This document shows, one piece after another, positions 1 through 64,000 of a stretch of DNA of 64,000 nucleotides (the first letter of the stretch is position 1; the number at the start of each line of letters is the position of its first letter). The stretch lies in contig CAZJDL010000001.1 of NCBI GenBank assembly GCA_964544755.1, positions 5,512-69,511 of the forward strand, given 5' to 3'. The translations under genes were made by a program, and so were the position numbers. The DNA is from an uncultured Pseudomonadales bacterium (GTDB lineage Bacteria > Pseudomonadota > Gammaproteobacteria > Pseudomonadales > JAUIET01). A model generated the notes under the pieces. It did no database searches. It was not told where the DNA came from and saw nothing but the letters and a program-made list of their open reading frames with translations.

Positions 1-120
1 CACATGAAAATAACGCGCCAGGTCTGCCTCCCAGGGTTGGAATACCGAGCGGTCGAAGCCCCAGCCATGCAACAGCAGCAGCGGCGGCTTGACCTGCATC
101 GCGGCCGCGCCGGCTAACAT
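1..120 (-). CDS. bioH: pimeloyl-ACP methyl ester esterase BioH, N-terminal fragment (runs off the window)
   Basis: The minus-strand ATG at 118-120 translates to MLAGAAAMQVKPPLLLLHGWGFDRSVF, which carries the alpha/beta-hydrolase HGWG motif. It starts 2 nt after the bioF stop, in the usual bioB-bioF-bioH order. Confidence 0.6.
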   Translation of the reverse strand, partial: MLAGAAAMQVKPPLLLLHGWGFDRSVFQPWEADLARYFHV

Positions 121-122
121 AT

Positions 123-1283
123 TCATCGCGATAGATTCGCCAGCGCGTTTAACAGCCGGTCCAGCTGCTGCTCACTGTGCGCGGCGCTCAAGGTGATGCG
201 CAGCCGCGACTGGCCGCGTGCGACCGTGGGTGGCCGAATCGCCGTCACCAGCACGCCGGCCCGCATTAGCGCAGCGCTGAGCTCCATAGCCTTGCTGGCC
301 GAGCCAACCAGTAACGGTTGGATGGCGCTGGTCGAAGGCATCAGGGCAAGCCCCATGTCTTCGGCGCCGCGCTTGAACGCGGCAATCAATCGCTGCAAGT
401 GTTCACTGCGCCAGGCTTCGCGCTGCAACACTTGCAGACTCACCCGTGTGGCGGCGGCAATGGCGGGCGGCAACGCGGTGGTGTAAATATACGTTCGCCC
501 GCATTGAATCAGCGTTTCAATTAAAGCTTCACTGCCGGCGACAAATGCGCCCGCCGTGCCTATCGCCTTGCCGAGTGTCGCCATGTAGATGGGCACGTCA
601 TCTTGATTCAGCCCTGCGGCGGCCACGCTGCCACTGCCGTTTGGCCCCACGCAGCCAAACCCGTGCGCGTCGTCTACCATCAACCAGGCATGGTGCTGCC
701 GTGCGCAGGCGGCGAGTTCGGCGAGCCGGGCGCCGTCACCGTCCATGCTAAATACTGCATCGGTCGCGATCAATTTGCGCTCGCCAGCGCTGCGCTTTAG
801 TTTGCGCGTCAAGTTATCAATATCATTATGCAAGAAGCGCTGAAAGCGCGCGCCGCTGAGTAGTCCGGCATCGAGCAAGGAAGCGTGATTGAGCTTGTCT
901 TGAAACACCGCATCGGCCTTGCTCAGCAGGCTGGTGATCACTGCCAGATTCGCCATATAACCGGTAGAAAACAACAAGGCCCGCGGCCGACCAGTGCATT
1001 CAGCCAGCGCCTGTTCCAGCTCGTGATGCTCGCGATGATGGCCGCAGACCAAATGTGACGCGCCGCTGCCAACGCCGTAGCGCTGCGCGGCCGTGGCAAA
1101 AGCGGCGGCGACATCGGGGTGATTGGCCAGGCCAAGATAATCGTTGCTGCAGAAATTAACATACCGCTTGCCGTCGGCCACAACCTCGGCGCCCGGCGGG
1201 CTTTCCACGGTAAGGCGCCGGCGATACAAGCTTGCGTCGCGGCGTTGCTGCAGGGCCGGCTTTAGTGAATCATCGAGACGCAT
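123..1283 (-). CDS. bioF: 8-amino-7-oxononanoate synthase
   Basis: 386-aa ORF of the PLP-dependent alpha-oxoamine synthase type, with SMDGD and the TLGKAIG PLP-lysine motif. It is adjacent to bioB. Confidence 0.9.
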   Translation of the reverse strand: MRLDDSLKPALQQRRDASLYRRRLTVESPPGAEVVADGKRYVNFCSNDYLGLANHPDVAAAFATAAQRYGVGSGASHLVCGHHREHHELEQALAECTGRPRALLFSTGYMANLAVITSLLSKADAVFQDKLNHASLLDAGLLSGARFQRFLHNDIDNLTRKLKRSAGERKLIATDAVFSMDGDGARLAELAACARQHHAWLMVDDAHGFGCVGPNGSGSVAAAGLNQDDVPIYMATLGKAIGTAGAFVAGSEALIETLIQCGRTYIYTTALPPAIAAATRVSLQVLQREAWRSEHLQRLIAAFKRGAEDMGLALMPSTSAIQPLLVGSASKAMELSAALMRAGVLVTAIRPPTVARGQSRLRITLSAAHSEQQLDRLLNALANLSR

Positions 1284-1303
1284 CAGCGCGATCAGGTGGC
1301 GCG

Positions 1304-2368
1304 CTACGCGGCATCGTAAAATCTTGCATCCGGACGCGGGGCAGGCATGGCTGCCGAGTCAAGGTTGGCGTTGCCGATGTTGTCGGCGCTAATATCGTCG
1401 ATTACGCGCTCTTCAGGGTGCAGACCCAGGCGCTGAAACAAGAGCAAATCAGCATTGGTTTCCGGGTTGGCGGTGGTCAGCAGCCGGTCGCCGTAGAAGA
1501 TGGAATTCGCACCGGCCAAAAAGGCCAGCGCCTGCATTTCATCGTTCATTTCCTCGCGACCGGCCGACAGGCGTACATGCGATCGCGGCATCAAGATACG
1601 CGCGACTGCCAGTGTGCGAATAAAGTCGAAGTTGTCGACGTCACTTTCGTCGGCCAACGGTGTGCCTTCAACCCGCACCAGGCGGTTAATCGGCACGCTG
1701 TCCGGGTGCTGCGCCATCGTCGCGAATTGCAGCAGCAGGCCGATGCGGTCGCGCAGGTTTTCACCCATGCCGAGAATACCGCCACTACAGACCTTCATGC
1801 CCGCCGCGCGTACGGCGTCCAGTGTGTCGAGCCGAGCTTGATAGCTACGGGTGGTGACTATTGAGTCGTAAAATTCGGGCGAGGTATCCAGGTTATGGTT
1901 GTAATAGTCAAGCCCTGCCGCCGCCAGCGACTGCGCTTGCTCGGCACTGAGCATGCCCAGTGTCATGCACGTTTCCAGGCCCAGTTGCTTGACGCCTTGC
2001 ACCATCGCCTCTACGTAAGGCATATCCCTGTTTTTCGGCGACCGCCAGGCGGCGCCCATACAGAAGCGCGTGGCGCCGCTGGCCTTGGCCGCACGTGCCT
2101 CGGCGAGCACTTTTTCGACTTCCATTAACTTTTCGACTTCAAGGCCGGTATCGTAGCGCGTGCTTTGCGGGCAGTATTTACAGTCTTCCGGGCACGCACC
2201 GGTTTTGATCGACAACAACGTACTGATTTGCACGCTATTGGGGTCGAAGAACTGCCGGTGCACGGTCTGCGCCTGAAACAATAAGTCGTTAAATGGCTGG
2301 TTGAACAGCGCCTTGACTTCGGCAAAGGTCCAGTCGTGGCGAATTGCTGGCTGAGTACTGACGTTCAT
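1304..2368 (-). CDS. bioB: biotin synthase
   Basis: Radical-SAM [11 protein letters not shown] motif and full-length BioB-like sequence. I trimmed the start to the internal ATG ([13 protein letters not shown]) because the upstream 29 codons look non-coding. Confidence 0.92.
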
Positions 2369-2464
2369 GGGTATCTCGCGGCTTTTAAATGGGGGCAGCT
2401 CATGGCATGCTGCGGCGACAATAATAGCCCGGCAGCATGCGCTGTCAACCTGCAAGGATGCAAA

Positions 2465-3187
2465 ATGGTTTACAACGTCCTGAACGCGCTGGGGCGCAGC
2501 CTGTTTCCACCGTACTGCTTGCTCTGCCTGAGCAGCCAGGCGGTCGATGATGATTACGTGTGCAACGGTTGCGCGCGCGATTTACCCTGGCTGCGCCACT
2601 GTTGCGAAATCTGCAGCCTGCCGTTGCCGGACTCGGCTAGCGCTGGCCGTTGCGGGCGCTGCCTGCAACAGTTACCCGCTTTCGACCGCTGTGTTGGCGC
2701 TTTTTACTATGCCGACCCGATCGCGCGGCTAATCAGCGATTACAAATACCACGCCAAGCTCACTTACGGACGCGTACTCGGTTTACAGCTGGCGGCGCGT
2801 ATTGCCGATCAATACGCCCGGCAAGCCTTACCTGCGGTGGTTCTGCCAGTGCCGCTGCATCGCTCGCGGCTGCGGGCACGCGGTTTTAACCAAAGTCTGG
2901 AGCTGGGAAAAACCGTAGCGCGGCAGTTGCGGCTGCCGTTGGCCAACCATCATCTGGTCCGTTGTCGGGCGACATCCAGCCAGAAAGATTTACAGCTGAA
3001 CGACCGGCAACGCAATGTGGGCGGCGCTTTTGCCGTGCGTGCGAAGCAGCCACTGCCGCACAGCGTGGCGCTGTTGGATGATGTTGTTACTACTGGCGCC
3101 ACAGCCGCCGAACTGGCGCGTGTGCTAAAAAATAGCGGGGTGGCGCAGGTGCATGTTTGGTGCGTGGCGCGCACTGAACGCGGATAG
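2465..3187 (+). CDS. comF: ComF-family amidophosphoribosyltransferase-like protein
   Basis: N-terminal CxxC...CxxC zinc-finger cysteines and a C-terminal PRTase motif ([14 protein letters not shown]). The start is set at MVYNVLNAL. It is divergent from bioB, as in many gammaproteobacteria. Confidence 0.8.
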
Positions 3188-3237
3188 GAGGATAGTGCTA
3201 AGCTTGCCGATTTACACTGTAGTGGCATCGAACGAGC

Positions 3238-4026
3238 ATGCAGACAATGAGAAAAACGCTATGGGCGACCGTTGCCGGACTTGGACTGATCGTCAGCGCC
3301 GTGTGCACCGCCGATGTCTTACTCGTTGCCGTAGCAAGCAATTTCAAACCCACCGCGCGACTGTTAGCCGATCAATTCCAAACCAACAACGCTATCGACG
3401 TGCAACTCAGCTCTGCTTCGACCGGAGTACTGTTCGCCCAGATTCGCCAGGGTGCGCCGTTCGATGTTTTTCTGGCAGCCGACAGCCGCCATGTGCAAGC
3501 ATTACAGGAAGCAGGACTCATACAGGCTGACACCTTAATGACCTACGCGGTGGGGCAACTGGTGTTGGTGAGCGATAACACAACCACGATAGACAACGAT
3601 CTTGTGCGTACCCTGCAAAACCTGCGCACTAGCAGGCAGCGCATCGCTATCGCCAACCCGTCGACCGCACCTTACGGTCACGCGGCGCGCGAGACGCTAA
3701 AGACACTGGGGTTATGGCAAGACAAGGACAAGCGCTTGATTCGCGCCAATAACGTCGCTCAAAGCCTGCAATATGTTGCGGCGCGAACCGTTAGCGCCGC
3801 TTTTGCGGCCAAGTCGTTACTGCAGCAGTCGAGTTTACCCGACGACCTGGCCATCATCACGGTGCCAGCGAATTTGCATACCCCCATCACACAACAAGCC
3901 GCGGTGCTGCGTCAGTCTGCGCATACCGAACAGGCCAAAGCGTTTATACAATTTTTGCAAACCGACACGGCCCGCACGCTGATTAGCGAAAACGGTTATG
4001 CGCTGCCCGACCGAGCGCTTGAATGA
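3238..4026 (+). CDS. modA: molybdate ABC transporter periplasmic binding protein
   Basis: Signal peptide plus a ModA-like sequence, with its end overlapping the start of modB. Confidence 0.85.
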   Translation: MQTMRKTLWATVAGLGLIVSAVCTADVLLVAVASNFKPTARLLADQFQTNNAIDVQLSSASTGVLFAQIRQGAPFDVFLAADSRHVQALQEAGLIQADTLMTYAVGQLVLVSDNTTTIDNDLVRTLQNLRTSRQRIAIANPSTAPYGHAARETLKTLGLWQDKDKRLIRANNVAQSLQYVAARTVSAAFAAKSLLQQSSLPDDLAIITVPANLHTPITQQAAVLRQSAHTEQAKAFIQFLQTDTARTLISENGYALPDRALE

Positions 4027-4697
4027 CCCCCTCTGATATCAGCGCTATCTGGATCACGTTGAAGCTGGCCTTTATCAGCAGCTTGATCCTGCTGCTTATT
4101 GGCACACCCATCGCCTGGCGCTTGAGCCAATCGCGCTGGCGACTCAAACCCCTCGTTGAAGCGGTCGTGGCGTTGCCGCTGATTCTGCCGCCAACGGTGC
4201 TCGGTTTTTATTTATTGCTCGCATTCGCGCCGGACAGCCCACTCGGGGCAAGCTGGCAACAAATAACCGGCACCAGCCTGGCTTTCAGCTTTAGCGGACT
4301 GGTGATTGGCTCGGTGATTTACTCCCTGCCTTTTGTTGTGCAGCCCTTGCAGGCGGCCTTCGAACAGTTGCCACGCGACCTGCTGGAAGCCGCCGCGACC
4401 ATGGGCGCCACACCGCTGGACCGGTTTGCAACAATCGTGATGCCTATCACCCGACGCAGTTTTATCACCGCTGCCAGCCTTGCCTTCGCGCATACGATAG
4501 GCGAATTTGGCGTCGTATTGATGATAGGCGGCAACATTCCCGGCGTAACCCAGGTCGTGTCGATTGCCTTGTACGATCACGTAGAAACCATGCACTACGC
4601 GCAAGCACATTTACTGGCTGCCGGCTTGCTGCTATTTTCGTTGCTGTTGCTGACCGCGGTTTATTGGGGCAATCGCGGGCCGAGACTGATGCAATGA
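4023..4697 (+). CDS. modB: molybdate ABC transporter permease
   Basis: Multi-TM permease with an EAA loop (EAAATMGATPLDRF). It overlaps both the modA stop and the modC start (ATGA). Confidence 0.88.
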   Translation: MTPSDISAIWITLKLAFISSLILLLIGTPIAWRLSQSRWRLKPLVEAVVALPLILPPTVLGFYLLLAFAPDSPLGASWQQITGTSLAFSFSGLVIGSVIYSLPFVVQPLQAAFEQLPRDLLEAAATMGATPLDRFATIVMPITRRSFITAASLAFAHTIGEFGVVLMIGGNIPGVTQVVSIALYDHVETMHYAQAHLLAAGLLLFSLLLLTAVYWGNRGPRLMQ

Positions 4698-5815
4698 AGC
4701 TGCGCGCAAATATTAAACTGAAACGCGCTCAAGCCACCAGCCACTTCGAGCTGGCCGCTCAGTTTGAGCTGGACGAAAAAGGCATTACGGCACTGTACGG
4801 TCAGTCGGGGGCAGGAAAAACCAGCATTCTACGTTGTATTGCCGGGCTGGAGCGGCAAGGCACTTGCGCCATCAGCTACGGCGACTGCACCTGGCAAGCG
4901 CCGGACAACCGCCTCTTCGCGCCACCCGAACAGCGCAAAATCGCCTACGTGTTCCAGGAGAACCGCTTATTCCCGCATCTCACCGTGCAGGATAATTTAC
5001 GCTACGCATTTCAACGGCGCTTCGCCAGCCACGGCCCGAGTATAGACGACGCCGTCGAATGGTTTGGGCTGGTGGCTCTGCTCGCGCACTACCCGGCGCA
5101 ACTCTCCGGTGGCGAGGCGCGCCGGGTTGCGCTCTCGCGCGCGGCCTTATCGGCACCGCGATTGATGTTATTGGACGAGCCACTCAGCGGCGTCGATCTC
5201 GCCGGCAAAGCGGGCCTGCTGCTGGCGATTCGCCATTTACAGCAACAGCTGGCCTGCCCGATGCTGTATATTAGTCACCATATTGATGAGGTCAGTCAGG
5301 TTGCGGACTATTTAATGCTGTTAGACGCTGGCAAGATTGTTAGCCAGGGATCACTTATTGAGCTGTGTTCGCGCATCGACGCCAGCCTTGCGCATGAGCA
5401 GGACGCGGCTGCAATATTACAGTGCCGCGTCGTGCGGCGCGACACCGACTTTGCGCTAACGGAATTATCGTGCGGCGCGGAGCAACGACTCTTTCTCAGC
5501 GACAGCGAGCTACAAACAGATCAGCTTGTGCGCGTTCGAGTGCCCGCACGCGATGTAAGCATTGCGCTTAGCAAGCCCGCCGACAGCAGCATCCTGAATA
5601 TTTTGCACGCGCACATTGATGCGCTGGAAAATTCGCACAGCAGCAAAGTACTGCTGCGTCTGAAAATCGGCAAGCAGTATTTGCTGGCGCGCATTACCCG
5701 CAAATCGGCACAGCAACTGCAACTGCGCACAGGGCTTGGCGTGTACGCCCAGATAAAAAGCGTGGCGCTGCTTAATCAGGCGCTGGCCATCGATACACGA
5801 GCAAGCCATGAGTGA
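4694..5815 (+). CDS. modC: molybdate ABC transporter ATP-binding protein
   Basis: Walker A (GQSGAGKTS), ABC signature (LSGGEARR), a Walker B (LLDEP) and a C-terminal Mop/TOBE-like tail. The start is set at the ATG overlapping the modB stop. Confidence 0.88.
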   Translation: MKLRANIKLKRAQATSHFELAAQFELDEKGITALYGQSGAGKTSILRCIAGLERQGTCAISYGDCTWQAPDNRLFAPPEQRKIAYVFQENRLFPHLTVQDNLRYAFQRRFASHGPSIDDAVEWFGLVALLAHYPAQLSGGEARRVALSRAALSAPRLMLLDEPLSGVDLAGKAGLLLAIRHLQQQLACPMLYISHHIDEVSQVADYLMLLDAGKIVSQGSLIELCSRIDASLAHEQDAAAILQCRVVRRDTDFALTELSCGAEQRLFLSDSELQTDQLVRVRVPARDVSIALSKPADSSILNILHAHIDALENSHSSKVLLRLKIGKQYLLARITRKSAQQLQLRTGLGVYAQIKSVALLNQALAIDTRASHE

Positions 5816-6788
5816 ACTCTCCGCCGAGCATCCGTTCGATAAACTCACCCCCGAATTCATTCTGGATGCGGTTGAAAGTGTGGGTCTGGTCAGCGACGCC
5901 CGCGTGCTTACCCTCAACAGTTACGAAAATCGTGTCTACCAGGTGGGTATCGACGGCGGCGAACCCGTTATCGCCAAATTCTATCGCCCCAAACGTTGGA
6001 GTCGTGAGCAGATTCTGGAGGAACACCAGTTTGTTGCCGAGTTGCAGGAGGCTGAAATCGACGTGGTTGGCCCGTTAACGGTTAACGGCGACCAGACATT
6101 GTTTGAGTACGAAGACTTTTACATCACCGTGTTTCCGCGCTGTGGCGGGCGCACCCCCGACCTGGAAGGCGAAGGCGTGCTCGCCGTGATCGGGCGCTTG
6201 CTCGGACGTCTGCACGCACTGGGCAGAACACGAAAATTTTCCCGGCGGCCAGCGATTTCGGTGCAGGCCTACGGTGTCGAGAGCTTTGAATTTCTGCGTG
6301 ATAACTGGGTGCCGGCGGAACTTAAGGCGGCATACGCAAGCCTGGGCAATGACTTGATCGCGTGCATGAACGCGACAATGGATGAACTAAAAGATATCGC
6401 GACAATCAGAACTCATGGCGATTTTCATATCGGCAATATGATCGTTCGCGAGCAGCGCATTTTCATGGTCGACTTCGACGACACGCGCAGTGCGCCGGCG
6501 ATACAGGATATCTGGATGCTGCTGTCGGGTAACGACGACGAGCGCGCGCGGCAACTGGATGTGGTGTTAAGCGCGTATGGGGAGTTTTACGATTTTGACT
6601 GGCGCGAAACGCGCGCGATTGAAGTATTTAGAACGCTGCGGCTATTATATTTCAGCGCCTGGATTGGCCGCCGCTGGAATGACCCGGCGTTCCCGAAAAA
6701 TTTCCCGTGGTTTGACAGCCCGCGCTACTGGTCGGATCAAATTTTAACGCTGCGAGAACAACTCTACTTGCTGCAGCAAAGCGGTTGA
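5808..6788 (+). CDS. srkA: stress-response serine/threonine kinase SrkA (YihE/RdoA family)
   Basis: Aminoglycoside-phosphotransferase-like kinase motifs (HGDFHIGNM, VDFDD) and a YihE-like N-terminus (FDKLTPEFILDAVES). Confidence 0.8.
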   Translation: MSELSAEHPFDKLTPEFILDAVESVGLVSDARVLTLNSYENRVYQVGIDGGEPVIAKFYRPKRWSREQILEEHQFVAELQEAEIDVVGPLTVNGDQTLFEYEDFYITVFPRCGGRTPDLEGEGVLAVIGRLLGRLHALGRTRKFSRRPAISVQAYGVESFEFLRDNWVPAELKAAYASLGNDLIACMNATMDELKDIATIRTHGDFHIGNMIVREQRIFMVDFDDTRSAPAIQDIWMLLSGNDDERARQLDVVLSAYGEFYDFDWRETRAIEVFRTLRLLYFSAWIGRRWNDPAFPKNFPWFDSPRYWSDQILTLREQLYLLQQSG

Positions 6789-6871
6789 TCGAGCGCCGTC
6801 GGTCTGGTGATTTCTCGAAGGTTCGGTACAATTCTAGCCCAATCAAACAATGGTTTAAATAAACGCTAGCA

Positions 6872-8137
6872 ATGCATGCAATAAGATGGCTACTTTATAT
6901 TCTTCTTGCCTTGCTGCTGGTCTTGTTGCTTGGTGCAGCACTCGCTGCCTGGCTGATGCTGCAGAGCCAGCCGCTGGCGCACGCAACCGGCGCAGCACAG
7001 AATGACAGCGCTAACCAGCTCGACTTGATGCAGCTAGGTCGCATCACTCCCGAATCGACGCTGTTACTCGAACTCTCCGAAGCCGAATTAAACCAGTTGG
7101 CGCAGCAACAAATCGCCCAGGTCAGTCCCGCGGTCGAGGCGCGTGTCAGTATTCAAATTACACCGGGCGTCGCACAGGTGGATTTCAGCGGCGCATTGCC
7201 GCTGGCTATTGACAGACGCTATCTGAATGTTCGCAGCCGATACCACGTTGGCGACTCTCCCGCACAAATTAGTCTGACCGATCTACAAGTCGGCAAACTG
7301 CGCATACCCAACGGGTTGCAATCATTGTTACTCCCTTACGCCTTGAGTCACTGCCGCGCAGACAATGACTGCAACGCGGCTTTGACCGCCTATAAAAACG
7401 TGACGCAATTTGAACTCAATGAGGGTGCGTTGCGATTGCAGTACGCGCTTGAACCCGGCGGCCTGAGTGCGGAGGGACAGCAAGACCTGGCCAGCGAAGT
7501 CAGCCGTTTGACGCCGTATTTGCAGGAGCTGGCTGCCATGGCGCTGGAGCGGCAAGGCGAGCGCTTGAGCTTGCATGCGGCCATGCGACACGCGTTTTCG
7601 CTAGCCCAGCGGCAAAGCGTGCGCAGCAACGATGCTGTTGCGGAGAATCGCTCGGCGTTGTTGGCGTTGGCAGCCATGGGCGCCGACCCGCGGGTGCTGG
7701 ACTTACTCAACATGAGCGCGCTGCGCGAACAGACCGAGCAATTCGGCAGTCTCTACCTGCGCGGCCGCAAAGACCTGGCGCAGCACTTCCTCACCTCTGC
7801 CGCGCTGTACCTGCTGGGGGGCAGCGAGCTGAGCGAATACCTGGGAGTTTACAAGGAACTTGACGATGTCGATAAGGGCAAACCGTTCGGGGTGGGCGAT
7901 CTGGTAGCCGATCGCGTCGGCATTCGCCTTGCACAACATGCCACCGAGTCGAAACCTTCAGCGCTGCGCATACAAAGCCAGCTGATTACCGCCGCGTCAG
8001 CAGACGCCTATTTGCTGACAGACGCCACGCTGATGCAGCTGGAAGCCCGCTATCAAGGGGCGAACGGCATCGATGTGCCTGGACTCACCGAGCGCATCGA
8101 CAAATTGCTCGCCGAGCTGCCACTGCTGCAGCAGTAG
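6872..8137 (+). CDS. hypothetical protein with an N-terminal transmembrane anchor
   Basis: 421-aa ORF with a strongly hydrophobic N-terminus (LLYILLALLLVLLLGAALAAWLML). I recognise no catalytic motif. Confidence 0.6.
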   Translation: MHAIRWLLYILLALLLVLLLGAALAAWLMLQSQPLAHATGAAQNDSANQLDLMQLGRITPESTLLLELSEAELNQLAQQQIAQVSPAVEARVSIQITPGVAQVDFSGALPLAIDRRYLNVRSRYHVGDSPAQISLTDLQVGKLRIPNGLQSLLLPYALSHCRADNDCNAALTAYKNVTQFELNEGALRLQYALEPGGLSAEGQQDLASEVSRLTPYLQELAAMALERQGERLSLHAAMRHAFSLAQRQSVRSNDAVAENRSALLALAAMGADPRVLDLLNMSALREQTEQFGSLYLRGRKDLAQHFLTSAALYLLGGSELSEYLGVYKELDDVDKGKPFGVGDLVADRVGIRLAQHATESKPSALRIQSQLITAASADAYLLTDATLMQLEARYQGANGIDVPGLTERIDKLLAELPLLQQ

Positions 8138-8265
8138 CGATTACGCACCGCATTGCACGGCGCCCGCTTCACATTGCAGCCTTTAGATCTACCTTCTATA
8201 CTTCAGTAAGCGCTGCAATAGAGATCTGCAAGCTGTTAATGCTACTTTCGCAATAATTAAATCAA

Positions 8266-10746
8266 ATGAGCCAACCGCAACATATTTTGCTAGCGCACCC
8301 GGATGAGCACAACCTGTATCGCATCAGGCGAGTCTTAAACGAGCGTGGCTTTCTAAACCTGATCGAGTCCGCAGGCGACCAACATACAATCAATGCGCTC
8401 AACGAATATGCATTTGACGCCGTCGTGGTTAACGTCGAACTGGGCATGCTCGATGCCTGGCGCCTGACACGCTTGATTCGCTCGGGCGCACTGAACACCA
8501 AGGCGAACACGCCAGTATTTATTGTATCAGCAACATTTAGCGAGCAGATCGCGCTGGCGACCGCCAAAGAATTTGAGGTCAACGCGTTTATACCCCTTGA
8601 CCAGGCGCACAAATTGCCGCGCCTGATGGAAGACATGTTTAGCCGCGGCGAAATCGAGCCGCCCAAGACCTCTATTCTCATTATCGAAGACTACGCCGAC
8701 ACCGCCAAGCTGGTTGAGCGCGTGCTAAAAAACCGCTTTGTTATTCAGTGCGCCAACGACGGCGAAGCCGGGCTGGAGGCGTGGAAAGAGGGCCGGCACG
8801 ACATTGTGCTGCTTGACCTGATGCTACCGAAGATGTCGGGCGAAGATGTGCTGCGTGAAATTTTGACCATCAAACCTACCCAATCGGTCATTATGATGAC
8901 CGCCTTCGGCAGCCCGGAGAAAGCCGGTAGTCTCATCGTCGGCGGCGCCGTTGATTTTATTGCCAAGCCGTTTCGCGCTGAACAATTGCGCCACGTTTGT
9001 AATATCGCCGCGCACCGGGAAGACTATATTGTCAGCAACCAGCAGTTCGAAGCGCGGCAGAAAGAACTGGCATCCGAAAAGGAACGTGCGCTGGTCACTC
9101 TCAAGTCGATCGGCGACGGTGTCATTACTACTAACGCCAAGGCCAAGGTGGATTATCTGAATCCGGTGGCCGAGCATCTGACCGGCTGGCTAAACGCGGA
9201 AGCCCACGGCAAGCCACTGGGTGAAATCTTCAAGACCTACCATGAATATTCGCGCGTACCGGCCGTCAGCCCGCTGGAGCGATGCCTGAATGAAAAGCGT
9301 TCAATACATTCCAAATCCAATATTCTGCTGCGCAGCCGGCAGGGCCTCGAGTTGGTGATTGAACATTCTGCTTCACCTATTCGCGACAGCAATAATGAGA
9401 TTGTCGGCGCGGTCATGGTGTTTCAAGACAATACAGAAGCGCGCAATCTTGAGAAGCAGCTGACCTATCATGCCAGTCATGACCCATTAACCGGCTTGAA
9501 GAATCGTCAGGTGTTCGACCAGGAAGTTAGCGTGTCATTGAAAGACAGCCATAGCTCACAAGTAGAACATGCGCTGTGCCATATCGACGTTAACGAATTC
9601 AAAATGATTAACGAAAGCCGTGGCCACGGCGCGGGCGACAAGTTACTACAGGAAGTCGCACAAATACTCATCAACAAAGTGCGCGCCCCTAGCGATGCGA
9701 TTGCCCGTTTGAGCGGCCACGAATTTGGTGTGCTGCTACGCTTTTGTCCGATCGATGCCGCCACGCGAATTTGTGAAAACATTTGCAGGGCGTTTGAAGC
9801 GTTTAATTTCAAAACAGGCCGTACTGAATATCAGATCACCGTGTCGATTGGGATTGCACAAGTCAATCAGGACAGCCTCGACTTCCAGGACGTCTTCGCC
9901 GCCTCGCAAGCCGCCTGCTACAAAGCGAAAAATCGCGGCGGCAACCGGGTGCATGTTTTTTCAGCGAACGATGACGAACTCTTGCAGCGGCGTAGCGAAG
10001 TGCAAGTTGCGTCAGAAATTGTGCAAGCAGAACGTGAGAACCGCTTCCAACTCTACTGCCAAAAAATTAAATCCTTGACCGACCCGGACGAAGTCAGTTT
10101 TGAAGTGTTGTTGCGTATGCGGGGCGAGAATAACGAGCTGATTTCGCCAGCACATTTCTTACCCGCCGCCGAACGCTTTAATTTAACCCCACAAATAGAT
10201 CGCTGGGTCGTGCGCAATGCGTTTCAATGGCTGGCAGACAACAAGAGCAAGCTCGATTCGCTGAGCCACTTTGCGATTAACCTGTCGGGCCTGTCGCTGG
10301 GCGACGAGAATTTTTACGATTATATTGCACAACAATTTACCCGCACCGGCGTACCCGCCGATAAGATTTGCTTCGAGATAACCGAAACCGCCGCGGTAAA
10401 GAACTTTAAACTCGCCGGCAGTTTTATCGACGCCATCCGTGAGCTGGGCTGCCGCTTTGCGCTCGACGATTTTGGCACCGGCATGTCGTCCTTTGCATAC
10501 TTGAAAAAACTGAAGGTCGATTTTCTTAAAATCGACGGCATCTTCGTCAAAGACATTCTGCAAGACCCCATCGACCTCGCGATGGTGCGCTCGATCAACG
10601 ATATTGGTCACGTTTCAGGACTTAAAACGATTGCCGAGTTCGTCGAAAACAAGGCGATTGAAGAAAAACTGCGCGAGGTCGGTGTCGACTATGTGCAAGG
10701 CTACGGCATCGACAAACCGAACCCGATTGATGATACACGCTGTTAA
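8266..10746 (+). CDS. response-regulator-type c-di-GMP protein: pseudo-REC, REC, PAS, degenerate GGDEF, EAL
   Basis: Two receiver-like domains. The first has Asn at the phospho-acceptor position (DAVVVNVEL); the second is canonical (DIVLLDLMLP). A PAS domain follows, then a GGDEF domain with SGHEF in place of GGDEF, and an EAL domain (EVLLR, DDFGTG). Confidence 0.85.
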   Translation: MSQPQHILLAHPDEHNLYRIRRVLNERGFLNLIESAGDQHTINALNEYAFDAVVVNVELGMLDAWRLTRLIRSGALNTKANTPVFIVSATFSEQIALATAKEFEVNAFIPLDQAHKLPRLMEDMFSRGEIEPPKTSILIIEDYADTAKLVERVLKNRFVIQCANDGEAGLEAWKEGRHDIVLLDLMLPKMSGEDVLREILTIKPTQSVIMMTAFGSPEKAGSLIVGGAVDFIAKPFRAEQLRHVCNIAAHREDYIVSNQQFEARQKELASEKERALVTLKSIGDGVITTNAKAKVDYLNPVAEHLTGWLNAEAHGKPLGEIFKTYHEYSRVPAVSPLERCLNEKRSIHSKSNILLRSRQGLELVIEHSASPIRDSNNEIVGAVMVFQDNTEARNLEKQLTYHASHDPLTGLKNRQVFDQEVSVSLKDSHSSQVEHALCHIDVNEFKMINESRGHGAGDKLLQEVAQILINKVRAPSDAIARLSGHEFGVLLRFCPIDAATRICENICRAFEAFNFKTGRTEYQITVSIGIAQVNQDSLDFQDVFAASQAACYKAKNRGGNRVHVFSANDDELLQRRSEVQVASEIVQAERENRFQLYCQKIKSLTDPDEVSFEVLLRMRGENNELISPAHFLPAAERFNLTPQIDRWVVRNAFQWLADNKSKLDSLSHFAINLSGLSLGDENFYDYIAQQFTRTGVPADKICFEITETAAVKNFKLAGSFIDAIRELGCRFALDDFGTGMSSFAYLKKLKVDFLKIDGIFVKDILQDPIDLAMVRSINDIGHVSGLKTIAEFVENKAIEEKLREVGVDYVQGYGIDKPNPIDDTRC

Positions 10747-10747
10747 A

Positions 10748-10781
10748 CCTAGTGCACTGTAACGAATAAACTGCACACTAG
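10748..10781. repeat. 34-bp inverted repeat, left copy (CCTAGTGCACTGTAACGAATAAACTGCACACTAG)
   Basis: It is the exact reverse complement of 16690-16723. It starts 1 nt after the TAA of the upstream gene and ends 13 nt before the stop codon of the last gene of the bracketed operon. Confidence 0.95.
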
Positions 10782-10794
10782 AAACCGCGCGCGA

Positions 10795-11613
10795 CTAGTC
10801 AGTCGGCACTGCGCGGATCGGTTTACCGGTATACTCGATATCGTCGCAGCGCAGTGGCAAGAAGGAGCCCTGCGGGCGATCGATATTATCGACGTAACAG
10901 GCTTCAATACCGGAACTCACAATCGCCGCAGAAACATTTTTTAATTGCTCGGGGCTAAAACCCTGATCCGTACCGAAGGCGGCGACGACGCCATTCATAT
11001 TCATTTGCTCGCCATACTGCGCGCTCAAATATGCTTCGATTTCTACCGCCAGCTTCTCATAGGGGCCGATAGGAAAACCCAGTTCACGCGCGTAAGCCCA
11101 TAGTATTTCCACCCGCTCGTCGCCTTTGACCAGTGGCCGGGCGAAGCCGGTGATATTGGGCCGACCTCTTCTTCGAGAGACTTCAAGCTCCACAATTTCT
11201 TTGACCGGCATTCCTTGCAGGCGCTTCGCGTAGGCGGAATGGAGGAATTCGCAGCCTTTCAAAATAGTGCCGCCGCCGTAGACTTCGGAGTAGGCTGCTT
11301 GGATACCGGCCGCTATCGCGGCTGCGTCCGGGCAATTTGCCTCCCCCCCCAGGGCGCCAATCTGGTTACACCATATTCTGGAGTCAGGCCAACTTTGAAA
11401 AATAAAAACCGCTTCTATCCAGTCGGCAATCTTTCGTTCCGGCATTTTTCCGGTCACATTTTGCACATGAATCTGCATGTAGGAATACTTCCCAATCACG
11501 CCATCCAGCAAATTAAGACCGTACGAAAACGCGCCCTTACCGAGTATCCAGCCGCCCGCGGCGCTGTAAACGTTGTTTCTGCGCTGATCCCAATAGTCGG
11601 TTTTATTCGGCAT
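10795..11613 (-). CDS. divergent citryl-CoA lyase / citrate-synthase-fold protein, paralog B
   Basis: Start set at MPNKTDYW, overlapping the stop of the upstream paralog by 11 nt. Residues line up by eye with the citrate synthase/ATP-citrate-lyase C-terminal module (ITGFARPLVKGDERV versus GFGHRVYKxxDPR; C-terminal LPLRCDDIEY versus RHPWDDISY). Confidence 0.6.
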   Translation of the reverse strand: MPNKTDYWDQRRNNVYSAAGGWILGKGAFSYGLNLLDGVIGKYSYMQIHVQNVTGKMPERKIADWIEAVFIFQSWPDSRIWCNQIGALGGEANCPDAAAIAAGIQAAYSEVYGGGTILKGCEFLHSAYAKRLQGMPVKEIVELEVSRRRGRPNITGFARPLVKGDERVEILWAYARELGFPIGPYEKLAVEIEAYLSAQYGEQMNMNGVVAAFGTDQGFSPEQLKNVSAAIVSSGIEACYVDNIDRPQGSFLPLRCDDIEYTGKPIRAVPTD

Positions 11614-12436
11614 TTTCGGTCTCGATGTGATAGTGATCATCGGCGGGAAACGGCACCGATGTGATCGGTTTGCCGACCAGTTCCATGCCATGCGCCAATA
11701 AGCCAGGCGCCGAACACAACTGGTATAGCCCCGCACCCGTCTTGGGATTAAAGCCGAGGTCACATAACACGGCGGCAAACAGCCCGGTTGGCAGCCAACC
11801 TATATTGGCGTGTCGCAGTCCAGCGACGAAACCGGCTGCCCAATGCATACACCCGCCAGCGCCCGGTAACGCCATCAGTGTGTTGGCGATTTTGCCGGTC
11901 AAGGGGTCGATACCATCAAACAAACGGCCAAAGCCGGGCACGCCTATCTCGCTACCGGGGTCAAGCCGGCTAGCCATGGTTGCGGCAAGCTGTTCCGGAT
12001 CGTCGCGGTTGTTGCGTACAATAAAGCGCATCGTCGGCAATACATCCTGCGCACCGCAATGTTCGCCGGCGAGAATTGACAGCGATATTGGCAATATCAA
12101 GGCGGGATCGGTTTTGCCAACAGCAGCTAACACTGCGGCGCGCGTCGCGGGGTGACGCGGACCCGGCGACATAAAGGCCACCATCAGGCAGCCAAACAGT
12201 TCGGCCTGTGCTTTATTTGGCAGCTCGCCGCGAAACAATAAGTAAACCGTATCCGAGAAACTACGTTTGCGTACCAGGTCAAGCAGATTGTAACCGTGGC
12301 AAAAGGCGTTTTCGGTTAAGTAGCTGTTTTCGGGATCACGTTCTTCAAGCCAGATTTTGGTCACCGTTTTTTTGGTGAAGGACTCGTCGCGTCGTTGAAT
12401 TTTCCGGGCTGGTGGTGCGTCGGCTTCGCTACTCAC
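11603..12436 (-). CDS. divergent citryl-CoA lyase / citrate-synthase-fold protein, paralog A
   Basis: GTG start with GGAG 8 nt upstream. Shows the HGYNLLDL...YLLFRGELP motif typical of citrate synthase N-terminal regions, then LMVAFMSPGPRHPAT, LAGEHCGAQD, VPGFGRLFDGIDPL and APGLLAHGMEL, in the same order as the ACLY/CCL motifs. Confidence 0.6.
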   Translation of the reverse strand: MSSEADAPPARKIQRRDESFTKKTVTKIWLEERDPENSYLTENAFCHGYNLLDLVRKRSFSDTVYLLFRGELPNKAQAELFGCLMVAFMSPGPRHPATRAAVLAAVGKTDPALILPISLSILAGEHCGAQDVLPTMRFIVRNNRDDPEQLAATMASRLDPGSEIGVPGFGRLFDGIDPLTGKIANTLMALPGAGGCMHWAAGFVAGLRHANIGWLPTGLFAAVLCDLGFNPKTGAGLYQLCSAPGLLAHGMELVGKPITSVPFPADDHYHIETENAE

Positions 12437-12455
12437 AACGGTTGCTCCTGAAGAG

Positions 12456-14663
12456 TTATTGGTTCAGACGGTAACTGAACTCGGCGAATATCGCTCTGCC
12501 TTCAAGACGGTAATCACCAGGTATTTCTTCGACCGGGGCGGCACTGGTAGCACCCCTGCTGGGCGCGAAGGCGTCTTTATCAAACACGTTGCGCGCCACG
12601 ATAGCGAATTCCAGGTTCTTGAACAATTTCTTACGGCGTAAAACTACATCAACAAGCGCATAGTCATCAACATCATCGCGCTGGTCCGATGCCGCTCTAT
12701 CTCTATCGGCCACCCAATTCGCGGTGGTACTTAAACTCCAGTCTGGCAGAAAATTCCAGGTCGCGGCCAGATACAACTGCCAGCCCGGCGCGTCTGCCAC
12801 GTGGTCACTGGTTGACCTATCTTCGCTGTGTTGCCACGCATAGTTGCCATCCAAAGAAAGAGAGTCGCTGGCTTTCCAGGAGTATTCAACTTCAAAACCA
12901 TAACCGTCCTGGTCAACTGCATTTTTGGCTTGCAGTACCCCACCCGCTGTTGCAGGCGCTACAAAACGGATCAAGTCCCGCATCCGGTAGGTAAACAGGT
13001 TGAGCTTGATATTCGATGTTGGCGTTGGCAGATAATCGAAGGCAAGTTCGATCGTGTCGATCATTTCGGGGTCTATGTTTTCATCACCGTGCAATACCGG
13101 GTTGGTTTCCGATAGTTCCAGAAAAGAGGGTGCCCGAAACGCCCGGCCGTACAGTAACTTCGAACTCAGGTTATAGCTGGTCGCCCACACCAGGGCCAGC
13201 CGCGGGTTGATTGTGCTGCCAAAGTCAGAATAGTCGTCGAAGCGCACACCGGCGGTAAGGCGCCAGTCATTGGCCAGCGCCCATTCGTCCTGCAAGGATG
13301 CGAACAAAATATTACGCTCACTGTCCTCGACAAACACGCTTTCGAAATTGGACGTATCAGTCAACGTACCATCGACGCTGGTTTCGTTCCCGTCGAGCAC
13401 GCCGGGGCCAAAATTTCTGGTTTCTTTCGGATCGCCTTCCTGGCGCTGGAAGCCCGCGGAAAACCGCAGTTTATGTTTGTCCCAGCCGGAATAATAAGTG
13501 ACAAGCTCTGCTGTGTGCTTTTGTTCCTCCCCACCGGGGTTACCTAAAACGCCATCCGGAAACGCCACCACTCGGGAAGCAGGAGGAAGTGAGGTGGTTA
13601 AACTCCCCGTCTCGTTATCAATCAAGGCAAGCGTTCCAGCCGGCAATAAGGTGTATTTGTTATCTGAGTCGAACAGGCTCAATGAGAGGCTCGTTTCATA
13701 ACGCCAATTTTCCGACAGCTCGTCATTGTAGGCCAGCGAAAAAAGATAATAATCGCCGTTTAGCTCACCGCCGGGATCGAGCGCATGCAAAACGCCATCG
13801 CCGACTCCCGTATCGTTTTGAACCCACGCCAGGAATGACGTTTTCCAGTGTTCGTTGTTTAATGCGATGCGGGCATTCAAAATATCGTAGCGCGTAGCAA
13901 GAGGGCCAGGCGCGTTGGAGGCATTGATGCCAAAAGCGCTGTCCCCGAGTGTTTGCAGGTCTGCATCAACAATACGATCGTCATCGCCGTTGCTTTTTGC
14001 ATATTCCAGGCTGGTGGAGAACTGCCATGTATCACCCACTGCGCCGCCAGCTTGTAGCCAGTAATCTTGCTTGTCGAATGACCCATAGCGTACGCCGGCT
14101 TCAATACCGTCGATGTCCGAAGGGCTTTTTGAGATGACATTGATGACCCCGGCAAACGCGTCGGCGCCAAAAACGGCCGAGCCGGGGCCGCGGATGATCT
14201 CGATGCGCTTGATATTTTGCACCGGCATGGTAAATCCGGTCGGCAGGCCACCGTTGAAGACTTGCCGGAGTGGAACACCGTCGATCAACAGCAAAACCTG
14301 CGGGTTTTGCGCCGTATGAATGCCACGAATGGAATAAACCGAACTGAGTACGTTATTGCTGGAGAGTGACACATGCAAGCCCGGCACCATTTCCAGCGCC
14401 TCTTGCAAATTGGTTGCGCCGCGATTGCGAATGTCGGCCTCGCTAACGACGCTGGCGATAGATGGCGCCAACCTGATCGACTGCTCCGTGCCGGTGGAGA
14501 TGCTGATCGTCTCGTCGTCGCCGTACAGCTCCAGCAAATCGTCTTCGTCAAAATCCGAGTATGCGTGAGCAGGCACAAGGCCGAACAACGCAACAATTCC
14601 CGTTAGCAGGATTTCACGGGTACGCTTGCCGACCGGCAATTGATCATAAAATGAGCGACTCAT
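12456..14663 (-). CDS. TonB-dependent outer-membrane receptor
   Basis: Signal peptide, TonB-box-like DETISISTG, plug domain (IEIIRGPGSAVFGADAFAGVINVISK) and a long beta-barrel. It lies 19 nt upstream of paralog A. Confidence 0.88.
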   Translation of the reverse strand: MSRSFYDQLPVGKRTREILLTGIVALFGLVPAHAYSDFDEDDLLELYGDDETISISTGTEQSIRLAPSIASVVSEADIRNRGATNLQEALEMVPGLHVSLSSNNVLSSVYSIRGIHTAQNPQVLLLIDGVPLRQVFNGGLPTGFTMPVQNIKRIEIIRGPGSAVFGADAFAGVINVISKSPSDIDGIEAGVRYGSFDKQDYWLQAGGAVGDTWQFSTSLEYAKSNGDDDRIVDADLQTLGDSAFGINASNAPGPLATRYDILNARIALNNEHWKTSFLAWVQNDTGVGDGVLHALDPGGELNGDYYLFSLAYNDELSENWRYETSLSLSLFDSDNKYTLLPAGTLALIDNETGSLTTSLPPASRVVAFPDGVLGNPGGEEQKHTAELVTYYSGWDKHKLRFSAGFQRQEGDPKETRNFGPGVLDGNETSVDGTLTDTSNFESVFVEDSERNILFASLQDEWALANDWRLTAGVRFDDYSDFGSTINPRLALVWATSYNLSSKLLYGRAFRAPSFLELSETNPVLHGDENIDPEMIDTIELAFDYLPTPTSNIKLNLFTYRMRDLIRFVAPATAGGVLQAKNAVDQDGYGFEVEYSWKASDSLSLDGNYAWQHSEDRSTSDHVADAPGWQLYLAATWNFLPDWSLSTTANWVADRDRAASDQRDDVDDYALVDVVLRRKKLFKNLEFAIVARNVFDKDAFAPSRGATSAAPVEEIPGDYRLEGRAIFAEFSYRLNQ

Positions 14664-14791
14664 TGTTGCTTGTTATCACCCCCGTGACGCATCATTTTTT
14701 ACGATAGCGAGCTACTGGGAAAACCAGGTACTCTTTTCAAGAGAGTATAAATATAGTCGATATTCTACAATTTGCTTATAAAGACGAGTTT

Positions 14792-16669
14792 TTAGTGCAT
14801 TTTTTGCAATACTCTGAGCCGTTCCCCCATCGGTGGCGCTTCCTCAGGGTCGATATAAACGTCTATAACGCTTGGCTTGCTCGATTTTAACAAGGCGCAG
14901 AAATCGATTTGGCCCAGGTCATCGGGAGTTTTGACGCGAATGCCGTTTGCTCCCATCGCAATGGCCACCGCCGCAAAATCAATCGCCGGCAGGTACTGCC
15001 CGACCTGCTCACCGCCGCCAAGCCGCTGCCCGTGTTTGACCATACCGAGTGATTGATCATTCAACACGATGAATAGCACCGGCAAGTTGTGCTCAACGGC
15101 AACCGTCAGCTCCTGGCCGCTCATCAACATGCTGCCATCGCCGGTGATACACACGGTCGGCGCCTTGCGGCTGCCTAACGAGGTACCTACGCTGGCGCCA
15201 ATCGCCCAGGCCATCGAACCGTAACCCATTGCGGTACGCACGGTGCCGACAAATTTACGTTGCAGATAATGCAGCCCCCAACACCACGCATTACCCGCGT
15301 CCAGCAGAAACCGGGTGTGGTTCGGCAAGACATGGGCCAAATCGTACATCAAACGTTGTGGTTTAAGCGGCACGGCAGCGGATAAGCACAGCTCGGCTTT
15401 GTCATAGGTAAGTTGCGTAGGTAGCAGGTCGGGCGCTAACTTCACCAGCCCTTTAGCTGCAGGCGGCGTTTCGTCAACGGCATGCAATAGCACCGTGGTG
15501 GGTTTGTGTCGCGGTACAACCCGCAGCAATTTACCAAACACCGCCTTGAGATTGCCGAACACGTGCAAATAGGCCATCGGCGACTGCATGAAGTTTTCGG
15601 CACAGCTTTCGACATGGATGAGCCTGTCGTTCAGGATAACGTTGTCCCAACCCGCCGTTGCAATCTCACTCAGCCCGGTGCCTATGGCGATAACGTTCGC
15701 GACGTCGGATCGTTCCAGGGCGGCGCGCGCGCTGGCATGTCCCGCCAAGCCAAAAACGCCGCGGTACTGCGGATGATAAGCATTGACCCATTGCTTGCCG
15801 CCAGGTGTCGCAACGATTAATGCGTTAACCGCTTCGGCGAGTTGAATAATTTCATCGATCGCTTCGCCGCAGCTTTCGCCGATGAGAAACACCGGCCGCT
15901 GCCGCGCGCGCATGGCATTTAACAAGTCTGTTTCCAGTTGCGCGACCGCCCGCTGGTCGATAACCGGCGGCGAGCGCAGCTGAGTCGCAACGTTAAAGAA
16001 GGTGGGCACAGCAACGATCGACCCTTTAAGGATATCTAACGGGATGCTCAAATGCACCGGCCCGCGCGGCTGGCTGAAGGCGCTGATCAACGCGCTGACC
16101 AGCTTGCTTTCCAACTGCGAGGGATGCGACACCAGCGAATTGTAGCGCGTACAGTGCTCGAACATACCCACCACATCGATGGCATCGCTGGACGACTCCT
16201 GCAACCCCAGCCGGCCAAAATTGGGTAAAGCGATTTGCGGCGTGATCACCAACATCGGAATGTGATCGGCATAGGCCGATGCGACACCGGTCAACAAGTT
16301 GGTGCTTCCTGGGCCCGTGGTCGCGCAGCAAACCGCGAGCTTACCGGTTTCACGCGAGTAGCCGTCGGCCATAAAGGCAGCACCGGCTTCATGGCGTGCG
16401 AAAACGGGCGTCGGCCCATGCCGCGAGCGCTTGCTTTTGCGCGCCAGTGCCCGCTGACCATAATTGATCGTGGCCAACCCGGCACCGCGTTGCTTCCTGG
16501 CTATCGCATCAAAAAACGGTTCTATCGCCCCACCTTGAATACCAAAAACATACTCCACACCTATTTGCGCGAGGTACTCGACGATAAGGTCAGAGTAGGT
16601 GTGATTGGTGGCCGCAACGGGGTTTTGCTGAAGTGCATTTTGCAAAGCTTCTACTACATTATCAGTCAT
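14792..16669 (-). CDS. thiamine-diphosphate-dependent enzyme, acetolactate synthase large-subunit-like
   Basis: PYR domain with the catalytic-Glu motif RHEAG, GPGSTNL, and the ThDP-binding GDGS...NDQ motif. GGAG lies 8 nt upstream of the ATG. No ALS small subunit is adjacent. Confidence 0.85.
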   Translation of the reverse strand: MTDNVVEALQNALQQNPVAATNHTYSDLIVEYLAQIGVEYVFGIQGGAIEPFFDAIARKQRGAGLATINYGQRALARKSKRSRHGPTPVFARHEAGAAFMADGYSRETGKLAVCCATTGPGSTNLLTGVASAYADHIPMLVITPQIALPNFGRLGLQESSSDAIDVVGMFEHCTRYNSLVSHPSQLESKLVSALISAFSQPRGPVHLSIPLDILKGSIVAVPTFFNVATQLRSPPVIDQRAVAQLETDLLNAMRARQRPVFLIGESCGEAIDEIIQLAEAVNALIVATPGGKQWVNAYHPQYRGVFGLAGHASARAALERSDVANVIAIGTGLSEIATAGWDNVILNDRLIHVESCAENFMQSPMAYLHVFGNLKAVFGKLLRVVPRHKPTTVLLHAVDETPPAAKGLVKLAPDLLPTQLTYDKAELCLSAAVPLKPQRLMYDLAHVLPNHTRFLLDAGNAWCWGLHYLQRKFVGTVRTAMGYGSMAWAIGASVGTSLGSRKAPTVCITGDGSMLMSGQELTVAVEHNLPVLFIVLNDQSLGMVKHGQRLGGGEQVGQYLPAIDFAAVAIAMGANGIRVKTPDDLGQIDFCALLKSSKPSVIDVYIDPEEAPPMGERLRVLQKMH

Positions 16670-16689
16670 TGGCTGCTCCAGGTAAAAAG

Positions 16690-16723
16690 CTAGTGTGCAG
16701 TTTATTCGTTACAGTGCACTAGG
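16690..16723. repeat. 34-bp inverted repeat, right copy (CTAGTGTGCAGTTTATTCGTTACAGTGCACTAGG)
   Basis: It is the exact reverse complement of 10748-10781 and lies 21 nt upstream of the ThDP-enzyme start codon, next to its Shine-Dalgarno sequence. Confidence 0.95.
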
Positions 16724-17138
16724 GCCTGCTAACACTATTTTCATCATTATTGCCGGAGACCATTTTTCGGCCACCCAGGCAGAAGGAGCGAGCTGTAGTG
16801 ACTCTACATAAGCGATTGATAACGCCGCTGGGCGAGAAATGGTTCCGCCCCTGCGGATTGCGCCTGCTGCTTCTTATCCTCGCCAGCGGCATGCCGCAAG
16901 CTGGCTTATTCTTTTCGTTTAAAATTAATTTTTGGTGACAAACTGCGGCGTGGCCACAACAAGGGCGAGCATGGTATCGTTCGCATTTAGAATAGTCACT
17001 TCGTATCACTAAAGTTTAACAAGATTAAACAATCTACAAGATGGCGGCTAAAAACCATACAAGACAGTCGGCAAGCGCGGAATGCCGAAGTTTTTCACCC
17101 TCAGAATGAGGTAAGTCCCGGATTATTGGCTAGACTGT

Positions 17139-18167
17139 ATGGATACTTTTGTCGTGATGTGCCATCGCGCAGAACCTCCGGCCCCAGGAAAAGCGTTGTT
17201 TGTGAATTGCTTTTGTTCACGCCTTACTCGCATCGTTAAGCATTTAACGTGGTGGAGGCTGCTGTGCTGCGCTTTGTTTTTTGCGTTGACGCAACCTGCG
17301 TTTGCCGCACCGCTGAAATTCGCCGTTGTTGTGCCTGAAACCGCAAGCAAAGCGCAGGTCATTTATGACGAAATCGTACAGGGCCTACGCAGCGCGGAAA
17401 ATGTTGAGCTAACGCTTTACCGGCTCAGCAGCGCCGCGAAGCGCGACGAAGCGGCAGTGCACAAATGGTTAAGCGGGCAAAACGCGAATGCCGTAATCAG
17501 CATCGGCAGGAACGCACATAACCTGGTAAAAAACTTCGCCACTGATATACCGCTTATCGCCGGCGGAATATCCATTTCGCCAAACCACACCTCTGGCGTC
17601 AGCCTGACCGGCGATCCACAGGAGTTTTTCAAAAACCTGGTGCGAATTGCACCCAAGGTCGAACGGATTTTTCTGATTTACAACAATGCGATCAATGGCT
17701 GGTGGGTAGATTCAGCACGCGCCGCCGCCAGTGAACACAACATAGATCTGCAAGCTTTGCAGGCGGAAGACGTAAAGTCAGGCGCCAAATTGTATCAGCG
17801 CGTATTGAACGGCGCGCGTTCGGGAAAGGACGCCATATGGATTCCGTTAGTCAGTATTGTACCGTCAAAAACAGTACTGCCAATGGTACTGAGGAAGGCA
17901 TGGGAAAAAAACCTCGTGGTATTTACCAATAGCGCGGCCCATGCCCGACAAGGCGCTTTATTCTCGATGTATCCCGACAATGTGGCACTGGGTGAACAGT
18001 TGATAGAGCTGGCCATCGAGCAAACGACAACCAGCGGCGCCAACGTCAGGGTGGCGCCGGTCAAAAAATTGAAAACGGCTTTCAACTTACGCACGGCGTC
18101 CCACCTGGGACTGAAATATTCGTTACGGCGGGGCGGTGGTTTTGACCGAATTTATTCAGCACAGTAA
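17139..18167 (+). CDS. periplasmic ABC-type substrate-binding-like protein (likely sensor partner); start uncertain
   Basis: Signal peptide (WWRLLCCALFFALTQPAFA/AP) followed by a binding-protein-like fold. It overlaps the downstream histidine kinase gene by 32 nt. The true start may be an internal GTG or TTG. Confidence 0.55.
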   Translation: MDTFVVMCHRAEPPAPGKALFVNCFCSRLTRIVKHLTWWRLLCCALFFALTQPAFAAPLKFAVVVPETASKAQVIYDEIVQGLRSAENVELTLYRLSSAAKRDEAAVHKWLSGQNANAVISIGRNAHNLVKNFATDIPLIAGGISISPNHTSGVSLTGDPQEFFKNLVRIAPKVERIFLIYNNAINGWWVDSARAAASEHNIDLQALQAEDVKSGAKLYQRVLNGARSGKDAIWIPLVSIVPSKTVLPMVLRKAWEKNLVVFTNSAAHARQGALFSMYPDNVALGEQLIELAIEQTTTSGANVRVAPVKKLKTAFNLRTASHLGLKYSLRRGGGFDRIYSAQ

Positions 18168-19770
18168 TCCGCAACAGCTGACGCAGCAAGCTGTCACTCA
18201 TGAAAAACGCAGCAGCTTTCGACGCCAGCTGTTTCTGATTTTTGCCACTTGCGGGGTCGCTGTCGCGCTCGCCGTGGCAATCGCCTACTCCTATTCCACC
18301 AGTGAATATATTCGCGACTTGTATGTAAGCCAGGCACTGCAGGCGACCCAGAACTTTGCGCAACTAAGCGAGTTGGCGCTACTCCTCGACAGTGGTGAAA
18401 ATGCCGAGGACGCAGCAAAGAGCACCTTGTCATTCCCGTTGATTAAATATGTGTCGATTGTTAGCGGCAATGGAAAAATGCTGTTTGACCAAGGTCAGTG
18501 GCATGGCGAATATCTGCAGCTTGGCAACCAGCGGCCACGTGAACCCGGCGCCGCGCTGATTAGTGAACAGGACAACGCCTGGCACTTTTGGGCGCCGGTT
18601 TTCTCCCAAACTGCCGAGGCGCAAGCTGATGACGGCCTGATTTTGACCGGCGACAAGCAAAAAAGCTACCTTGGCTTTGTTTATGTGGTGCAAGACAAAA
18701 AGGAATTTCTCGCCAGCCAGTACGAAAGCTTTAGGCGCAACGCCATGATCGGTTTAATGTGCGCGGTGGCCTTCATTATCCTGCTGCACTTCGCCATAAA
18801 TCGCTTGCTGGCGCCCATGACCAGACTGGCAGCGGTAATGGACCGCACGCGGCAGGGCGATACCGCCGCGCGCGCTACGCCCGAGGGAGCGGTAGAGCTG
18901 GTCAACATGGCGGAAATCTACAATAGCGTGATGGACAATCTTGCCGATCGTGACGTACGCCTGATGAGGCAAAAAGATGAACTGGAGTCTGAAGTCACGC
19001 TGCGTACGCAGGAACTTGTGCAGGCGCGCGACGAAGCCATTGACGCCAGCCGCCACAAGTCGGAATTTTTGTCTAACATCAGCCATGAGCTGCGCACACC
19101 GCTGCAGGCGATCATGGGCTATTCTGACATTCTGCACGAGAGACTCGAGGACGAAGGCTTCGATGATTTATGCGAAGACACCGAATGCATTACCGACAAC
19201 GCCAACCACCTGTTGAACTTGATAAACAGCATTCTGGACCTCGCAAAAATCGAAGCCGGCCGCATGGATATTCATTTGGCTTATGTCAAAATTAATAACG
19301 TGGTACGCCAGGCTCAGGAAACGATTCTGCCATTGATGCAGAAGAGCGCCAACGAACTGGTTGTGGAGATCGAAGAAACTGACCAGATGATTAAGATCGA
19401 CGAAACCAAGCTACTGCAAATATTACTCAATCTTTTGAGTAACGCCGGCAAGTTTACCCAGATGGGCCGGGTAACGGTCAGCGTGCGGCAAAGCCAGGAC
19501 GAATTAAATATCGAAGTCGCAGATACCGGCATTGGTATGGAGCAGCAACACTTAAATGTGATTTTCGACGCGTTCCGCCAGATTGACGGCAGCGCGACAC
19601 GAGAATTTGAGGGCACGGGTTTGGGCTTATCGATCACGCGGCGCTTCTGCGAGGTGATGGGCGGCTACATCAGCGTGGTCAGTCAGCCCGGTCGTGGCTC
19701 CACCTTCAGCGTGCGTTTTCCGTTGCCAATTCGCGCCAGCGACAATAGTGAAAACATCGACTTGGCTTAG
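18136..19770 (+). CDS. sensor histidine kinase (TM, periplasmic region, HAMP, HisKA, HATPase)
   Basis: H-box (SHELRTPL), N-box (LLNLLSNAGKF), and G-boxes (DTGIGM, GTGLGLSI). No response regulator gene is directly adjacent. Confidence 0.85.
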   Translation: MVLTEFIQHSNPQQLTQQAVTHEKRSSFRRQLFLIFATCGVAVALAVAIAYSYSTSEYIRDLYVSQALQATQNFAQLSELALLLDSGENAEDAAKSTLSFPLIKYVSIVSGNGKMLFDQGQWHGEYLQLGNQRPREPGAALISEQDNAWHFWAPVFSQTAEAQADDGLILTGDKQKSYLGFVYVVQDKKEFLASQYESFRRNAMIGLMCAVAFIILLHFAINRLLAPMTRLAAVMDRTRQGDTAARATPEGAVELVNMAEIYNSVMDNLADRDVRLMRQKDELESEVTLRTQELVQARDEAIDASRHKSEFLSNISHELRTPLQAIMGYSDILHERLEDEGFDDLCEDTECITDNANHLLNLINSILDLAKIEAGRMDIHLAYVKINNVVRQAQETILPLMQKSANELVVEIEETDQMIKIDETKLLQILLNLLSNAGKFTQMGRVTVSVRQSQDELNIEVADTGIGMEQQHLNVIFDAFRQIDGSATREFEGTGLGLSITRRFCEVMGGYISVVSQPGRGSTFSVRFPLPIRASDNSENIDLA

Positions 19771-19812
19771 CTGCCAGCATGTCTGGACGTGAAGTTATTT
19801 TGCCGTGTGCCC

Positions 19813-20535
19813 TTAGTCCTTTATACTGGGTTTGACTAACGAACGCAGCCAATTCAACGTGCTGTTGCCCTTCAGCAACACATAATCGAGACGGTCATAT
19901 TCCGTTGCCAGCGCAACCGCATCGGTAAAAAAATCGGCTCTGGTCGTCAACTTTTCTGCGCTATCCAGTTCTTTCACCACCTTCGCCGGATTGCCGGCAA
20001 CCACCACGTTAGCCGGCACGTCTCCAACCACAACCGCGCGTGCGGCAACAATGCTGTTGTCTCCAATGCTGACCCCCTTCAGCACGGTCGCATGATCTCC
20101 CAGCCACACGTTATTACCAATATGTACCGGCGTTACCTCACGCGGCCGTTCGATCCGGTTGTAAACACCATGCCAATCGGAATCTGTAATGTAAACACCG
20201 TGGGCCAGCATGCAACTGTCACCAATCACAATTTCATCACAAGCGCTGATTCTGACACCTGGCGTAATCATAACCGCAGCGCCAATTTGAATACGCCCGC
20301 AGTCCGGCACCTGGTTCCACACCCCGATACGCGTGTGGCTGTCTTTTTCGGCGACAATGGTCGCCGACTCACCGATGGAAATATTCGGTCCCGAGATGTG
20401 AATATACCAGGGGTTCATCAGCGTATAATGGTCGCCGAGATGATCCAGGTGTGGTCTTACGTAGTGGCGCACATACCAACGGCGAAATCGCAGATAGTAT
20501 TTTTTGACGTAGTAGGGTCGCAAATCTTTGCGCAT
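19813..20535 (-). CDS. hexapeptide-repeat (LbH) acyl/acetyltransferase
   Basis: Repeated [LIV]G-x4 hexapeptide pattern (IGNNVWLGDHATVLKGVSIGDNSIVAARAVV). Confidence 0.7.
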   Translation of the reverse strand: MRKDLRPYYVKKYYLRFRRWYVRHYVRPHLDHLGDHYTLMNPWYIHISGPNISIGESATIVAEKDSHTRIGVWNQVPDCGRIQIGAAVMITPGVRISACDEIVIGDSCMLAHGVYITDSDWHGVYNRIERPREVTPVHIGNNVWLGDHATVLKGVSIGDNSIVAARAVVVGDVPANVVVAGNPAKVVKELDSAEKLTTRADFFTDAVALATEYDRLDYVLLKGNSTLNWLRSLVKPSIKD

Positions 20536-20636
20536 TTATTGACGCCGCAGTGAAGAGTGAGCCGGTGTATTCGTTGTGGCGCGACAGTCTCGCACAAAGT
20601 ACGCAGTATGAAAACTGAACGTAAGCACCGCTGTCC

Positions 20637-21311
20637 ATGAGTCTTGCTAATTCCTCCACTGTACGGTCAAATCAGACCGGCCCGCACCCGGCCTTGCGAG
20701 CCGTCGTTGACCGCCACCTGGCCAGCAGCTCCAATAAACCGGTTGCAGAGCACAGCCGGGAAGCGTTTGTGCGTGTGCAGCAACGTATCGGGCTAGACGA
20801 GCAGCCGCTGATTCTGGATGCCGGTTGCGGCAACGGCAGCAGCAGCGTAAGGCTTGCGCAATTACATCCGGAGCATCTTATTGTTGGCGTCGACAAGTCC
20901 ACCCACCGCTTGCAAAACGCCCTGCGCAATACAACACCATCCAACTGTATTCTCATTCGCGCTGAACTTGAAGATTTCTGGAGGCTGGCCGTTACCCATC
21001 ATTGGCGGCTAGCGACGCACCTCATTCTGTACCCTAATCCGTGGCCAAAACAACGCCACTTACGGCGCCGCTGGCATGGCTCGGCAGCGTTTCCACTCAT
21101 ACCGGCACTGGGTGGCGCGCTTGAACTGCGCACCAACTGGCATAATTACGCATTAGAATTTGCTGCCGCTTTGCATTATGCTGGGCACGCGTGTGCAGTA
21201 ACGCCATTGTCGACCGTGGAACCATTAACGCCTTTCGAGGCCAAATACCGGGCCAGCGGCCATTCGCTTTGGCGCTGTCGCGCAGATTTTCCTGTTACTC
21301 ATAAGGGTTGA
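20637..21311 (+). CDS. class I SAM-dependent methyltransferase, TrmB-like
   Basis: SAM motif I (ILDAGCGNGSS) and a NPWPKQRHLRRRW motif resembling the tRNA m7G46 methyltransferase family. Confidence 0.55.
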   Translation: MSLANSSTVRSNQTGPHPALRAVVDRHLASSSNKPVAEHSREAFVRVQQRIGLDEQPLILDAGCGNGSSSVRLAQLHPEHLIVGVDKSTHRLQNALRNTTPSNCILIRAELEDFWRLAVTHHWRLATHLILYPNPWPKQRHLRRRWHGSAAFPLIPALGGALELRTNWHNYALEFAAALHYAGHACAVTPLSTVEPLTPFEAKYRASGHSLWRCRADFPVTHKG

Positions 21312-21314
21312 GAT

Positions 21315-22166
21315 ATGACAACTCATCGCATTCGCATCGCCAGCACCGATACCGTTACCGATCCGGTTTGGCAACAAATTCAGCAGGAGACCGCGGAAGA
21401 TGCCCGGCAGGAGCCAGTGCTGGCAAGCTTCTTTCACGCTACCATTCTCAACCACAGCACCCTGGAAGCCGCACTCAGCTTTCACCTCGCCAACAAATTA
21501 GACAGCGCTACCGCTTCGGCGCTGCTGGTGCGCGAAGTTATTCAGGAGGCGCTGGATACTGAACCCGCCATACGCGCTTCTATTCGCGCCGATTTGCAAG
21601 CCGTCGCCGACCGTGACTCAGCGTGCTGCAAGCTGGCAGCGCCATTTTTGTTCTTCAAGGGTTTTCATGCACTGCAAGCATATCGCGTGGCCCATTGGCT
21701 GTGGCGCGCCAAACGTGAGTCGCTGGCACTGTTTCTGCAAAACCGCATCTCGGTTGAGTTCGGCGTCGACATTCACCCGGCCGCACGCATCGGCAGCGGT
21801 ATTTTGCTCGATCACGCAACGGGACTTGTGATTGGCGAAACCGCCGTAGTGGGTAACAATGTGTCCCTGATGCAATCCGTTACGCTGGGAGGAACGGGTA
21901 AGGAATCGGGCGATCGGCATCCGAAAGTCAGCGACGGCGTGTTGATCAGCGCGGGCGCCAAAGTGCTGGGCAATATTCGTATTGGCAGGGGCGCCAAGGT
22001 AGGGGCCGGTAGTGTCGTGCTAACCGATGTGCCGGCGCATACTACGGTAGCCGGTGTACCCGCTGAAATTGTCGGTAAACCCTGCTGCAGTGAGCCGGCG
22101 CTGGAGATGGATCACAATTTAAAGGACGATATTGAATCGGCTGCTGCTTCCAGCGAGAACAGCTAG
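21315..22166 (+). CDS. cysE: serine O-acetyltransferase
   Basis: SATase N-terminal helical domain plus hexapeptide repeats (GVDIHPAARIGSGILLDHATGLVIGETA). Confidence 0.85.
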   Translation: MTTHRIRIASTDTVTDPVWQQIQQETAEDARQEPVLASFFHATILNHSTLEAALSFHLANKLDSATASALLVREVIQEALDTEPAIRASIRADLQAVADRDSACCKLAAPFLFFKGFHALQAYRVAHWLWRAKRESLALFLQNRISVEFGVDIHPAARIGSGILLDHATGLVIGETAVVGNNVSLMQSVTLGGTGKESGDRHPKVSDGVLISAGAKVLGNIRIGRGAKVGAGSVVLTDVPAHTTVAGVPAEIVGKPCCSEPALEMDHNLKDDIESAAASSENS

Positions 22167-22169
22167 TGT

Positions 22170-23234
22170 TTACTGGTGGTAAGCCACCGAGTACTCGTGC
22201 ACGGCGTCGATAAACGCCCGCACATTATCGGGGTCGATATCCGGCGTAATGCCATGCCCCAGGTTAAACACATGCCCCGTGCCTGCGCCGTAGCGGGCCA
22301 GGATGCTCTTCACTTCCTGTTCTATCCGTTGCGGTGTGGCACGTAATATTGCCGGGTCCATATTGCCTTGCAGGGCGACGCGGGATCCAACTTGCGCACG
22401 CGCGACACCAATATCCAGGGTCCAATCCAGCCCGATACAGTCGCAGTCGCTTTGCATGATGTATTGCAACCAACTGCCGCCGTTCTTGGTAAAGACAATA
22501 ACAGGCACACGCTCACCATGATGTTCGCGTGTTAGTCCTGCGATAATCTTCCGCATGTAGTCCAGCGAGAACTCACGGTAAGCCGCCGTGCTTAACACCC
22601 CACCCCAGGTATCAAATATTTGCACCACCTGCGCCCCGGCGGCAATTTGCGCGTTTAAATAAGCTTGCACCGAGAGCGCCAGTTTGTTCAGCAACTCGTG
22701 CATGACCTGCGGCTCGTTAAAAGCCAGCGTTTTTGTTGTGGCGAAGTCTTTGCTTGACCCGCCCTCGATCATATAGGTGGCAAGCGTCCATGGACTACCT
22801 GCAAACCCGATCAAGGGAACGCGATCATTGAGCTCCTTGCGGATGAGGCGCACAGCATCGATAACATAAGGCAGGTCGTGCGCCGGATCGACGATGGGGA
22901 GGGCGTCAACGTCGGCTGCGGTTTGCAGGGTTTTCCTGAATTTTGGCCCTTCACCTTCTACAAAATGGAGACCCAGGCCCATGGCGTCGGGTATCGTTAA
23001 AATGTCGGAAAATAAAATCGCCGCGTCCAGAGGAAAACGCTCAAGTGGCTGCAAAGTGACTTCGCAAGCGAGTTGCGGATCGGTAAACAGATCGATGATG
23101 CCACCCGCTCTGGCGCGGGTCGCGCGGTATTCCGGTAGATAGCGGCCGGCCTGGCGCATCATCCATACCGGTGTATAGGCTACCGGTTCGCGGCGCAGGG
23201 CGCGCAGGAACGTGGCATTTTTTGGTTCTGTCAT
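22170..23234 (-). CDS. hemE: uroporphyrinogen decarboxylase
   Basis: N-terminal [16 protein letters not shown] motif and full-length HemE-like sequence. Confidence 0.92.
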
Positions 23235-23246
23235 AAACGTATGGTC

Positions 23247-24677
<1,431 letters not shown>

Positions 24678-24723
24678 TCATCGTACAGCTGTGAAGCATC
24701 AGGCATTCGGTTGACGGCTGCCG

Positions 24724-27700
24724 TTATTCAGGACGTGCTTGCACACTATGCAACAAGTGCTTCAGGTTGGCGGCTTTCGGCTTCACCAGCCAGACACGAC
24801 CAATGTAGTGGTCAAAGTCCTCGAGTAACTCCTGGCCCCACTCGCTGTGAGTCGCAGCCACGTATTCTTCTATTTCGGAATGCAGATGCACGCGGTAGGG
24901 TTCGAAATCTTCACTCATGATGCGGCATATTTCGACTAATTGCCGATTGTACTTGTCGGGGAACATGCGGTCGAGGTCAAGCACGTAGGCAAAACCACCG
25001 GTCATACCGGCGCCAAAGTTATAGCCGGTGTTACCCAGCACAGTAATCACCCCACCGGTCATATATTCGCAGCAGTGATCGCCAGTGCCTTCCACTATCG
25101 CCAGCGCGCCAGAATTACGCACGCCGAAGCGCTCTCCGGCGGTGCCGGCGGCGAACAAACGGCCGCCGGTAGCGCCGTACAAACAGGTGTTGCCAATAAT
25201 GGACGTTTCAAAGCTTTTAAACGTGCTTTGCCGCGGCGGGTAAATCACCAGCTTGCCACCGGCCATGCCTTTGCCAACGTAGTCGTTAGCGTCGCCCTCC
25301 AGGTGCATATGCAACCCGCCAGCATTCCACACGCCAAAGCTCTGACCGGCCGTGCCGCTGAGATGCAGCACCAGCGGCGCGACCATCATACCGTAGTTAC
25401 CGTGCCGTTTGGCAATTTCACCCGACAAGCGCGCGCCAATCGAGCGGTCGCAATTGGTCACGGCGTAACTAAATTCGCCGCCTCGCAGGTTCTCGATGGC
25501 CGGCAGCGTAGCGGCCAGCATCCGCTCGGCCAGCTCGCCTTTGTCGAATGGGTCGTTGGACGGCAAACGACAGTATTGTGGCGTTTTCGGGTCGATATAA
25601 TCGTTGACCAGCAAACGAGTCAGGTCCAGGTTGCGCTGCTTTTCGGTCAGGCCCGGTAGCCGCTCCAACAGGTCGGTGCGACCGATCAGATCGGCCATCC
25701 TGCGAACGCCCAGCGCAGCCATGAGCTCACGGGTCTCCTGCGCGACGAAACGGAAGAAGTGCATGACCATTTCGACGGTACCATTGAAGTGGTCATCGCG
25801 CAGTGCGGAGTTTTGGGTGGCGACGCCAGTGGCGCAGTTATTCAGGTGGCAAATACGCAAATACTTGCAGCCGAGTGCAACCATTGGGGCGGTGCCGAAG
25901 CCAAAGCTTTCGGCACCAAGGATAGCGGCCTTGACCACATCAAGGCCGGTTTTCAAACCGCCGTCGGTTTGTACCCGCACTTTGTGGCGCAGGGAATTGC
26001 TGCGCAGCGCTTGATGCGTTTCGCTCAAGCCCAATTCCCACGGTGAGCCGGCATAGCGAATCGACGTTAACGGACTGGCGGCGGTACCGCCGTCGTAACC
26101 GGAGATGGTGATAAGATCAGCGTAAGCTTTGGCCACACCCGCGGCAATGGTACCCACACCGGGCTCCGATACCAGCTTTACCGACACCAACGCATTCGGG
26201 TTGACCTGTTTCAGGTCGAAGATAAGCTGGGCCAAATCTTCGATGGAATAAATATCGTGATGCGGCGGCGGAGAAATAAGGGTAACGCCCGGCACTGCAT
26301 AACGCAGGCGGGCGATAAGTGCATTCACCTTGCCACCCGGCAACTGGCCGCCCTCACCCGGTTTCGCCCCCTGGGCGACTTTAATTTGCAGCACCTCGGC
26401 GTTCACCAGATAATGTGGTGTCACACCAAAGCGGCCCGACGCAATCTGCTTGATCTTGGATACCCGCTCGGTGCCAAAACGGTTAGGATCTTCACCACCC
26501 TCACCGGAGTTGGAGCGCCCGCCGAGGCGGTTCATGGCGGCTGCCAACGCCTCGTGCGCTTCCGGCGACAGCGCGCCCAGCGACATTCCGGCCGAATCGA
26601 AGCGCAGCAGAATGTCTTTAAGCGGTTCGACTTCGTCGATAGTAATGGCCTTACCGCTAAATTTAAGTGTTAGAAGATCGCGCAAGGTCGCTACCGGGCG
26701 GTCATTAACCAGCCCGGCGTAGGTCCGATAGTGCTCGTAGTCTCCCGTTTGCACCGCCCGTTGCAGCGCACCGACGACATCCGGATTAAACGCATGGTAC
26801 TCCGCGCCATGCACATACTTGAGCAAACCACCTTGCGCAATCGGTTTGCGCTGCAACCAGGCATCGCGTAACAGGATTTTCTGATCTTGCTCAAGATCCT
26901 TGAAACGCGCGCCTTGCACCCTGCTGGCCATGCCCTTAAAGCACAGCTCAATGACCTCGTCGGCCAGACCCACCGCTTCGAACAATTGCGCACCACGGTA
27001 CGAGGCAACGGTGGAAATACCCATTTTCGACAGTATCTTGAGCAGACCTTTGTTAATGCCTTTGCGATAGTTTTTAAAAGCGTCATCGACGTCGCCCAGC
27101 AGTTCACCGCTGCGCACCAGATCATTGAGAATATAGTAGATCAGGTAGGGGTACACCGCAGTCGCACCCAGGCCAACGAGGGCGGCGAATTGGTGCGAAT
27201 CGCGCGCACTACCGGTTTCAACCACAATATTGCAGTCACAGCGCAGACCTTCTTCGAGCAAGCGGTGGTGCACGGCGCCGGTCGCGAGCAGAGCGTGGAT
27301 GACCAACAGGCCCGGCTGTAAGCCCAGGTCGGAGAGCACAAGTATCGTCTTGCCATTGCGCACTGCCGCCACGGCAGCAGCAGCCACGTCCTCTATGGCG
27401 CGCCGCAAACCCTTGTCATCCGGCTGGTACAGCAAGCTTATTTGCTCAGCTCCAAACCCTCGTTTTTCCAGATGCAAGAGTTGCTGAAATTTCCCCGGCG
27501 ACAGTAGTGGCGAACTCAGAATCGCGCGGTTAGCATGTTCGGGCGTTTCGACAAAAACGTTGAGCTCGGGCCCAATACTGGTTGCCAGCGACATCACCAC
27601 CGCTTCGCGCAACGGGTCGATCGGCGGGTTGGTCACCTGGGCAAACTGTTGCCGCAAATAGTCGTACAAGGAACGTTGCGTGCTCGACAGCACCGCCATG

Positions 27701-29169
27701 GGCGTGTCGTCGCCCATCGATCCGACGGCTTCCTGCCCCGCTTCCGCCAACGGTCGCAGTATCTGATCGCGCTCTTCAAATGAGACCTGGAACATCTTCA
27801 GGTAAATATGCAGCTTTTCGTTGCCGACCGCATTAAAGTCGTCTTTTTCCAGTGAGCCAGTGATGCGCATCGCGTTATCTTTCAGCCAGCGCCGATACGG
27901 CTGCCGCTTTTTAAGCTTGGCGTCGATGTCATCGGTAAACAGAACATCACCGGTTAGGGTGTCGATCGACAGTATTTGGCCGGGTCCGACCCGACCTTTG
28001 GCCACGACGTCTTCGGGCTGGTAGGAGTAGGTGCCAATTTCGGAGGCCAGTGTAATAAACCCGTCTTTGGTGATCACGTAGCGTGCCGGTCGCAGGCCGT
28101 TTCTGTCTAACATGCATACTGCGTGGCGGCCATCGGTCATCACAACACCGGCCGGCCCGTCCCACGGCTCCATATGCATGGAGTTATACTCATAAAACGC
28201 TTTCAGGTCTGCGTCTATAGTTTCTACGTTTTGTGATGCTGGCGGCATCAGCAGGCGTATCGCACGATACAAATCCATGCCACCGGCAAGCAATAATTCA
28301 AGCATGTTATCCATACTGGATGAATCCGACCCGGAGCTGTTCACCAACGGCGCAATGCTATGTATGTCGGGCAACAAATCGGTTTGAAATTTATTGGTGC
28401 GGGCCACGGCCCAATTGCGATTGCCACGAATAGTATTAATTTCACCGTTATGCGCCAGCAAGCGAAACGGTTGCGCCAGTCGCCACTTGGGCAAGGTATT
28501 AGTAGAAAAACGTTGATGAAATACGCAGATAGCCGTTTGCAGCCGCTCATCGCCCAAATCTTTATAGAATAGCGGCAGGTCGGCCGGCATCACCAGGCCT
28601 TTGTACGACAACACAGTGGCAGAAAGTGAACAGACATAGCAGCCTTCATGACCACTCATTTGGTGCGCAAACTTTTTCCTGGCCAGAAACAGTTTGTTGT
28701 TGAACTCGAGGTCGGAAAGTTGCTCACTGTCGACGAATATCTGCTCAATAGCCGGCAGCGCACGCAACGCAATGTCGCCGCATACGCTGGGGTCTATCGG
28801 CACACTACGCCAGCCAATAACGTGCACATTTTCCGCTTCCAGGTGCCGTTCCAACTCGCTTTTGCTGCGCTCGGCAAGAACTTTGTCCTGGCTCAGAAAC
28901 ACCATGCCGACGCCATACACGGCGCCAAGTTCACGCCCAAAAGTTTCGTGCGCCAGCGCACGCAAGAAGCTGTCGGGTTTTTGCAGCAGCAAGCCACAGC
29001 CGTCGCCGGTTTTACCATCGGCGGCGATGCCACCGCGGTGTGTCATACAGGTCAAGGATTCGATCGCGGTTTGCAGCAAGCGATGACTGACCTCGCCACG
29101 CCGATGAGCAATCAAGCCGAAGCCGCAATTGTCCTTGAATTCTGTCGGCTGATAAAGCCCTGACCTCAT
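24724..29169 (-). CDS. gltB: glutamate synthase large subunit
   Basis: 1481 aa with the Ntn amidotransferase Cys (NCGFGLIAH), an FMN/Fe-S domain and a GXGXG C-terminal domain. Confidence 0.95.
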
Positions 29170-29357
29170 AGCGCGAATCTCAAAAAAACAAGTTAATATA
29201 AAGACTTGTAATATCTATTGCGGTAAAAGTAAGGGGGTTTTACCGGCCAAAAAGGCTAGTTAGTCTACACGTTAGAGGCAGTACCGACAAATGTGCATAG
29301 GGTTGAAAACAGGCGAATCAAAGACGCGCCAGCCGCCAAAAGCAGATCTTGTCGCCG

Positions 29358-30917
29358 TCAACGCACATCCCCGGCCGATTTTATATCAGCTTGCACTTTA
29401 CTCAGCGGTCGCGCCCAGGGTTTTAACTCCCGCAGCGCCTTGGGCAAGCCAGCCAGCGCTGTCGTCGCTTGTTCCTGGTTCGGGTAATCGCCGGTCACTG
29501 CCACATACCACGGTTTAGTGTTCAGGCGCTGACGGAATACGATGATTTTGCTGTCTTTATGGCGATTGGCGAAATCACGCACGCCGTCAGGTGACTTACT
29601 ACCCACCAATTGCAGCGTGTAGTGGCTCGCAGGCAGGCTCAACAGGTAGCGCTCATCGCTTGTGAATGCGGCAGTGCTGGATTGCTCTTCCACCTTAACC
29701 GGCTTCAACGCGGGCTGGTTCGCGGACGACCCACCGGCGACGGCTGGCTCGGTAGCAACGATTTTTACCTGTGGCTTGGGCTTAACCGCCGCGTTACCAT
29801 CGGCCACCTCGTTTTTTGGCACGGCGGGCGGCGCCCCGGGTTTTGTCGCCGCCGTAGTAATGTCGGCACCGGGTGCCGCAAAACGCGCGGGAGTTTCTTG
29901 TGGCTCTGGCGCGGACTGCGGCGTACGCGCCGCATTATCGCGCTCGGCAGGCGCCGTTAGTGTTGCTGGCGGGAAATTTTTGCTCGTTCGCGCTACTTGG
30001 GCTTCGGGTTTAGTCGCCACGGTTTCATCATCATCGCTGCCGATGCTCCAGAGCACAACGATAAACAGCATTAAACCGACACTGGCAACAACATGCAGCC
30101 AGGGTACACGCACTTTTAAGGGAGCGGGCGGCGGTGATTGCGGCTGGCCGGCGAGGGCAGCGCGTAATTTTTGTTCGGCCATATCGTGCATGTGCTCGGG
30201 AATTCCGCCACTAAGCTGCAACAGGCTCAGCAGATCGGCTTTGGTAAATGGAAATGGGCCATTGTAACCAGCTATTGTCACGCGGTAGCGCAGATAGTCT
30301 TCAACGCCGACCAGGTCTAACGGTCGAATAGCGATTTTCTTTATAGCATCCTGATTCAACTCGGGACGCAAGTCACCGTTGGCATCGGTGGCCGCGAACA
30401 ACAGCAATTTGATATCATTACTGTCATCGTGCGCAAGCTCTAACAGGCTGGCGAGCGTCCGTTCCGGCACTTCGTGGGCATCATCAACCAGCACAATCAG
30501 CGCCTTGGAATGCGCTACGCCTTGCCGCAAACGCTGCAAAACCCGGGCGCGTAACTCATCCGGCGCCAGCTCGGCCGCTGGCAGATCAAAGGCGTCGCCA
30601 ATCTCACCAAACACCTGCTCGACCGTCAGCATAAAGCTGCCTTGTAGCCGCACCACGAAGCTCACGCCGTCGAGGCCGGCCGTCAGCGCTGCCAACAGTT
30701 TCGTTTTGCCGACCCCTGGCGCACCGGTGAACACCGCAACCTGGGTGGCAAAACGCGCCATATGCAAGGCCGACCGCAGCAGTTCTTCGCGATCCGCGCC
30801 AGCAAAACAGGAGCCGCTAACGGTCGCGTCCGCGAACGGATCGCAGCGCATCCCGTACCGCCGCCAGTATTCTGTATCCGCCGTTGTGGGTGCCTGCTTC
30901 GCTTCGGTGTCGGTCAT
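29358..30917 (-). CDS. AAA ATPase (ExeA-like) with a low-complexity linker and C-terminal SPOR domain (DamX-like position)
   Basis: Walker A (GAPGVGKTK), a TM segment, a Pro/Ala-rich linker and a SPOR-like C-terminus (YTLQLVGS...WYVAVTGDY). It lies downstream of aroB as in Pseudomonas. Confidence 0.75.
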   Translation of the reverse strand: MTDTEAKQAPTTADTEYWRRYGMRCDPFADATVSGSCFAGADREELLRSALHMARFATQVAVFTGAPGVGKTKLLAALTAGLDGVSFVVRLQGSFMLTVEQVFGEIGDAFDLPAAELAPDELRARVLQRLRQGVAHSKALIVLVDDAHEVPERTLASLLELAHDDSNDIKLLLFAATDANGDLRPELNQDAIKKIAIRPLDLVGVEDYLRYRVTIAGYNGPFPFTKADLLSLLQLSGGIPEHMHDMAEQKLRAALAGQPQSPPPAPLKVRVPWLHVVASVGLMLFIVVLWSIGSDDDETVATKPEAQVARTSKNFPPATLTAPAERDNAARTPQSAPEPQETPARFAAPGADITTAATKPGAPPAVPKNEVADGNAAVKPKPQVKIVATEPAVAGGSSANQPALKPVKVEEQSSTAAFTSDERYLLSLPASHYTLQLVGSKSPDGVRDFANRHKDSKIIVFRQRLNTKPWYVAVTGDYPNQEQATTALAGLPKALRELKPWARPLSKVQADIKSAGDVR

Positions 30918-30956
30918 TGCGTGTGTAGAGGTCGCCGCGACGGCGAGCTGCGCGTT

Positions 30957-31140
30957 ATCCTAGAAACCGCAGTTGGATCACGAAAGTATGCGCCAGCTCT
31001 TAATGCGCATGGAAAATTCGAAAAAGCTCTCATCACCAATAAGGTGACCACGAGTTTTTCGAATCTCCCATGCACATCAAGCTTTTTATATGAATCAAGA
31101 GGTGCACATCTTTTTCGCGCCCAACTGCGGTTTCTAGGAT
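30957..31140. repeat. 184-bp hairpin-forming MITE-like element with 20-bp perfect terminal inverted repeats
   Basis: ATCCTAGAAACCGCAGTTGG at 30957-30976 is the exact reverse complement of CCAACTGCGGTTTCTAGGAT at 31121-31140. The interior is an imperfect palindrome centred near 31045. No ORF with a ribosome-binding site is present. Confidence 0.85.
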
Positions 31141-32222
31141 TATGCATGCAGCGCAGCAGCCAACGTTTCCTGCAGAAGTTGCGCGTCGAAGTCTTCGGTC
31201 ACGATAGCTCGGCCCAGTGCTACTGGCAATACCAGCCGCAGGCGGCCATTCAGCACCTTTTTGTCGACCTGCATGGTGTCCCGAATCTGCTCCAGATCTA
31301 ACTGTCGCGGCACCGCGACCGGTAGCTCGGCTGCCACCAGCAATGCGGTTATTCGGTGCTGGTCTACGGTGCTCAACAGCCCCATTCGATGCGCAAGGTC
31401 GGCAGCTAACACGGTACCCATCGCCACCGCTTCACCGTGCAACACGCCCTGGTACGCCATACAAGTTTCAATGGCGTGGCCAAAAGTGTGGCCCAGATTG
31501 AGCACCGCGCGGCAACCCTGCTCTCTTTCATCTTCGGCGACTATAGCGGCCTTGGTCGCGCAGGAACGATGGATAGCATGCACCAGCGCCGCCTGGTCGC
31601 GCGCGACCAGGGCTGCCATGTTCGCTTCCAGCCAGGCAAAGAATTCAAGGTCGGCGATCACACCATATTTGATCACCTCGGCCAAACCAGCAGCGAATTC
31701 GCGCGCAGGCAGCGTCGTCAGCGTTGCCGTATCGACAATGACGCAACGCGGCTGGTAGAACGCGCCCACCATATTCTTACCCAGTTTGTGATTGACCGCC
31801 GTTTTGCCACCCACCGACGAATCAACTTGCGCCAGCAAGGTGGTAGGCAGCTGAATAAAGTCCACTCCACGCTGATAACAGGCAGCGGCAAAACCGGTCA
31901 TATCGCCCACTACACCACCCCCCAAGGCTATTAATGTGGTGCTGCGGTTATGTTTATCAATCAGCAGTCGATCGAAAATAGTATTCAGATGCTCAAGGTC
32001 TTTGTATTTCTCGCCGTCAGGCAGACACACCGTAGACACAGCGCAGCCGTCGAAGTGCGCTTGCACCGTAGAGAGGTACAGCGGCGCTACCGTTTGGTTG
32101 CTGACGATCAATAGCTGTCGACCGCGAACATGGCGGCGCAACAGTTCGGCTTGCTGCAGCAGATCCGCAGCAATATAGATTGGATAACTTCGCGTTCCGA
32201 GTTCTACGCGCAATTCCCGCAT
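31140..32222 (-). CDS. aroB: 3-dehydroquinate synthase
   Basis: Full-length AroB-like sequence. Start trimmed to [17 protein letters not shown], which aligns with the E. coli AroB N-terminus. Confidence 0.9.
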
Positions 32223-32460
32223 GAGTCCAAGGCCTGGAGATTGATAGTACAGCCATGGTACTACGCTCTGATTCGCGACTAAAGTCGCTGTTGCCCGCAA
32301 CAGAGTGCAACAACTGCAGAAACGAATTTAGTCGTGACAAACCGGCAGGATAGCCGCTTCAGAGGCTGCGTCGATGTGGCCTGTCTGTACAACCGCAGGC
32401 TACCCGACAGGGCGAGCCACAGGGATGTGACGAGTGAACAATTGCACAACACGGAACTGG

Positions 32461-32976
32461 CTAGTCGGCCAGTGCCCTGGCAATTTCGGCTGCAACCCGT
32501 TTCGGGGCACGAGTATCGGTCGCGACGACATGGTCGGCTACATCGAGATACAGCGGTTCACGCTCTTGCATGAGCCGCTCCAACACCTCGGCGCGATTTT
32601 CCACCTGTAATAGCGGGCGTTTTTTATCGCGGATTGTGCGATCGAGCTGCTGCCGAATGCTGGCCTGCAAGTACACAACGAAGCCCGCTTTCTGTAATAA
32701 CTTGCGGTTTTCATTGCTGCTGACAATGCCGCCGCCGGTGGCAATCACGCAGCGATCGTTACCGCTGACATCAGCCAACACCGTTGCTTCGCGCTTGCGA
32801 AAACCGTCTTCGCCCTCAATGTCGAAAATCCAGGGAATATCAGCGCCGCAGCGCTGCTCAATTTCGGTGTCGGTATCGATGAACTGAAAACCAAGTTCGG
32901 CCGCCAATTGGCGACCGATGGTTGATTTGCCGGCCCCCATGGGGCCGACCAGGAAAATGCGTGTGTAACCCATCAC
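32461..32976 (-). CDS. aroK: shikimate kinase
   Basis: Walker A (GPMGAGKSTIGR) and the size and sequence typical of AroK. Confidence 0.92.
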   Translation of the reverse strand: MMGYTRIFLVGPMGAGKSTIGRQLAAELGFQFIDTDTEIEQRCGADIPWIFDIEGEDGFRKREATVLADVSGNDRCVIATGGGIVSSNENRKLLQKAGFVVYLQASIRQQLDRTIRDKKRPLLQVENRAEVLERLMQEREPLYLDVADHVVATDTRAPKRVAAEIARALAD

Positions 32977-33012
32977 TTCAGTGTTTCACACAAATGCGGG
33001 TACACACAAGCA

Positions 33013-35229
33013 TTAGTCGACCAGAGCATCAGCCAGGATACGGGGCGTGATAAAGATCAGCGTTTCCGTTTTCACCTGGCGGTCGTTGGTGCGTTTGAAC
33101 AAGCGGCCAATGTACGGGATGTCACCGAGGAATGGCGTCTTGACAGTCGACTGCACGTCTTCGGTGCGGAACACGCCACCCAGCACCACAGTCTCGCCAT
33201 TGCCAACCAGTACCTCGGTGATCAACTCGGTCACGTCAATCAGCGGTACCTGCGAGTTGTTTTCGCCGGCGATAAAGCCACCTACCGAATCCTGGTTGAT
33301 GACCAGACGCATCATGATGCGGTCATCCGGCGTGATGTGCGGAGTAACGTCCAGCTTCAGCACGGCATCTTTAAACTTAACCGTGGTGCGGCCACTCGAC
33401 GACGATTCGAGGTACGGTACTTCGGTACCCGACTTGATCGTTGCCTGTTGTTTGTCACCGGTAATAACCTTCGGCTGCGATACAACTTCACCGTGACCGG
33501 CCGATTCAAAGGCCGACAGTTCCAGATCCAGCAGATAACCGTCGCCGTTAAAACCGATGGCGAAGGAGCTGGCACCCTGCTCGCTCACACCGAGGTCGAC
33601 CGACAGCGCGTCCGGAAAGCCGATGGTCAGTGGATCACCATTCACCGCCGCGTTGTTAGCGCCCAATGTGGTCGCCGAACTACCGCCAAAGGTGAAGAAG
33701 TCGTCGCTAGTATCGGTGGGGACGCCTTTGGCGAAACCGCCGCCGCCCCATTGGATGCCCAGTTGCTCAGAGTAGTCCGAGTCGGCTACCACGATCCGCG
33801 CTTCGATCAGCACCTGCCGTACCGGTACGTCGATAAGCTTGACCAGGCGGCGAAACTCCTGCAGCTTGGCCGCCGTCTCGGTGATCAGCAACGAGTTGGT
33901 GCGTTCGTCGACAATCACGCGTCCACGCGGCGACAGCAGCCCACCGGTAGAGGCTGAATCTCCGCCTTCGCCAGTTTCCGAGCCGTTGTCATCAAACAGT
34001 TTGAACAGTTCTTCTGCGTCGGCGTAGCGGATGCGCATAAACTCGGTTTGCAACGGCGCGAGCTCTTGCAACTGCTTTGTGGTTTCGATTTCCTGACGCT
34101 CGCGCTCGGCAATCTCGGCCGCCGGTGCGACCATCAACACGTTGCCCGCCTGGCGCTTGTCCAGACCCTTGGTCTTCAACACCAGATCCAGCGCCTGGTC
34201 CCAGGGAACGTTCTGCAAGCGCAGCGTGATTTTGCCTGCTACGGTATCGCTGGCCACCAGGTTAAGGTCGGTAAAGTCGGCGATCAACTGCAATACCGCA
34301 CGCACGTCGATGTCCTGGAAGTTAAGGGATAATTTATCGCCTACATACTGGAATTCTCTGGCTTTGGCTTCCAGCTCTTCTTCCGTCACGGGTTTAACAC
34401 TTAACACGTATTCGTTGTCGACCTGATAAGCCAGAAACTCATACTGGCCTTGCGGGCGCACGTTGATCTGCGTGTTACCGCCGGCATAGGTCGCTTCCAT
34501 ACTTTTTACCGGTGTAGCGAAATCGCTTACGTCGTAGCGATGACGTAAATCTGTCGGCAAATCAGCGCCTTTGAATACTACACGGATACGATTGCCTTCC
34601 TGACGCACGTCGACTTCAGTCTTCGGGTCGCTCAGCTGAACAATCACTTTACCCTCACCATCGTCGCCGCGCTGGAAATCAATATTCCTGATACCGCGCG
34701 TACCGCCACTTTCTTCGGCCGCAAACTCCAGCACTGATTTCGTGCTTTTCAAATAGTCTTTAGCGCCGCTATCACCGACTTCGACCAACAGGCTGTTGCC
34801 GTCGACGCGGGTGGTATAACCGCTAAGCTCCGCCAGGTTCAAAATAAAGCGCGTACGGCCATTGGCTTCAAGCACCAGCGCACTTTTGGCATTACCAATG
34901 TCCAATATGTGCCTCTTCTTTTTCAGCTTGCTGCCCACACCGTCAAGGTCAAGCGCGATACGCGCAGGCTGCTCAATAGTGTAGCCTTTTGGCTGCGGCG
35001 GCTGGCCATCGAAATCCATTCGCACTTCAAGCTTGCCGCCCGGCAATGAGCTGAAGTTGATGTCGGTAATATTGACGGCGTTGGCGGTGGTGCTTGCACT
35101 GGCGGCAAAGAAAACTACCAGCGGCAGCAACACCCGCGATTGCAACCATCCGCGACAACAATCCCTGCCTCCAGGTAGCCGACGAGAAATTTTGAATTTT
35201 TGCAAAGTAACCATTGAATTCTCCACCAA
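33013..35229 (-). CDS. pilQ: type IV pilus secretin PilQ (start may be the GTG/ATG 1-5 codons downstream)
   Basis: AMIN-like N-terminal region plus a secretin C-terminal domain (VPFLGDIPYIGRLF). It is the last gene of pilMNOPQ. Confidence 0.9.
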   Translation of the reverse strand: MVENSMVTLQKFKISRRLPGGRDCCRGWLQSRVLLPLVVFFAASASTTANAVNITDINFSSLPGGKLEVRMDFDGQPPQPKGYTIEQPARIALDLDGVGSKLKKKRHILDIGNAKSALVLEANGRTRFILNLAELSGYTTRVDGNSLLVEVGDSGAKDYLKSTKSVLEFAAEESGGTRGIRNIDFQRGDDGEGKVIVQLSDPKTEVDVRQEGNRIRVVFKGADLPTDLRHRYDVSDFATPVKSMEATYAGGNTQINVRPQGQYEFLAYQVDNEYVLSVKPVTEEELEAKAREFQYVGDKLSLNFQDIDVRAVLQLIADFTDLNLVASDTVAGKITLRLQNVPWDQALDLVLKTKGLDKRQAGNVLMVAPAAEIAERERQEIETTKQLQELAPLQTEFMRIRYADAEELFKLFDDNGSETGEGGDSASTGGLLSPRGRVIVDERTNSLLITETAAKLQEFRRLVKLIDVPVRQVLIEARIVVADSDYSEQLGIQWGGGGFAKGVPTDTSDDFFTFGGSSATTLGANNAAVNGDPLTIGFPDALSVDLGVSEQGASSFAIGFNGDGYLLDLELSAFESAGHGEVVSQPKVITGDKQQATIKSGTEVPYLESSSSGRTTVKFKDAVLKLDVTPHITPDDRIMMRLVINQDSVGGFIAGENNSQVPLIDVTELITEVLVGNGETVVLGGVFRTEDVQSTVKTPFLGDIPYIGRLFKRTNDRQVKTETLIFITPRILADALVD

Positions 35230-35230
35230 C

Positions 35231-35782
35231 TTAACCTTCTTTTTCCTGTAATTTGAGTGTACGCGGACGTTCTATCCAGCTATCTGAACCACTCGAAACG
35301 ATTTCAATAACTGAGAGCTGTGATTCTGAAACTTCAATAATGCGCCCATGGTTACGGCCGAGGTAATTGCCCAGCGTTACGCGGTGCACGCCACCGTTAC
35401 CATCGTCTATCAGCACCCACAGCTGGCCTTTTTGTCGCAGGCTACCCACCATGTCCAATGCTTCAAAGTTATACTGTTCGAGGTATTCCTTGGTACGAAT
35501 CGGATCGGGCTTCACGTCACTGCGTGGCCCACCAATACGTACCAACTCCTTGACATCCAGCGGCACATCAAACGGCGCGCGAAACGCCGTTGCCGCGTAA
35601 TTGAATGCTGTGTACGGTCGAAACGCCGGAATAGGATCTATGGCGCTGCGCGATGCCGCGTCAGTTTTCGTTTGCGCCATGAAGTCATCCAAATCGGTGT
35701 GACTCGAGTCGCTGACACACGCTGTCATTGACAGCACTGTGCCGACAACGACCACACGTTTTATTTGCTTGAGCAGGTTCAT
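35231..35782 (-). CDS. pilP: type IV pilus assembly lipoprotein PilP
   Basis: Lipobox (LSMTAC). Start set at MNLLKQ, with GAGGAGGG 8 nt upstream and 1 nt after the pilO stop. Confidence 0.85.
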   Translation of the reverse strand: MNLLKQIKRVVVVGTVLSMTACVSDSSHTDLDDFMAQTKTDAASRSAIDPIPAFRPYTAFNYAATAFRAPFDVPLDVKELVRIGGPRSDVKPDPIRTKEYLEQYNFEALDMVGSLRQKGQLWVLIDDGNGGVHRVTLGNYLGRNHGRIIEVSESQLSVIEIVSSGSDSWIERPRTLKLQEKEG

Positions 35783-35783
35783 G

Positions 35784-36407
35784 TTACGCGCCCTCCTCAT
35801 TCTCTTCGTTATAACGATATGTCTTAGCCGTGATGCTAAGCGTCAGCGAGCCATCGCTTTCTTTACCCGGCTCGATTCCAAAGTCGTGTAAGGTGACGAT
35901 ACGCGGCAAACCCGCTATACCGCTGACGAATGCGCCCAAATCATGATAGGTGCCTTTAACAACCATTTTGATCGGCAATTCAACGTAGAACTCCGCGGCG
36001 CGTTCCGGCTGCAGGTCGATACTCTTAAACTCCAGTCCAGACGCCACCCCTCTGTTGGTAATGTCTTCCAACAGACCTGGCACCTCGGTATCGCTCGGCA
36101 GCTGCCGTACGAGCGCACCGAAGGTTTCTTCCATTTCTTCCATCTGTTTGCGATACGCATCCAGGTTGGCAGCTTTGCCTGCCTTGTCCTTAAATTCGCT
36201 TTTGAGCTTGGTTTCCTGCTGTTCGACTTGCGCTAAATTTTGCTGTAAGCCGCTCAGGTGCAGACGATAGCCAAGGCCCATGCAGATGAGGAAAACCAGC
36301 ACCCAAATGACCACCTTGACCGCCATTGGCCAACTGCCGACATTGTCGAAATCCAGATCGCCGAGATCGAACTCCTGCAATGACTTTATTGCATCACTGA
36401 GGGCCAT
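35784..36407 (-). CDS. pilO: type IV pilus assembly protein PilO
   Basis: Single TM segment plus coiled coil, PilO-like, in operon position. Its ATG overlaps the pilN stop (TGATG). Confidence 0.85.
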   Translation of the reverse strand: MALSDAIKSLQEFDLGDLDFDNVGSWPMAVKVVIWVLVFLICMGLGYRLHLSGLQQNLAQVEQQETKLKSEFKDKAGKAANLDAYRKQMEEMEETFGALVRQLPSDTEVPGLLEDITNRGVASGLEFKSIDLQPERAAEFYVELPIKMVVKGTYHDLGAFVSGIAGLPRIVTLHDFGIEPGKESDGSLTLSITAKTYRYNEENEEGA

Positions 36408-36975
36408 CACTTGTTCTCCTTTTCTAGCGCATCGGCCGGCAGCGTAATTTGCACCGACAGATTGAAATCATTGCCCTGGTCTCCGAAAGCTTCATTTGCT
36501 TTAACCCCGATCAAGTTCGGATTGGAAAACCAGTCGGAGGCATCGAGTTTGCGCATCAAACTCGATACGCGGTTATTCGATTCCGCAGTACCTTCAATTT
36601 TTACCATGTTTTTTTCACGGGTCAGGTTGCGGTAGTACACGCCATCGGGCACGGTGCGAACTAGCTCGTCGAAAACCCGTACGATAATCGGCCGGTTGCC
36701 CTGCAGCGCCTGAATAATCTTCATGCGATCGAGTAGCTGTTCCTTCTTGCTTTCCAGCTCACTGATTTCGGCAACCTCTTTGTTGAGGCTATCAATATTC
36801 CTTTGCAAATACTGATTACGCGACGTTTGGCTGTCGACCCAGTAGTTGTAGGTGCGATCAGCCAGGAATAACAAAGCCACCGCACCAATAACGACCGCCG
36901 CAAGCAGCGTCAGGAATTCTTTCTTAAGTTCTTCGCGACGCTCTTCACGCCACGGCAGTAAGTTAATATTTGCCA

Positions 36976-36976
<1 letters not shown>
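36407..36976 (-). CDS. pilN: type IV pilus assembly protein PilN
   Basis: Conserved N-terminal INLLPWRE motif. Its ATG overlaps the pilM stop (TAATG). Confidence 0.87.
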
Positions 36977-38040
<1,064 letters not shown>

Positions 38041-38215
38041 TTATTCCTGCTTTACGCCTGCGAGGTGCAGACTGTAGTTTGATGAAAACGTGAAATGTTA
38101 TTTATAACCATAGTGGATTTATATCAAAAGTAAAAAAAATAATTATAATGGCCCGTTATTTCAACCACTTATTACATCGGTTAGCTCTCCGACCGAATCG
38201 GCAGTCACTTCCCGT

Positions 38216-40717
38216 ATGAATCGATATCTCTATCTCGCCTTCTGGTTGTTTTTCACGCTTGTCACAGGCGCCGCTCTCATTTCTGCCGGCACCTATTTAT
38301 ACCTTAGTCCGAAATTGCCGAATGTCGACGCGCTGGATGAAATAAAGCTGCAAGTTCCGTTGCGCATTTACACGAACGACGGCGAGCTGATTGGCGAATT
38401 TGGCGAGAAGCGGCGCACACCCGTGAGCTACGTCGATGTGCCGCCAAAATTTATCGCGGCACTACTCGCCGCGGAGGACGATAATTTTGAAAATCATCGC
38501 GGCGTTGATATCAATGGCTTGATTCGAGCGGCAAGTCAGCTGTTGACCAGCGGCCACATTCAAACGGGTGGCAGTACCATCACCATGCAGGTCGCAAAAA
38601 ACTTTTTCCTGAGCAGCGAGAAAACCTTTACCCGCAAGTTCAACGAGATATTGCTGGCGCTGCAAATCGAGGCCAAGCTAAGCAAGCCACAAATACTTGA
38701 GTTGTATATGAATAAGATTTACCTCGGCAACCGCGCCTACGGCGTTAACGCGGCGGCCCAGGTGTATTACGGCAAACGGTTGCACGAACTTGATCTGGCG
38801 CAGCTGGCCATGATCGCCGGCCTGCCTAAGGCGCCTTCACGGTTCAACCCGATTATCAACCCCGATCGCGCGCTGCTACGCCGTAACTGGATTCTGCGCC
38901 GTATGCAGTCACTCGGCACTCTCAGCAGCGAGGAGTACGAAACAGCCAAACAACAGCCTGGCAGTGCCAGCCTGCACGGCCAACGTCTCGCCATGCGGGC
39001 GCCCTATGTCGCTGAAATGGCGCGCGCTGAAATGATCGAGCGGTATGGCGGCGCCGCTTATGTAGATGGTTATAAGGTATACACCACAATCCCTATTGCC
39101 CAACAACAGGCAGCACACGTTGCCGTTATAAAAGGCCTTGAAACCTATGGGCAACGGCACGGCTATCACGGCCCGGAAAAGAATGTTTTCTATCCTGAGG
39201 ACCCACAAGCCACCTTCGAAGAATGGAAGAAGTTATTACGCACTACGAAGGTGTTGGGTGGCATGTCCCCCGCGTTCGTAACCACGGTCAACGAGAAAAG
39301 TATAGACATACTGTTAGCCGATGAGAGCAAAGCGGTTGTCGAATGGGACAACGGGCTACGGCAGGCACGTAAGTTCATCACCACCAACAACCGCGGCCCG
39401 AAACCGGAAACAGCCGCTGCGGTAGTTGAGGTAGGCGACCTCATTCGAGTTTCCCAGGGCGAGCAGCAACAATGGCATCTTACCCAGCTGCCGCGGGCAC
39501 AGGCGGCGCTGGTCGCGCTCGACCCAAACAACGGCGCCATTCGTGCGCTGGTCGGCGGCTTCGATTATCGCCAGAGCAAGTTTAATCGCGTGACACAGGC
39601 GGCACGCCAACCCGGATCAAGCTTCAAACCTTTCGTTTACAGCGCGGCGTTAGAGAATGGCTTCACGGCCGCCAGCCTTATCAACGACGCCCCGGTGGTA
39701 TTTGCCGACGATGACCTGGAGAATATCTGGCGACCGGAAAATTCCAGTGGCAAGTTTTACGGGCCGACGCGTTTACGCAAGGCCTTGTACCTTTCCCGCA
39801 ATCTGGTATCGATTCGAATACTGCGATCCATTTCACCGGCAACTGCGGTCAAGTACATGCAGCGTTTCGGGTTCGACGCGAGCACGATGCATAAAGACTT
39901 GTCGCTGGCGCTGGGCAGCCAAGCGTTAACACCGCTGCAAATTGCCACCGGCTATGCGGTATTTGCTAACGGTGGCTATAAAGTAAAACCTTATTTGATT
40001 GAACGGATCGATGACGCGGCAGGCAACACGGTATATGAGGCCAACCCGGCAGTGGTTTGCAATGACTGTGAAGAGGATGAGGATAAACGCCACGCAGAGA
40101 CAATCCCACTTGCCGATTTTGGCGGGCGAGACCAACAGGCTTCGGTGGCAGCTGACGACGCCAGAAGCAAGGCGCTCAATGATCGACAAAAGAATGCCGA
40201 TCAACAAGAAGCGCATATCGCGCCGCGCGTGCTTGACGAGCGCGTGACCTACATTATGGACAATATGCTACAAGACGTTATTCGCCGTGGCACCGGTGTC
40301 AAAGCGCGCGTGCTGAAGCGTAACGATATTGTCGGCAAGACCGGCACCACCAACGGGCCAACCGACGCCTGGTTTTCAGGTTACAGTCCGGCGTTGGTGA
40401 CAACGGTATGGCTTGGTTTCGATCAAAACCAGCTACTGGGCCGGCGTGAATATGGCGGCTCAGCGGCGCTACCCATATGGATTAAGTTCATGTCCGCCGC
40501 CCTGGACGGCGTGCCCGAGCAACCGCGAACAACCCCCGAGGGCATCGTGACAATTCGGATTGACCCGCAAACCGGCAAGCGCGCATCGCCGGATCAAAGC
40601 GACGCGATATTCGAAGTCTTCAGGGAAGAAAACGTACCACAGGAAGAGGCTAAACCGAGCAATCTCGACCCGTTTTCGATTGAACTCGAAGATGATCTTC
40701 TGGAAGACGTGTTTTAG
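38216..40717 (+). CDS. mrcA: penicillin-binding protein 1A (bifunctional glycosyltransferase/transpeptidase)
   Basis: GT51 motif (AEDDNFENHRGVD) and transpeptidase motifs (SSFKP, KTGTT). Confidence 0.92.
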   Translation: MNRYLYLAFWLFFTLVTGAALISAGTYLYLSPKLPNVDALDEIKLQVPLRIYTNDGELIGEFGEKRRTPVSYVDVPPKFIAALLAAEDDNFENHRGVDINGLIRAASQLLTSGHIQTGGSTITMQVAKNFFLSSEKTFTRKFNEILLALQIEAKLSKPQILELYMNKIYLGNRAYGVNAAAQVYYGKRLHELDLAQLAMIAGLPKAPSRFNPIINPDRALLRRNWILRRMQSLGTLSSEEYETAKQQPGSASLHGQRLAMRAPYVAEMARAEMIERYGGAAYVDGYKVYTTIPIAQQQAAHVAVIKGLETYGQRHGYHGPEKNVFYPEDPQATFEEWKKLLRTTKVLGGMSPAFVTTVNEKSIDILLADESKAVVEWDNGLRQARKFITTNNRGPKPETAAAVVEVGDLIRVSQGEQQQWHLTQLPRAQAALVALDPNNGAIRALVGGFDYRQSKFNRVTQAARQPGSSFKPFVYSAALENGFTAASLINDAPVVFADDDLENIWRPENSSGKFYGPTRLRKALYLSRNLVSIRILRSISPATAVKYMQRFGFDASTMHKDLSLALGSQALTPLQIATGYAVFANGGYKVKPYLIERIDDAAGNTVYEANPAVVCNDCEEDEDKRHAETIPLADFGGRDQQASVAADDARSKALNDRQKNADQQEAHIAPRVLDERVTYIMDNMLQDVIRRGTGVKARVLKRNDIVGKTGTTNGPTDAWFSGYSPALVTTVWLGFDQNQLLGRREYGGSAALPIWIKFMSAALDGVPEQPRTTPEGIVTIRIDPQTGKRASPDQSDAIFEVFREENVPQEEAKPSNLDPFSIELEDDLLEDVF

Positions 40718-40743
40718 AGATGGTGTTAGCAGACCCTAACCGC

Positions 40744-42000
40744 TCAGTAAGGAATCGCCAGCGGATAATGCTCAGGGTAACCCAGCCGAGCAACGCCCGT
40801 TTCAATTGCGGCACGCGCGACGGCGTCGGCCACGCCGCGCAGCAGCCGCGCATCCATGGGTTTTGGAATAATGTAGTCGCGGCCAAATTCCAGGTGATCG
40901 CAACCGCAAGCGTCAAGCACGGCCTGCGGCACCGGTAGCCGGGCAATTTTTCTAATCGCCTCAACGGCAGCGACTTTCATCTCCTCGTTGATACGACTGG
41001 CGCGCACATCGAGCGCACCACGGAAAATAAATGGGAAGCCGAGCACATTATTCACCTGGTTCGGGTAGTCGGAGCGTCCGGTCGCGACGATCACATCGCC
41101 GCGCGTTTGCCGCGCTAGCTCAGGTTTAATCTCCGGGTCAGGGTTAGAACAGGCAAACACGATTGGACGCGGCGCCATGCGTTGCAACAACTCCGCCGGC
41201 AGTAAGTTCGCCCCGGACAAGCCAACGAAAATATCCGCACCCTCGCAGGCGTCGGCCAGCGTGCGTTTGTCACTGGGGTGAGCGAACTCTTCTTTGAATT
41301 CATTCAAACCATCACGACCGCTGTAAATAACGCCGCGCCGGTCCAACATGTATACGTTCTCGGCGCTAGCGCCAAGCCTGATCAACAAACGCATGCAAGC
41401 GATCGCAGCGGCGCCCGCACCCAGGCAAACGATGGTGGCGCTGCCAAGCTCCTTGTGTTGTATTTCTAACGCATTGAGTATGCCGGCCGCGGTGACTATC
41501 GCGGTGCCGTGCTGATCATCGTGAAAAACCGGCACGTCGCATTGCTCGATCAGGGCCTTTTCTATCGCGAAACAAGCGGGGGCTTTAATGTCTTCCAGGT
41601 TGATGCCGCCAAATGACAAGGAAATATTTCTGACGGTATCGATAAATGCCTGCGGGCTCCGTGCGTCGACTTCTATGTCGATGGAGTTGATGTCGGCGAA
41701 GCGCTTGAACAGCAGGCTTTTACCTTCCATAACCGGTTTGCTGGCAAGCGGGCCGAGATCGCCCAGCCCCAAAATTGCACTGCCGTCGCTGATGACGGCT
41801 ACCAGATTGCCCTTACCGGTATATTTATAGGCGTTCAGCGCGTCTCTGGCAATTTCCTTTACCGGTTCAGCAACGCCGGGGCTGTACGCCAACGCGAGAT
41901 CAACCTGCGTTTCTGCCGCCGTCGTCAGTTCAACGCTAATTTTGCCCGGCGTGGGGTATTGATGGTAATCCAGCGCGGCGCGCTCGCTTTGTTCCGGCAT
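40744..42000 (-). CDS. maeB: NAD(P)-dependent malic enzyme, short form without a PTA-like domain
   Basis: Malic enzyme N-terminal and NAD-binding domains (VFHDDQHGTAIV, GAGAAAIA), 418 aa. Confidence 0.85.
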   Translation of the reverse strand: MPEQSERAALDYHQYPTPGKISVELTTAAETQVDLALAYSPGVAEPVKEIARDALNAYKYTGKGNLVAVISDGSAILGLGDLGPLASKPVMEGKSLLFKRFADINSIDIEVDARSPQAFIDTVRNISLSFGGINLEDIKAPACFAIEKALIEQCDVPVFHDDQHGTAIVTAAGILNALEIQHKELGSATIVCLGAGAAAIACMRLLIRLGASAENVYMLDRRGVIYSGRDGLNEFKEEFAHPSDKRTLADACEGADIFVGLSGANLLPAELLQRMAPRPIVFACSNPDPEIKPELARQTRGDVIVATGRSDYPNQVNNVLGFPFIFRGALDVRASRINEEMKVAAVEAIRKIARLPVPQAVLDACGCDHLEFGRDYIIPKPMDARLLRGVADAVARAAIETGVARLGYPEHYPLAIPY

Positions 42001-42155
42001 TACTCGTACTCAAAATTATTGTTGCCGCAGCATAGCGCTTTACTGTTAGCGTCACAACAAATGCCGCCGCCGGCAAATCAGACAGCCGCGAAGAGCACCG
42101 CCGTGTGTACTCTGGCATTGGAGTCGATAGAGATTGAACTGGCGCTGCGGAAGGC

Positions 42156-42368
42156 TTACTTTGCCGTGCGTTTACCGAAACGTTTGTTGAAACGGTCGAT
42201 GCGGCCGCCGGTGTCCAGCACTTTTTGCTTACCGGTGTAGAACGGATGGCAATTGGAACACACGTCGATGTGAATATCCTTGTGCAGCGTAGAGCGCGTC
42301 TTAATGACATTGCCACAACTGCAAGTGGCCGTTAAATCGCCGTATTGTGGATGAATATCTGTTTTCAT
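42156..42368 (-). CDS. rpmE: 50S ribosomal protein L31 (zinc-ribbon type)
   Basis: MKTDIHPQY start with cysteine pairs CSC and CSNC. The ORF is trimmed to 70 aa. Confidence 0.93.
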
Positions 42369-42555
42369 ATTGAACTTACCCTGGTTTTTGGGTACCGCCG
42401 CCCAGCACTGATGCTGGCACCGTACCGCATGGTATTCCCGACAGAGCGGGGCGCGCATCATAGCAAACAACAATTTTTTAGCAAGCAGTGGCCCGTTTCG
42501 CTGAACCCGAGTTGAATTTTATACCCGACACGGAGATTTACGGTAATCTGTTTCT

Positions 42556-44775
42556 ATGCCATCTGACATTATCTGCTGCATCGCAGTTCCTACCCCGCTC
42601 AACCACTTGTTCGACTATCTGCCGCCAAAGGAGATGTCCACTGCGGATCTGCAACGGCTAAAACCCGGCCAGCGCCTGCGCGTGCCATTTGGCCCGCGCC
42701 ATATGACGGGTCTGCTGTTGGAGATAAAACAACACACTGACGTACTCCCCGAGCGCCTCAAACACGCCGCCGAGCTGATCGATGACCAACCGCTGTTCGA
42801 CGACGGCTTGCTGAAGCTAGTGCAATGGGTAGCCGACTATTACCACCACCCGCTGGGCGATGCACTGTTCGGCTTCTTACCCGCCTTGCTGCGCCGGGGC
42901 CGGGCCGCAACGCCCAGCAATGCCAAGCTGGTGTGGCGACTCAGCCGACATGGTTTGGGACTGGGTACCGGCGCCCTAAAACGCGCCCCCAAACAAGCCG
43001 CCCTGCTGGCTTTGTTGCAGGACTACAGCGAAGTCGATCGCGACATGCTGGCGGCCGCCGACATTAGCGCCGCTACTGTACGCCGCATGGAACAGAAGCA
43101 GCTTGTCGATCGCCACCAGCTAAACAAACCTTCGCCGGCCAACGTCGAGCGGGCTGCCCGGCAGCAAAAACTGCGGCTCAACCCCGAGCAGCACAATGCG
43201 CTACAGGCAATCAGCTCGGATTTAGGCCATTACAGCTGTAATTTACTCGACGGCGTGACCGGCAGCGGCAAAACCGAAGTCTATATGCAGTTGATCGACA
43301 CCGTGCTGGCAAACGGCCAGCAGGCGCTGGTACTGGTGCCGGAAATCGGCCTGACACCACAGATGCAACAGCGTTTTACGGGCCGTTTCGGTGACTCGGT
43401 GCTCAGCCTGCACAGCGGCCTGAACGATACCGAGCGACTGGACAACTGGTTACAGGCGCGCGCCGGCACGGCGCAGGTCATTGTCGGCACGCGCTCGGCG
43501 GTGCTGACACCAATGCCGCGGCTGGGATTGATCGTGATCGATGAGGAACACGACGGTTCGTTTAAGCAGCAGGACGGCCTACGCTACTCAGCGCGCGACA
43601 TCGCCATCAAGCGTGCCCAGTCTTGCGCCATCCCGATAGTGCTGGGCTCCGCGACGCCGTCGACCGAAAGCCTGAACAACGCAGCCCAGGGTAAATACCG
43701 TCACTTAACCTTGTCGCGCCGCGTTGGCGAGGCGGCAATGCCGCAGTTCGAGATCGTAGATACCAGCACGCAGAACCTGGACGAAGGCCTGTCGGAGCAA
43801 TTGTTGCAGGCCGTCGACCGGCATTTACAGGCGGGCCAGCAGGTGCTGCTGTTTCTAAACCGGCGCGGCTTCGCACCGACCCTGCTGTGCAGCGAGTGCG
43901 GCTGGATTGCGCAATGCAATGCCTGCGACGCGCGCCTAACCTTGCACTCACACACGCGCCAGTTACGTTGTCATCATTGCGACGCCAAGGCCGCTTGGCC
44001 GAGCCGTTGTCCGCACTGCAAGAGCACGCATCTGCAAGCGCTGGGCATTGGCACGCAGCGCAGCGAAGCGGCTTTGAACATGCATTTTCCAGGCACGCCA
44101 GTTATTCGACTGGATCGCGATTCGACCCAGCGCAAGGGCGAGCTGCAAGCGAAATTGGCACAAATTGAACAAGGTGAGCCATCTATACTGCTGGGCACGC
44201 AAATGCTCGCCAAGGGCCACCACTTCCCCGCGATCACCTTGGTTGCGATTATCGACGCCGATGCGGCTTTATTCAGTGCCGATTTTCGCGGGCCGGAACG
44301 CATGGCGCAAACGCTGATCCAGGTTGCCGGTCGGGCCGGCCGCGCCAGCCACCGCGGTGAAGTGTTAATTCAGAGCCAGCTGCCACAACATCCCATGCTC
44401 ACCACCTTGCTGAGCGATGGCTACGCCATTTTTGCGCAGCAGATTTTGACCCAGCGCCAGGATTGCGGCTTGCCGCCGTTCACGCGCATGGCAATGATTC
44501 AGGCCGAGCACAAAAATCTGAACAGCGCGCTGGATGCGCTGCAACAGCTTAAATCAGCCGCGCAGCCGTTACCTCGATCGCTACAATGCATCGGCCCCAT
44601 GCCCGCCGCATTGCTGCGCAAGGCTAATCGTTACCGCGCGCAACTGTCATTATTCGGCACGAATATTAAACATCTGCACCAGGCACTGGCGAAAATTCGA
44701 CACACCATGGACAGCAAACGCGCCGAGCGCGATTTACGCCTGAATATTGATGTCGACCCGGTGGATGCTTATTAA
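42556..44775 (+). CDS. priA: primosomal replication-restart helicase PriA
   Basis: Walker A (GVTGSGKTEVY), a DEEHD box and a Cys-rich zinc-binding insertion. Confidence 0.92.
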   Translation: MPSDIICCIAVPTPLNHLFDYLPPKEMSTADLQRLKPGQRLRVPFGPRHMTGLLLEIKQHTDVLPERLKHAAELIDDQPLFDDGLLKLVQWVADYYHHPLGDALFGFLPALLRRGRAATPSNAKLVWRLSRHGLGLGTGALKRAPKQAALLALLQDYSEVDRDMLAAADISAATVRRMEQKQLVDRHQLNKPSPANVERAARQQKLRLNPEQHNALQAISSDLGHYSCNLLDGVTGSGKTEVYMQLIDTVLANGQQALVLVPEIGLTPQMQQRFTGRFGDSVLSLHSGLNDTERLDNWLQARAGTAQVIVGTRSAVLTPMPRLGLIVIDEEHDGSFKQQDGLRYSARDIAIKRAQSCAIPIVLGSATPSTESLNNAAQGKYRHLTLSRRVGEAAMPQFEIVDTSTQNLDEGLSEQLLQAVDRHLQAGQQVLLFLNRRGFAPTLLCSECGWIAQCNACDARLTLHSHTRQLRCHHCDAKAAWPSRCPHCKSTHLQALGIGTQRSEAALNMHFPGTPVIRLDRDSTQRKGELQAKLAQIEQGEPSILLGTQMLAKGHHFPAITLVAIIDADAALFSADFRGPERMAQTLIQVAGRAGRASHRGEVLIQSQLPQHPMLTTLLSDGYAIFAQQILTQRQDCGLPPFTRMAMIQAEHKNLNSALDALQQLKSAAQPLPRSLQCIGPMPAALLRKANRYRAQLSLFGTNIKHLHQALAKIRHTMDSKRAERDLRLNIDVDPVDAY

Positions 44776-44896
44776 GCAATCTGTGATTTTGTACAAATCG
44801 AGGCGCACTCATTGGCAAGTCCGCGGCAAGTGCGCATAATGGCTGGCCGCATTAACGCCATTACTTTCTCTGCTCCCGGCAAGCCAATCGATTCGA

Positions 44897-46657
44897 ATGA
44901 AGCAACGCATCACGCACCTTATTGACCAGGCCTTGCAGCAGCTCGTTGCGCAGGAAAAACTGCCACCCGCGGGCAATACGCAAATACGGGTTGACGCGGC
45001 GCGCGACAATGCGCACGGCGACTATGCCAGTAATATTGCGCTGAGCCTCGCCAAACAGGCGCGACGTAATCCTCGCGAACTGGCCGAATTAATATGCACG
45101 GCGCTGCAGCAAAGCCATGATATCGACAAGGTCGAGATTGCCGGCCCGGGGTTTATTAATTTCTTCGTTAGCGCGGGCAGCACCAACGCCGTGGTCAAGC
45201 AAGTGCTCGAACAGCAGCAAAGTTTCGGCCGCAGCGCGGTCGGTGCTGGCCAAAAAGTGCAGGTGGAGTTCGTATCCGCCAACCCGACTGGCCCGCTGCA
45301 TGTCGGCCATGGCCGCGGCGCCGCTTACGGCGACGCCGTTGCCGCGCTGCTGGAGGCAACCGGTTGCACGGTAGAACGCGAATATTATGTCAATGACGCC
45401 GGCCGGCAAATGGATATATTGGCGACCAGTGTGTGGCTGCGCTATTTGCAACAGTGTGGCGAGCAGCTGACTTTCCCGGCCAATGGCTACCAGGGCGACT
45501 ATGTGCGCGCCATCGCCGAACAGCTATTCGTCGAACACGGAGAGCTGCTGCGCGCCGGTGCGGACGACGTGCTTACCGCTGTGCCTGCCGACGCCACCCA
45601 CGGAGGCGACCAGGAAAAACACATCGACGGCTTGATCGCCAGCGCCAAAACCCACTTGCAAGAACGCTATGAACAGCTATTCAACGCGGCTCTAAACGGC
45701 ATTCTGGACGATATTCGAGCCGATTTGCAAGAATTTGGCGTGACCTATCACACCTGGTTTTCCGAACGCTCGCTGACCGACGAGCCCAGCCAGATCGACA
45801 AAGCGATTGCGCAACTGCAAGCCAACGGTGTCGTCGAGCCTGAAAACGGCGCGCTGTGGTTTCGCTCGACCCGCTTCGGCGACGATAAGGATCGCGTCGT
45901 GCTACGCGAAAACGGCGAATCTACCTATTTCGCTTCCGATATCGCTTACGTGTTAAATAAATACGAGCGTGGCTACGATAAAATCATCTACGTTTGGGGC
46001 GCGGACCATCACGGCTATATCGCGCGCGTCTATGCGGCGATTAAAGCCCTGGGGCTGGAGCCGGCAACGGTCAGCATAAAGTTGGTGCAATTTGTTCACT
46101 TGTACCGCGGCAAGCAGCAAATTCAAATGTCGACCCGTAGCGGCGAGTTTGTCACCCTGCGCGAATTGCGCGAAGAAGTCGGCACCGATGCCACGCGCTT
46201 CTTTTATTTGATGCGGCGCTGCGAACAAACCACCGATTTTGACCTCGACCTGGCCAAATCACAAAGCAAAGACAACCCGGTATACTACGTGCAGTACGCG
46301 CACGCGCGAGTCTGCAGCGTGTTCAAAAAACTCGACCAGGCCGGCCGCCAGTGGGATTCGGCGAATGGACTGAATCACCTCGGCAGCCTGATCGAAGAAC
46401 ACGAACAAAACCTGATGCGTAAACTGACCGCCTACCCCGAAATGCTTGCCAGGGCGGCGCAAAAGTACGAACCGCATCTGCTCACCACCTATTTGCGCGA
46501 ATTGGCCGCCGACTTTCACACTTACTACAATGCGCACAAGATGCTTATCGACGATGCCAATCTGCGCGACGCGCGTCTGTGTCTGAGCGCCGCGGCACGC
46601 CAGGTGATCGCTAACGGCTTACAGTTACTTGGAGTCTCGGCCCCGGAGAGCATGTAA
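44897..46657 (+). CDS. argS: arginine--tRNA ligase
   Basis: Class I HVGH motif (PLHVGHGRGAA) and full-length ArgS-like sequence. Confidence 0.93.
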   Translation: MKQRITHLIDQALQQLVAQEKLPPAGNTQIRVDAARDNAHGDYASNIALSLAKQARRNPRELAELICTALQQSHDIDKVEIAGPGFINFFVSAGSTNAVVKQVLEQQQSFGRSAVGAGQKVQVEFVSANPTGPLHVGHGRGAAYGDAVAALLEATGCTVEREYYVNDAGRQMDILATSVWLRYLQQCGEQLTFPANGYQGDYVRAIAEQLFVEHGELLRAGADDVLTAVPADATHGGDQEKHIDGLIASAKTHLQERYEQLFNAALNGILDDIRADLQEFGVTYHTWFSERSLTDEPSQIDKAIAQLQANGVVEPENGALWFRSTRFGDDKDRVVLRENGESTYFASDIAYVLNKYERGYDKIIYVWGADHHGYIARVYAAIKALGLEPATVSIKLVQFVHLYRGKQQIQMSTRSGEFVTLRELREEVGTDATRFFYLMRRCEQTTDFDLDLAKSQSKDNPVYYVQYAHARVCSVFKKLDQAGRQWDSANGLNHLGSLIEEHEQNLMRKLTAYPEMLARAAQKYEPHLLTTYLRELAADFHTYYNAHKMLIDDANLRDARLCLSAAARQVIANGLQLLGVSAPESM

Positions 46658-46659
46658 GC

Positions 46660-47295
46660 ATGGCGCAGGATTTTGCCAAACGGCGTAGCAATAATGGGCG
46701 CCGGGCAAAAAAAGGGGGTAACTCGGGCCCGATATGGCTGGTCACCGGCCTGTTGTGCGGCTTCTTTCTGGCCTTTTTGCTGCAGCTGGCCGGCGTAAGC
46801 CTGGTGCCAAATAACGCCGACCGCGTGGCCGCCCCCGTAGCGGATTCAGAGCTGAACACCACGAATCAGGAACGAGGACAACCCGCAAAAAAACCGCGCT
46901 TCGAGTTTTATGCCCTGCTGCCGGAAGCGAAAGTGGAGGTGCAGGAAGAAGCGGAAGTTCCGGTTGCGGAGTCCTCTTCGAGTACGGCGCTGAAAAACAC
47001 CGAACAAAGTAAGCCATTGGCAAGCACCCGACGAGACACGCCAGCCACCAACGCTACCCGGTATGTTTTACAGGCCGGATCGTTTAAAAGCCACAGCGAT
47101 GCCGATCGACTGCGCGCCAGGTTATTGTTGATGGGACTTGAAGCCAGTATCGAAAAGGTCAGATTAAGCGGCACCGACAACCGCCACCGGGTGCATGTGG
47201 GTCCGTTTGTGGCGCGCGCGGAAATGCTTGATGCCCGCAAGCAGCTAACCAAGGCTCGGATAGACACGCTGCTGCTGGAACGCAAGATTCGCTAG
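46660..47295 (+). CDS. SPOR-domain membrane protein (FtsN-like position)
   Basis: N-terminal basic region plus a TM segment, a linker, and a C-terminal SPOR domain (YVLQAGSFKSHSDADRLRARL). It lies between argS and hslV. Confidence 0.75.
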   Translation: MAQDFAKRRSNNGRRAKKGGNSGPIWLVTGLLCGFFLAFLLQLAGVSLVPNNADRVAAPVADSELNTTNQERGQPAKKPRFEFYALLPEAKVEVQEEAEVPVAESSSSTALKNTEQSKPLASTRRDTPATNATRYVLQAGSFKSHSDADRLRARLLLMGLEASIEKVRLSGTDNRHRVHVGPFVARAEMLDARKQLTKARIDTLLLERKIR

Positions 47296-47443
47296 TGTAC
47301 CGTAACGAGTAAAGTGTACCTAGCAGAAGTCATCAAAGTCAGTGCACTAGGAGGCTGCTTGAAGCTGGCAACCGCAGTGGGATCATGAAAGTATGCACGC
47401 GCTCTTAATGCACATCTTTTCCGCACCCAACTGCAGTTTCCAG
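47292..47443. repeat. composite intergenic repeat: CTAG-hairpin module (47292-47323), GTGCACTAG fragment (47342-47350) and a short form of the MITE-like element (47365-47443)
   Basis: CTAGTGTACCGTAACGAGTAAAGTGTACCTAG aligns with the 34-bp repeat at 10748. Positions 47365-47443 align with both ends of the 30957-31140 element, with about 100 bp of its centre missing. Confidence 0.8.
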
Positions 47444-47548
47444 GTTGAAATTTGCCATCCGCGACCCATATTTTACAGTTAACGATTGTTTTTGCATTCG
47501 CGGCAACTAAATAGCGCCGCAACAGATTGACTAGAAGAGGCTCTATAC

Positions 47549-48094
47549 GTGGAACAATATCGCGGTACCACCATTTTGTCTGTGCGCCGCAACGGCAAGG
47601 TCGTCATCGGCGGCGATGGTCAGGTCTCACAAGGCAATACCATTATGAAAGGCAATGCACGCAAAGTGCGGCGCCTGTATAACGATAAGGTGCTCGCCGG
47701 TTTCGCCGGTGGTACGGCAGACGCGTTCACCTTATTCGAGCTGTTTGAGGCACAACTGGAAAAACACCAGGGCAAACTCACCCGCGCCGCGGTCGAGCTG
47801 GCCAAGGCCTGGCGCACCGAACGCGCACTGCGCCGGCTGGAAGCATTGCTGGCCGTGGCCGACGCTGAAGCATCGTTGATTATTACCGGCAACGGCGACG
47901 TCATCGAACCCGAAGATTACCTGATCGCCATCGGGTCGGGCGGCCCGTTCGCCCAGTCGGCCGCCCGCGCGCTGCTCGATAATACCGAGTTGTCGGCCCG
48001 CGATATTGTCGACAAAGGCCTGCACATCGCCGCCGACATTTGTATTTACACCAACCACCACCGGACGATTGAAGAACTGGATTGCAACGCATGA
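47549..48094 (+). CDS. hslV: ATP-dependent protease subunit HslV
   Basis: [21 protein letters not shown] core. GTG start with GAGG 8 nt upstream. The stop overlaps the hslU start. Confidence 0.9.
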
Positions 48095-49410
48095 GCACCA
48101 TGACTCCACGCGAAATTGTTCACGAATTGGACAAGCACATCATCGGCCAGAACGAGGCCAAGCGCGCCGTCGCCATTGCGCTGCGTAACCGTTGGCGCCG
48201 CATGCAGCTCGGCGAACATCTGCGCGAAGAAATCACACCGAAGAATATTTTGATGATCGGTCCGACCGGTGTCGGCAAGACCGAAGTCGCCCGGCGGTTG
48301 GCCAAGCTGGCCAACGCGCCGTTTATTAAAGTCGAAGCGACTAAATTTACCGAGGTCGGTTATGTCGGCCGCGACGTGGAATCGATCATTCGCGACTTGG
48401 TCGACGGCGCGGTCAAGAAACTGCGCGAAGAGGAAGTCGGCAAAGTCGAAAATCGTGCCATGGACGCCGCCGAAGACCGCATCCTCAACACCGTACTGCC
48501 GCCAGCGCGCGACGGGGTAACCGAAGACAAGGAAACCGGCACCCGCCAGCTATTTCGCAAGAAGCTGCGTGAGGGCGAACTGGACGATAAGGAAATAGAA
48601 ATCGAAGTACGCGCCACACCGGTGGGAGTTGAGATTATGGCGCCACCCGGCATGGAAGAGATGACCAGTCAACTGCAGGGCATGTTTTCCAATATGGGCG
48701 GCGACCGTAAGCGCACGCGCAAACTGACGGTCAAAGCCGCGCTCAAGGCACTGCGCGACGAGGAAGCCGCCAAACTGATCAACGAAGACGAATTGAAAGT
48801 ACATGCGCTTGAAAGCGCCGAACAAAACGGCATCGTGTTCATCGACGAGCTCGACAAAGTCGCCAAACGCTCGGAGACCACCGGCGCCGACGTATCGCGC
48901 GAAGGCGTGCAGCGCGACCTGCTGCCGCTCATTGAAGGCAGCACGGTCAGCACTAAATACGGCATGCTGCGCACCGACCATATTTTATTTATCGCATCGG
49001 GCGCGTTTCATTTGGCCAAGCCATCTGACCTTATTCCGGAACTGCAGGGGCGGCTGCCCATTCGGGTCGAGCTGCAAGCGCTGACGCCGGAAGATTTTCA
49101 ACGCATATTAACCGAACCCGACGCCTCGCTGACCGAGCAATACGAGGCCTTGCTTGGAACCGAGGGCCTTGAAGTGAAGTTTAGCGAAGACGGCATCCGC
49201 AAAATTGCCGAAATCGCCTGGGAAGTCAACGAGCGTACCGAAAACATCGGCGCCCGCCGCTTGCATACGGTATTGGAACGCTTGCTGGAAGAAGCTTCGT
49301 TTGCTGCGACCGATACGCACGAAGACACACTGCTGGTCGATGCCGCGTACGTTGAAAAACACGTCGGCGAATTGGCTCAAGACGACGATTTAAGCCGCTT
49401 TATCCTGTAG
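48091..49410 (+). CDS. hslU: ATP-dependent protease ATPase subunit HslU
   Basis: Walker A ([15 protein letters not shown]) and full-length HslU-like sequence. Start set at the ATG that overlaps the hslV stop (ATGA). Confidence 0.93.
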
Positions 49411-49415
49411 CGCTA

Positions 49416-49796
49416 ATGACGACTCCGACACACATTCATCTGCACAAACACGCGCAGGAGTTGGAACTCGTGTATGCAGCCGGTGAATCGTATCGGCTGA
49501 AAAGCGAGTATCTGCGGGTCTATTCGCCCTCGGCCGAAGTACGCGGCCATGGCAAAGATCAAGAAGTGCTGCAAAGCGGTAAAAAATACGTGAATATCCA
49601 GGCGCTACACCCGGTAGGCAATTACGCGATTCAACTGGTGTTTACCGACGGCCACGACACCGGCATTTACTCCTGGGACTATCTGTACGAACTTTGCGTC
49701 CAACAGGAACGGAAGTGGACCGCCTACCTGAGGCGCCTGGCAGCGGCCAAGGCCAGCCGCGAACCGGTATCGGAGCCGATTATTTTCAAAGGCTAG
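49416..49796 (+). CDS. DUF971-family protein (gamma-butyrobetaine hydroxylase-like N-terminal domain)
   Basis: 126 aa with a YSPSAEVRGHG...HPVGNYAIQLVFTDGHDTGIYSWDYL pattern typical of DUF971. It has the conserved position after hslU. Confidence 0.65.
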   Translation: MTTPTHIHLHKHAQELELVYAAGESYRLKSEYLRVYSPSAEVRGHGKDQEVLQSGKKYVNIQALHPVGNYAIQLVFTDGHDTGIYSWDYLYELCVQQERKWTAYLRRLAAAKASREPVSEPIIFKG

Positions 49797-49843
49797 GGCC
49801 TTTGCTTTATGGGTGACCTACTTTTTATGGATGGCATAAGGGC

Positions 49844-50593
49844 ATGAACGATAAAACAAAGACCCACTTTGGCTACCGCGAGGTCGATGTCGAAGAAAAA
49901 GAGAGCCTGGTGGCCCACGTATTCGATTCGGTTGCCGGTAAATACGACATAATGAACGACTTGATGTCGGCCGGCATACACCGCATCTGGAAACGCTTCA
50001 CCATTGAGGTCAGTGGTGTTCGCGCCGGACACCGCGTGTTGGACATTGCCGGTGGCACGGGGGATATGGCGCAGAAGTTTCACGCCATGGCCGGGGACGA
50101 GGGTCACGTGGTGCTGGCAGACATTAACGCCGCCATGCTGCGGGTGGGCCGCGATCGGCTCACCGACCGCGGTATTTGCAGTAACCTCGATTACGTGCAG
50201 GCCAACGCCGAATGCTTACCGTTTGCCGAAGACCATTTTAACTGCGTCACTATCGCCTTCGGTTTACGCAACGTGACCAACCAAGACGCGGCTTTGCGCT
50301 CAATGCTGGATGTACTGAAACCCGGCGGCAAGCTATTGATACTGGAATTCTCCAAACCGAAAAATGAACTGTTAAGCAAGGCCTACGACGCCTACTCGTT
50401 CGCCGTCTTGCCGCGACTGGGCAAACTGATCAGCAACGACAGCGACAGCTATCAATACCTGGCCGAATCGATTCGCAAACACCCGGATCAGGAAACCCTG
50501 CAAGATATGATGATAGAAGCCGGCTTCGCTAACTGCGAATACCACAATATGACCGGCGGTATTGTCGCTTTGCACATCGGCACAAAACCATAA
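49844..50593 (+). CDS. ubiE: ubiquinone/menaquinone C-methyltransferase UbiE
   Basis: THFGYREV start region, SAM motif ([10 protein letters not shown]) and a C-terminal GGIVALHIG. Confidence 0.92.
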
Positions 50594-51225
50594 TGACAGA
50601 CCCCGCACTGCAAACCGCCGCGCTCGGCAGCCTTGAATTTGTGATCAACAAAGCACTGCAGCTCGACCCCGGCACCAGCGCGCGGCTGGCTGCCATGCAA
50701 GGTCTGACGCTAAAAGTAGAATGCACCGCGCCCGCATTTACTGTGTACGTGCAGCCTGGAGAGCAAGGACTGCGCCTGAAAAGCTGGAACGACCTGGTGC
50801 CCGACAGCGGCATCAGCGGCACCTTGTCTGAATTTACTCGGCTATTGCAGGCGCAAGACAAAGCCTCGGCATTGGTGAACGGCGCTTTCCGGATCAGCGG
50901 CGACAGCGGCCCGCTGTTGCAATTACAGGAAATACTGGTGCAACTGGAGATCGATTGGGAACAACCCATAGCGCGATTGCTAGGCGATGTGGCCGGCCAT
51001 CAGGTGGGCAAGTTTATCCGCGGCTCGCTGGCTTGGGGCAAACACGCGTCCGGCAGTTTGCAGCGCAACGTGGAAGAGTTTATCCACGAAGAGGCGCGCT
51101 TGCTGCCGCCACGGCTGGAACTGGAAAACTTCTATGCTGATGTTGGCGCCCTGCAATTGCGCGTTGATCGTCTTGCCGCGCGGGTGCGTAAAACGCGGCA
51201 AAATCTAACGCCCGAAGCCGAATAA
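50593..51225 (+). CDS. ubiJ: ubiquinone biosynthesis accessory factor UbiJ (SCP2 domain)
   Basis: Lies between ubiE and ubiB, with an SCP2-like N-terminal region. Confidence 0.7.
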
Positions 51226-51226
51226 C

Positions 51227-52858
51227 GTGCGCGGGCTGCGGCGCTTAAGCAAAATAATTCGGGTAACGCTGCGCTACCGGCTCGATCTGCTGCTCAATAC
51301 CAGCTCTCTGCCCTGGCATATCCGCACCCTGTTGCTACCGGCCCGGGCGTTCCCGGCCGGCACGCTCGGCCGCGGCCAACGCATCCGCCTGGCACTGGAA
51401 GAGCTGGGCCCGATCTTTATCAAGTTTGGGCAAATGCTGTCGACCCAACCCGACCTTGTTCCGGCCGACATCGCCGAACAACTCAGCGAGCTGCAAGACA
51501 ATGTGGCGCCGTTTGATGAGGCGCTGGCGGCGGCGACTATCGAGGCGGCGCTAGAACAAAAAATAAGTACCGTGTTCGACAGCTTTGACAGTACCCCCAT
51601 GGCTTCCGCCTCGGTTGCCCAGGTACACGCCGCGGTTTTACAGGATGGCAGCAACGTTGTGGTCAAGGTGCTGCGCCCGGGTATTGAGAAAGTGATTCAG
51701 CAGGATATTAAACTGCTGTTTTCGCTGGCGCGCCTGGTGCAGCGTTACGCCCCCGATGGCCGCCGCTTGCGGCCGCTGGAAGTGGTTAACGATTACCAGC
51801 ACACCATCATGGATGAACTGGACCTGCAGCGCGAAGCGGCCAACGCCGCCCAGTTGAAACGCAACTTCGCCGACTCGGATATGTTGTACGTACCAGAGAT
51901 CTATTGGGACTATACCCGTACTAACGTTTTCGTTATGGAGCGCATCTCCGGTATTGCCGTGACCGATGTTGCCGCGCTACGGGCCGGCAATACCAATATG
52001 GAAGTATTGGCGAAACGCGGGGTAGAGATATTTTTCACCCAGGTATTACGCGACAGTTTTTTTCATGCCGACATGCACCCCGGCAATATTTTCGTCGATA
52101 TCCAGAACCCGGAAAAACCGCGCTATATCGCCGTAGATTGCGCGATTATCGGCAGCCTTTCAGACCACGATCAGTATTATTTAGCGCGTAACTTGCTGGC
52201 AATTTTTCAGCGCGACTATCGCCTGGTCGCACAACTGCATATCGAATGCGGCTGGGTGCCCGAGAGCACCCGGGTCAACGACTTCGAGGCGGCTATTCGC
52301 ACAGTGTGCGAACCGGTGTTCCAAAAACCCATCGGCGAGCTTTCGTTTGGTCAATTACTGGTGCATTTATTCACTGTTGCACGCCGCTTCGATATGACCG
52401 TGCAACCGAGCCTGGTGCTGCTGCAAAAAACCCTGCTCAATATCGAAGGTCTCGGGCGTCAGCTGTACCCACAGCTCGACCTGTGGCAAACCGCGCAGCC
52501 GTTTCTGGAACGCTGGGTTGAGGAACGCTACGCCCCGGCCCAGGTCTTGCGACGCCTGCAACGGCAGGCGCCTTCGTGGCTGGAACAATTACCGCAAGTG
52601 CCCGATTTATTGCTAAAAAGCCTGCAGCAAAGTCAACATCTCGCCGAGCTGACCCAGCTGCAACAGCAGCAGCTGGCGCAAATGCGCAGTACCGAGAAAA
52701 AAGCCCAACGGCGGCGCTTGCTGGCCCTGGTTGCCCTGCTGGCCACTGCCGGGCTGGTGCTGCTCAACCCCGCGGCGGTGCAACTGGTGGCTGGTGACCT
52801 GACAAAGACTGGCCTGCTAATCGGCGGCTTTGCATTGGCGATCTTCCTGTTGGGGTAA
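51227..52858 (+). CDS. ubiB: ubiquinone biosynthesis regulatory kinase-like protein UbiB
   Basis: ABC1/UbiB kinase-like motifs ([22 protein letters not shown]) and C-terminal TM helices. Confidence 0.9.
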
Positions 52859-52910
52859 TGAATTTCCGGCTGTGCCATAATATAGCGCCATAAACTGATA
52901 GCACTAGATT

Positions 52911-53303
52911 ATGCTTGATACCGCATTTTTAGATGACATTAAGTGGGATGCTGGCGGACTGGTGCCGGCCATCGCGCAAGACTATCAGAACCGGCGCGTT
53001 CTCATGGTCGCGTGGATGGATCGTACGGCGCTCACAGAGACTGTGCAAAGCGGGCAAGCGGTGTATTATTCACGTTCACGACAAAAACTCTGGCATAAAG
53101 GTGAACAGTCGGGGCACGTGCAGCACGTCAGGGAAATTCGTCTCGACTGCGATGCAGACGTTATTACCTTATTAGTTGAGCAAATCGGTGGTATCGCTTG
53201 TCATACTGGCAGGGAAAGTTGTTTTTATCGCAAGCTGGAAGACGGCCAGTGGCGCAGCGTAGAACCGGTGTTGAAAGATCCAGCGCAAATTTATTCGAGC
53301 TAG
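52911..53303 (+). CDS. hisI: phosphoribosyl-AMP cyclohydrolase
   Basis: 130 aa with the GLVPAIAQD...[16 protein letters not shown] motif. Confidence 0.9.
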
Positions 53304-53313
53304 CTGATCTGCA

Positions 53314-53655
53314 ATGAACGATGTACTCCAACAGTTGACCGATATTATTCAGCAACGCATTGAAGCCGGTGATAGCGAAAGCTCGTACGTGGCCAAACTA
53401 CACGCGGCGGGTTTGGACAAGATACTGCAAAAGGTCGGCGAAGAGGCAACTGAGACTATTATTGCCGCCAAAAACGCCGAGCAATTTTCCACTAACGATA
53501 AGCTTGTGCACGAAACCGCAGACCTGGTATTCCATACCCTGGTCATGCTCGCGGCACTGGGAGTCGATTTCAACGCGGTACTGAAGGAGCTTGAGCAGCG
53601 CTTTGGCACGTCGGGTATCAACGAGAAGCAAAGCCGTGGCAAGGCCAAGAATTAA
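53314..53655 (+). CDS. hisE: phosphoribosyl-ATP pyrophosphatase
   Basis: 113 aa with SYVAKL...[13 protein letters not shown] (MazG-like HisE). Confidence 0.9.
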
Positions 53656-53672
53656 CATATCTGGAGGTTAAC

Positions 53673-53900
53673 ATGGGAATCGGTGGCATAAGCATTTGGC
53701 AACTATTGATCGTATTGGCCATTGTAGTGATGTTGTTTGGCACGAAAAGGCTGCGCAACCTGGGCAGCGATTTGGGCGAGGCGATAAAGGGTTTTCGTAA
53801 ATCCATCGTCGACAAGGAAGGCGACGCCGACCCCTTCGAACAGAATAAAGACAACGTGATTGATGGCAAAGCCGAGGAGCTCAAGGAGAACGGCAAGTAG
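53673..53900 (+). CDS. tatA: twin-arginine translocase subunit TatA
   Basis: TM helix followed by the [14 protein letters not shown] amphipathic motif. Confidence 0.92.
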
Positions 53901-53932
53901 TTCTTGCGACCTTATTCTTCTAGCTAACGCCT

Positions 53933-54244
53933 GTGTTTGATATTGGTTTTGCCGAACTACTGCTGATTGCCGTCGTCAGCCTACTGGTCATTGGCCCGGA
54001 ACAACTACCGGCCACTGTGCGCACCATCAGTCTGTGGCTAGGACGCATGCGGCGTAGCTTTAATGAGATCAAGGCCGACATTGAGCGCGAGATTGGCGCC
54101 GATGATATCAAGCGCCAACTGCACAACGAAACCATTCTCAAAGAACTGGAAAACACGCGCGCCGAATTAAGCGCTATTGCCAACGACACCGAACAAAGCG
54201 TCAAAAAAATCTTGCCAGCGGACGACTCAGATGACAAACCATGA
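53933..54244 (+). CDS. tatB: twin-arginine translocase subunit TatB
   Basis: [27 protein letters not shown]-terminus with a GTG start. Confidence 0.9.
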
Positions 54245-55026
54245 GCGATGCGGCAGTGACTGAACCTGACCCGCAAGAACCATTAAGCGAAGACAAACCG
54301 CAGCCACTGGTCGAACACTTGATCGAACTGCGCGACCGCTTGCTGCGCTGCCTGGGCATTGTATTGGGCGTGTTCGTTGCATTGTTCTATTTTGCCAACG
54401 ACATCTATGCGTTCGCGGCCGAACCGTTACGCAAATTTTTGCCGGAAGGCGCCACCATGATCGCTACCGAGGTGGCGTCGCCGTTTCTCACACCCTTTAA
54501 ACTTACACTGGTGTTGGCGGCGTTTATCAGCGTGCCGTTTATCCTCTACCAGATGTGGGCGTTTATCGCGCCGGGCATGTATAAAAACGAAAAGCGCTTC
54601 GCCGTGCCGCTGCTGGCTTCCAGCGTCGTGCTCTTTTATGCCGGCATGGCGTTTGCTTACTATGTAGTGTTCCCGCTGGTATTCAAGTTTTTTACCAGTG
54701 TGGGCCCAGAATCGGTCACGGTGATGACCGACATCAATCGCTATCTGGATTTTATTCTCAAATTATTTTTCGCGTTTGGCATCGCCTTTGAAATTCCGAT
54801 AGCGACCGTATTGCTTATTTGGTCGGGCATTACAACGCCCGAAGACCTTGCGAAAAAACGGCGCTACATTATCGTGGGTTGTTTCGTTATGGGTATGCTG
54901 CTGACGCCTCCCGATCTGATTTCGCAGGCACTGCTTGCCGTACCAATGTGGTTGCTGTTCGAACTCGGCATTGTGCTCGGGCGCTGGATCAAGCAACAAG
55001 AACCTGTGACGGACGACCAGGCTTAG
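54241..55026 (+). CDS. tatC: twin-arginine translocase subunit TatC
   Basis: Six-TM protein with an [10 protein letters not shown]-terminal motif. It overlaps the tatB stop. Confidence 0.92.
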
Positions 55027-55035
55027 GAGAAAAAA

Positions 55036-55896
55036 GTGAAATTCGGTTTAATTCCCGTCAACGTAGGCACCAAGTCGGCAGAACAAGTCGTCGGTCTGGC
55101 GCAGCTCGCCGAAGCGGCGGGTATGGAATCAGTGTGGACCTTCGAGCACGTGATGGTACCGCATGATTACAACTCCAAATATCCGTACCACAAGTCCGGC
55201 AAGATGGGCATAGAAGCAAGCACAAACTTTATTGACCCGCTGATCACGCTAGCGACAGTGGCGGCGCACACCAAAACGCTGCGCCTGGGCACCGGTGTGA
55301 ATATACTGCCGCAGTGCAATCCCCTGCTATTGGCCAAGCAAGCCGCAAGCCTCGACCTGATGTCCAACGGTCGCTTCATGTTGGGCGTCGGCATAGGTTG
55401 GCTGCGCGAAGAGTATGAGGCCATGGGGGTGCCGTTTGAACGCCGTGGCGCTCGTTTTGACGACTATGTACAAGCCCTCAAAAAAGTCTGGTCAGGCGAA
55501 CAGGTAGAACACGAAAGCGATTTTCTGCACTGGCATGGCTTTCATAGCTTCCCCACACCGGCACAAACACCACATTTACCCATTATTATCGGCGGCGCGG
55601 CCGGCAAGGTTTTCGAGCGCGTGGTGCTGCACGGCGACGGCTGGTACGCGCCGGTCGATAAGGCCGAGAGTCTGGCGCCGCACCTGCAAAAACTGCAAGC
55701 GGCATGCGACGCACACGGGCGCGACTACAATAGCATTGAAATATCGGCGATGTTTAACCCCCAAGACGGCCTGGACGGCGTACGAAGATACCAGGATCTC
55801 GGTGTTGCCCGGCTGACTGTACCTTTGCAATCGCTGGGCGAAGATCCTATTAAAGGTATTAGCGAGTTGGGAGAACAATTTATCGCGAAACTGTAG
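55036..55896 (+). CDS. luciferase-like (LLM class) flavin/F420-dependent oxidoreductase
   Basis: 286 aa with an LLM-type sequence (FGLIPVN...ESVWTFEHV...GRFMLGVGIGW). GTG start. Confidence 0.65.
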   Translation: MKFGLIPVNVGTKSAEQVVGLAQLAEAAGMESVWTFEHVMVPHDYNSKYPYHKSGKMGIEASTNFIDPLITLATVAAHTKTLRLGTGVNILPQCNPLLLAKQAASLDLMSNGRFMLGVGIGWLREEYEAMGVPFERRGARFDDYVQALKKVWSGEQVEHESDFLHWHGFHSFPTPAQTPHLPIIIGGAAGKVFERVVLHGDGWYAPVDKAESLAPHLQKLQAACDAHGRDYNSIEISAMFNPQDGLDGVRRYQDLGVARLTVPLQSLGEDPIKGISELGEQFIAKL

Positions 55897-55916
55897 ACGA
55901 TGAGAAACTTTAGCGA

Positions 55917-57953
55917 ATGAGCAACCCCTTATTAAGCAACAACGAACTGCCACCCTTTGCCGCCATCAAACCCGAGCATATTGAACCGGCGATGACGCAG
56001 CTTATAGAAGACAGCCTTGCCGCAGTCGATAACCTGCTACAGCATCAGCCAGCGCCCGACTGGGCGTCGTTGCTGCAGCCGCTGGAAAACCTCGACGATA
56101 GAATGCAGCAAGCCTGGTCACCGGTCGGTCATTTGAACGGCGTCGCGCAGAACGATGTCCTGCGCGAGGCTTACGACAATTGCCTGCCTAAACTGTCGGA
56201 ATACCATACCCGGCTGGGGCAGAACAAGGCGCTGTTTAGCGCCTACAAAACGCTAAAAGAGAGCGCACAATTCGCACGCTTGAACACGGCGCAACAAAAA
56301 GTCATCGACAACGCCTTGCGAGACTTTCGCCTCAGCGGTATCGACCTTCCGGTGAACCAGCAACAGCGTTTTGCCAATATCAGAAAGCGTTTGGCCGAAC
56401 TGGCCAGCGACTTTTCAAACAATGTATTAGACGCCACGCAAGCCTGGAACAAGCTGGTCAGCGACGAAGCCGAGTTGGCGGGCGTACCCGAGACCGCATT
56501 AAACGCCGCCGGCGTTGCTGCCAAAAACCGGGGCGCGACGGGCTTTTTATTAACGCTGGACGCCCCTTGCTACCTGGCAGTCGTAACTTACGCCGACGAC
56601 CCGGCTGTGCGCGAAGAGATCTACCGCGCTTACACTTCGCGCGCTTCCGAATTGGGTCCGAACGCCGGCAAGTATGACAATAGGGCGAACATGGTCGACA
56701 TCCTCGGCTTGCGCAAAGAAATGGCGCGGCTATTGGGCTTTGCAAACTACGCCGACTACTCCCTCGCGACAAAAATGGCGCCATCTGCCGCGACCGTATT
56801 GGGTTTTCTACGGGAGCTGGCGGAAAAATCGCGTCCAAATGCGCAACAGGAGTTGGCAGAACTGCAACATTTCGCCAGGCAACAACACGGCGCGGCCGAC
56901 CTGGCAGCCTGGGATATCGCTTACTATTCGGAAAAGCTGCGGCAACACAAGTACGCCGTTAGTCAGGAGCAGCTGCGCCCCTACTTTCCTGCCGCCAAGG
57001 TGCTTGAGGGCTTGTTCGCGGTGACCTCGCGTTTGTTCGATGTCAGCATCAAAGCTGCCGATGCGATTGAGACCTGGCACCCTGACGCGCAGGTTTTCAA
57101 CATTTACCGCAACGAGCAACTGATCGCGCGCTTTTATATAGATTTATACGCCCGTGAACACAAGCGCGGTGGCGCCTGGATGGACGAGTGCCGCGTACGC
57201 AGGAAACGTGACGATAACAGCATACAGCTGCCAGTGGCTTACCTCACCTGTAATTTCATGGCGCCTGCCGGCAGCAAACCCTCCTTGCTGACTTTCAACG
57301 AAGTAACTACCGTGTTTCACGAATTTGGCCACGGCTTGCACCATATGCTGACCGAGATCGATTGTGCAGGCGTGTCTGGCATTAACGGCGTGGCATGGGA
57401 CGCGGTGGAACTGCCCAGTCAGTTTCTGGAAAACTGGTGCTGGCAAAAGACCGTTATACCGCTGATCTCCTCTCACTATGAGACCGGCGAAGCGCTGCCC
57501 GAAAGCCTGCTAGACAAGCTGCTGGCGGCAAAGAATTTTCAGTCAGGCATGCAAATGCTCAGGCAAATTGAATTTGCGATGTTCGATTTCGAAATGCACC
57601 AGTCCGAGGATATCTGCAACGCCGATGATGTTCAGGCGCTGCTCAACGATGTTCGTCAGCGCGTTGCCGTACTGCAACCACCGCCAGAAAATCGTTTTCA
57701 ACTTAGCTTTTCGCATATCTTTGCCGGCGGCTACGCGGCCGGATACTACAGTTATAAATGGGCCGAAGTCCTCGCCGCCGACGCTTTCGCCGTGTTCGAA
57801 GAAAACGGCATTTTTGACCCCGCCACGGGTCGCGATTTTCTGACCAAGATATTGGCCAAAGGCGGCTCGATCGACGCGCTGGAACTGTTCAAAAGTTTTC
57901 GGGGCCGTGAGCCGCGGGTAGACGCGTTGTTACGGCATGCGGGTATCGGCTAG
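55917..57953 (+). CDS. prlC: oligopeptidase A (M3 family)
   Basis: HEFGH zinc motif and full-length PrlC-like sequence. Confidence 0.9.
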   Translation: MSNPLLSNNELPPFAAIKPEHIEPAMTQLIEDSLAAVDNLLQHQPAPDWASLLQPLENLDDRMQQAWSPVGHLNGVAQNDVLREAYDNCLPKLSEYHTRLGQNKALFSAYKTLKESAQFARLNTAQQKVIDNALRDFRLSGIDLPVNQQQRFANIRKRLAELASDFSNNVLDATQAWNKLVSDEAELAGVPETALNAAGVAAKNRGATGFLLTLDAPCYLAVVTYADDPAVREEIYRAYTSRASELGPNAGKYDNRANMVDILGLRKEMARLLGFANYADYSLATKMAPSAATVLGFLRELAEKSRPNAQQELAELQHFARQQHGAADLAAWDIAYYSEKLRQHKYAVSQEQLRPYFPAAKVLEGLFAVTSRLFDVSIKAADAIETWHPDAQVFNIYRNEQLIARFYIDLYAREHKRGGAWMDECRVRRKRDDNSIQLPVAYLTCNFMAPAGSKPSLLTFNEVTTVFHEFGHGLHHMLTEIDCAGVSGINGVAWDAVELPSQFLENWCWQKTVIPLISSHYETGEALPESLLDKLLAAKNFQSGMQMLRQIEFAMFDFEMHQSEDICNADDVQALLNDVRQRVAVLQPPPENRFQLSFSHIFAGGYAAGYYSYKWAEVLAADAFAVFEENGIFDPATGRDFLTKILAKGGSIDALELFKSFRGREPRVDALLRHAGIG

Positions 57954-58012
57954 GCGCTGAACCGCTAATGCCTTCTGCGCGGAAATCATTTGACTCCTAT
58001 TATTGAAGGTAA

Positions 58013-58049
58013 TGCACTAGCGTCTTGAACCTAGAAACCGCAGTGATCA
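58013..58049. repeat. partial copy of the CTAG-bounded repeat family (TGCACTAG ... CCTAGAAACCGCAGTGATCA)
   Basis: It shares the TGCACTAG end of the hairpin module and the CCTAGAAACCGCAGT left end of the MITE-like element. It overlaps the TGA stop of the Smr-domain gene. Confidence 0.65.
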
Positions 58050-58616
58050 GCGCTTGATCGCTTCGCGCGTTTTCTGTTTTTGCCTTTCGCTTTTGCGCAA
58101 CAGAACATACACGGCGCCAACGCCGCCATGCTGTTTCTGCGCGCTGTGAAAAGCCAGCACATCAGGCAATTGCTTTAACCAATGGTTGACACAGCTTTTG
58201 ATCATGGCCGACCGCGGCTGACTGCGCGCGCCCTTGCCGTGCACGATCAGTGCGGTACGTGCATCGTAGCGCATGCTGTCCCGGATAAAATCGAATAGCG
58301 CCACGCGAGCCTGCGCCACGGTATGTTTATGCAAGTCCAGTCGCGCGTCAATTGAGTAGCGCCCAAGCCGCAGCTTGCGCAGCACGCCATGCTGAATACC
58401 CGGCTTGTTAAATTCCAGAATATCATCGGGTGCAATTTGCGGAACAAAATCTTCACCGAGAAAATTATCGTCTTGCGTGTTTTCCTGCTGCGCGGCGAGC
58501 CGGCGTGCCTGTTGCGCCACAGAAGGCGCGCGCCGCTCCCCTTTCAACTCGGCGCGAGTCTGTATCAGTGGCGTAACACCCTGCATCTCTTCGCGAAAGA
58601 TATCGTCGTCTTGCAT
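58047..58616 (-). CDS. Smr-domain protein (SmrA/YdaL-like endonuclease)
   Basis: C-terminal Smr domain (LDLHKHTVAQARVAL...LIVHGKG). Confidence 0.75.
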   Translation of the reverse strand: MQDDDIFREEMQGVTPLIQTRAELKGERRAPSVAQQARRLAAQQENTQDDNFLGEDFVPQIAPDDILEFNKPGIQHGVLRKLRLGRYSIDARLDLHKHTVAQARVALFDFIRDSMRYDARTALIVHGKGARSQPRSAMIKSCVNHWLKQLPDVLAFHSAQKQHGGVGAVYVLLRKSERQKQKTREAIKR

Positions 58617-58627
58617 GCTGCGCCAAC

Positions 58628-59065
58628 CTAAACTTCCAACAGAAATGTGACCGGCCCATCGTTAGTCAACTGTACCTGCATATTCGCGCCGAATTCGCCG
58701 GTGGACAACGCACTGCATTTGCCGCGAGCATAGTCAACGACGTAGTCGTAGAGCGCACGCGCCAGCGCCGGCGCTGCGGCGCTGGAGAAGCTGGGACGCA
58801 AACCTTTGCGGGTATCGGCAGACAAGGTGAATTGGGGAACAACAAGAACCCCGCCTTGAATATCACTGACACTGCGGTTCATTTTACCGGCGCTGTCGGC
58901 AAACACACGATAAGCCAATACTTTATCGACCAGCTTGCGTGCCGCTTCTTTATTGTCGTTTTTATCGATACCAAGCAATACCAGCAAGCCTTGATCGATG
59001 GCGCCTGTTATCTCGCCGTTAACACTGACGCTGGCCTGGCTGACGCGCTGCAATAACGCGCGCAT
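58628..59065 (-). CDS. dtd: D-aminoacyl-tRNA deacylase
   Basis: MRALLQRV N-terminus and an SADTRKGLRPSF motif, 145 aa. Confidence 0.92.
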   Translation of the reverse strand: MRALLQRVSQASVSVNGEITGAIDQGLLVLLGIDKNDNKEAARKLVDKVLAYRVFADSAGKMNRSVSDIQGGVLVVPQFTLSADTRKGLRPSFSSAAAPALARALYDYVVDYARGKCSALSTGEFGANMQVQLTNDGPVTFLLEV

Positions 59066-59083
59066 ACGAGTGACTCCAAATAA

Positions 59084-60049
59084 CTATACGTTGAAATCTT
59101 CGGCGAAGCGTTTCGCCATATCACGTGTGGCGCGTATCAGGGCATCAACATTGCCAGGTTCATTGGCGCTGTGACCGGCATCGCGCACGATATACAGTGC
59201 TGCATCATGCCAAACTTTTTGCAGCGCATGGGCGTTGTCTAACGGGCACACCATGTCGTAGCGGCCGTGTACGATAATGCCGGGGATGCCTTTCAGCTTG
59301 CCGGCCTGACGCAAAATCTGGTCTTTGTCGATGAATGCTTCATTGACAAAATAATGCGCCTCAATTCTGGCCAATGCCAGCGCGACGTGCGGTTCGGAAA
59401 AATGCTCCACCATATTGGCGTTGGGCCGCAGCGTTGCGCAGCGCGCTTCCCACAAAGACCACGCTTTGGCAGCGCCCATGCGCGCCAACTCGTTATTGCC
59501 CGTTAGGCGGCTGTAGTAGGCTTGCACCAAATCGCCACGCTCGGCCGCTGGTATCGGCGCCAGAAAGTCTTCCCAGTAATCGGGAAAAATCAAACTTGCG
59601 CCCTGCTGATAGAACCACTCAATATCTTGCCGACGGCACAGAAAAATACCACGTAAAATTAACCCGAGTACGCGCTCGGCATTTTGCTCGGCATACAGCA
59701 AACTCAGCGTCGAACCCCACGAGCCACCAAACACTACCCAACGCTCAACGTTCAGTTCTTTGCGAATATGTTCAATATCATTCAACAACGTCTGCGTGTC
59801 GTTGTTCATTAACTCGGCATGCGGAGTAGACTGCCCGGCGCCGCGCTGGTCAAACAGAATAATGCGAAACTTCTCGGGGTCGAAGAAACAACGACTGGAG
59901 GGCGATGTACCTCCGCCGGGGCCGCCGTGGACAAACAACACGGGAATACCCTGCGGATTACCCGACTCCTCCACATACAACTCATGCGGCGGCGACACTT
60001 TCATACGCTGCGTTCGGTACGGCTTGATATCAGGGTATAAAACAAACAT
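59084..60049 (-). CDS. pip: prolyl aminopeptidase (proline iminopeptidase)
   Basis: HGGPGGG oxyanion motif, GGSWGSTL nucleophile elbow, and a catalytic His near the C-terminus. Confidence 0.88.
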   Translation of the reverse strand: MFVLYPDIKPYRTQRMKVSPPHELYVEESGNPQGIPVLFVHGGPGGGTSPSSRCFFDPEKFRIILFDQRGAGQSTPHAELMNNDTQTLLNDIEHIRKELNVERWVVFGGSWGSTLSLLYAEQNAERVLGLILRGIFLCRRQDIEWFYQQGASLIFPDYWEDFLAPIPAAERGDLVQAYYSRLTGNNELARMGAAKAWSLWEARCATLRPNANMVEHFSEPHVALALARIEAHYFVNEAFIDKDQILRQAGKLKGIPGIIVHGRYDMVCPLDNAHALQKVWHDAALYIVRDAGHSANEPGNVDALIRATRDMAKRFAEDFNV

Positions 60050-60184
60050 GCCAGAGTCCGTGAGTTTTAACGTTCGTTACAATACGTTAAAAAGCCGGTT
60101 TTTGCTATTGATGGCACGTACGCCTGCATTAAAAATACGCCGGATAAATATCGGAGCCAACGCTCGGGCTCCCACCGCTGCATT

Positions 60185-60964
60185 TCAGGAAGGAGGGATA
60201 ATGACTTCCACCCTGCGGTTTTTTATCCGGCCTTCCTTGCTGTTATTGTCGGCGATGGGGTAATACTGACCGAGGCCAATGGCGCCAATTTTATCTTCGG
60301 CGGCGCCAAGCTCGATCAACTGACGTTTTACATTTTCCGCGCGGAGTTGCGAAATACTGCGATTAACGGCTGCGTTGCCGCTGTTGTCGGTATAACCTTC
60401 AATCAGAATATTCCGGTCGGGATATTGCTGCAGAATTCCGGCAATGCGTTTAATCGCTTTTTTGCCACTGGCATTGAGTTCTGCCGTATTAAACTCGAAT
60501 AGAACATCGCCGATGGTCAGTACTTGACCGCGGCCATCCTTTGACTGTTGCAAACCCTCTTGCGTGGCATCTGAATTCTGCGCTTTTAGTGACGCGGGTA
60601 CTACCTGTTGTTGCTGCATTTCTTTGGTCGCCTGGCTAAGCCTTGCGTGCGCCTCGGCGATCTTTTGCTTTTCCAGCGCAACAGTCGATAGCCTGAGCGA
60701 TAACTGCGCGTAGCCGTCCACCAGCTCGGTTTTCACCTTTCTATTGTGCAGTTGTTCGGCCTTGATCAAGGCCTTCTCCGCCTCGGCCAGCGCTTCGGCG
60801 CCGCTCTTTGACAACTCCTTTTTATCTCGCAGCTCGTGATAAGCCTGCCGCGCTTGCTCCAGGTTCGGGTTCGTCTCGGGCTCGTCCAGACCCGTCTCGA
60901 TAGCGGCACAGCCTGCCAATAAGAACAGTGCTAGTAGCGGCACGCTTGGTTTGAATGGCATCAC
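60185..60964 (-). CDS. OmpA-family lipoprotein with an N-terminal coiled-coil (DUF4398-like) region
   Basis: Lipobox (LLAGC), a helical Ala/Lys/Glu-rich region and a C-terminal OmpA peptidoglycan-binding domain (GYTDNSG...NRRVEV). Confidence 0.8.
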   Translation of the reverse strand: MMPFKPSVPLLALFLLAGCAAIETGLDEPETNPNLEQARQAYHELRDKKELSKSGAEALAEAEKALIKAEQLHNRKVKTELVDGYAQLSLRLSTVALEKQKIAEAHARLSQATKEMQQQQVVPASLKAQNSDATQEGLQQSKDGRGQVLTIGDVLFEFNTAELNASGKKAIKRIAGILQQYPDRNILIEGYTDNSGNAAVNRSISQLRAENVKRQLIELGAAEDKIGAIGLGQYYPIADNNSKEGRIKNRRVEVIIPPS

Positions 60965-61048
60965 TCGAGTCCCCCCTGATTTTGTTCAAAGTATAACCTA
61001 ATAGTCACAAATTTTGTGCATCTTTGCAATTCGTCTGATGTTTGCCCC

Positions 61049-61597
61049 TTATTTGGCTACCAACAGATAAGGGAAGCATTTGCGCTTTTCGCTCAAGGTT
61101 AAGCGTCTGATCCTATTAATATTTCGCTCGGGAATCTTCTCTGGTGCAGGGTAATTCTGCAGCACTTTTTCAATACTCGCCTCGCGAAGAATATGCAATA
61201 TCGGGTACGGCGAGCAATTGGTGAGATTCTCGGCCGCATCAGCTCTGGTGCCCGCAAAACGATAATGTGGATGAAAACTGGCGATCTGATAGTAGCCTTG
61301 CCAGCCAAACTGTTGCAGCAATGCGTCGGCCGGGTCGATAAACTGATTGTATTCCTCAAAGTCGGCCAGCATATGCGGAATAATCAGCAGCGTGGTTTCA
61401 ATCTTGTCTGCCACTGTTGCATCTAGCAGCCGCAATTCTGCCTGCAAGTCAGCCAGCAGTTGCCGTTCGGTGCGGGCCATACTGACGCGCATTCTAACCT
61501 GCTGGCGTCGTTGTGGCTTGACGGCGAACGGGCATAGATTTAAACCTATGACTACCTGATCCAACCACCGCTGTACGGCTTGCTCTATCGTTGACAT
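61049..61597 (-). CDS. DUF1415-family protein
   Basis: 182 aa with the GLNLCPFA motif near the N-terminus. Confidence 0.6.
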   Translation of the reverse strand: MSTIEQAVQRWLDQVVIGLNLCPFAVKPQRRQQVRMRVSMARTERQLLADLQAELRLLDATVADKIETTLLIIPHMLADFEEYNQFIDPADALLQQFGWQGYYQIASFHPHYRFAGTRADAAENLTNCSPYPILHILREASIEKVLQNYPAPEKIPERNINRIRRLTLSEKRKCFPYLLVAK

Positions 61598-61706
61598 TTA
61601 AGGTTTAGGGTTGAATATTTTATAATCATGTTGATTGCGCGCTCGATTCTATAATAGCGCTTTTTACAGACTTCCCGCGCCAGTTGCTATACCATTGCCA
61701 GAATTG

Positions 61707-61796
61707 ACCTAAGGGGTGGCTCAGCCTGAGATACCGGCGGCATTGCTGCGGTGAACCCTCGAACCTGATCCGGATAATACCGGCGTAGGAATAGGC
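61707..61796 (+). promoter_or_regulatory. TPP (THI-box) riboswitch
   Basis: Conserved aptamer elements occur in the canonical order: GGGGTG, CTGAGA, ACCC, then AACCTGATCCGGATAATACCGGCGTAGGAA, closed by a CCTA/TAGG P1 helix. It lies 60 nt upstream of the receptor ATG. A possible SD-sequestering helix (GGTCTCT...AGAGAACC) follows. Confidence 0.85.
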
Positions 61797-61857
61797 GACA
61801 CCATACTTATCTCCGCGCCGTACACCGGGTCTCTTTTGTTGTTGACGAGAGAGAACC

Positions 61858-63987
61858 ATGCTCAAAAAATCTTTCCGGCCACGTGCTGTTTACATTACTC
61901 TGCTGTGTGCCACCGGCCTGCCTGCCACGCAGAGTATTGCGTACAATGCAGACGAAATTCCCGAGATCATTGTCACCACCGACTTTCGCCCTAGCGAATT
62001 GCAAAGCCTGCCCGCCAGTCTAACCGTGCTGTCGGCAGAAAGCATTCAAGCACGCGCCGCGCAGCATCTGGAAGATATTATCAACCTCGCGCCCAACGTT
62101 AACTTCTCCGCCGGGTCATCGCGGGCGCGTTATTTTCAAATTCGCGGCATCGGCGAGCGCAGTCAATTCCAGGAGCCTGTCAACCCGTCGGTGGGTTTTA
62201 TCATCGATGATATCGACTTCAGCGGCATTGGCAGCGGCGCGACTTTATTCGACGTTGAACAGGTCGAGGTTTTGCGCGGCCCGCAAGGCACGCGCTACGG
62301 CGCCAACGCGCTGGCCGGCTTAATCAACATTAAAACGAAGGCGCCCGGCGATACTCTCGAGTCACGCATGGAAGCTTCACTGGCAGACTACGCCACGAGC
62401 AGCCTGGGGCTGGCCGCTGGCGGCCCACTGGTGGAAGGCAGCTTACTCGGCCGCCTTGCGGTTCAGCAATACCGCTCGGATGGCTTTACAGACAACACCT
62501 TCCTCGACCGTGACGATGTCAACGAGCGCGATGAACTCACCGTGCGCGGTCGCCTGCGCTGGCTGGCGAGCGACGATCTTAGCGTCGACGTTAGCGCCAT
62601 GCATATCGATATCGACAACGGCTACGACGGGTTTTCACTCGACAATAACCGCGAAACCCGCTCCGACGAACCGGGACGCGACCAGCAAACAACTAACGCG
62701 CTGTCCATCAAAGCGGACTGGGAGATCAGTGATGCGCTGCAACTGGTGAGCAGTGTTTCCTACGCCAATTCCGACCTGCTATACGGCTACGACGAAGACT
62801 GGACTTATACCGGCTTCCACCCCGACGGCTATGCCTCTACCGACAACTACGAACGTGAGCGCACGACCTACAGCGCCGAGCTGCGCTTGCTGTCGGGCGA
62901 CGCCGGCAAGTTGTTCGCCGGCAGTACCGATTGGGTTATCGGCATTTACCACCTCGCGAAAAGAGAAAGTCTGGATCGCCAACAAACCTTTAACGCGCCA
63001 TTCAGCAGCGACTACGATACCGACAACACGGCTATTTACGGGCAACTGCAAAGCGCGTTGAGCGATCGCCTGACCCTGACCAGCGGCCTGCGGCTGGAAC
63101 GATGGGAAGCCGACTATAAGGATTCCTCAGCCTTACCGCCCAATAGCCCCAATGAATCACTGTACGGCGGCAAGCTCGGGCTCGATTACCAACTTGGCGA
63201 TTCTCAGCTACTCTACGCTAGCATCTCACGCGGCTACAAAGCGGGCGGCATCAACAACGATGGCCAGCTGATTGGCACCCAGGCAAAACTGGATTTTGAC
63301 ACCGAATTGCTGTGGAATATTGAAACCGGCGTGAAGTCCACCTGGTTAGGCAAGCGCCTGCAGAGTCGCGTGTCGGCTTTTTATAGCAAGCGCAAAGACC
63401 AACAAGTGAAAAGCTCGTTCGTTATTCCGCGCGATGTCAACGACCCCAATAGCGTGCCGCAGTTTATCGCTTTTATCGCCAACGCCGCCCGCGGTGAAAA
63501 CTATGGGCTGGAAGCAGAGCTGAATTGGCAAGTGGGCGCCGAATTACAATGGTTTGCCAACCTCGGTTTGCTGCGCGCCACCTTCGACGAATATCTCGCG
63601 CCGGCGACCCAGGCAGACCCGGACGGCCTGGACCTGAGCGGCAGAGACCAGGCGCACGCGCCGCGGTACCAATTCGCACTCGGCGGTCAATACGATTTCG
63701 CTAGTGGCTGGCATGTACGCATGGAAGTGGAAGGCAAAGACGAGTTTTATTTCTCCGACCGGCACAACGCGCAGTCGGACGCGTACCAGTTGGTACACTT
63801 ACGTCTGGGCTATAGCGCCGCCGCATGGAGCGTGGCATTGTGGACTCGCAACCTGTTCGATAAGGACTATGACGTACGCGGTTTCGGTAGTTTCGGCAAC
63901 GACCCGCGCAACGGCTACGCGGTTGGCACCTACACCCAGCTGGGTGAGCCGCGCGTTGTGGGTATCACCGCGAATTGGGACTTGTGA
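61858..63987 (+). CDS. TonB-dependent outer-membrane receptor (thiamine-regulated)
   Basis: Signal peptide, TonB box (EIIVTT), plug (VEVLRGPQGTRYGANALAGLINIKTK) and beta-barrel. It is preceded by the TPP riboswitch. Confidence 0.88.
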   Translation: MLKKSFRPRAVYITLLCATGLPATQSIAYNADEIPEIIVTTDFRPSELQSLPASLTVLSAESIQARAAQHLEDIINLAPNVNFSAGSSRARYFQIRGIGERSQFQEPVNPSVGFIIDDIDFSGIGSGATLFDVEQVEVLRGPQGTRYGANALAGLINIKTKAPGDTLESRMEASLADYATSSLGLAAGGPLVEGSLLGRLAVQQYRSDGFTDNTFLDRDDVNERDELTVRGRLRWLASDDLSVDVSAMHIDIDNGYDGFSLDNNRETRSDEPGRDQQTTNALSIKADWEISDALQLVSSVSYANSDLLYGYDEDWTYTGFHPDGYASTDNYERERTTYSAELRLLSGDAGKLFAGSTDWVIGIYHLAKRESLDRQQTFNAPFSSDYDTDNTAIYGQLQSALSDRLTLTSGLRLERWEADYKDSSALPPNSPNESLYGGKLGLDYQLGDSQLLYASISRGYKAGGINNDGQLIGTQAKLDFDTELLWNIETGVKSTWLGKRLQSRVSAFYSKRKDQQVKSSFVIPRDVNDPNSVPQFIAFIANAARGENYGLEAELNWQVGAELQWFANLGLLRATFDEYLAPATQADPDGLDLSGRDQAHAPRYQFALGGQYDFASGWHVRMEVEGKDEFYFSDRHNAQSDAYQLVHLRLGYSAAAWSVALWTRNLFDKDYDVRGFGSFGNDPRNGYAVGTYTQLGEPRVVGITANWDL

Positions 63988-64000
63988 ATCAAGCAGCGTT

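Follow-up and report, generated by a model that had tools for sequence, protein, structure and literature searches.

Results

The 64-kb stretch of DNA analyzed here (the window) carries a block of four genes on the minus strand. A ThDP-dependent enzyme of the carboligase type (625 aa, 14792-16669) with TPP_enzyme N, M and C domains is followed after 128 nt by a TonB-dependent outer-membrane receptor (735 aa, 12456-14663) with a signal peptide, a Plug domain and a beta-barrel. A gap of 19 nt separates the receptor gene from CSA (277 aa, 11603-12436), which starts with a GTG codon with AGGAG 8 nt upstream. The gene of CSB (272 aa, 10795-11613), a divergent CSA paralogue, starts with an ATG at 11613 and overlaps CSA by 11 nt. 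Both encode proteins of the citryl-CoA-lyase fold according to profile searches and Foldseek. The 128-nt gap beside the ThDP gene could leave room for an own promoter; this gene often lies on the opposite strand in other lineages, where receptor-CSA-CSB or CSA-CSB remain contiguous.

The block is flanked by genes on the plus strand. Upstream of the ThDP gene and divergent from it lie the genes of a PF04392-like periplasmic binding protein (17139-18167; Pfam ABC_sub_bind, signal peptide) and of a membrane histidine kinase (18136-19770; HAMP, HisKA and HATPase domains). Downstream of CSB, in convergent orientation, a gene encodes a response regulator of the architecture REC-REC-PAS-GGDEF-EAL (8266-10746; domains and translation). 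The preliminary description of the locus had given gene order, gaps, overlap and coordinates exactly, and the domain identities that it named are borne out. It had also described the operon as devoid of an inner-membrane transporter, a regulator and TonB/ExbBD. Transporter and TonB/ExbBD are indeed missing from the block and from the whole window, but a regulator is not, as the co-conserved binding protein/kinase pair and the response regulator flank the block.

We surveyed the neighborhoods of 80 loci from Gamma- and Betaproteobacteria, Desulfobacterota and Nitrospirota. Ranking the neighbor families by co-conservation placed exactly the seven genes described above in the first seven positions, and neither a conserved inner-membrane transporter nor TonB/ExbBD was found among the neighbor families of these loci. 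Full-flank loci, those with 7 kb of sequence or more on either side, numbered 44, and CSB and the receptor were both present in 39 of them. Within these 39, a ThDP homologue was encoded in 37, a periplasmic binder or kinase in 35 and a dual-REC regulator homologue in 31, with all three present in 30. The linkage is kept across lineages despite a reshuffled gene order. Co-occurrence of the four genes in other genomes had been put forward as a test of the operon idea, and it proved strong and extends over several phyla. Judged by this co-conservation, the four-gene block is a real functional unit. A full-text search found no literature on the seven-gene system, which is so far uncharacterized.

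Hosts of the cluster include Gallionellaceae, Sideroxydans, Tenderia, Desulfuromonadales and cable bacteria. In Electrothrix and Desulfobulbaceae, genes for a PF00891 O-methyltransferase, an SDR, condensation-like proteins and a sulfotransferase lie inside the cluster, and an SDR gene is found in 16 loci. The Nitrospirota locus L066 consists of a BTAD regulator, ThDP, CSA, CSB and a small exporter without a receptor; in this locus and in L083 the enzyme trio occurs without receptor or sensor. In a strain that is 98% identical, two thirds of the ThDP gene are gone and the remainder of the module is still there, which fits a ‘cheater’ and an enzyme-independent sensory arm equally well. In five loci, a solitary CSA homologue follows fadE-fadA-fadB-fadD-thioesterase, and CSB, receptor and ThDP are absent there. 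We count these five loci against the model proposed below.

The ThDP enzyme possesses the HE-Glu and GDG...N(D/N) cofactor motifs. It scores under all NCBIfam equivalog cutoffs, including every cutoff for acetolactate synthase (ALS; 272 vs 538 bits), and is not accompanied by an ALS small subunit. The closest solved structures are BbmA/CsmA (2e-72; PDB 8x3x, 8x3z; Liu et al., Nat Chem 2025), compared with 6e-44 for ALS, and CsmA has been named an α-hydroxy-β-keto-acid synthase (PMC13307353). By sequence similarity the enzyme is therefore nearest to α-hydroxy-β-keto-acid synthases of the BbmA/CsmA kind and not to ALS, and the earlier argument against a role in branched-chain amino acid synthesis holds. 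Enzymes of the BbmA/CsmA/ScyA type couple aryl-pyruvates; ScyA acts in scytonemin biosynthesis and NzsH in carbazole biosynthesis. All of these share the three-domain ThDP fold and the cofactor motifs with the window enzyme and are, like it, stand-alone large subunits; they occur within natural-product clusters. The window enzyme differs from them in a basic insertion of ~25 residues after the first helix. The NCBIfam ‘ScyA-related’ subfamily is among its top matches, but its scores of 246 and 223 bits lie far below the ScyA and ScyA-related cutoffs of 1000 and 1020 bits, respectively. To our knowledge, CCL-fold partner proteins occur in none of the BbmA/CsmA, ScyA and NzsH pathways. The ThDP protein of cable bacteria is ~31% identical to the window enzyme, a distance that we also count against our model.

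CSA and CSB show weak citryl-CoA-lyase/citrate-synthase domain matches at the sequence level. The family profiles hit the citryl-CoA lyase of Hydrogenobacter thermophilus (6hxp) at 1e-29 for CSA and 2e-13 for CSB, and Foldseek matched the same structure with TM 0.67-0.72 for the CSA AlphaFold model (pLDDT 86) and TM 0.60-0.64 for CSB. Both proteins adopt this fold, which is also that of the ATP-citrate lyase CCL module and of PF00285, and share with citryl-CoA lyase the structural motifs PG[FY]G, AH..E (in CSA) and a C-terminal EYxGxxxRxxP (in CSB). In contrast, the catalytic His/His/Asp triad (citrate synthase His274, His320 and Asp375; ACLY D1026 for the latter) is replaced in every member, by P / S,N,K,R / T,P in 80/80 CSA sequences and by P,S,A / A,I / N,G,T in 70/70 CSB sequences. 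The Arg before the PGL motif is also lost, and CSB carries three invariant Cys. Because the triad is missing in all 150 homologues, the citryl-CoA-lyase-type C-C chemistry that had been suggested for the pair is unsupported, and CSA and CSB might even be non-enzymes.

The pairwise-identity matrices of CSA and CSB correlate with r=0.85, showing that the two co-evolve. A natural CSA+CSB fusion (P0249) was confirmed by BLASTP, and three further proteins of 511-533 aa (P0334, P0352, P0383) have two or three CSA-profile stretches each, consistent with their being CSA+CSB fusions as well. ThDP and CSA are fused in P0371 (41% identity over 606 aa), and L083 encodes [ThDP-CSA]-CSB. These two kinds of fusion indicate that ThDP, CSA and CSB are one enzyme system. 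Unlike citryl-CoA lyase and its relatives, CSA/CSB are an obligate hetero-pair whose partner, by linkage or by fusion, is a ThDP enzyme and not a succinyl-CoA-synthetase-like module.

The receptor matches Pfam Plug and TonB_dep_Rec_b-barrel, has no NCBIfam equivalog and lacks the N-terminal STN signaling extension. Its best NCBIfam matches include the ‘TonB-dependent siderophore receptor’ subfamily, below threshold (137 vs 223.5 bits). Likeness to solved receptors is confined to the plug, and the other, unrelated receptor of the window matches it at the plug only. Across phyla, receptor orthologues linked to the cluster align over more than 90% of their length at 38-51% identity, and this full-length identity argues that the receptor is dedicated to this module. 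Its gaps to CSA/CSB in other loci are mostly below 60 nt. No Fur box exceeded background; the best candidate had 12/19 matches, which random windows often reach as well.

The signal peptide of the binding protein ends with ...QPAFA/AP in the translation, and its gene adjoins the sensor gene in every locus that has one. Among PF04392 proteins, those of solved structure have L-Trp, L-Tyr or L-Phe as their ligands (PMC10443332). A binding protein of this type is encoded in 28 of the 44 full-flank loci; in other lineages DUF4154 or PhnD-like modules replace it. The PF04392 structures, taken together with the aryl-pyruvate-coupling relatives of the ThDP enzyme, hint weakly at an aromatic ligand for the module. 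The kinase has two TM helices and a periplasmic domain of ~150 aa. In Sideroxydans L052 its TM-periplasmic-HAMP module is fused to PAS-GGDEF-EAL (31% identity over 264 aa, E=6e-30), and in L007 the kinase is fused to Hpt-REC-GGDEF-EAL. The response regulator is built from a pseudo-REC, a REC, a PAS, a degenerate GGDEF (SGHEF) and an intact EAL domain, and no DNA-binding domain was detected in it by domain search or in the translation. GGDEF is intact in 32 of 37 regulator homologues and degenerate only in the window copy and its two closest relatives, and the EAL motifs are conserved. The output of dual-REC homologues is either GGDEF-EAL or a hybrid kinase. The sensory arm thus has c-di-GMP enzymes as an output.

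Discussion

Siderophore clusters with a cognate receptor, among them that of pyoverdine, also combine biosynthesis and a dedicated receptor in one locus. Pyoverdine self-signaling runs through FpvA-FpvR-PvdS, and in the present locus, too, a self-made secreted molecule would signal upon its return. Unlike these clusters, the locus described here has no anti-sigma/ECF sigma pair, inner-membrane importer or Fur box, and with an STN-less receptor, signaling would proceed via a periplasmic binding protein, a kinase and a c-di-GMP enzyme. Examples of TonB-gated periplasmic sensing are the Pseudomonas aeruginosa system of PfeA with PfeS/PfeR and the SusC-type transporters of Bacteroides with their hybrid two-component sensors. 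They follow the same logic of TonB-dependent entry and two-component detection in the periplasm, but their final component is a DNA-binding regulator that switches on genes for uptake or catabolism. The system described here uses a separate binding protein in addition, and its regulator is an enzyme of c-di-GMP turnover, in place of which some lineages have another kinase. Kinases such as LuxQ and TorS depend on the binding proteins LuxP (AI-2) and TorT (TMAO), which are likewise free periplasmic ligand-binding subunits encoded beside the kinase. The present system differs from both in its PF04392 (elsewhere DUF4154 or PhnD-like) protein, its outer-membrane gate and its c-di-GMP output. That a free solute-binding protein serves a kinase is a general principle (PMC10443332).

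We tentatively propose, at somewhat less than an even chance of being right, that a secreted, probably 2-oxo-acid-derived metabolite re-enters via the TonB-dependent receptor and is detected by the binding protein together with the kinase, which would pass the signal on to c-di-GMP turnover. The seven genes would then form a self-contained module for making, taking back and sensing a small molecule, with the four-gene block as its core of enzymes and uptake. The cytoplasmic ThDP enzyme may couple 2-oxo acids to a possibly aromatic α-hydroxy-β-keto-acid or acyloin scaffold, in complex with a CSA/CSB heteromer which, with a rebuilt active site in the citryl-CoA-lyase fold, would perform the following step. 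In some lineages an SDR, O-methyltransferase, condensation-like acyltransferase or sulfotransferase would tailor the product, whose export would use a route encoded outside the cluster. The receptor would let the product, free or in a complex, into the periplasm only, where the PF04392-type binding protein would hand it to the kinase. Phosphorylation of the REC-PAS-GGDEF-EAL protein would alter c-di-GMP turnover, limited in the window strain to hydrolysis because of the degenerate GGDEF motif, and would presumably steer attachment, biofilm or motility.

We infer biosynthesis rather than degradation from the tailoring genes and the receptor-less version with BTAD regulator and exporter, and the lack of a conserved inner-membrane importer counts in the same direction; the class of the product and its identity with the ligand of receptor and sensors are presumed. 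For these reasons, and in view of the fusions, ‘production and recapture’ fits better than ‘uptake and processing’, both of which the preliminary description had considered. Import of a specific organic acid by the receptor and its cleavage by the ThDP enzyme and the citryl-CoA-lyase-like proteins appears very unlikely to us. Formation or cleavage of C-C bonds is common to ThDP and CS-family enzymes, and the solitary CSA homologues near β-oxidation genes would suit such a role, but the catalytic triad is gone, the nearest relatives of the ThDP enzyme are biosynthetic carboligases, and O-methyltransferase, sulfotransferase, condensation-like genes and a BTAD regulator are hallmarks of biosynthesis. 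The siderophore-like role that had been raised found no specific support. ThDP, CSA and CSB would here make a chelator whose loaded form the receptor recaptures for nutrition, with binder and kinase reporting its arrival. Biosynthetic genes beside a dedicated receptor are the classic layout for this, the tailoring genes are compatible, many hosts, among them the groups named above, live on iron/redox gradients and the sub-threshold receptor match points the same way. We nevertheless consider it improbable, given that no ABC/MFS importer, reductase or esterase is conserved in the 80 loci, that the Fur box does not stand out, that the output is c-di-GMP or a phosphorelay instead of transcription of uptake genes, that the enzymes resemble no known siderophore synthetase and that receptor-less versions occur.

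The ligand of receptor and sensors could also be unrelated to what the enzymes produce. The sensors would then respond to a cue from outside, such as an aromatic compound released by neighbors or by decaying matter, and the enzymes would be a co-regulated output or a detoxifying branch. Such an arrangement would accommodate the enzyme trio without receptor or sensor in L066 and L083 and the near-identical strain that retains receptor, CSA/CSB and sensors without the ThDP gene. It is nonetheless unlikely in our view: the receptor and CSA-CSB lie close together as an operon, the regulator lacks a DNA-binding domain through which it could control enzyme genes, and tight linkage over several phyla is most easily explained by receptor and enzymes sharing one molecule, as our preferred model of a re-admitted product has it. 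The interchange of PF04392, DUF4154 and PhnD-like sensor modules between lineages speaks for an exogenous cue and sits oddly with a single ligand sensed everywhere.

A seven-gene module surrounds the TonB-dependent receptor

Re-examination of the window reproduced the minus-strand gene positions, spacers and overlap of the preliminary description. The block starts with a thiamine diphosphate (ThDP) enzyme of 625 aa (14792-16669, minus strand), in which Pfam recognizes TPP_enzyme N, M and C domains. After a spacer of 128 nt it continues with a TonB-dependent receptor of 735 aa (12456-14663, minus strand) consisting of Plug and barrel domains. A further 19 nt separate the receptor from two paralogues of the citrate-synthase fold, CSA (11603-12436, minus strand; 277 aa, GTG start with AGGAG in front) and CSB (10795-11613, minus strand; 272 aa counted from the ATG at 11613), which overlap by 11 nt. 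Pfam and NCBIfam agreed with the domain identities that had been proposed, the CSA and CSB matches being weak and under the curated cutoffs.

The block had been described as an operon with neither a regulator nor an inner-membrane transporter nor TonB/ExbBD. The claim about the regulator is wrong because sensory and regulatory genes occupy both flanks. Upstream and divergent lie genes for a secreted PF04392-type binding protein with a visible signal peptide (17139-18167) and for a membrane histidine kinase (18136-19770) with two transmembrane helices, a periplasmic domain of ~150 aa, HAMP, HisKA and HATPase. Downstream and convergent, 48 nt from CSB, lies a regulator with the architecture pseudo-REC/REC/PAS/GGDEF/EAL (8266-10746). 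What holds is that none of these is a DNA-binding regulator. Neither an inner-membrane transporter nor TonB/ExbBD was found in the block or elsewhere in the 64-kb window, the remainder of which is ordinary chromosomal core (pilMNOPQ, ponA, priA, argS, hslU, ubiB, gltB, hemE etc.). Rfam searches of 8000-20000 for riboswitches or attenuators (TPP, c-di-GMP and others) returned nothing under E=0.18, and the leader RNA folded no better than shuffled sequences (z=-0.96). A 421-aa ORF (6872-8137) without a Pfam or NCBIfam match adjoins the regulator; only the closely related L002 and L081 have it conserved in this position.

The module is conserved across phyla in changing gene orders

The protein database contains >1,000 relatives of CSA. 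Scanning one genome per species yielded 242 CSA loci, 80 of which were fetched with 10-kb flanks; ORFs were called in all 80 and clustered without reference to the window. The seven most widespread neighbour families were exactly the seven window genes, and every other family was present in at most 16 of the 80 loci. This unbiased clustering rules out chance adjacency. For 44 loci at least 7 kb of sequence was available on each side. CSB and the receptor were encoded in 39 of these, and among the 39 we found the ThDP enzyme in 37, a periplasmic binder or kinase in 35, the dual-REC regulator in 31 and the complete set in 30. Absence of co-conservation had been named in advance as the observation that would speak against a joint role, and the opposite was seen.

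The hosts comprise Gammaproteobacteria (Pseudomonadales MAGs with 77-79% identity, Cellvibrio, Chromatiales, Thiohalomonadales, Candidatus Tenderia), Betaproteobacteria (Gallionella, Sideroxydans, Sideroxyarcus), Desulfobacterota (Desulfuromusa kysingii, Malonomonas rubra, Trichloromonas, Electrothrix, Desulfobulbaceae) and Nitrospirota. Chromatiales and Tenderia have the order ThDP, receptor, CSA, CSB, and Gallionellaceae have ThDP, CSA, CSB, an optional short-chain dehydrogenase/reductase (SDR) gene and the receptor. Desulfuromonadales have binding protein, kinase, receptor, CSA and CSB in a row and carry regulator and ThDP gene on the opposite strand; in Cellvibrio a DUF4154-kinase gene precedes receptor, CSA and CSB, and regulator and ThDP gene again lie on the opposite strand. 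The order is thus reshuffled between lineages yet the linkage is kept, which is a signature of functional coupling. These data make it near-certain that the seven genes form one functional unit. A full-text literature search found no description of this system. NCBIfam has no model that names one of the four block proteins, and source annotations go no further than ‘citrate synthase’ or ‘hypothetical protein’.

The ThDP enzyme resembles α-hydroxy-β-keto acid synthases

All three TPP_enzyme domains score above their Pfam cutoffs, and the cofactor motifs ARHEAG and GDGSMLMSGQELTVAVEHNLPVLFIVLND are intact in the ThDP enzyme (14792-16669). The best acetolactate synthase (ALS) model, TIGR00118, gave 271.8 bits against a cutoff of 538, and the remaining ALS models also fell far short. 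The closest solved structures were BbmA (248 bits, 2e-72) and CsmA (245 bits), followed at greater distance by E. coli ALS I (154 bits, 6e-44), 2-hydroxyacyl-CoA lyase (111 bits, 7e-31) and oxalyl-CoA decarboxylase (86 bits, 3e-23). Scores against the NCBIfam ScyA and ScyA-related models were 223 and 246 bits, under both cutoffs (1020 and 1000). Judged by these comparisons, the enzyme is nearer to BbmA/CsmA/ScyA-type synthases than to other ThDP subfamilies. Enzymes of this type prefer aryl-pyruvates. CsmA is named an ‘α-hydroxy-β-keto acid synthase’ in a passage of PMC13307353 that cites Liu et al., Nat Chem 2025.

The ALS small subunit (IlvN/IlvH) was found neither in the block nor in the 64-kb window nor among the conserved neighbours of the 80 loci. 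With every equivalog cutoff missed, no small subunit and BbmA/CsmA nearer, a branched-chain ALS role is out, as the preliminary description had anticipated. Compared with BbmA, the enzyme carries a basic insertion of ~25 residues in its N-terminal domain (residues about 60-88, …GAGLATINYGQRALARKSKRSRHGPTP…). The same insertion is missing from a fused homologue, P0371.

CSA and CSB retain the citryl-CoA lyase fold without its catalytic residues

CSA and CSB are distant paralogues (BLASTP E=0.002). Their family profiles match the Hydrogenobacter thermophilus citryl-CoA lyase (CCL) structure 6hxp with 1e-29 (CSA) and 2e-13 (CSB). AlphaFold models (pLDDT 86 and 74) had 6hxp as top Foldseek match in both cases, with TM-scores of 0.67/0.72 for CSA and 0.60/0.64 for CSB. 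By these matches both proteins have a citrate-synthase fold of the CCL-module type. Assignment to known subfamilies was poor: CSA reached 86 against a cutoff of 212 with the best NCBIfam CCL subfamily, and 27.0 with Pfam Citrate_synt, exactly at the cutoff and across only 47 residues. CSB scored 48 against 193 in NCBIfam and had no Pfam match.

We located the catalytic columns by alignment to 6hxp and to 6qcl, the CCL module of Chlorobium ACL. The residues sought were those equivalent to H274, H320 and D375 of pig citrate synthase (D1026 in ACLY), the first histidine lying in a D-H-G motif, the second in PG-x-G-H-R and the aspartate in N-V-D-G. The aspartate column is the residue mutated in PDB entries titled ‘ACLY-D1026A’ and ‘D541A’. 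In 80 of 80 CSA sequences the His/His/Asp columns held P, then S, N, K or R, then T or P; in 70 of 70 CSB sequences they held P, S or A, then A or I, then N, G or T. A canonical residue was found at any of the three columns in 0/80 CSA and 0/70 CSB sequences.

The pair had been placed in the citryl-CoA lyase family. The fold part of this assignment stands, given the match to 6hxp, but the family-defining catalytic triad is missing in 150 of 150 sequences, so genuine citryl-CoA lyase or citrate synthase membership is out. CSA and CSB therefore keep the CCL fold but apparently not CCL chemistry. Invariant in CSA instead are PGPRH, R99, D226, AHGxE and the N-terminal R16, E31 and N37; invariant in CSB are WPDxRIWCN, GDER and three cysteines. 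By residue number, the invariant positions include P91 to H95, H249 and E252 in CSA, and D77, C82, D165, R167, C239 and C256 in CSB. Tat export of CSA through a conserved ‘RR’ was also considered and, on visual inspection, rejected for want of a hydrophobic h-region after it.

Fusions and neighbouring genes point to a biosynthetic enzyme trio

A profile search across 1.84 billion representative proteins revealed fusions among the three enzymes. P0371 (885 aa) joins the ThDP enzyme to CSA, its ThDP part being 41% identical to the window enzyme over 606 aa; its locus consists of this fused gene and CSB, with no receptor and no sensor. P0249 is a CSA-CSB fusion, confirmed by BLASTP against CSB. 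In P0334, P0352 and P0383 (511-533 aa) the CSA profile matches two or three stretches each, a pattern consistent with further CSA-CSB fusions. Matrices of pairwise identity, one for CSA and one for CSB, correlate with r=0.85 over 53 loci. We regard it as near-certain that the ThDP enzyme, CSA and CSB are one system, a three-enzyme unit.

An SDR gene adjoins CSB in 16 loci. In Electrothrix and Desulfobulbaceae the stretch separating CSB from the ThDP gene holds additional genes, which encode a PF00891 O-methyltransferase, a condensation-domain-like protein and/or a sulfotransferase. The O-methyltransferase is of the phenol type, which fits an aromatic ligand. A Nitrospirota locus combines a BTAD regulator, ThDP enzyme, CSA and CSB with a small multidrug exporter, and no importer was conserved among the neighbours in the 80 loci. 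Together, these neighbours point to biosynthesis as the direction of the pathway, which we consider probable over catabolism.

The receptor and the sensory arm

The receptor (12456-14663) comprises a Plug domain at residues 65-173 and a TonB_dep_Rec_b-barrel domain at 287-692 (Pfam), preceded by an N-terminal signal sequence visible in the translation. Cluster receptors are orthologous across phyla (38-51% identity over >90% of their length), and solved structures match the window receptor at the level of the plug only. Pfam detected no STN domain in the receptor, and no sigma/anti-sigma genes were present in the flanks or among the conserved neighbours. FecA-type cell-surface signalling is therefore out, and the module is not a member of the FecA/FpvA transducers.

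HisKA and HATPase domains are present in the kinase (18136-19770). In the regulator (8266-10746), REC2 has its phospho-acceptor aspartate in LLDLMLP, and REC1 carries an asparagine there, i.e. it is a pseudo-receiver. The EAL motifs EITE, DDFGTG, KIDG and QGY are present; the GGDEF domain is degenerate, with SGHEF for GGDEF and DVNEFK for DLDxFK. This degeneration (SGHEF/SSHEF) is confined to this strain and its two closest relatives, and GGDEF is intact in 32 of 37 regulator homologues. With GGDEF degenerate and EAL intact, the regulator of this strain is predicted to be a phosphodiesterase. As the regulator has no DNA-binding domain, the output is c-di-GMP.

In 13 loci the same dual-REC head is joined to a PAS-HisKA-HATPase output instead. 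The Sideroxydans locus L052 encodes a kinase-type TM-periplasmic-HAMP module fused straight to PAS-GGDEF-EAL (31% identity to the window kinase over 264 aa, E=6e-30), adjoining a binding-protein gene, and L007 encodes a single 1,504-aa protein with HAMP, HisKA, HATPase, Hpt, REC, GGDEF and EAL. These two fusions support the prediction that kinase and regulator are phosphorelay partners.

The periplasmic ligand-binding element is exchangeable. Most lineages have the PF04392 protein; in Cellvibrio its place is taken by a DUF4154 (YfiR-like) domain within a fusion with the kinase, and Desulfobulbaceae have a PhnD-like protein with or without PF04392. The binding protein of the window (17139-18167) had no match among solved structures. 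PF04392 proteins of solved structure bind L-Trp, L-Tyr or L-Phe (PMC10443332). This is a weak hint of an aromatic sensor ligand. It agrees with the phenol-type O-methyltransferase and with the preference of ScyA/BbmA/CsmA-type enzymes for aryl-pyruvates.

An inverted repeat and a ThDP deletion in a close relative

A perfect 34-bp inverted repeat (10748-10781 and 16690-16723) brackets exactly the four-gene block. These are its only two copies in 64 kb, none being expected by chance. The first arm starts 2 nt past the stop codon of the regulator, at a distance of 14 nt from that of CSB; the second stops 21 nt short of the ThDP ATG, on its upstream side. Taken singly, each arm is an imperfect hairpin. 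Along the operon strand the upstream copy runs into CTTTTT, after which comes the ribosome-binding site. Possible explanations of the repeat are a REP/MITE-like element, an attenuator, or the borders of a segment whose inversion would disconnect the operon from its promoter. At the CSB-regulator spacer, the sole arm position covered, it is missing in three relatives with 77-95% identity (L001, L002 and L081), and we therefore did not adopt it as part of the system.

L082, a metagenomic contig (Logan SRR26701711) 98% identical to the window, ends within the downstream arm. Relative to the window it carries a clean 1,622-bp deletion of 15338-16959 with a 7-nt junction overlap. This removes ThDP codons 1-444 (two thirds of the gene), the leader with its repeat arm and ~290 bp of the divergent intergenic region. 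The rest of the gene encodes a 183-aa TPP_enzyme_C stub, and the deletion spares the genes for binding protein, kinase, receptor, CSA and CSB. L082 may be a ‘listener/cheater’ variant that has lost the synthase, or an assembly artefact.

A model of TonB-gated sensing and its alternatives

The most economical reading has four steps, the chain as a whole standing just short of probable. The cytoplasmic trio of ThDP enzyme, CSA and CSB would make a small metabolite, tailored in some lineages, which would then be released from the cell. The dedicated TonB-dependent receptor would carry the metabolite, or its complex, into the periplasm and no further; binding protein and kinase would read it there, and the regulator would set c-di-GMP turnover. 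Entry that stops at the periplasm would account for the missing inner-membrane transporter. The data establish the linkage, the folds, the loss of the triad, the fusions and c-di-GMP as the output. We infer the biosynthetic direction and the product class, and, from the genomic linkage, that receptor and sensor have as their ligand what the neighbouring synthase makes.

The module shares ‘make and recapture’ with siderophore loci, and its product could be a metallophore made for nutrition. We consider this unlikely, as there is no importer and no Fur box, and the output is c-di-GMP. No known siderophore synthetase (NRPS/NIS) or inner-membrane importer occurs among the conserved families of the 80 loci, and the best Fur box match (12/19) lies within random background and gives no sign of iron regulation; none of the testable features of a siderophore locus was found. 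It is similarly improbable that an exogenous cue is sensed and the enzymes form a separate branch, a reading that draws on sensors being exchangeable, on trios that lack a receptor and on the strain with the ThDP deletion; the linkage of the synthase to receptor and sensor is what speaks for a self-made ligand. Catabolism of an imported compound is least plausible of all, because a transporter and the catalytic triad are missing and tailoring genes are present.

Returning to the sensing of a self-made metabolite, the module resembles PfeA-PfeSR and SusC with hybrid two-component sensors in its TonB-gated periplasmic sensing, and LuxPQ and TorTS in its binding-protein-dependent kinase, without being a member of either group. 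We tentatively propose, as a possibility that is still doubtful, that this is a widespread and hitherto unrecognised form of gated self- or community sensing in which a metabolite of the new trio enters the periplasm through a TonB gate, is read out by binding protein and kinase and sets c-di-GMP. Within that proposal, and with equal reserve, the trio might be a ThDP carboligase with a citrate-synthase-fold heterodimer of new active site, and the metabolite might be too large or too scarce for porins. The module might then serve energy-dependent quorum or public-good sensing in iron oxidisers, cable bacteria, electroactive bacteria and polysaccharide degraders, with L082-type strains as listeners or cheaters.

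If the model is true, CSA and CSB would form a branch of the citrate-synthase/citryl-CoA-lyase fold that is the first to have a different active site. Its physical coupling to a ThDP carboligase would imply new natural-product chemistry. The route from a TonB-dependent gate through binding protein and kinase to c-di-GMP would be new as a signalling route and would tie an extracellular metabolite to surface behaviour. The module would offer a handle on Gallionellaceae, Sideroxydans, Candidatus Tenderia, Electrothrix and Desulfuromonadales, hard-to-study bacteria in which the decisions on attachment and biofilm formation matter ecologically and have hardly been studied. As the module is compact (three enzyme genes, heterologous expression feasible) and Cellvibrio mixtus, Desulfuromusa kysingii and Malonomonas rubra are cultured, the hypothesis is directly testable.

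Solitary CSA homologues and additional receptors

A solitary CSA homologue (50-52% identical) is encoded in five gammaproteobacterial MAGs (L010, L013, L020, L022 and L038), near 7.6-10.8 kb of each locus, with no CSB, receptor or ThDP gene nearby. It lies directly after fadE-fadA-fadB-fadD-thioesterase, i.e. genes for an acyl-CoA dehydrogenase, a thiolase, a FadB-like protein, an acyl-CoA synthetase and a hotdog thioesterase. This neighbourhood is the sole hint of acyl-CoA handling by the CSA family, and the five MAGs may represent one single lineage.

A second TonB-dependent receptor of 709 aa lies at the end of the window (61858-63987), with DUF1415, an OmpA-family protein and an alpha/beta hydrolase upstream. 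It aligns with the cluster receptor over the plug only (27%, 176 aa). Several loci (L046, L047, L052, L055, L058 and other Gallionellaceae/Desulfobulbaceae) contain two to four tandem receptors of the cluster type. By their identity to the window receptor these form two classes, one of about 45% and one of about 38%, which suggests diversification for variant ligands.
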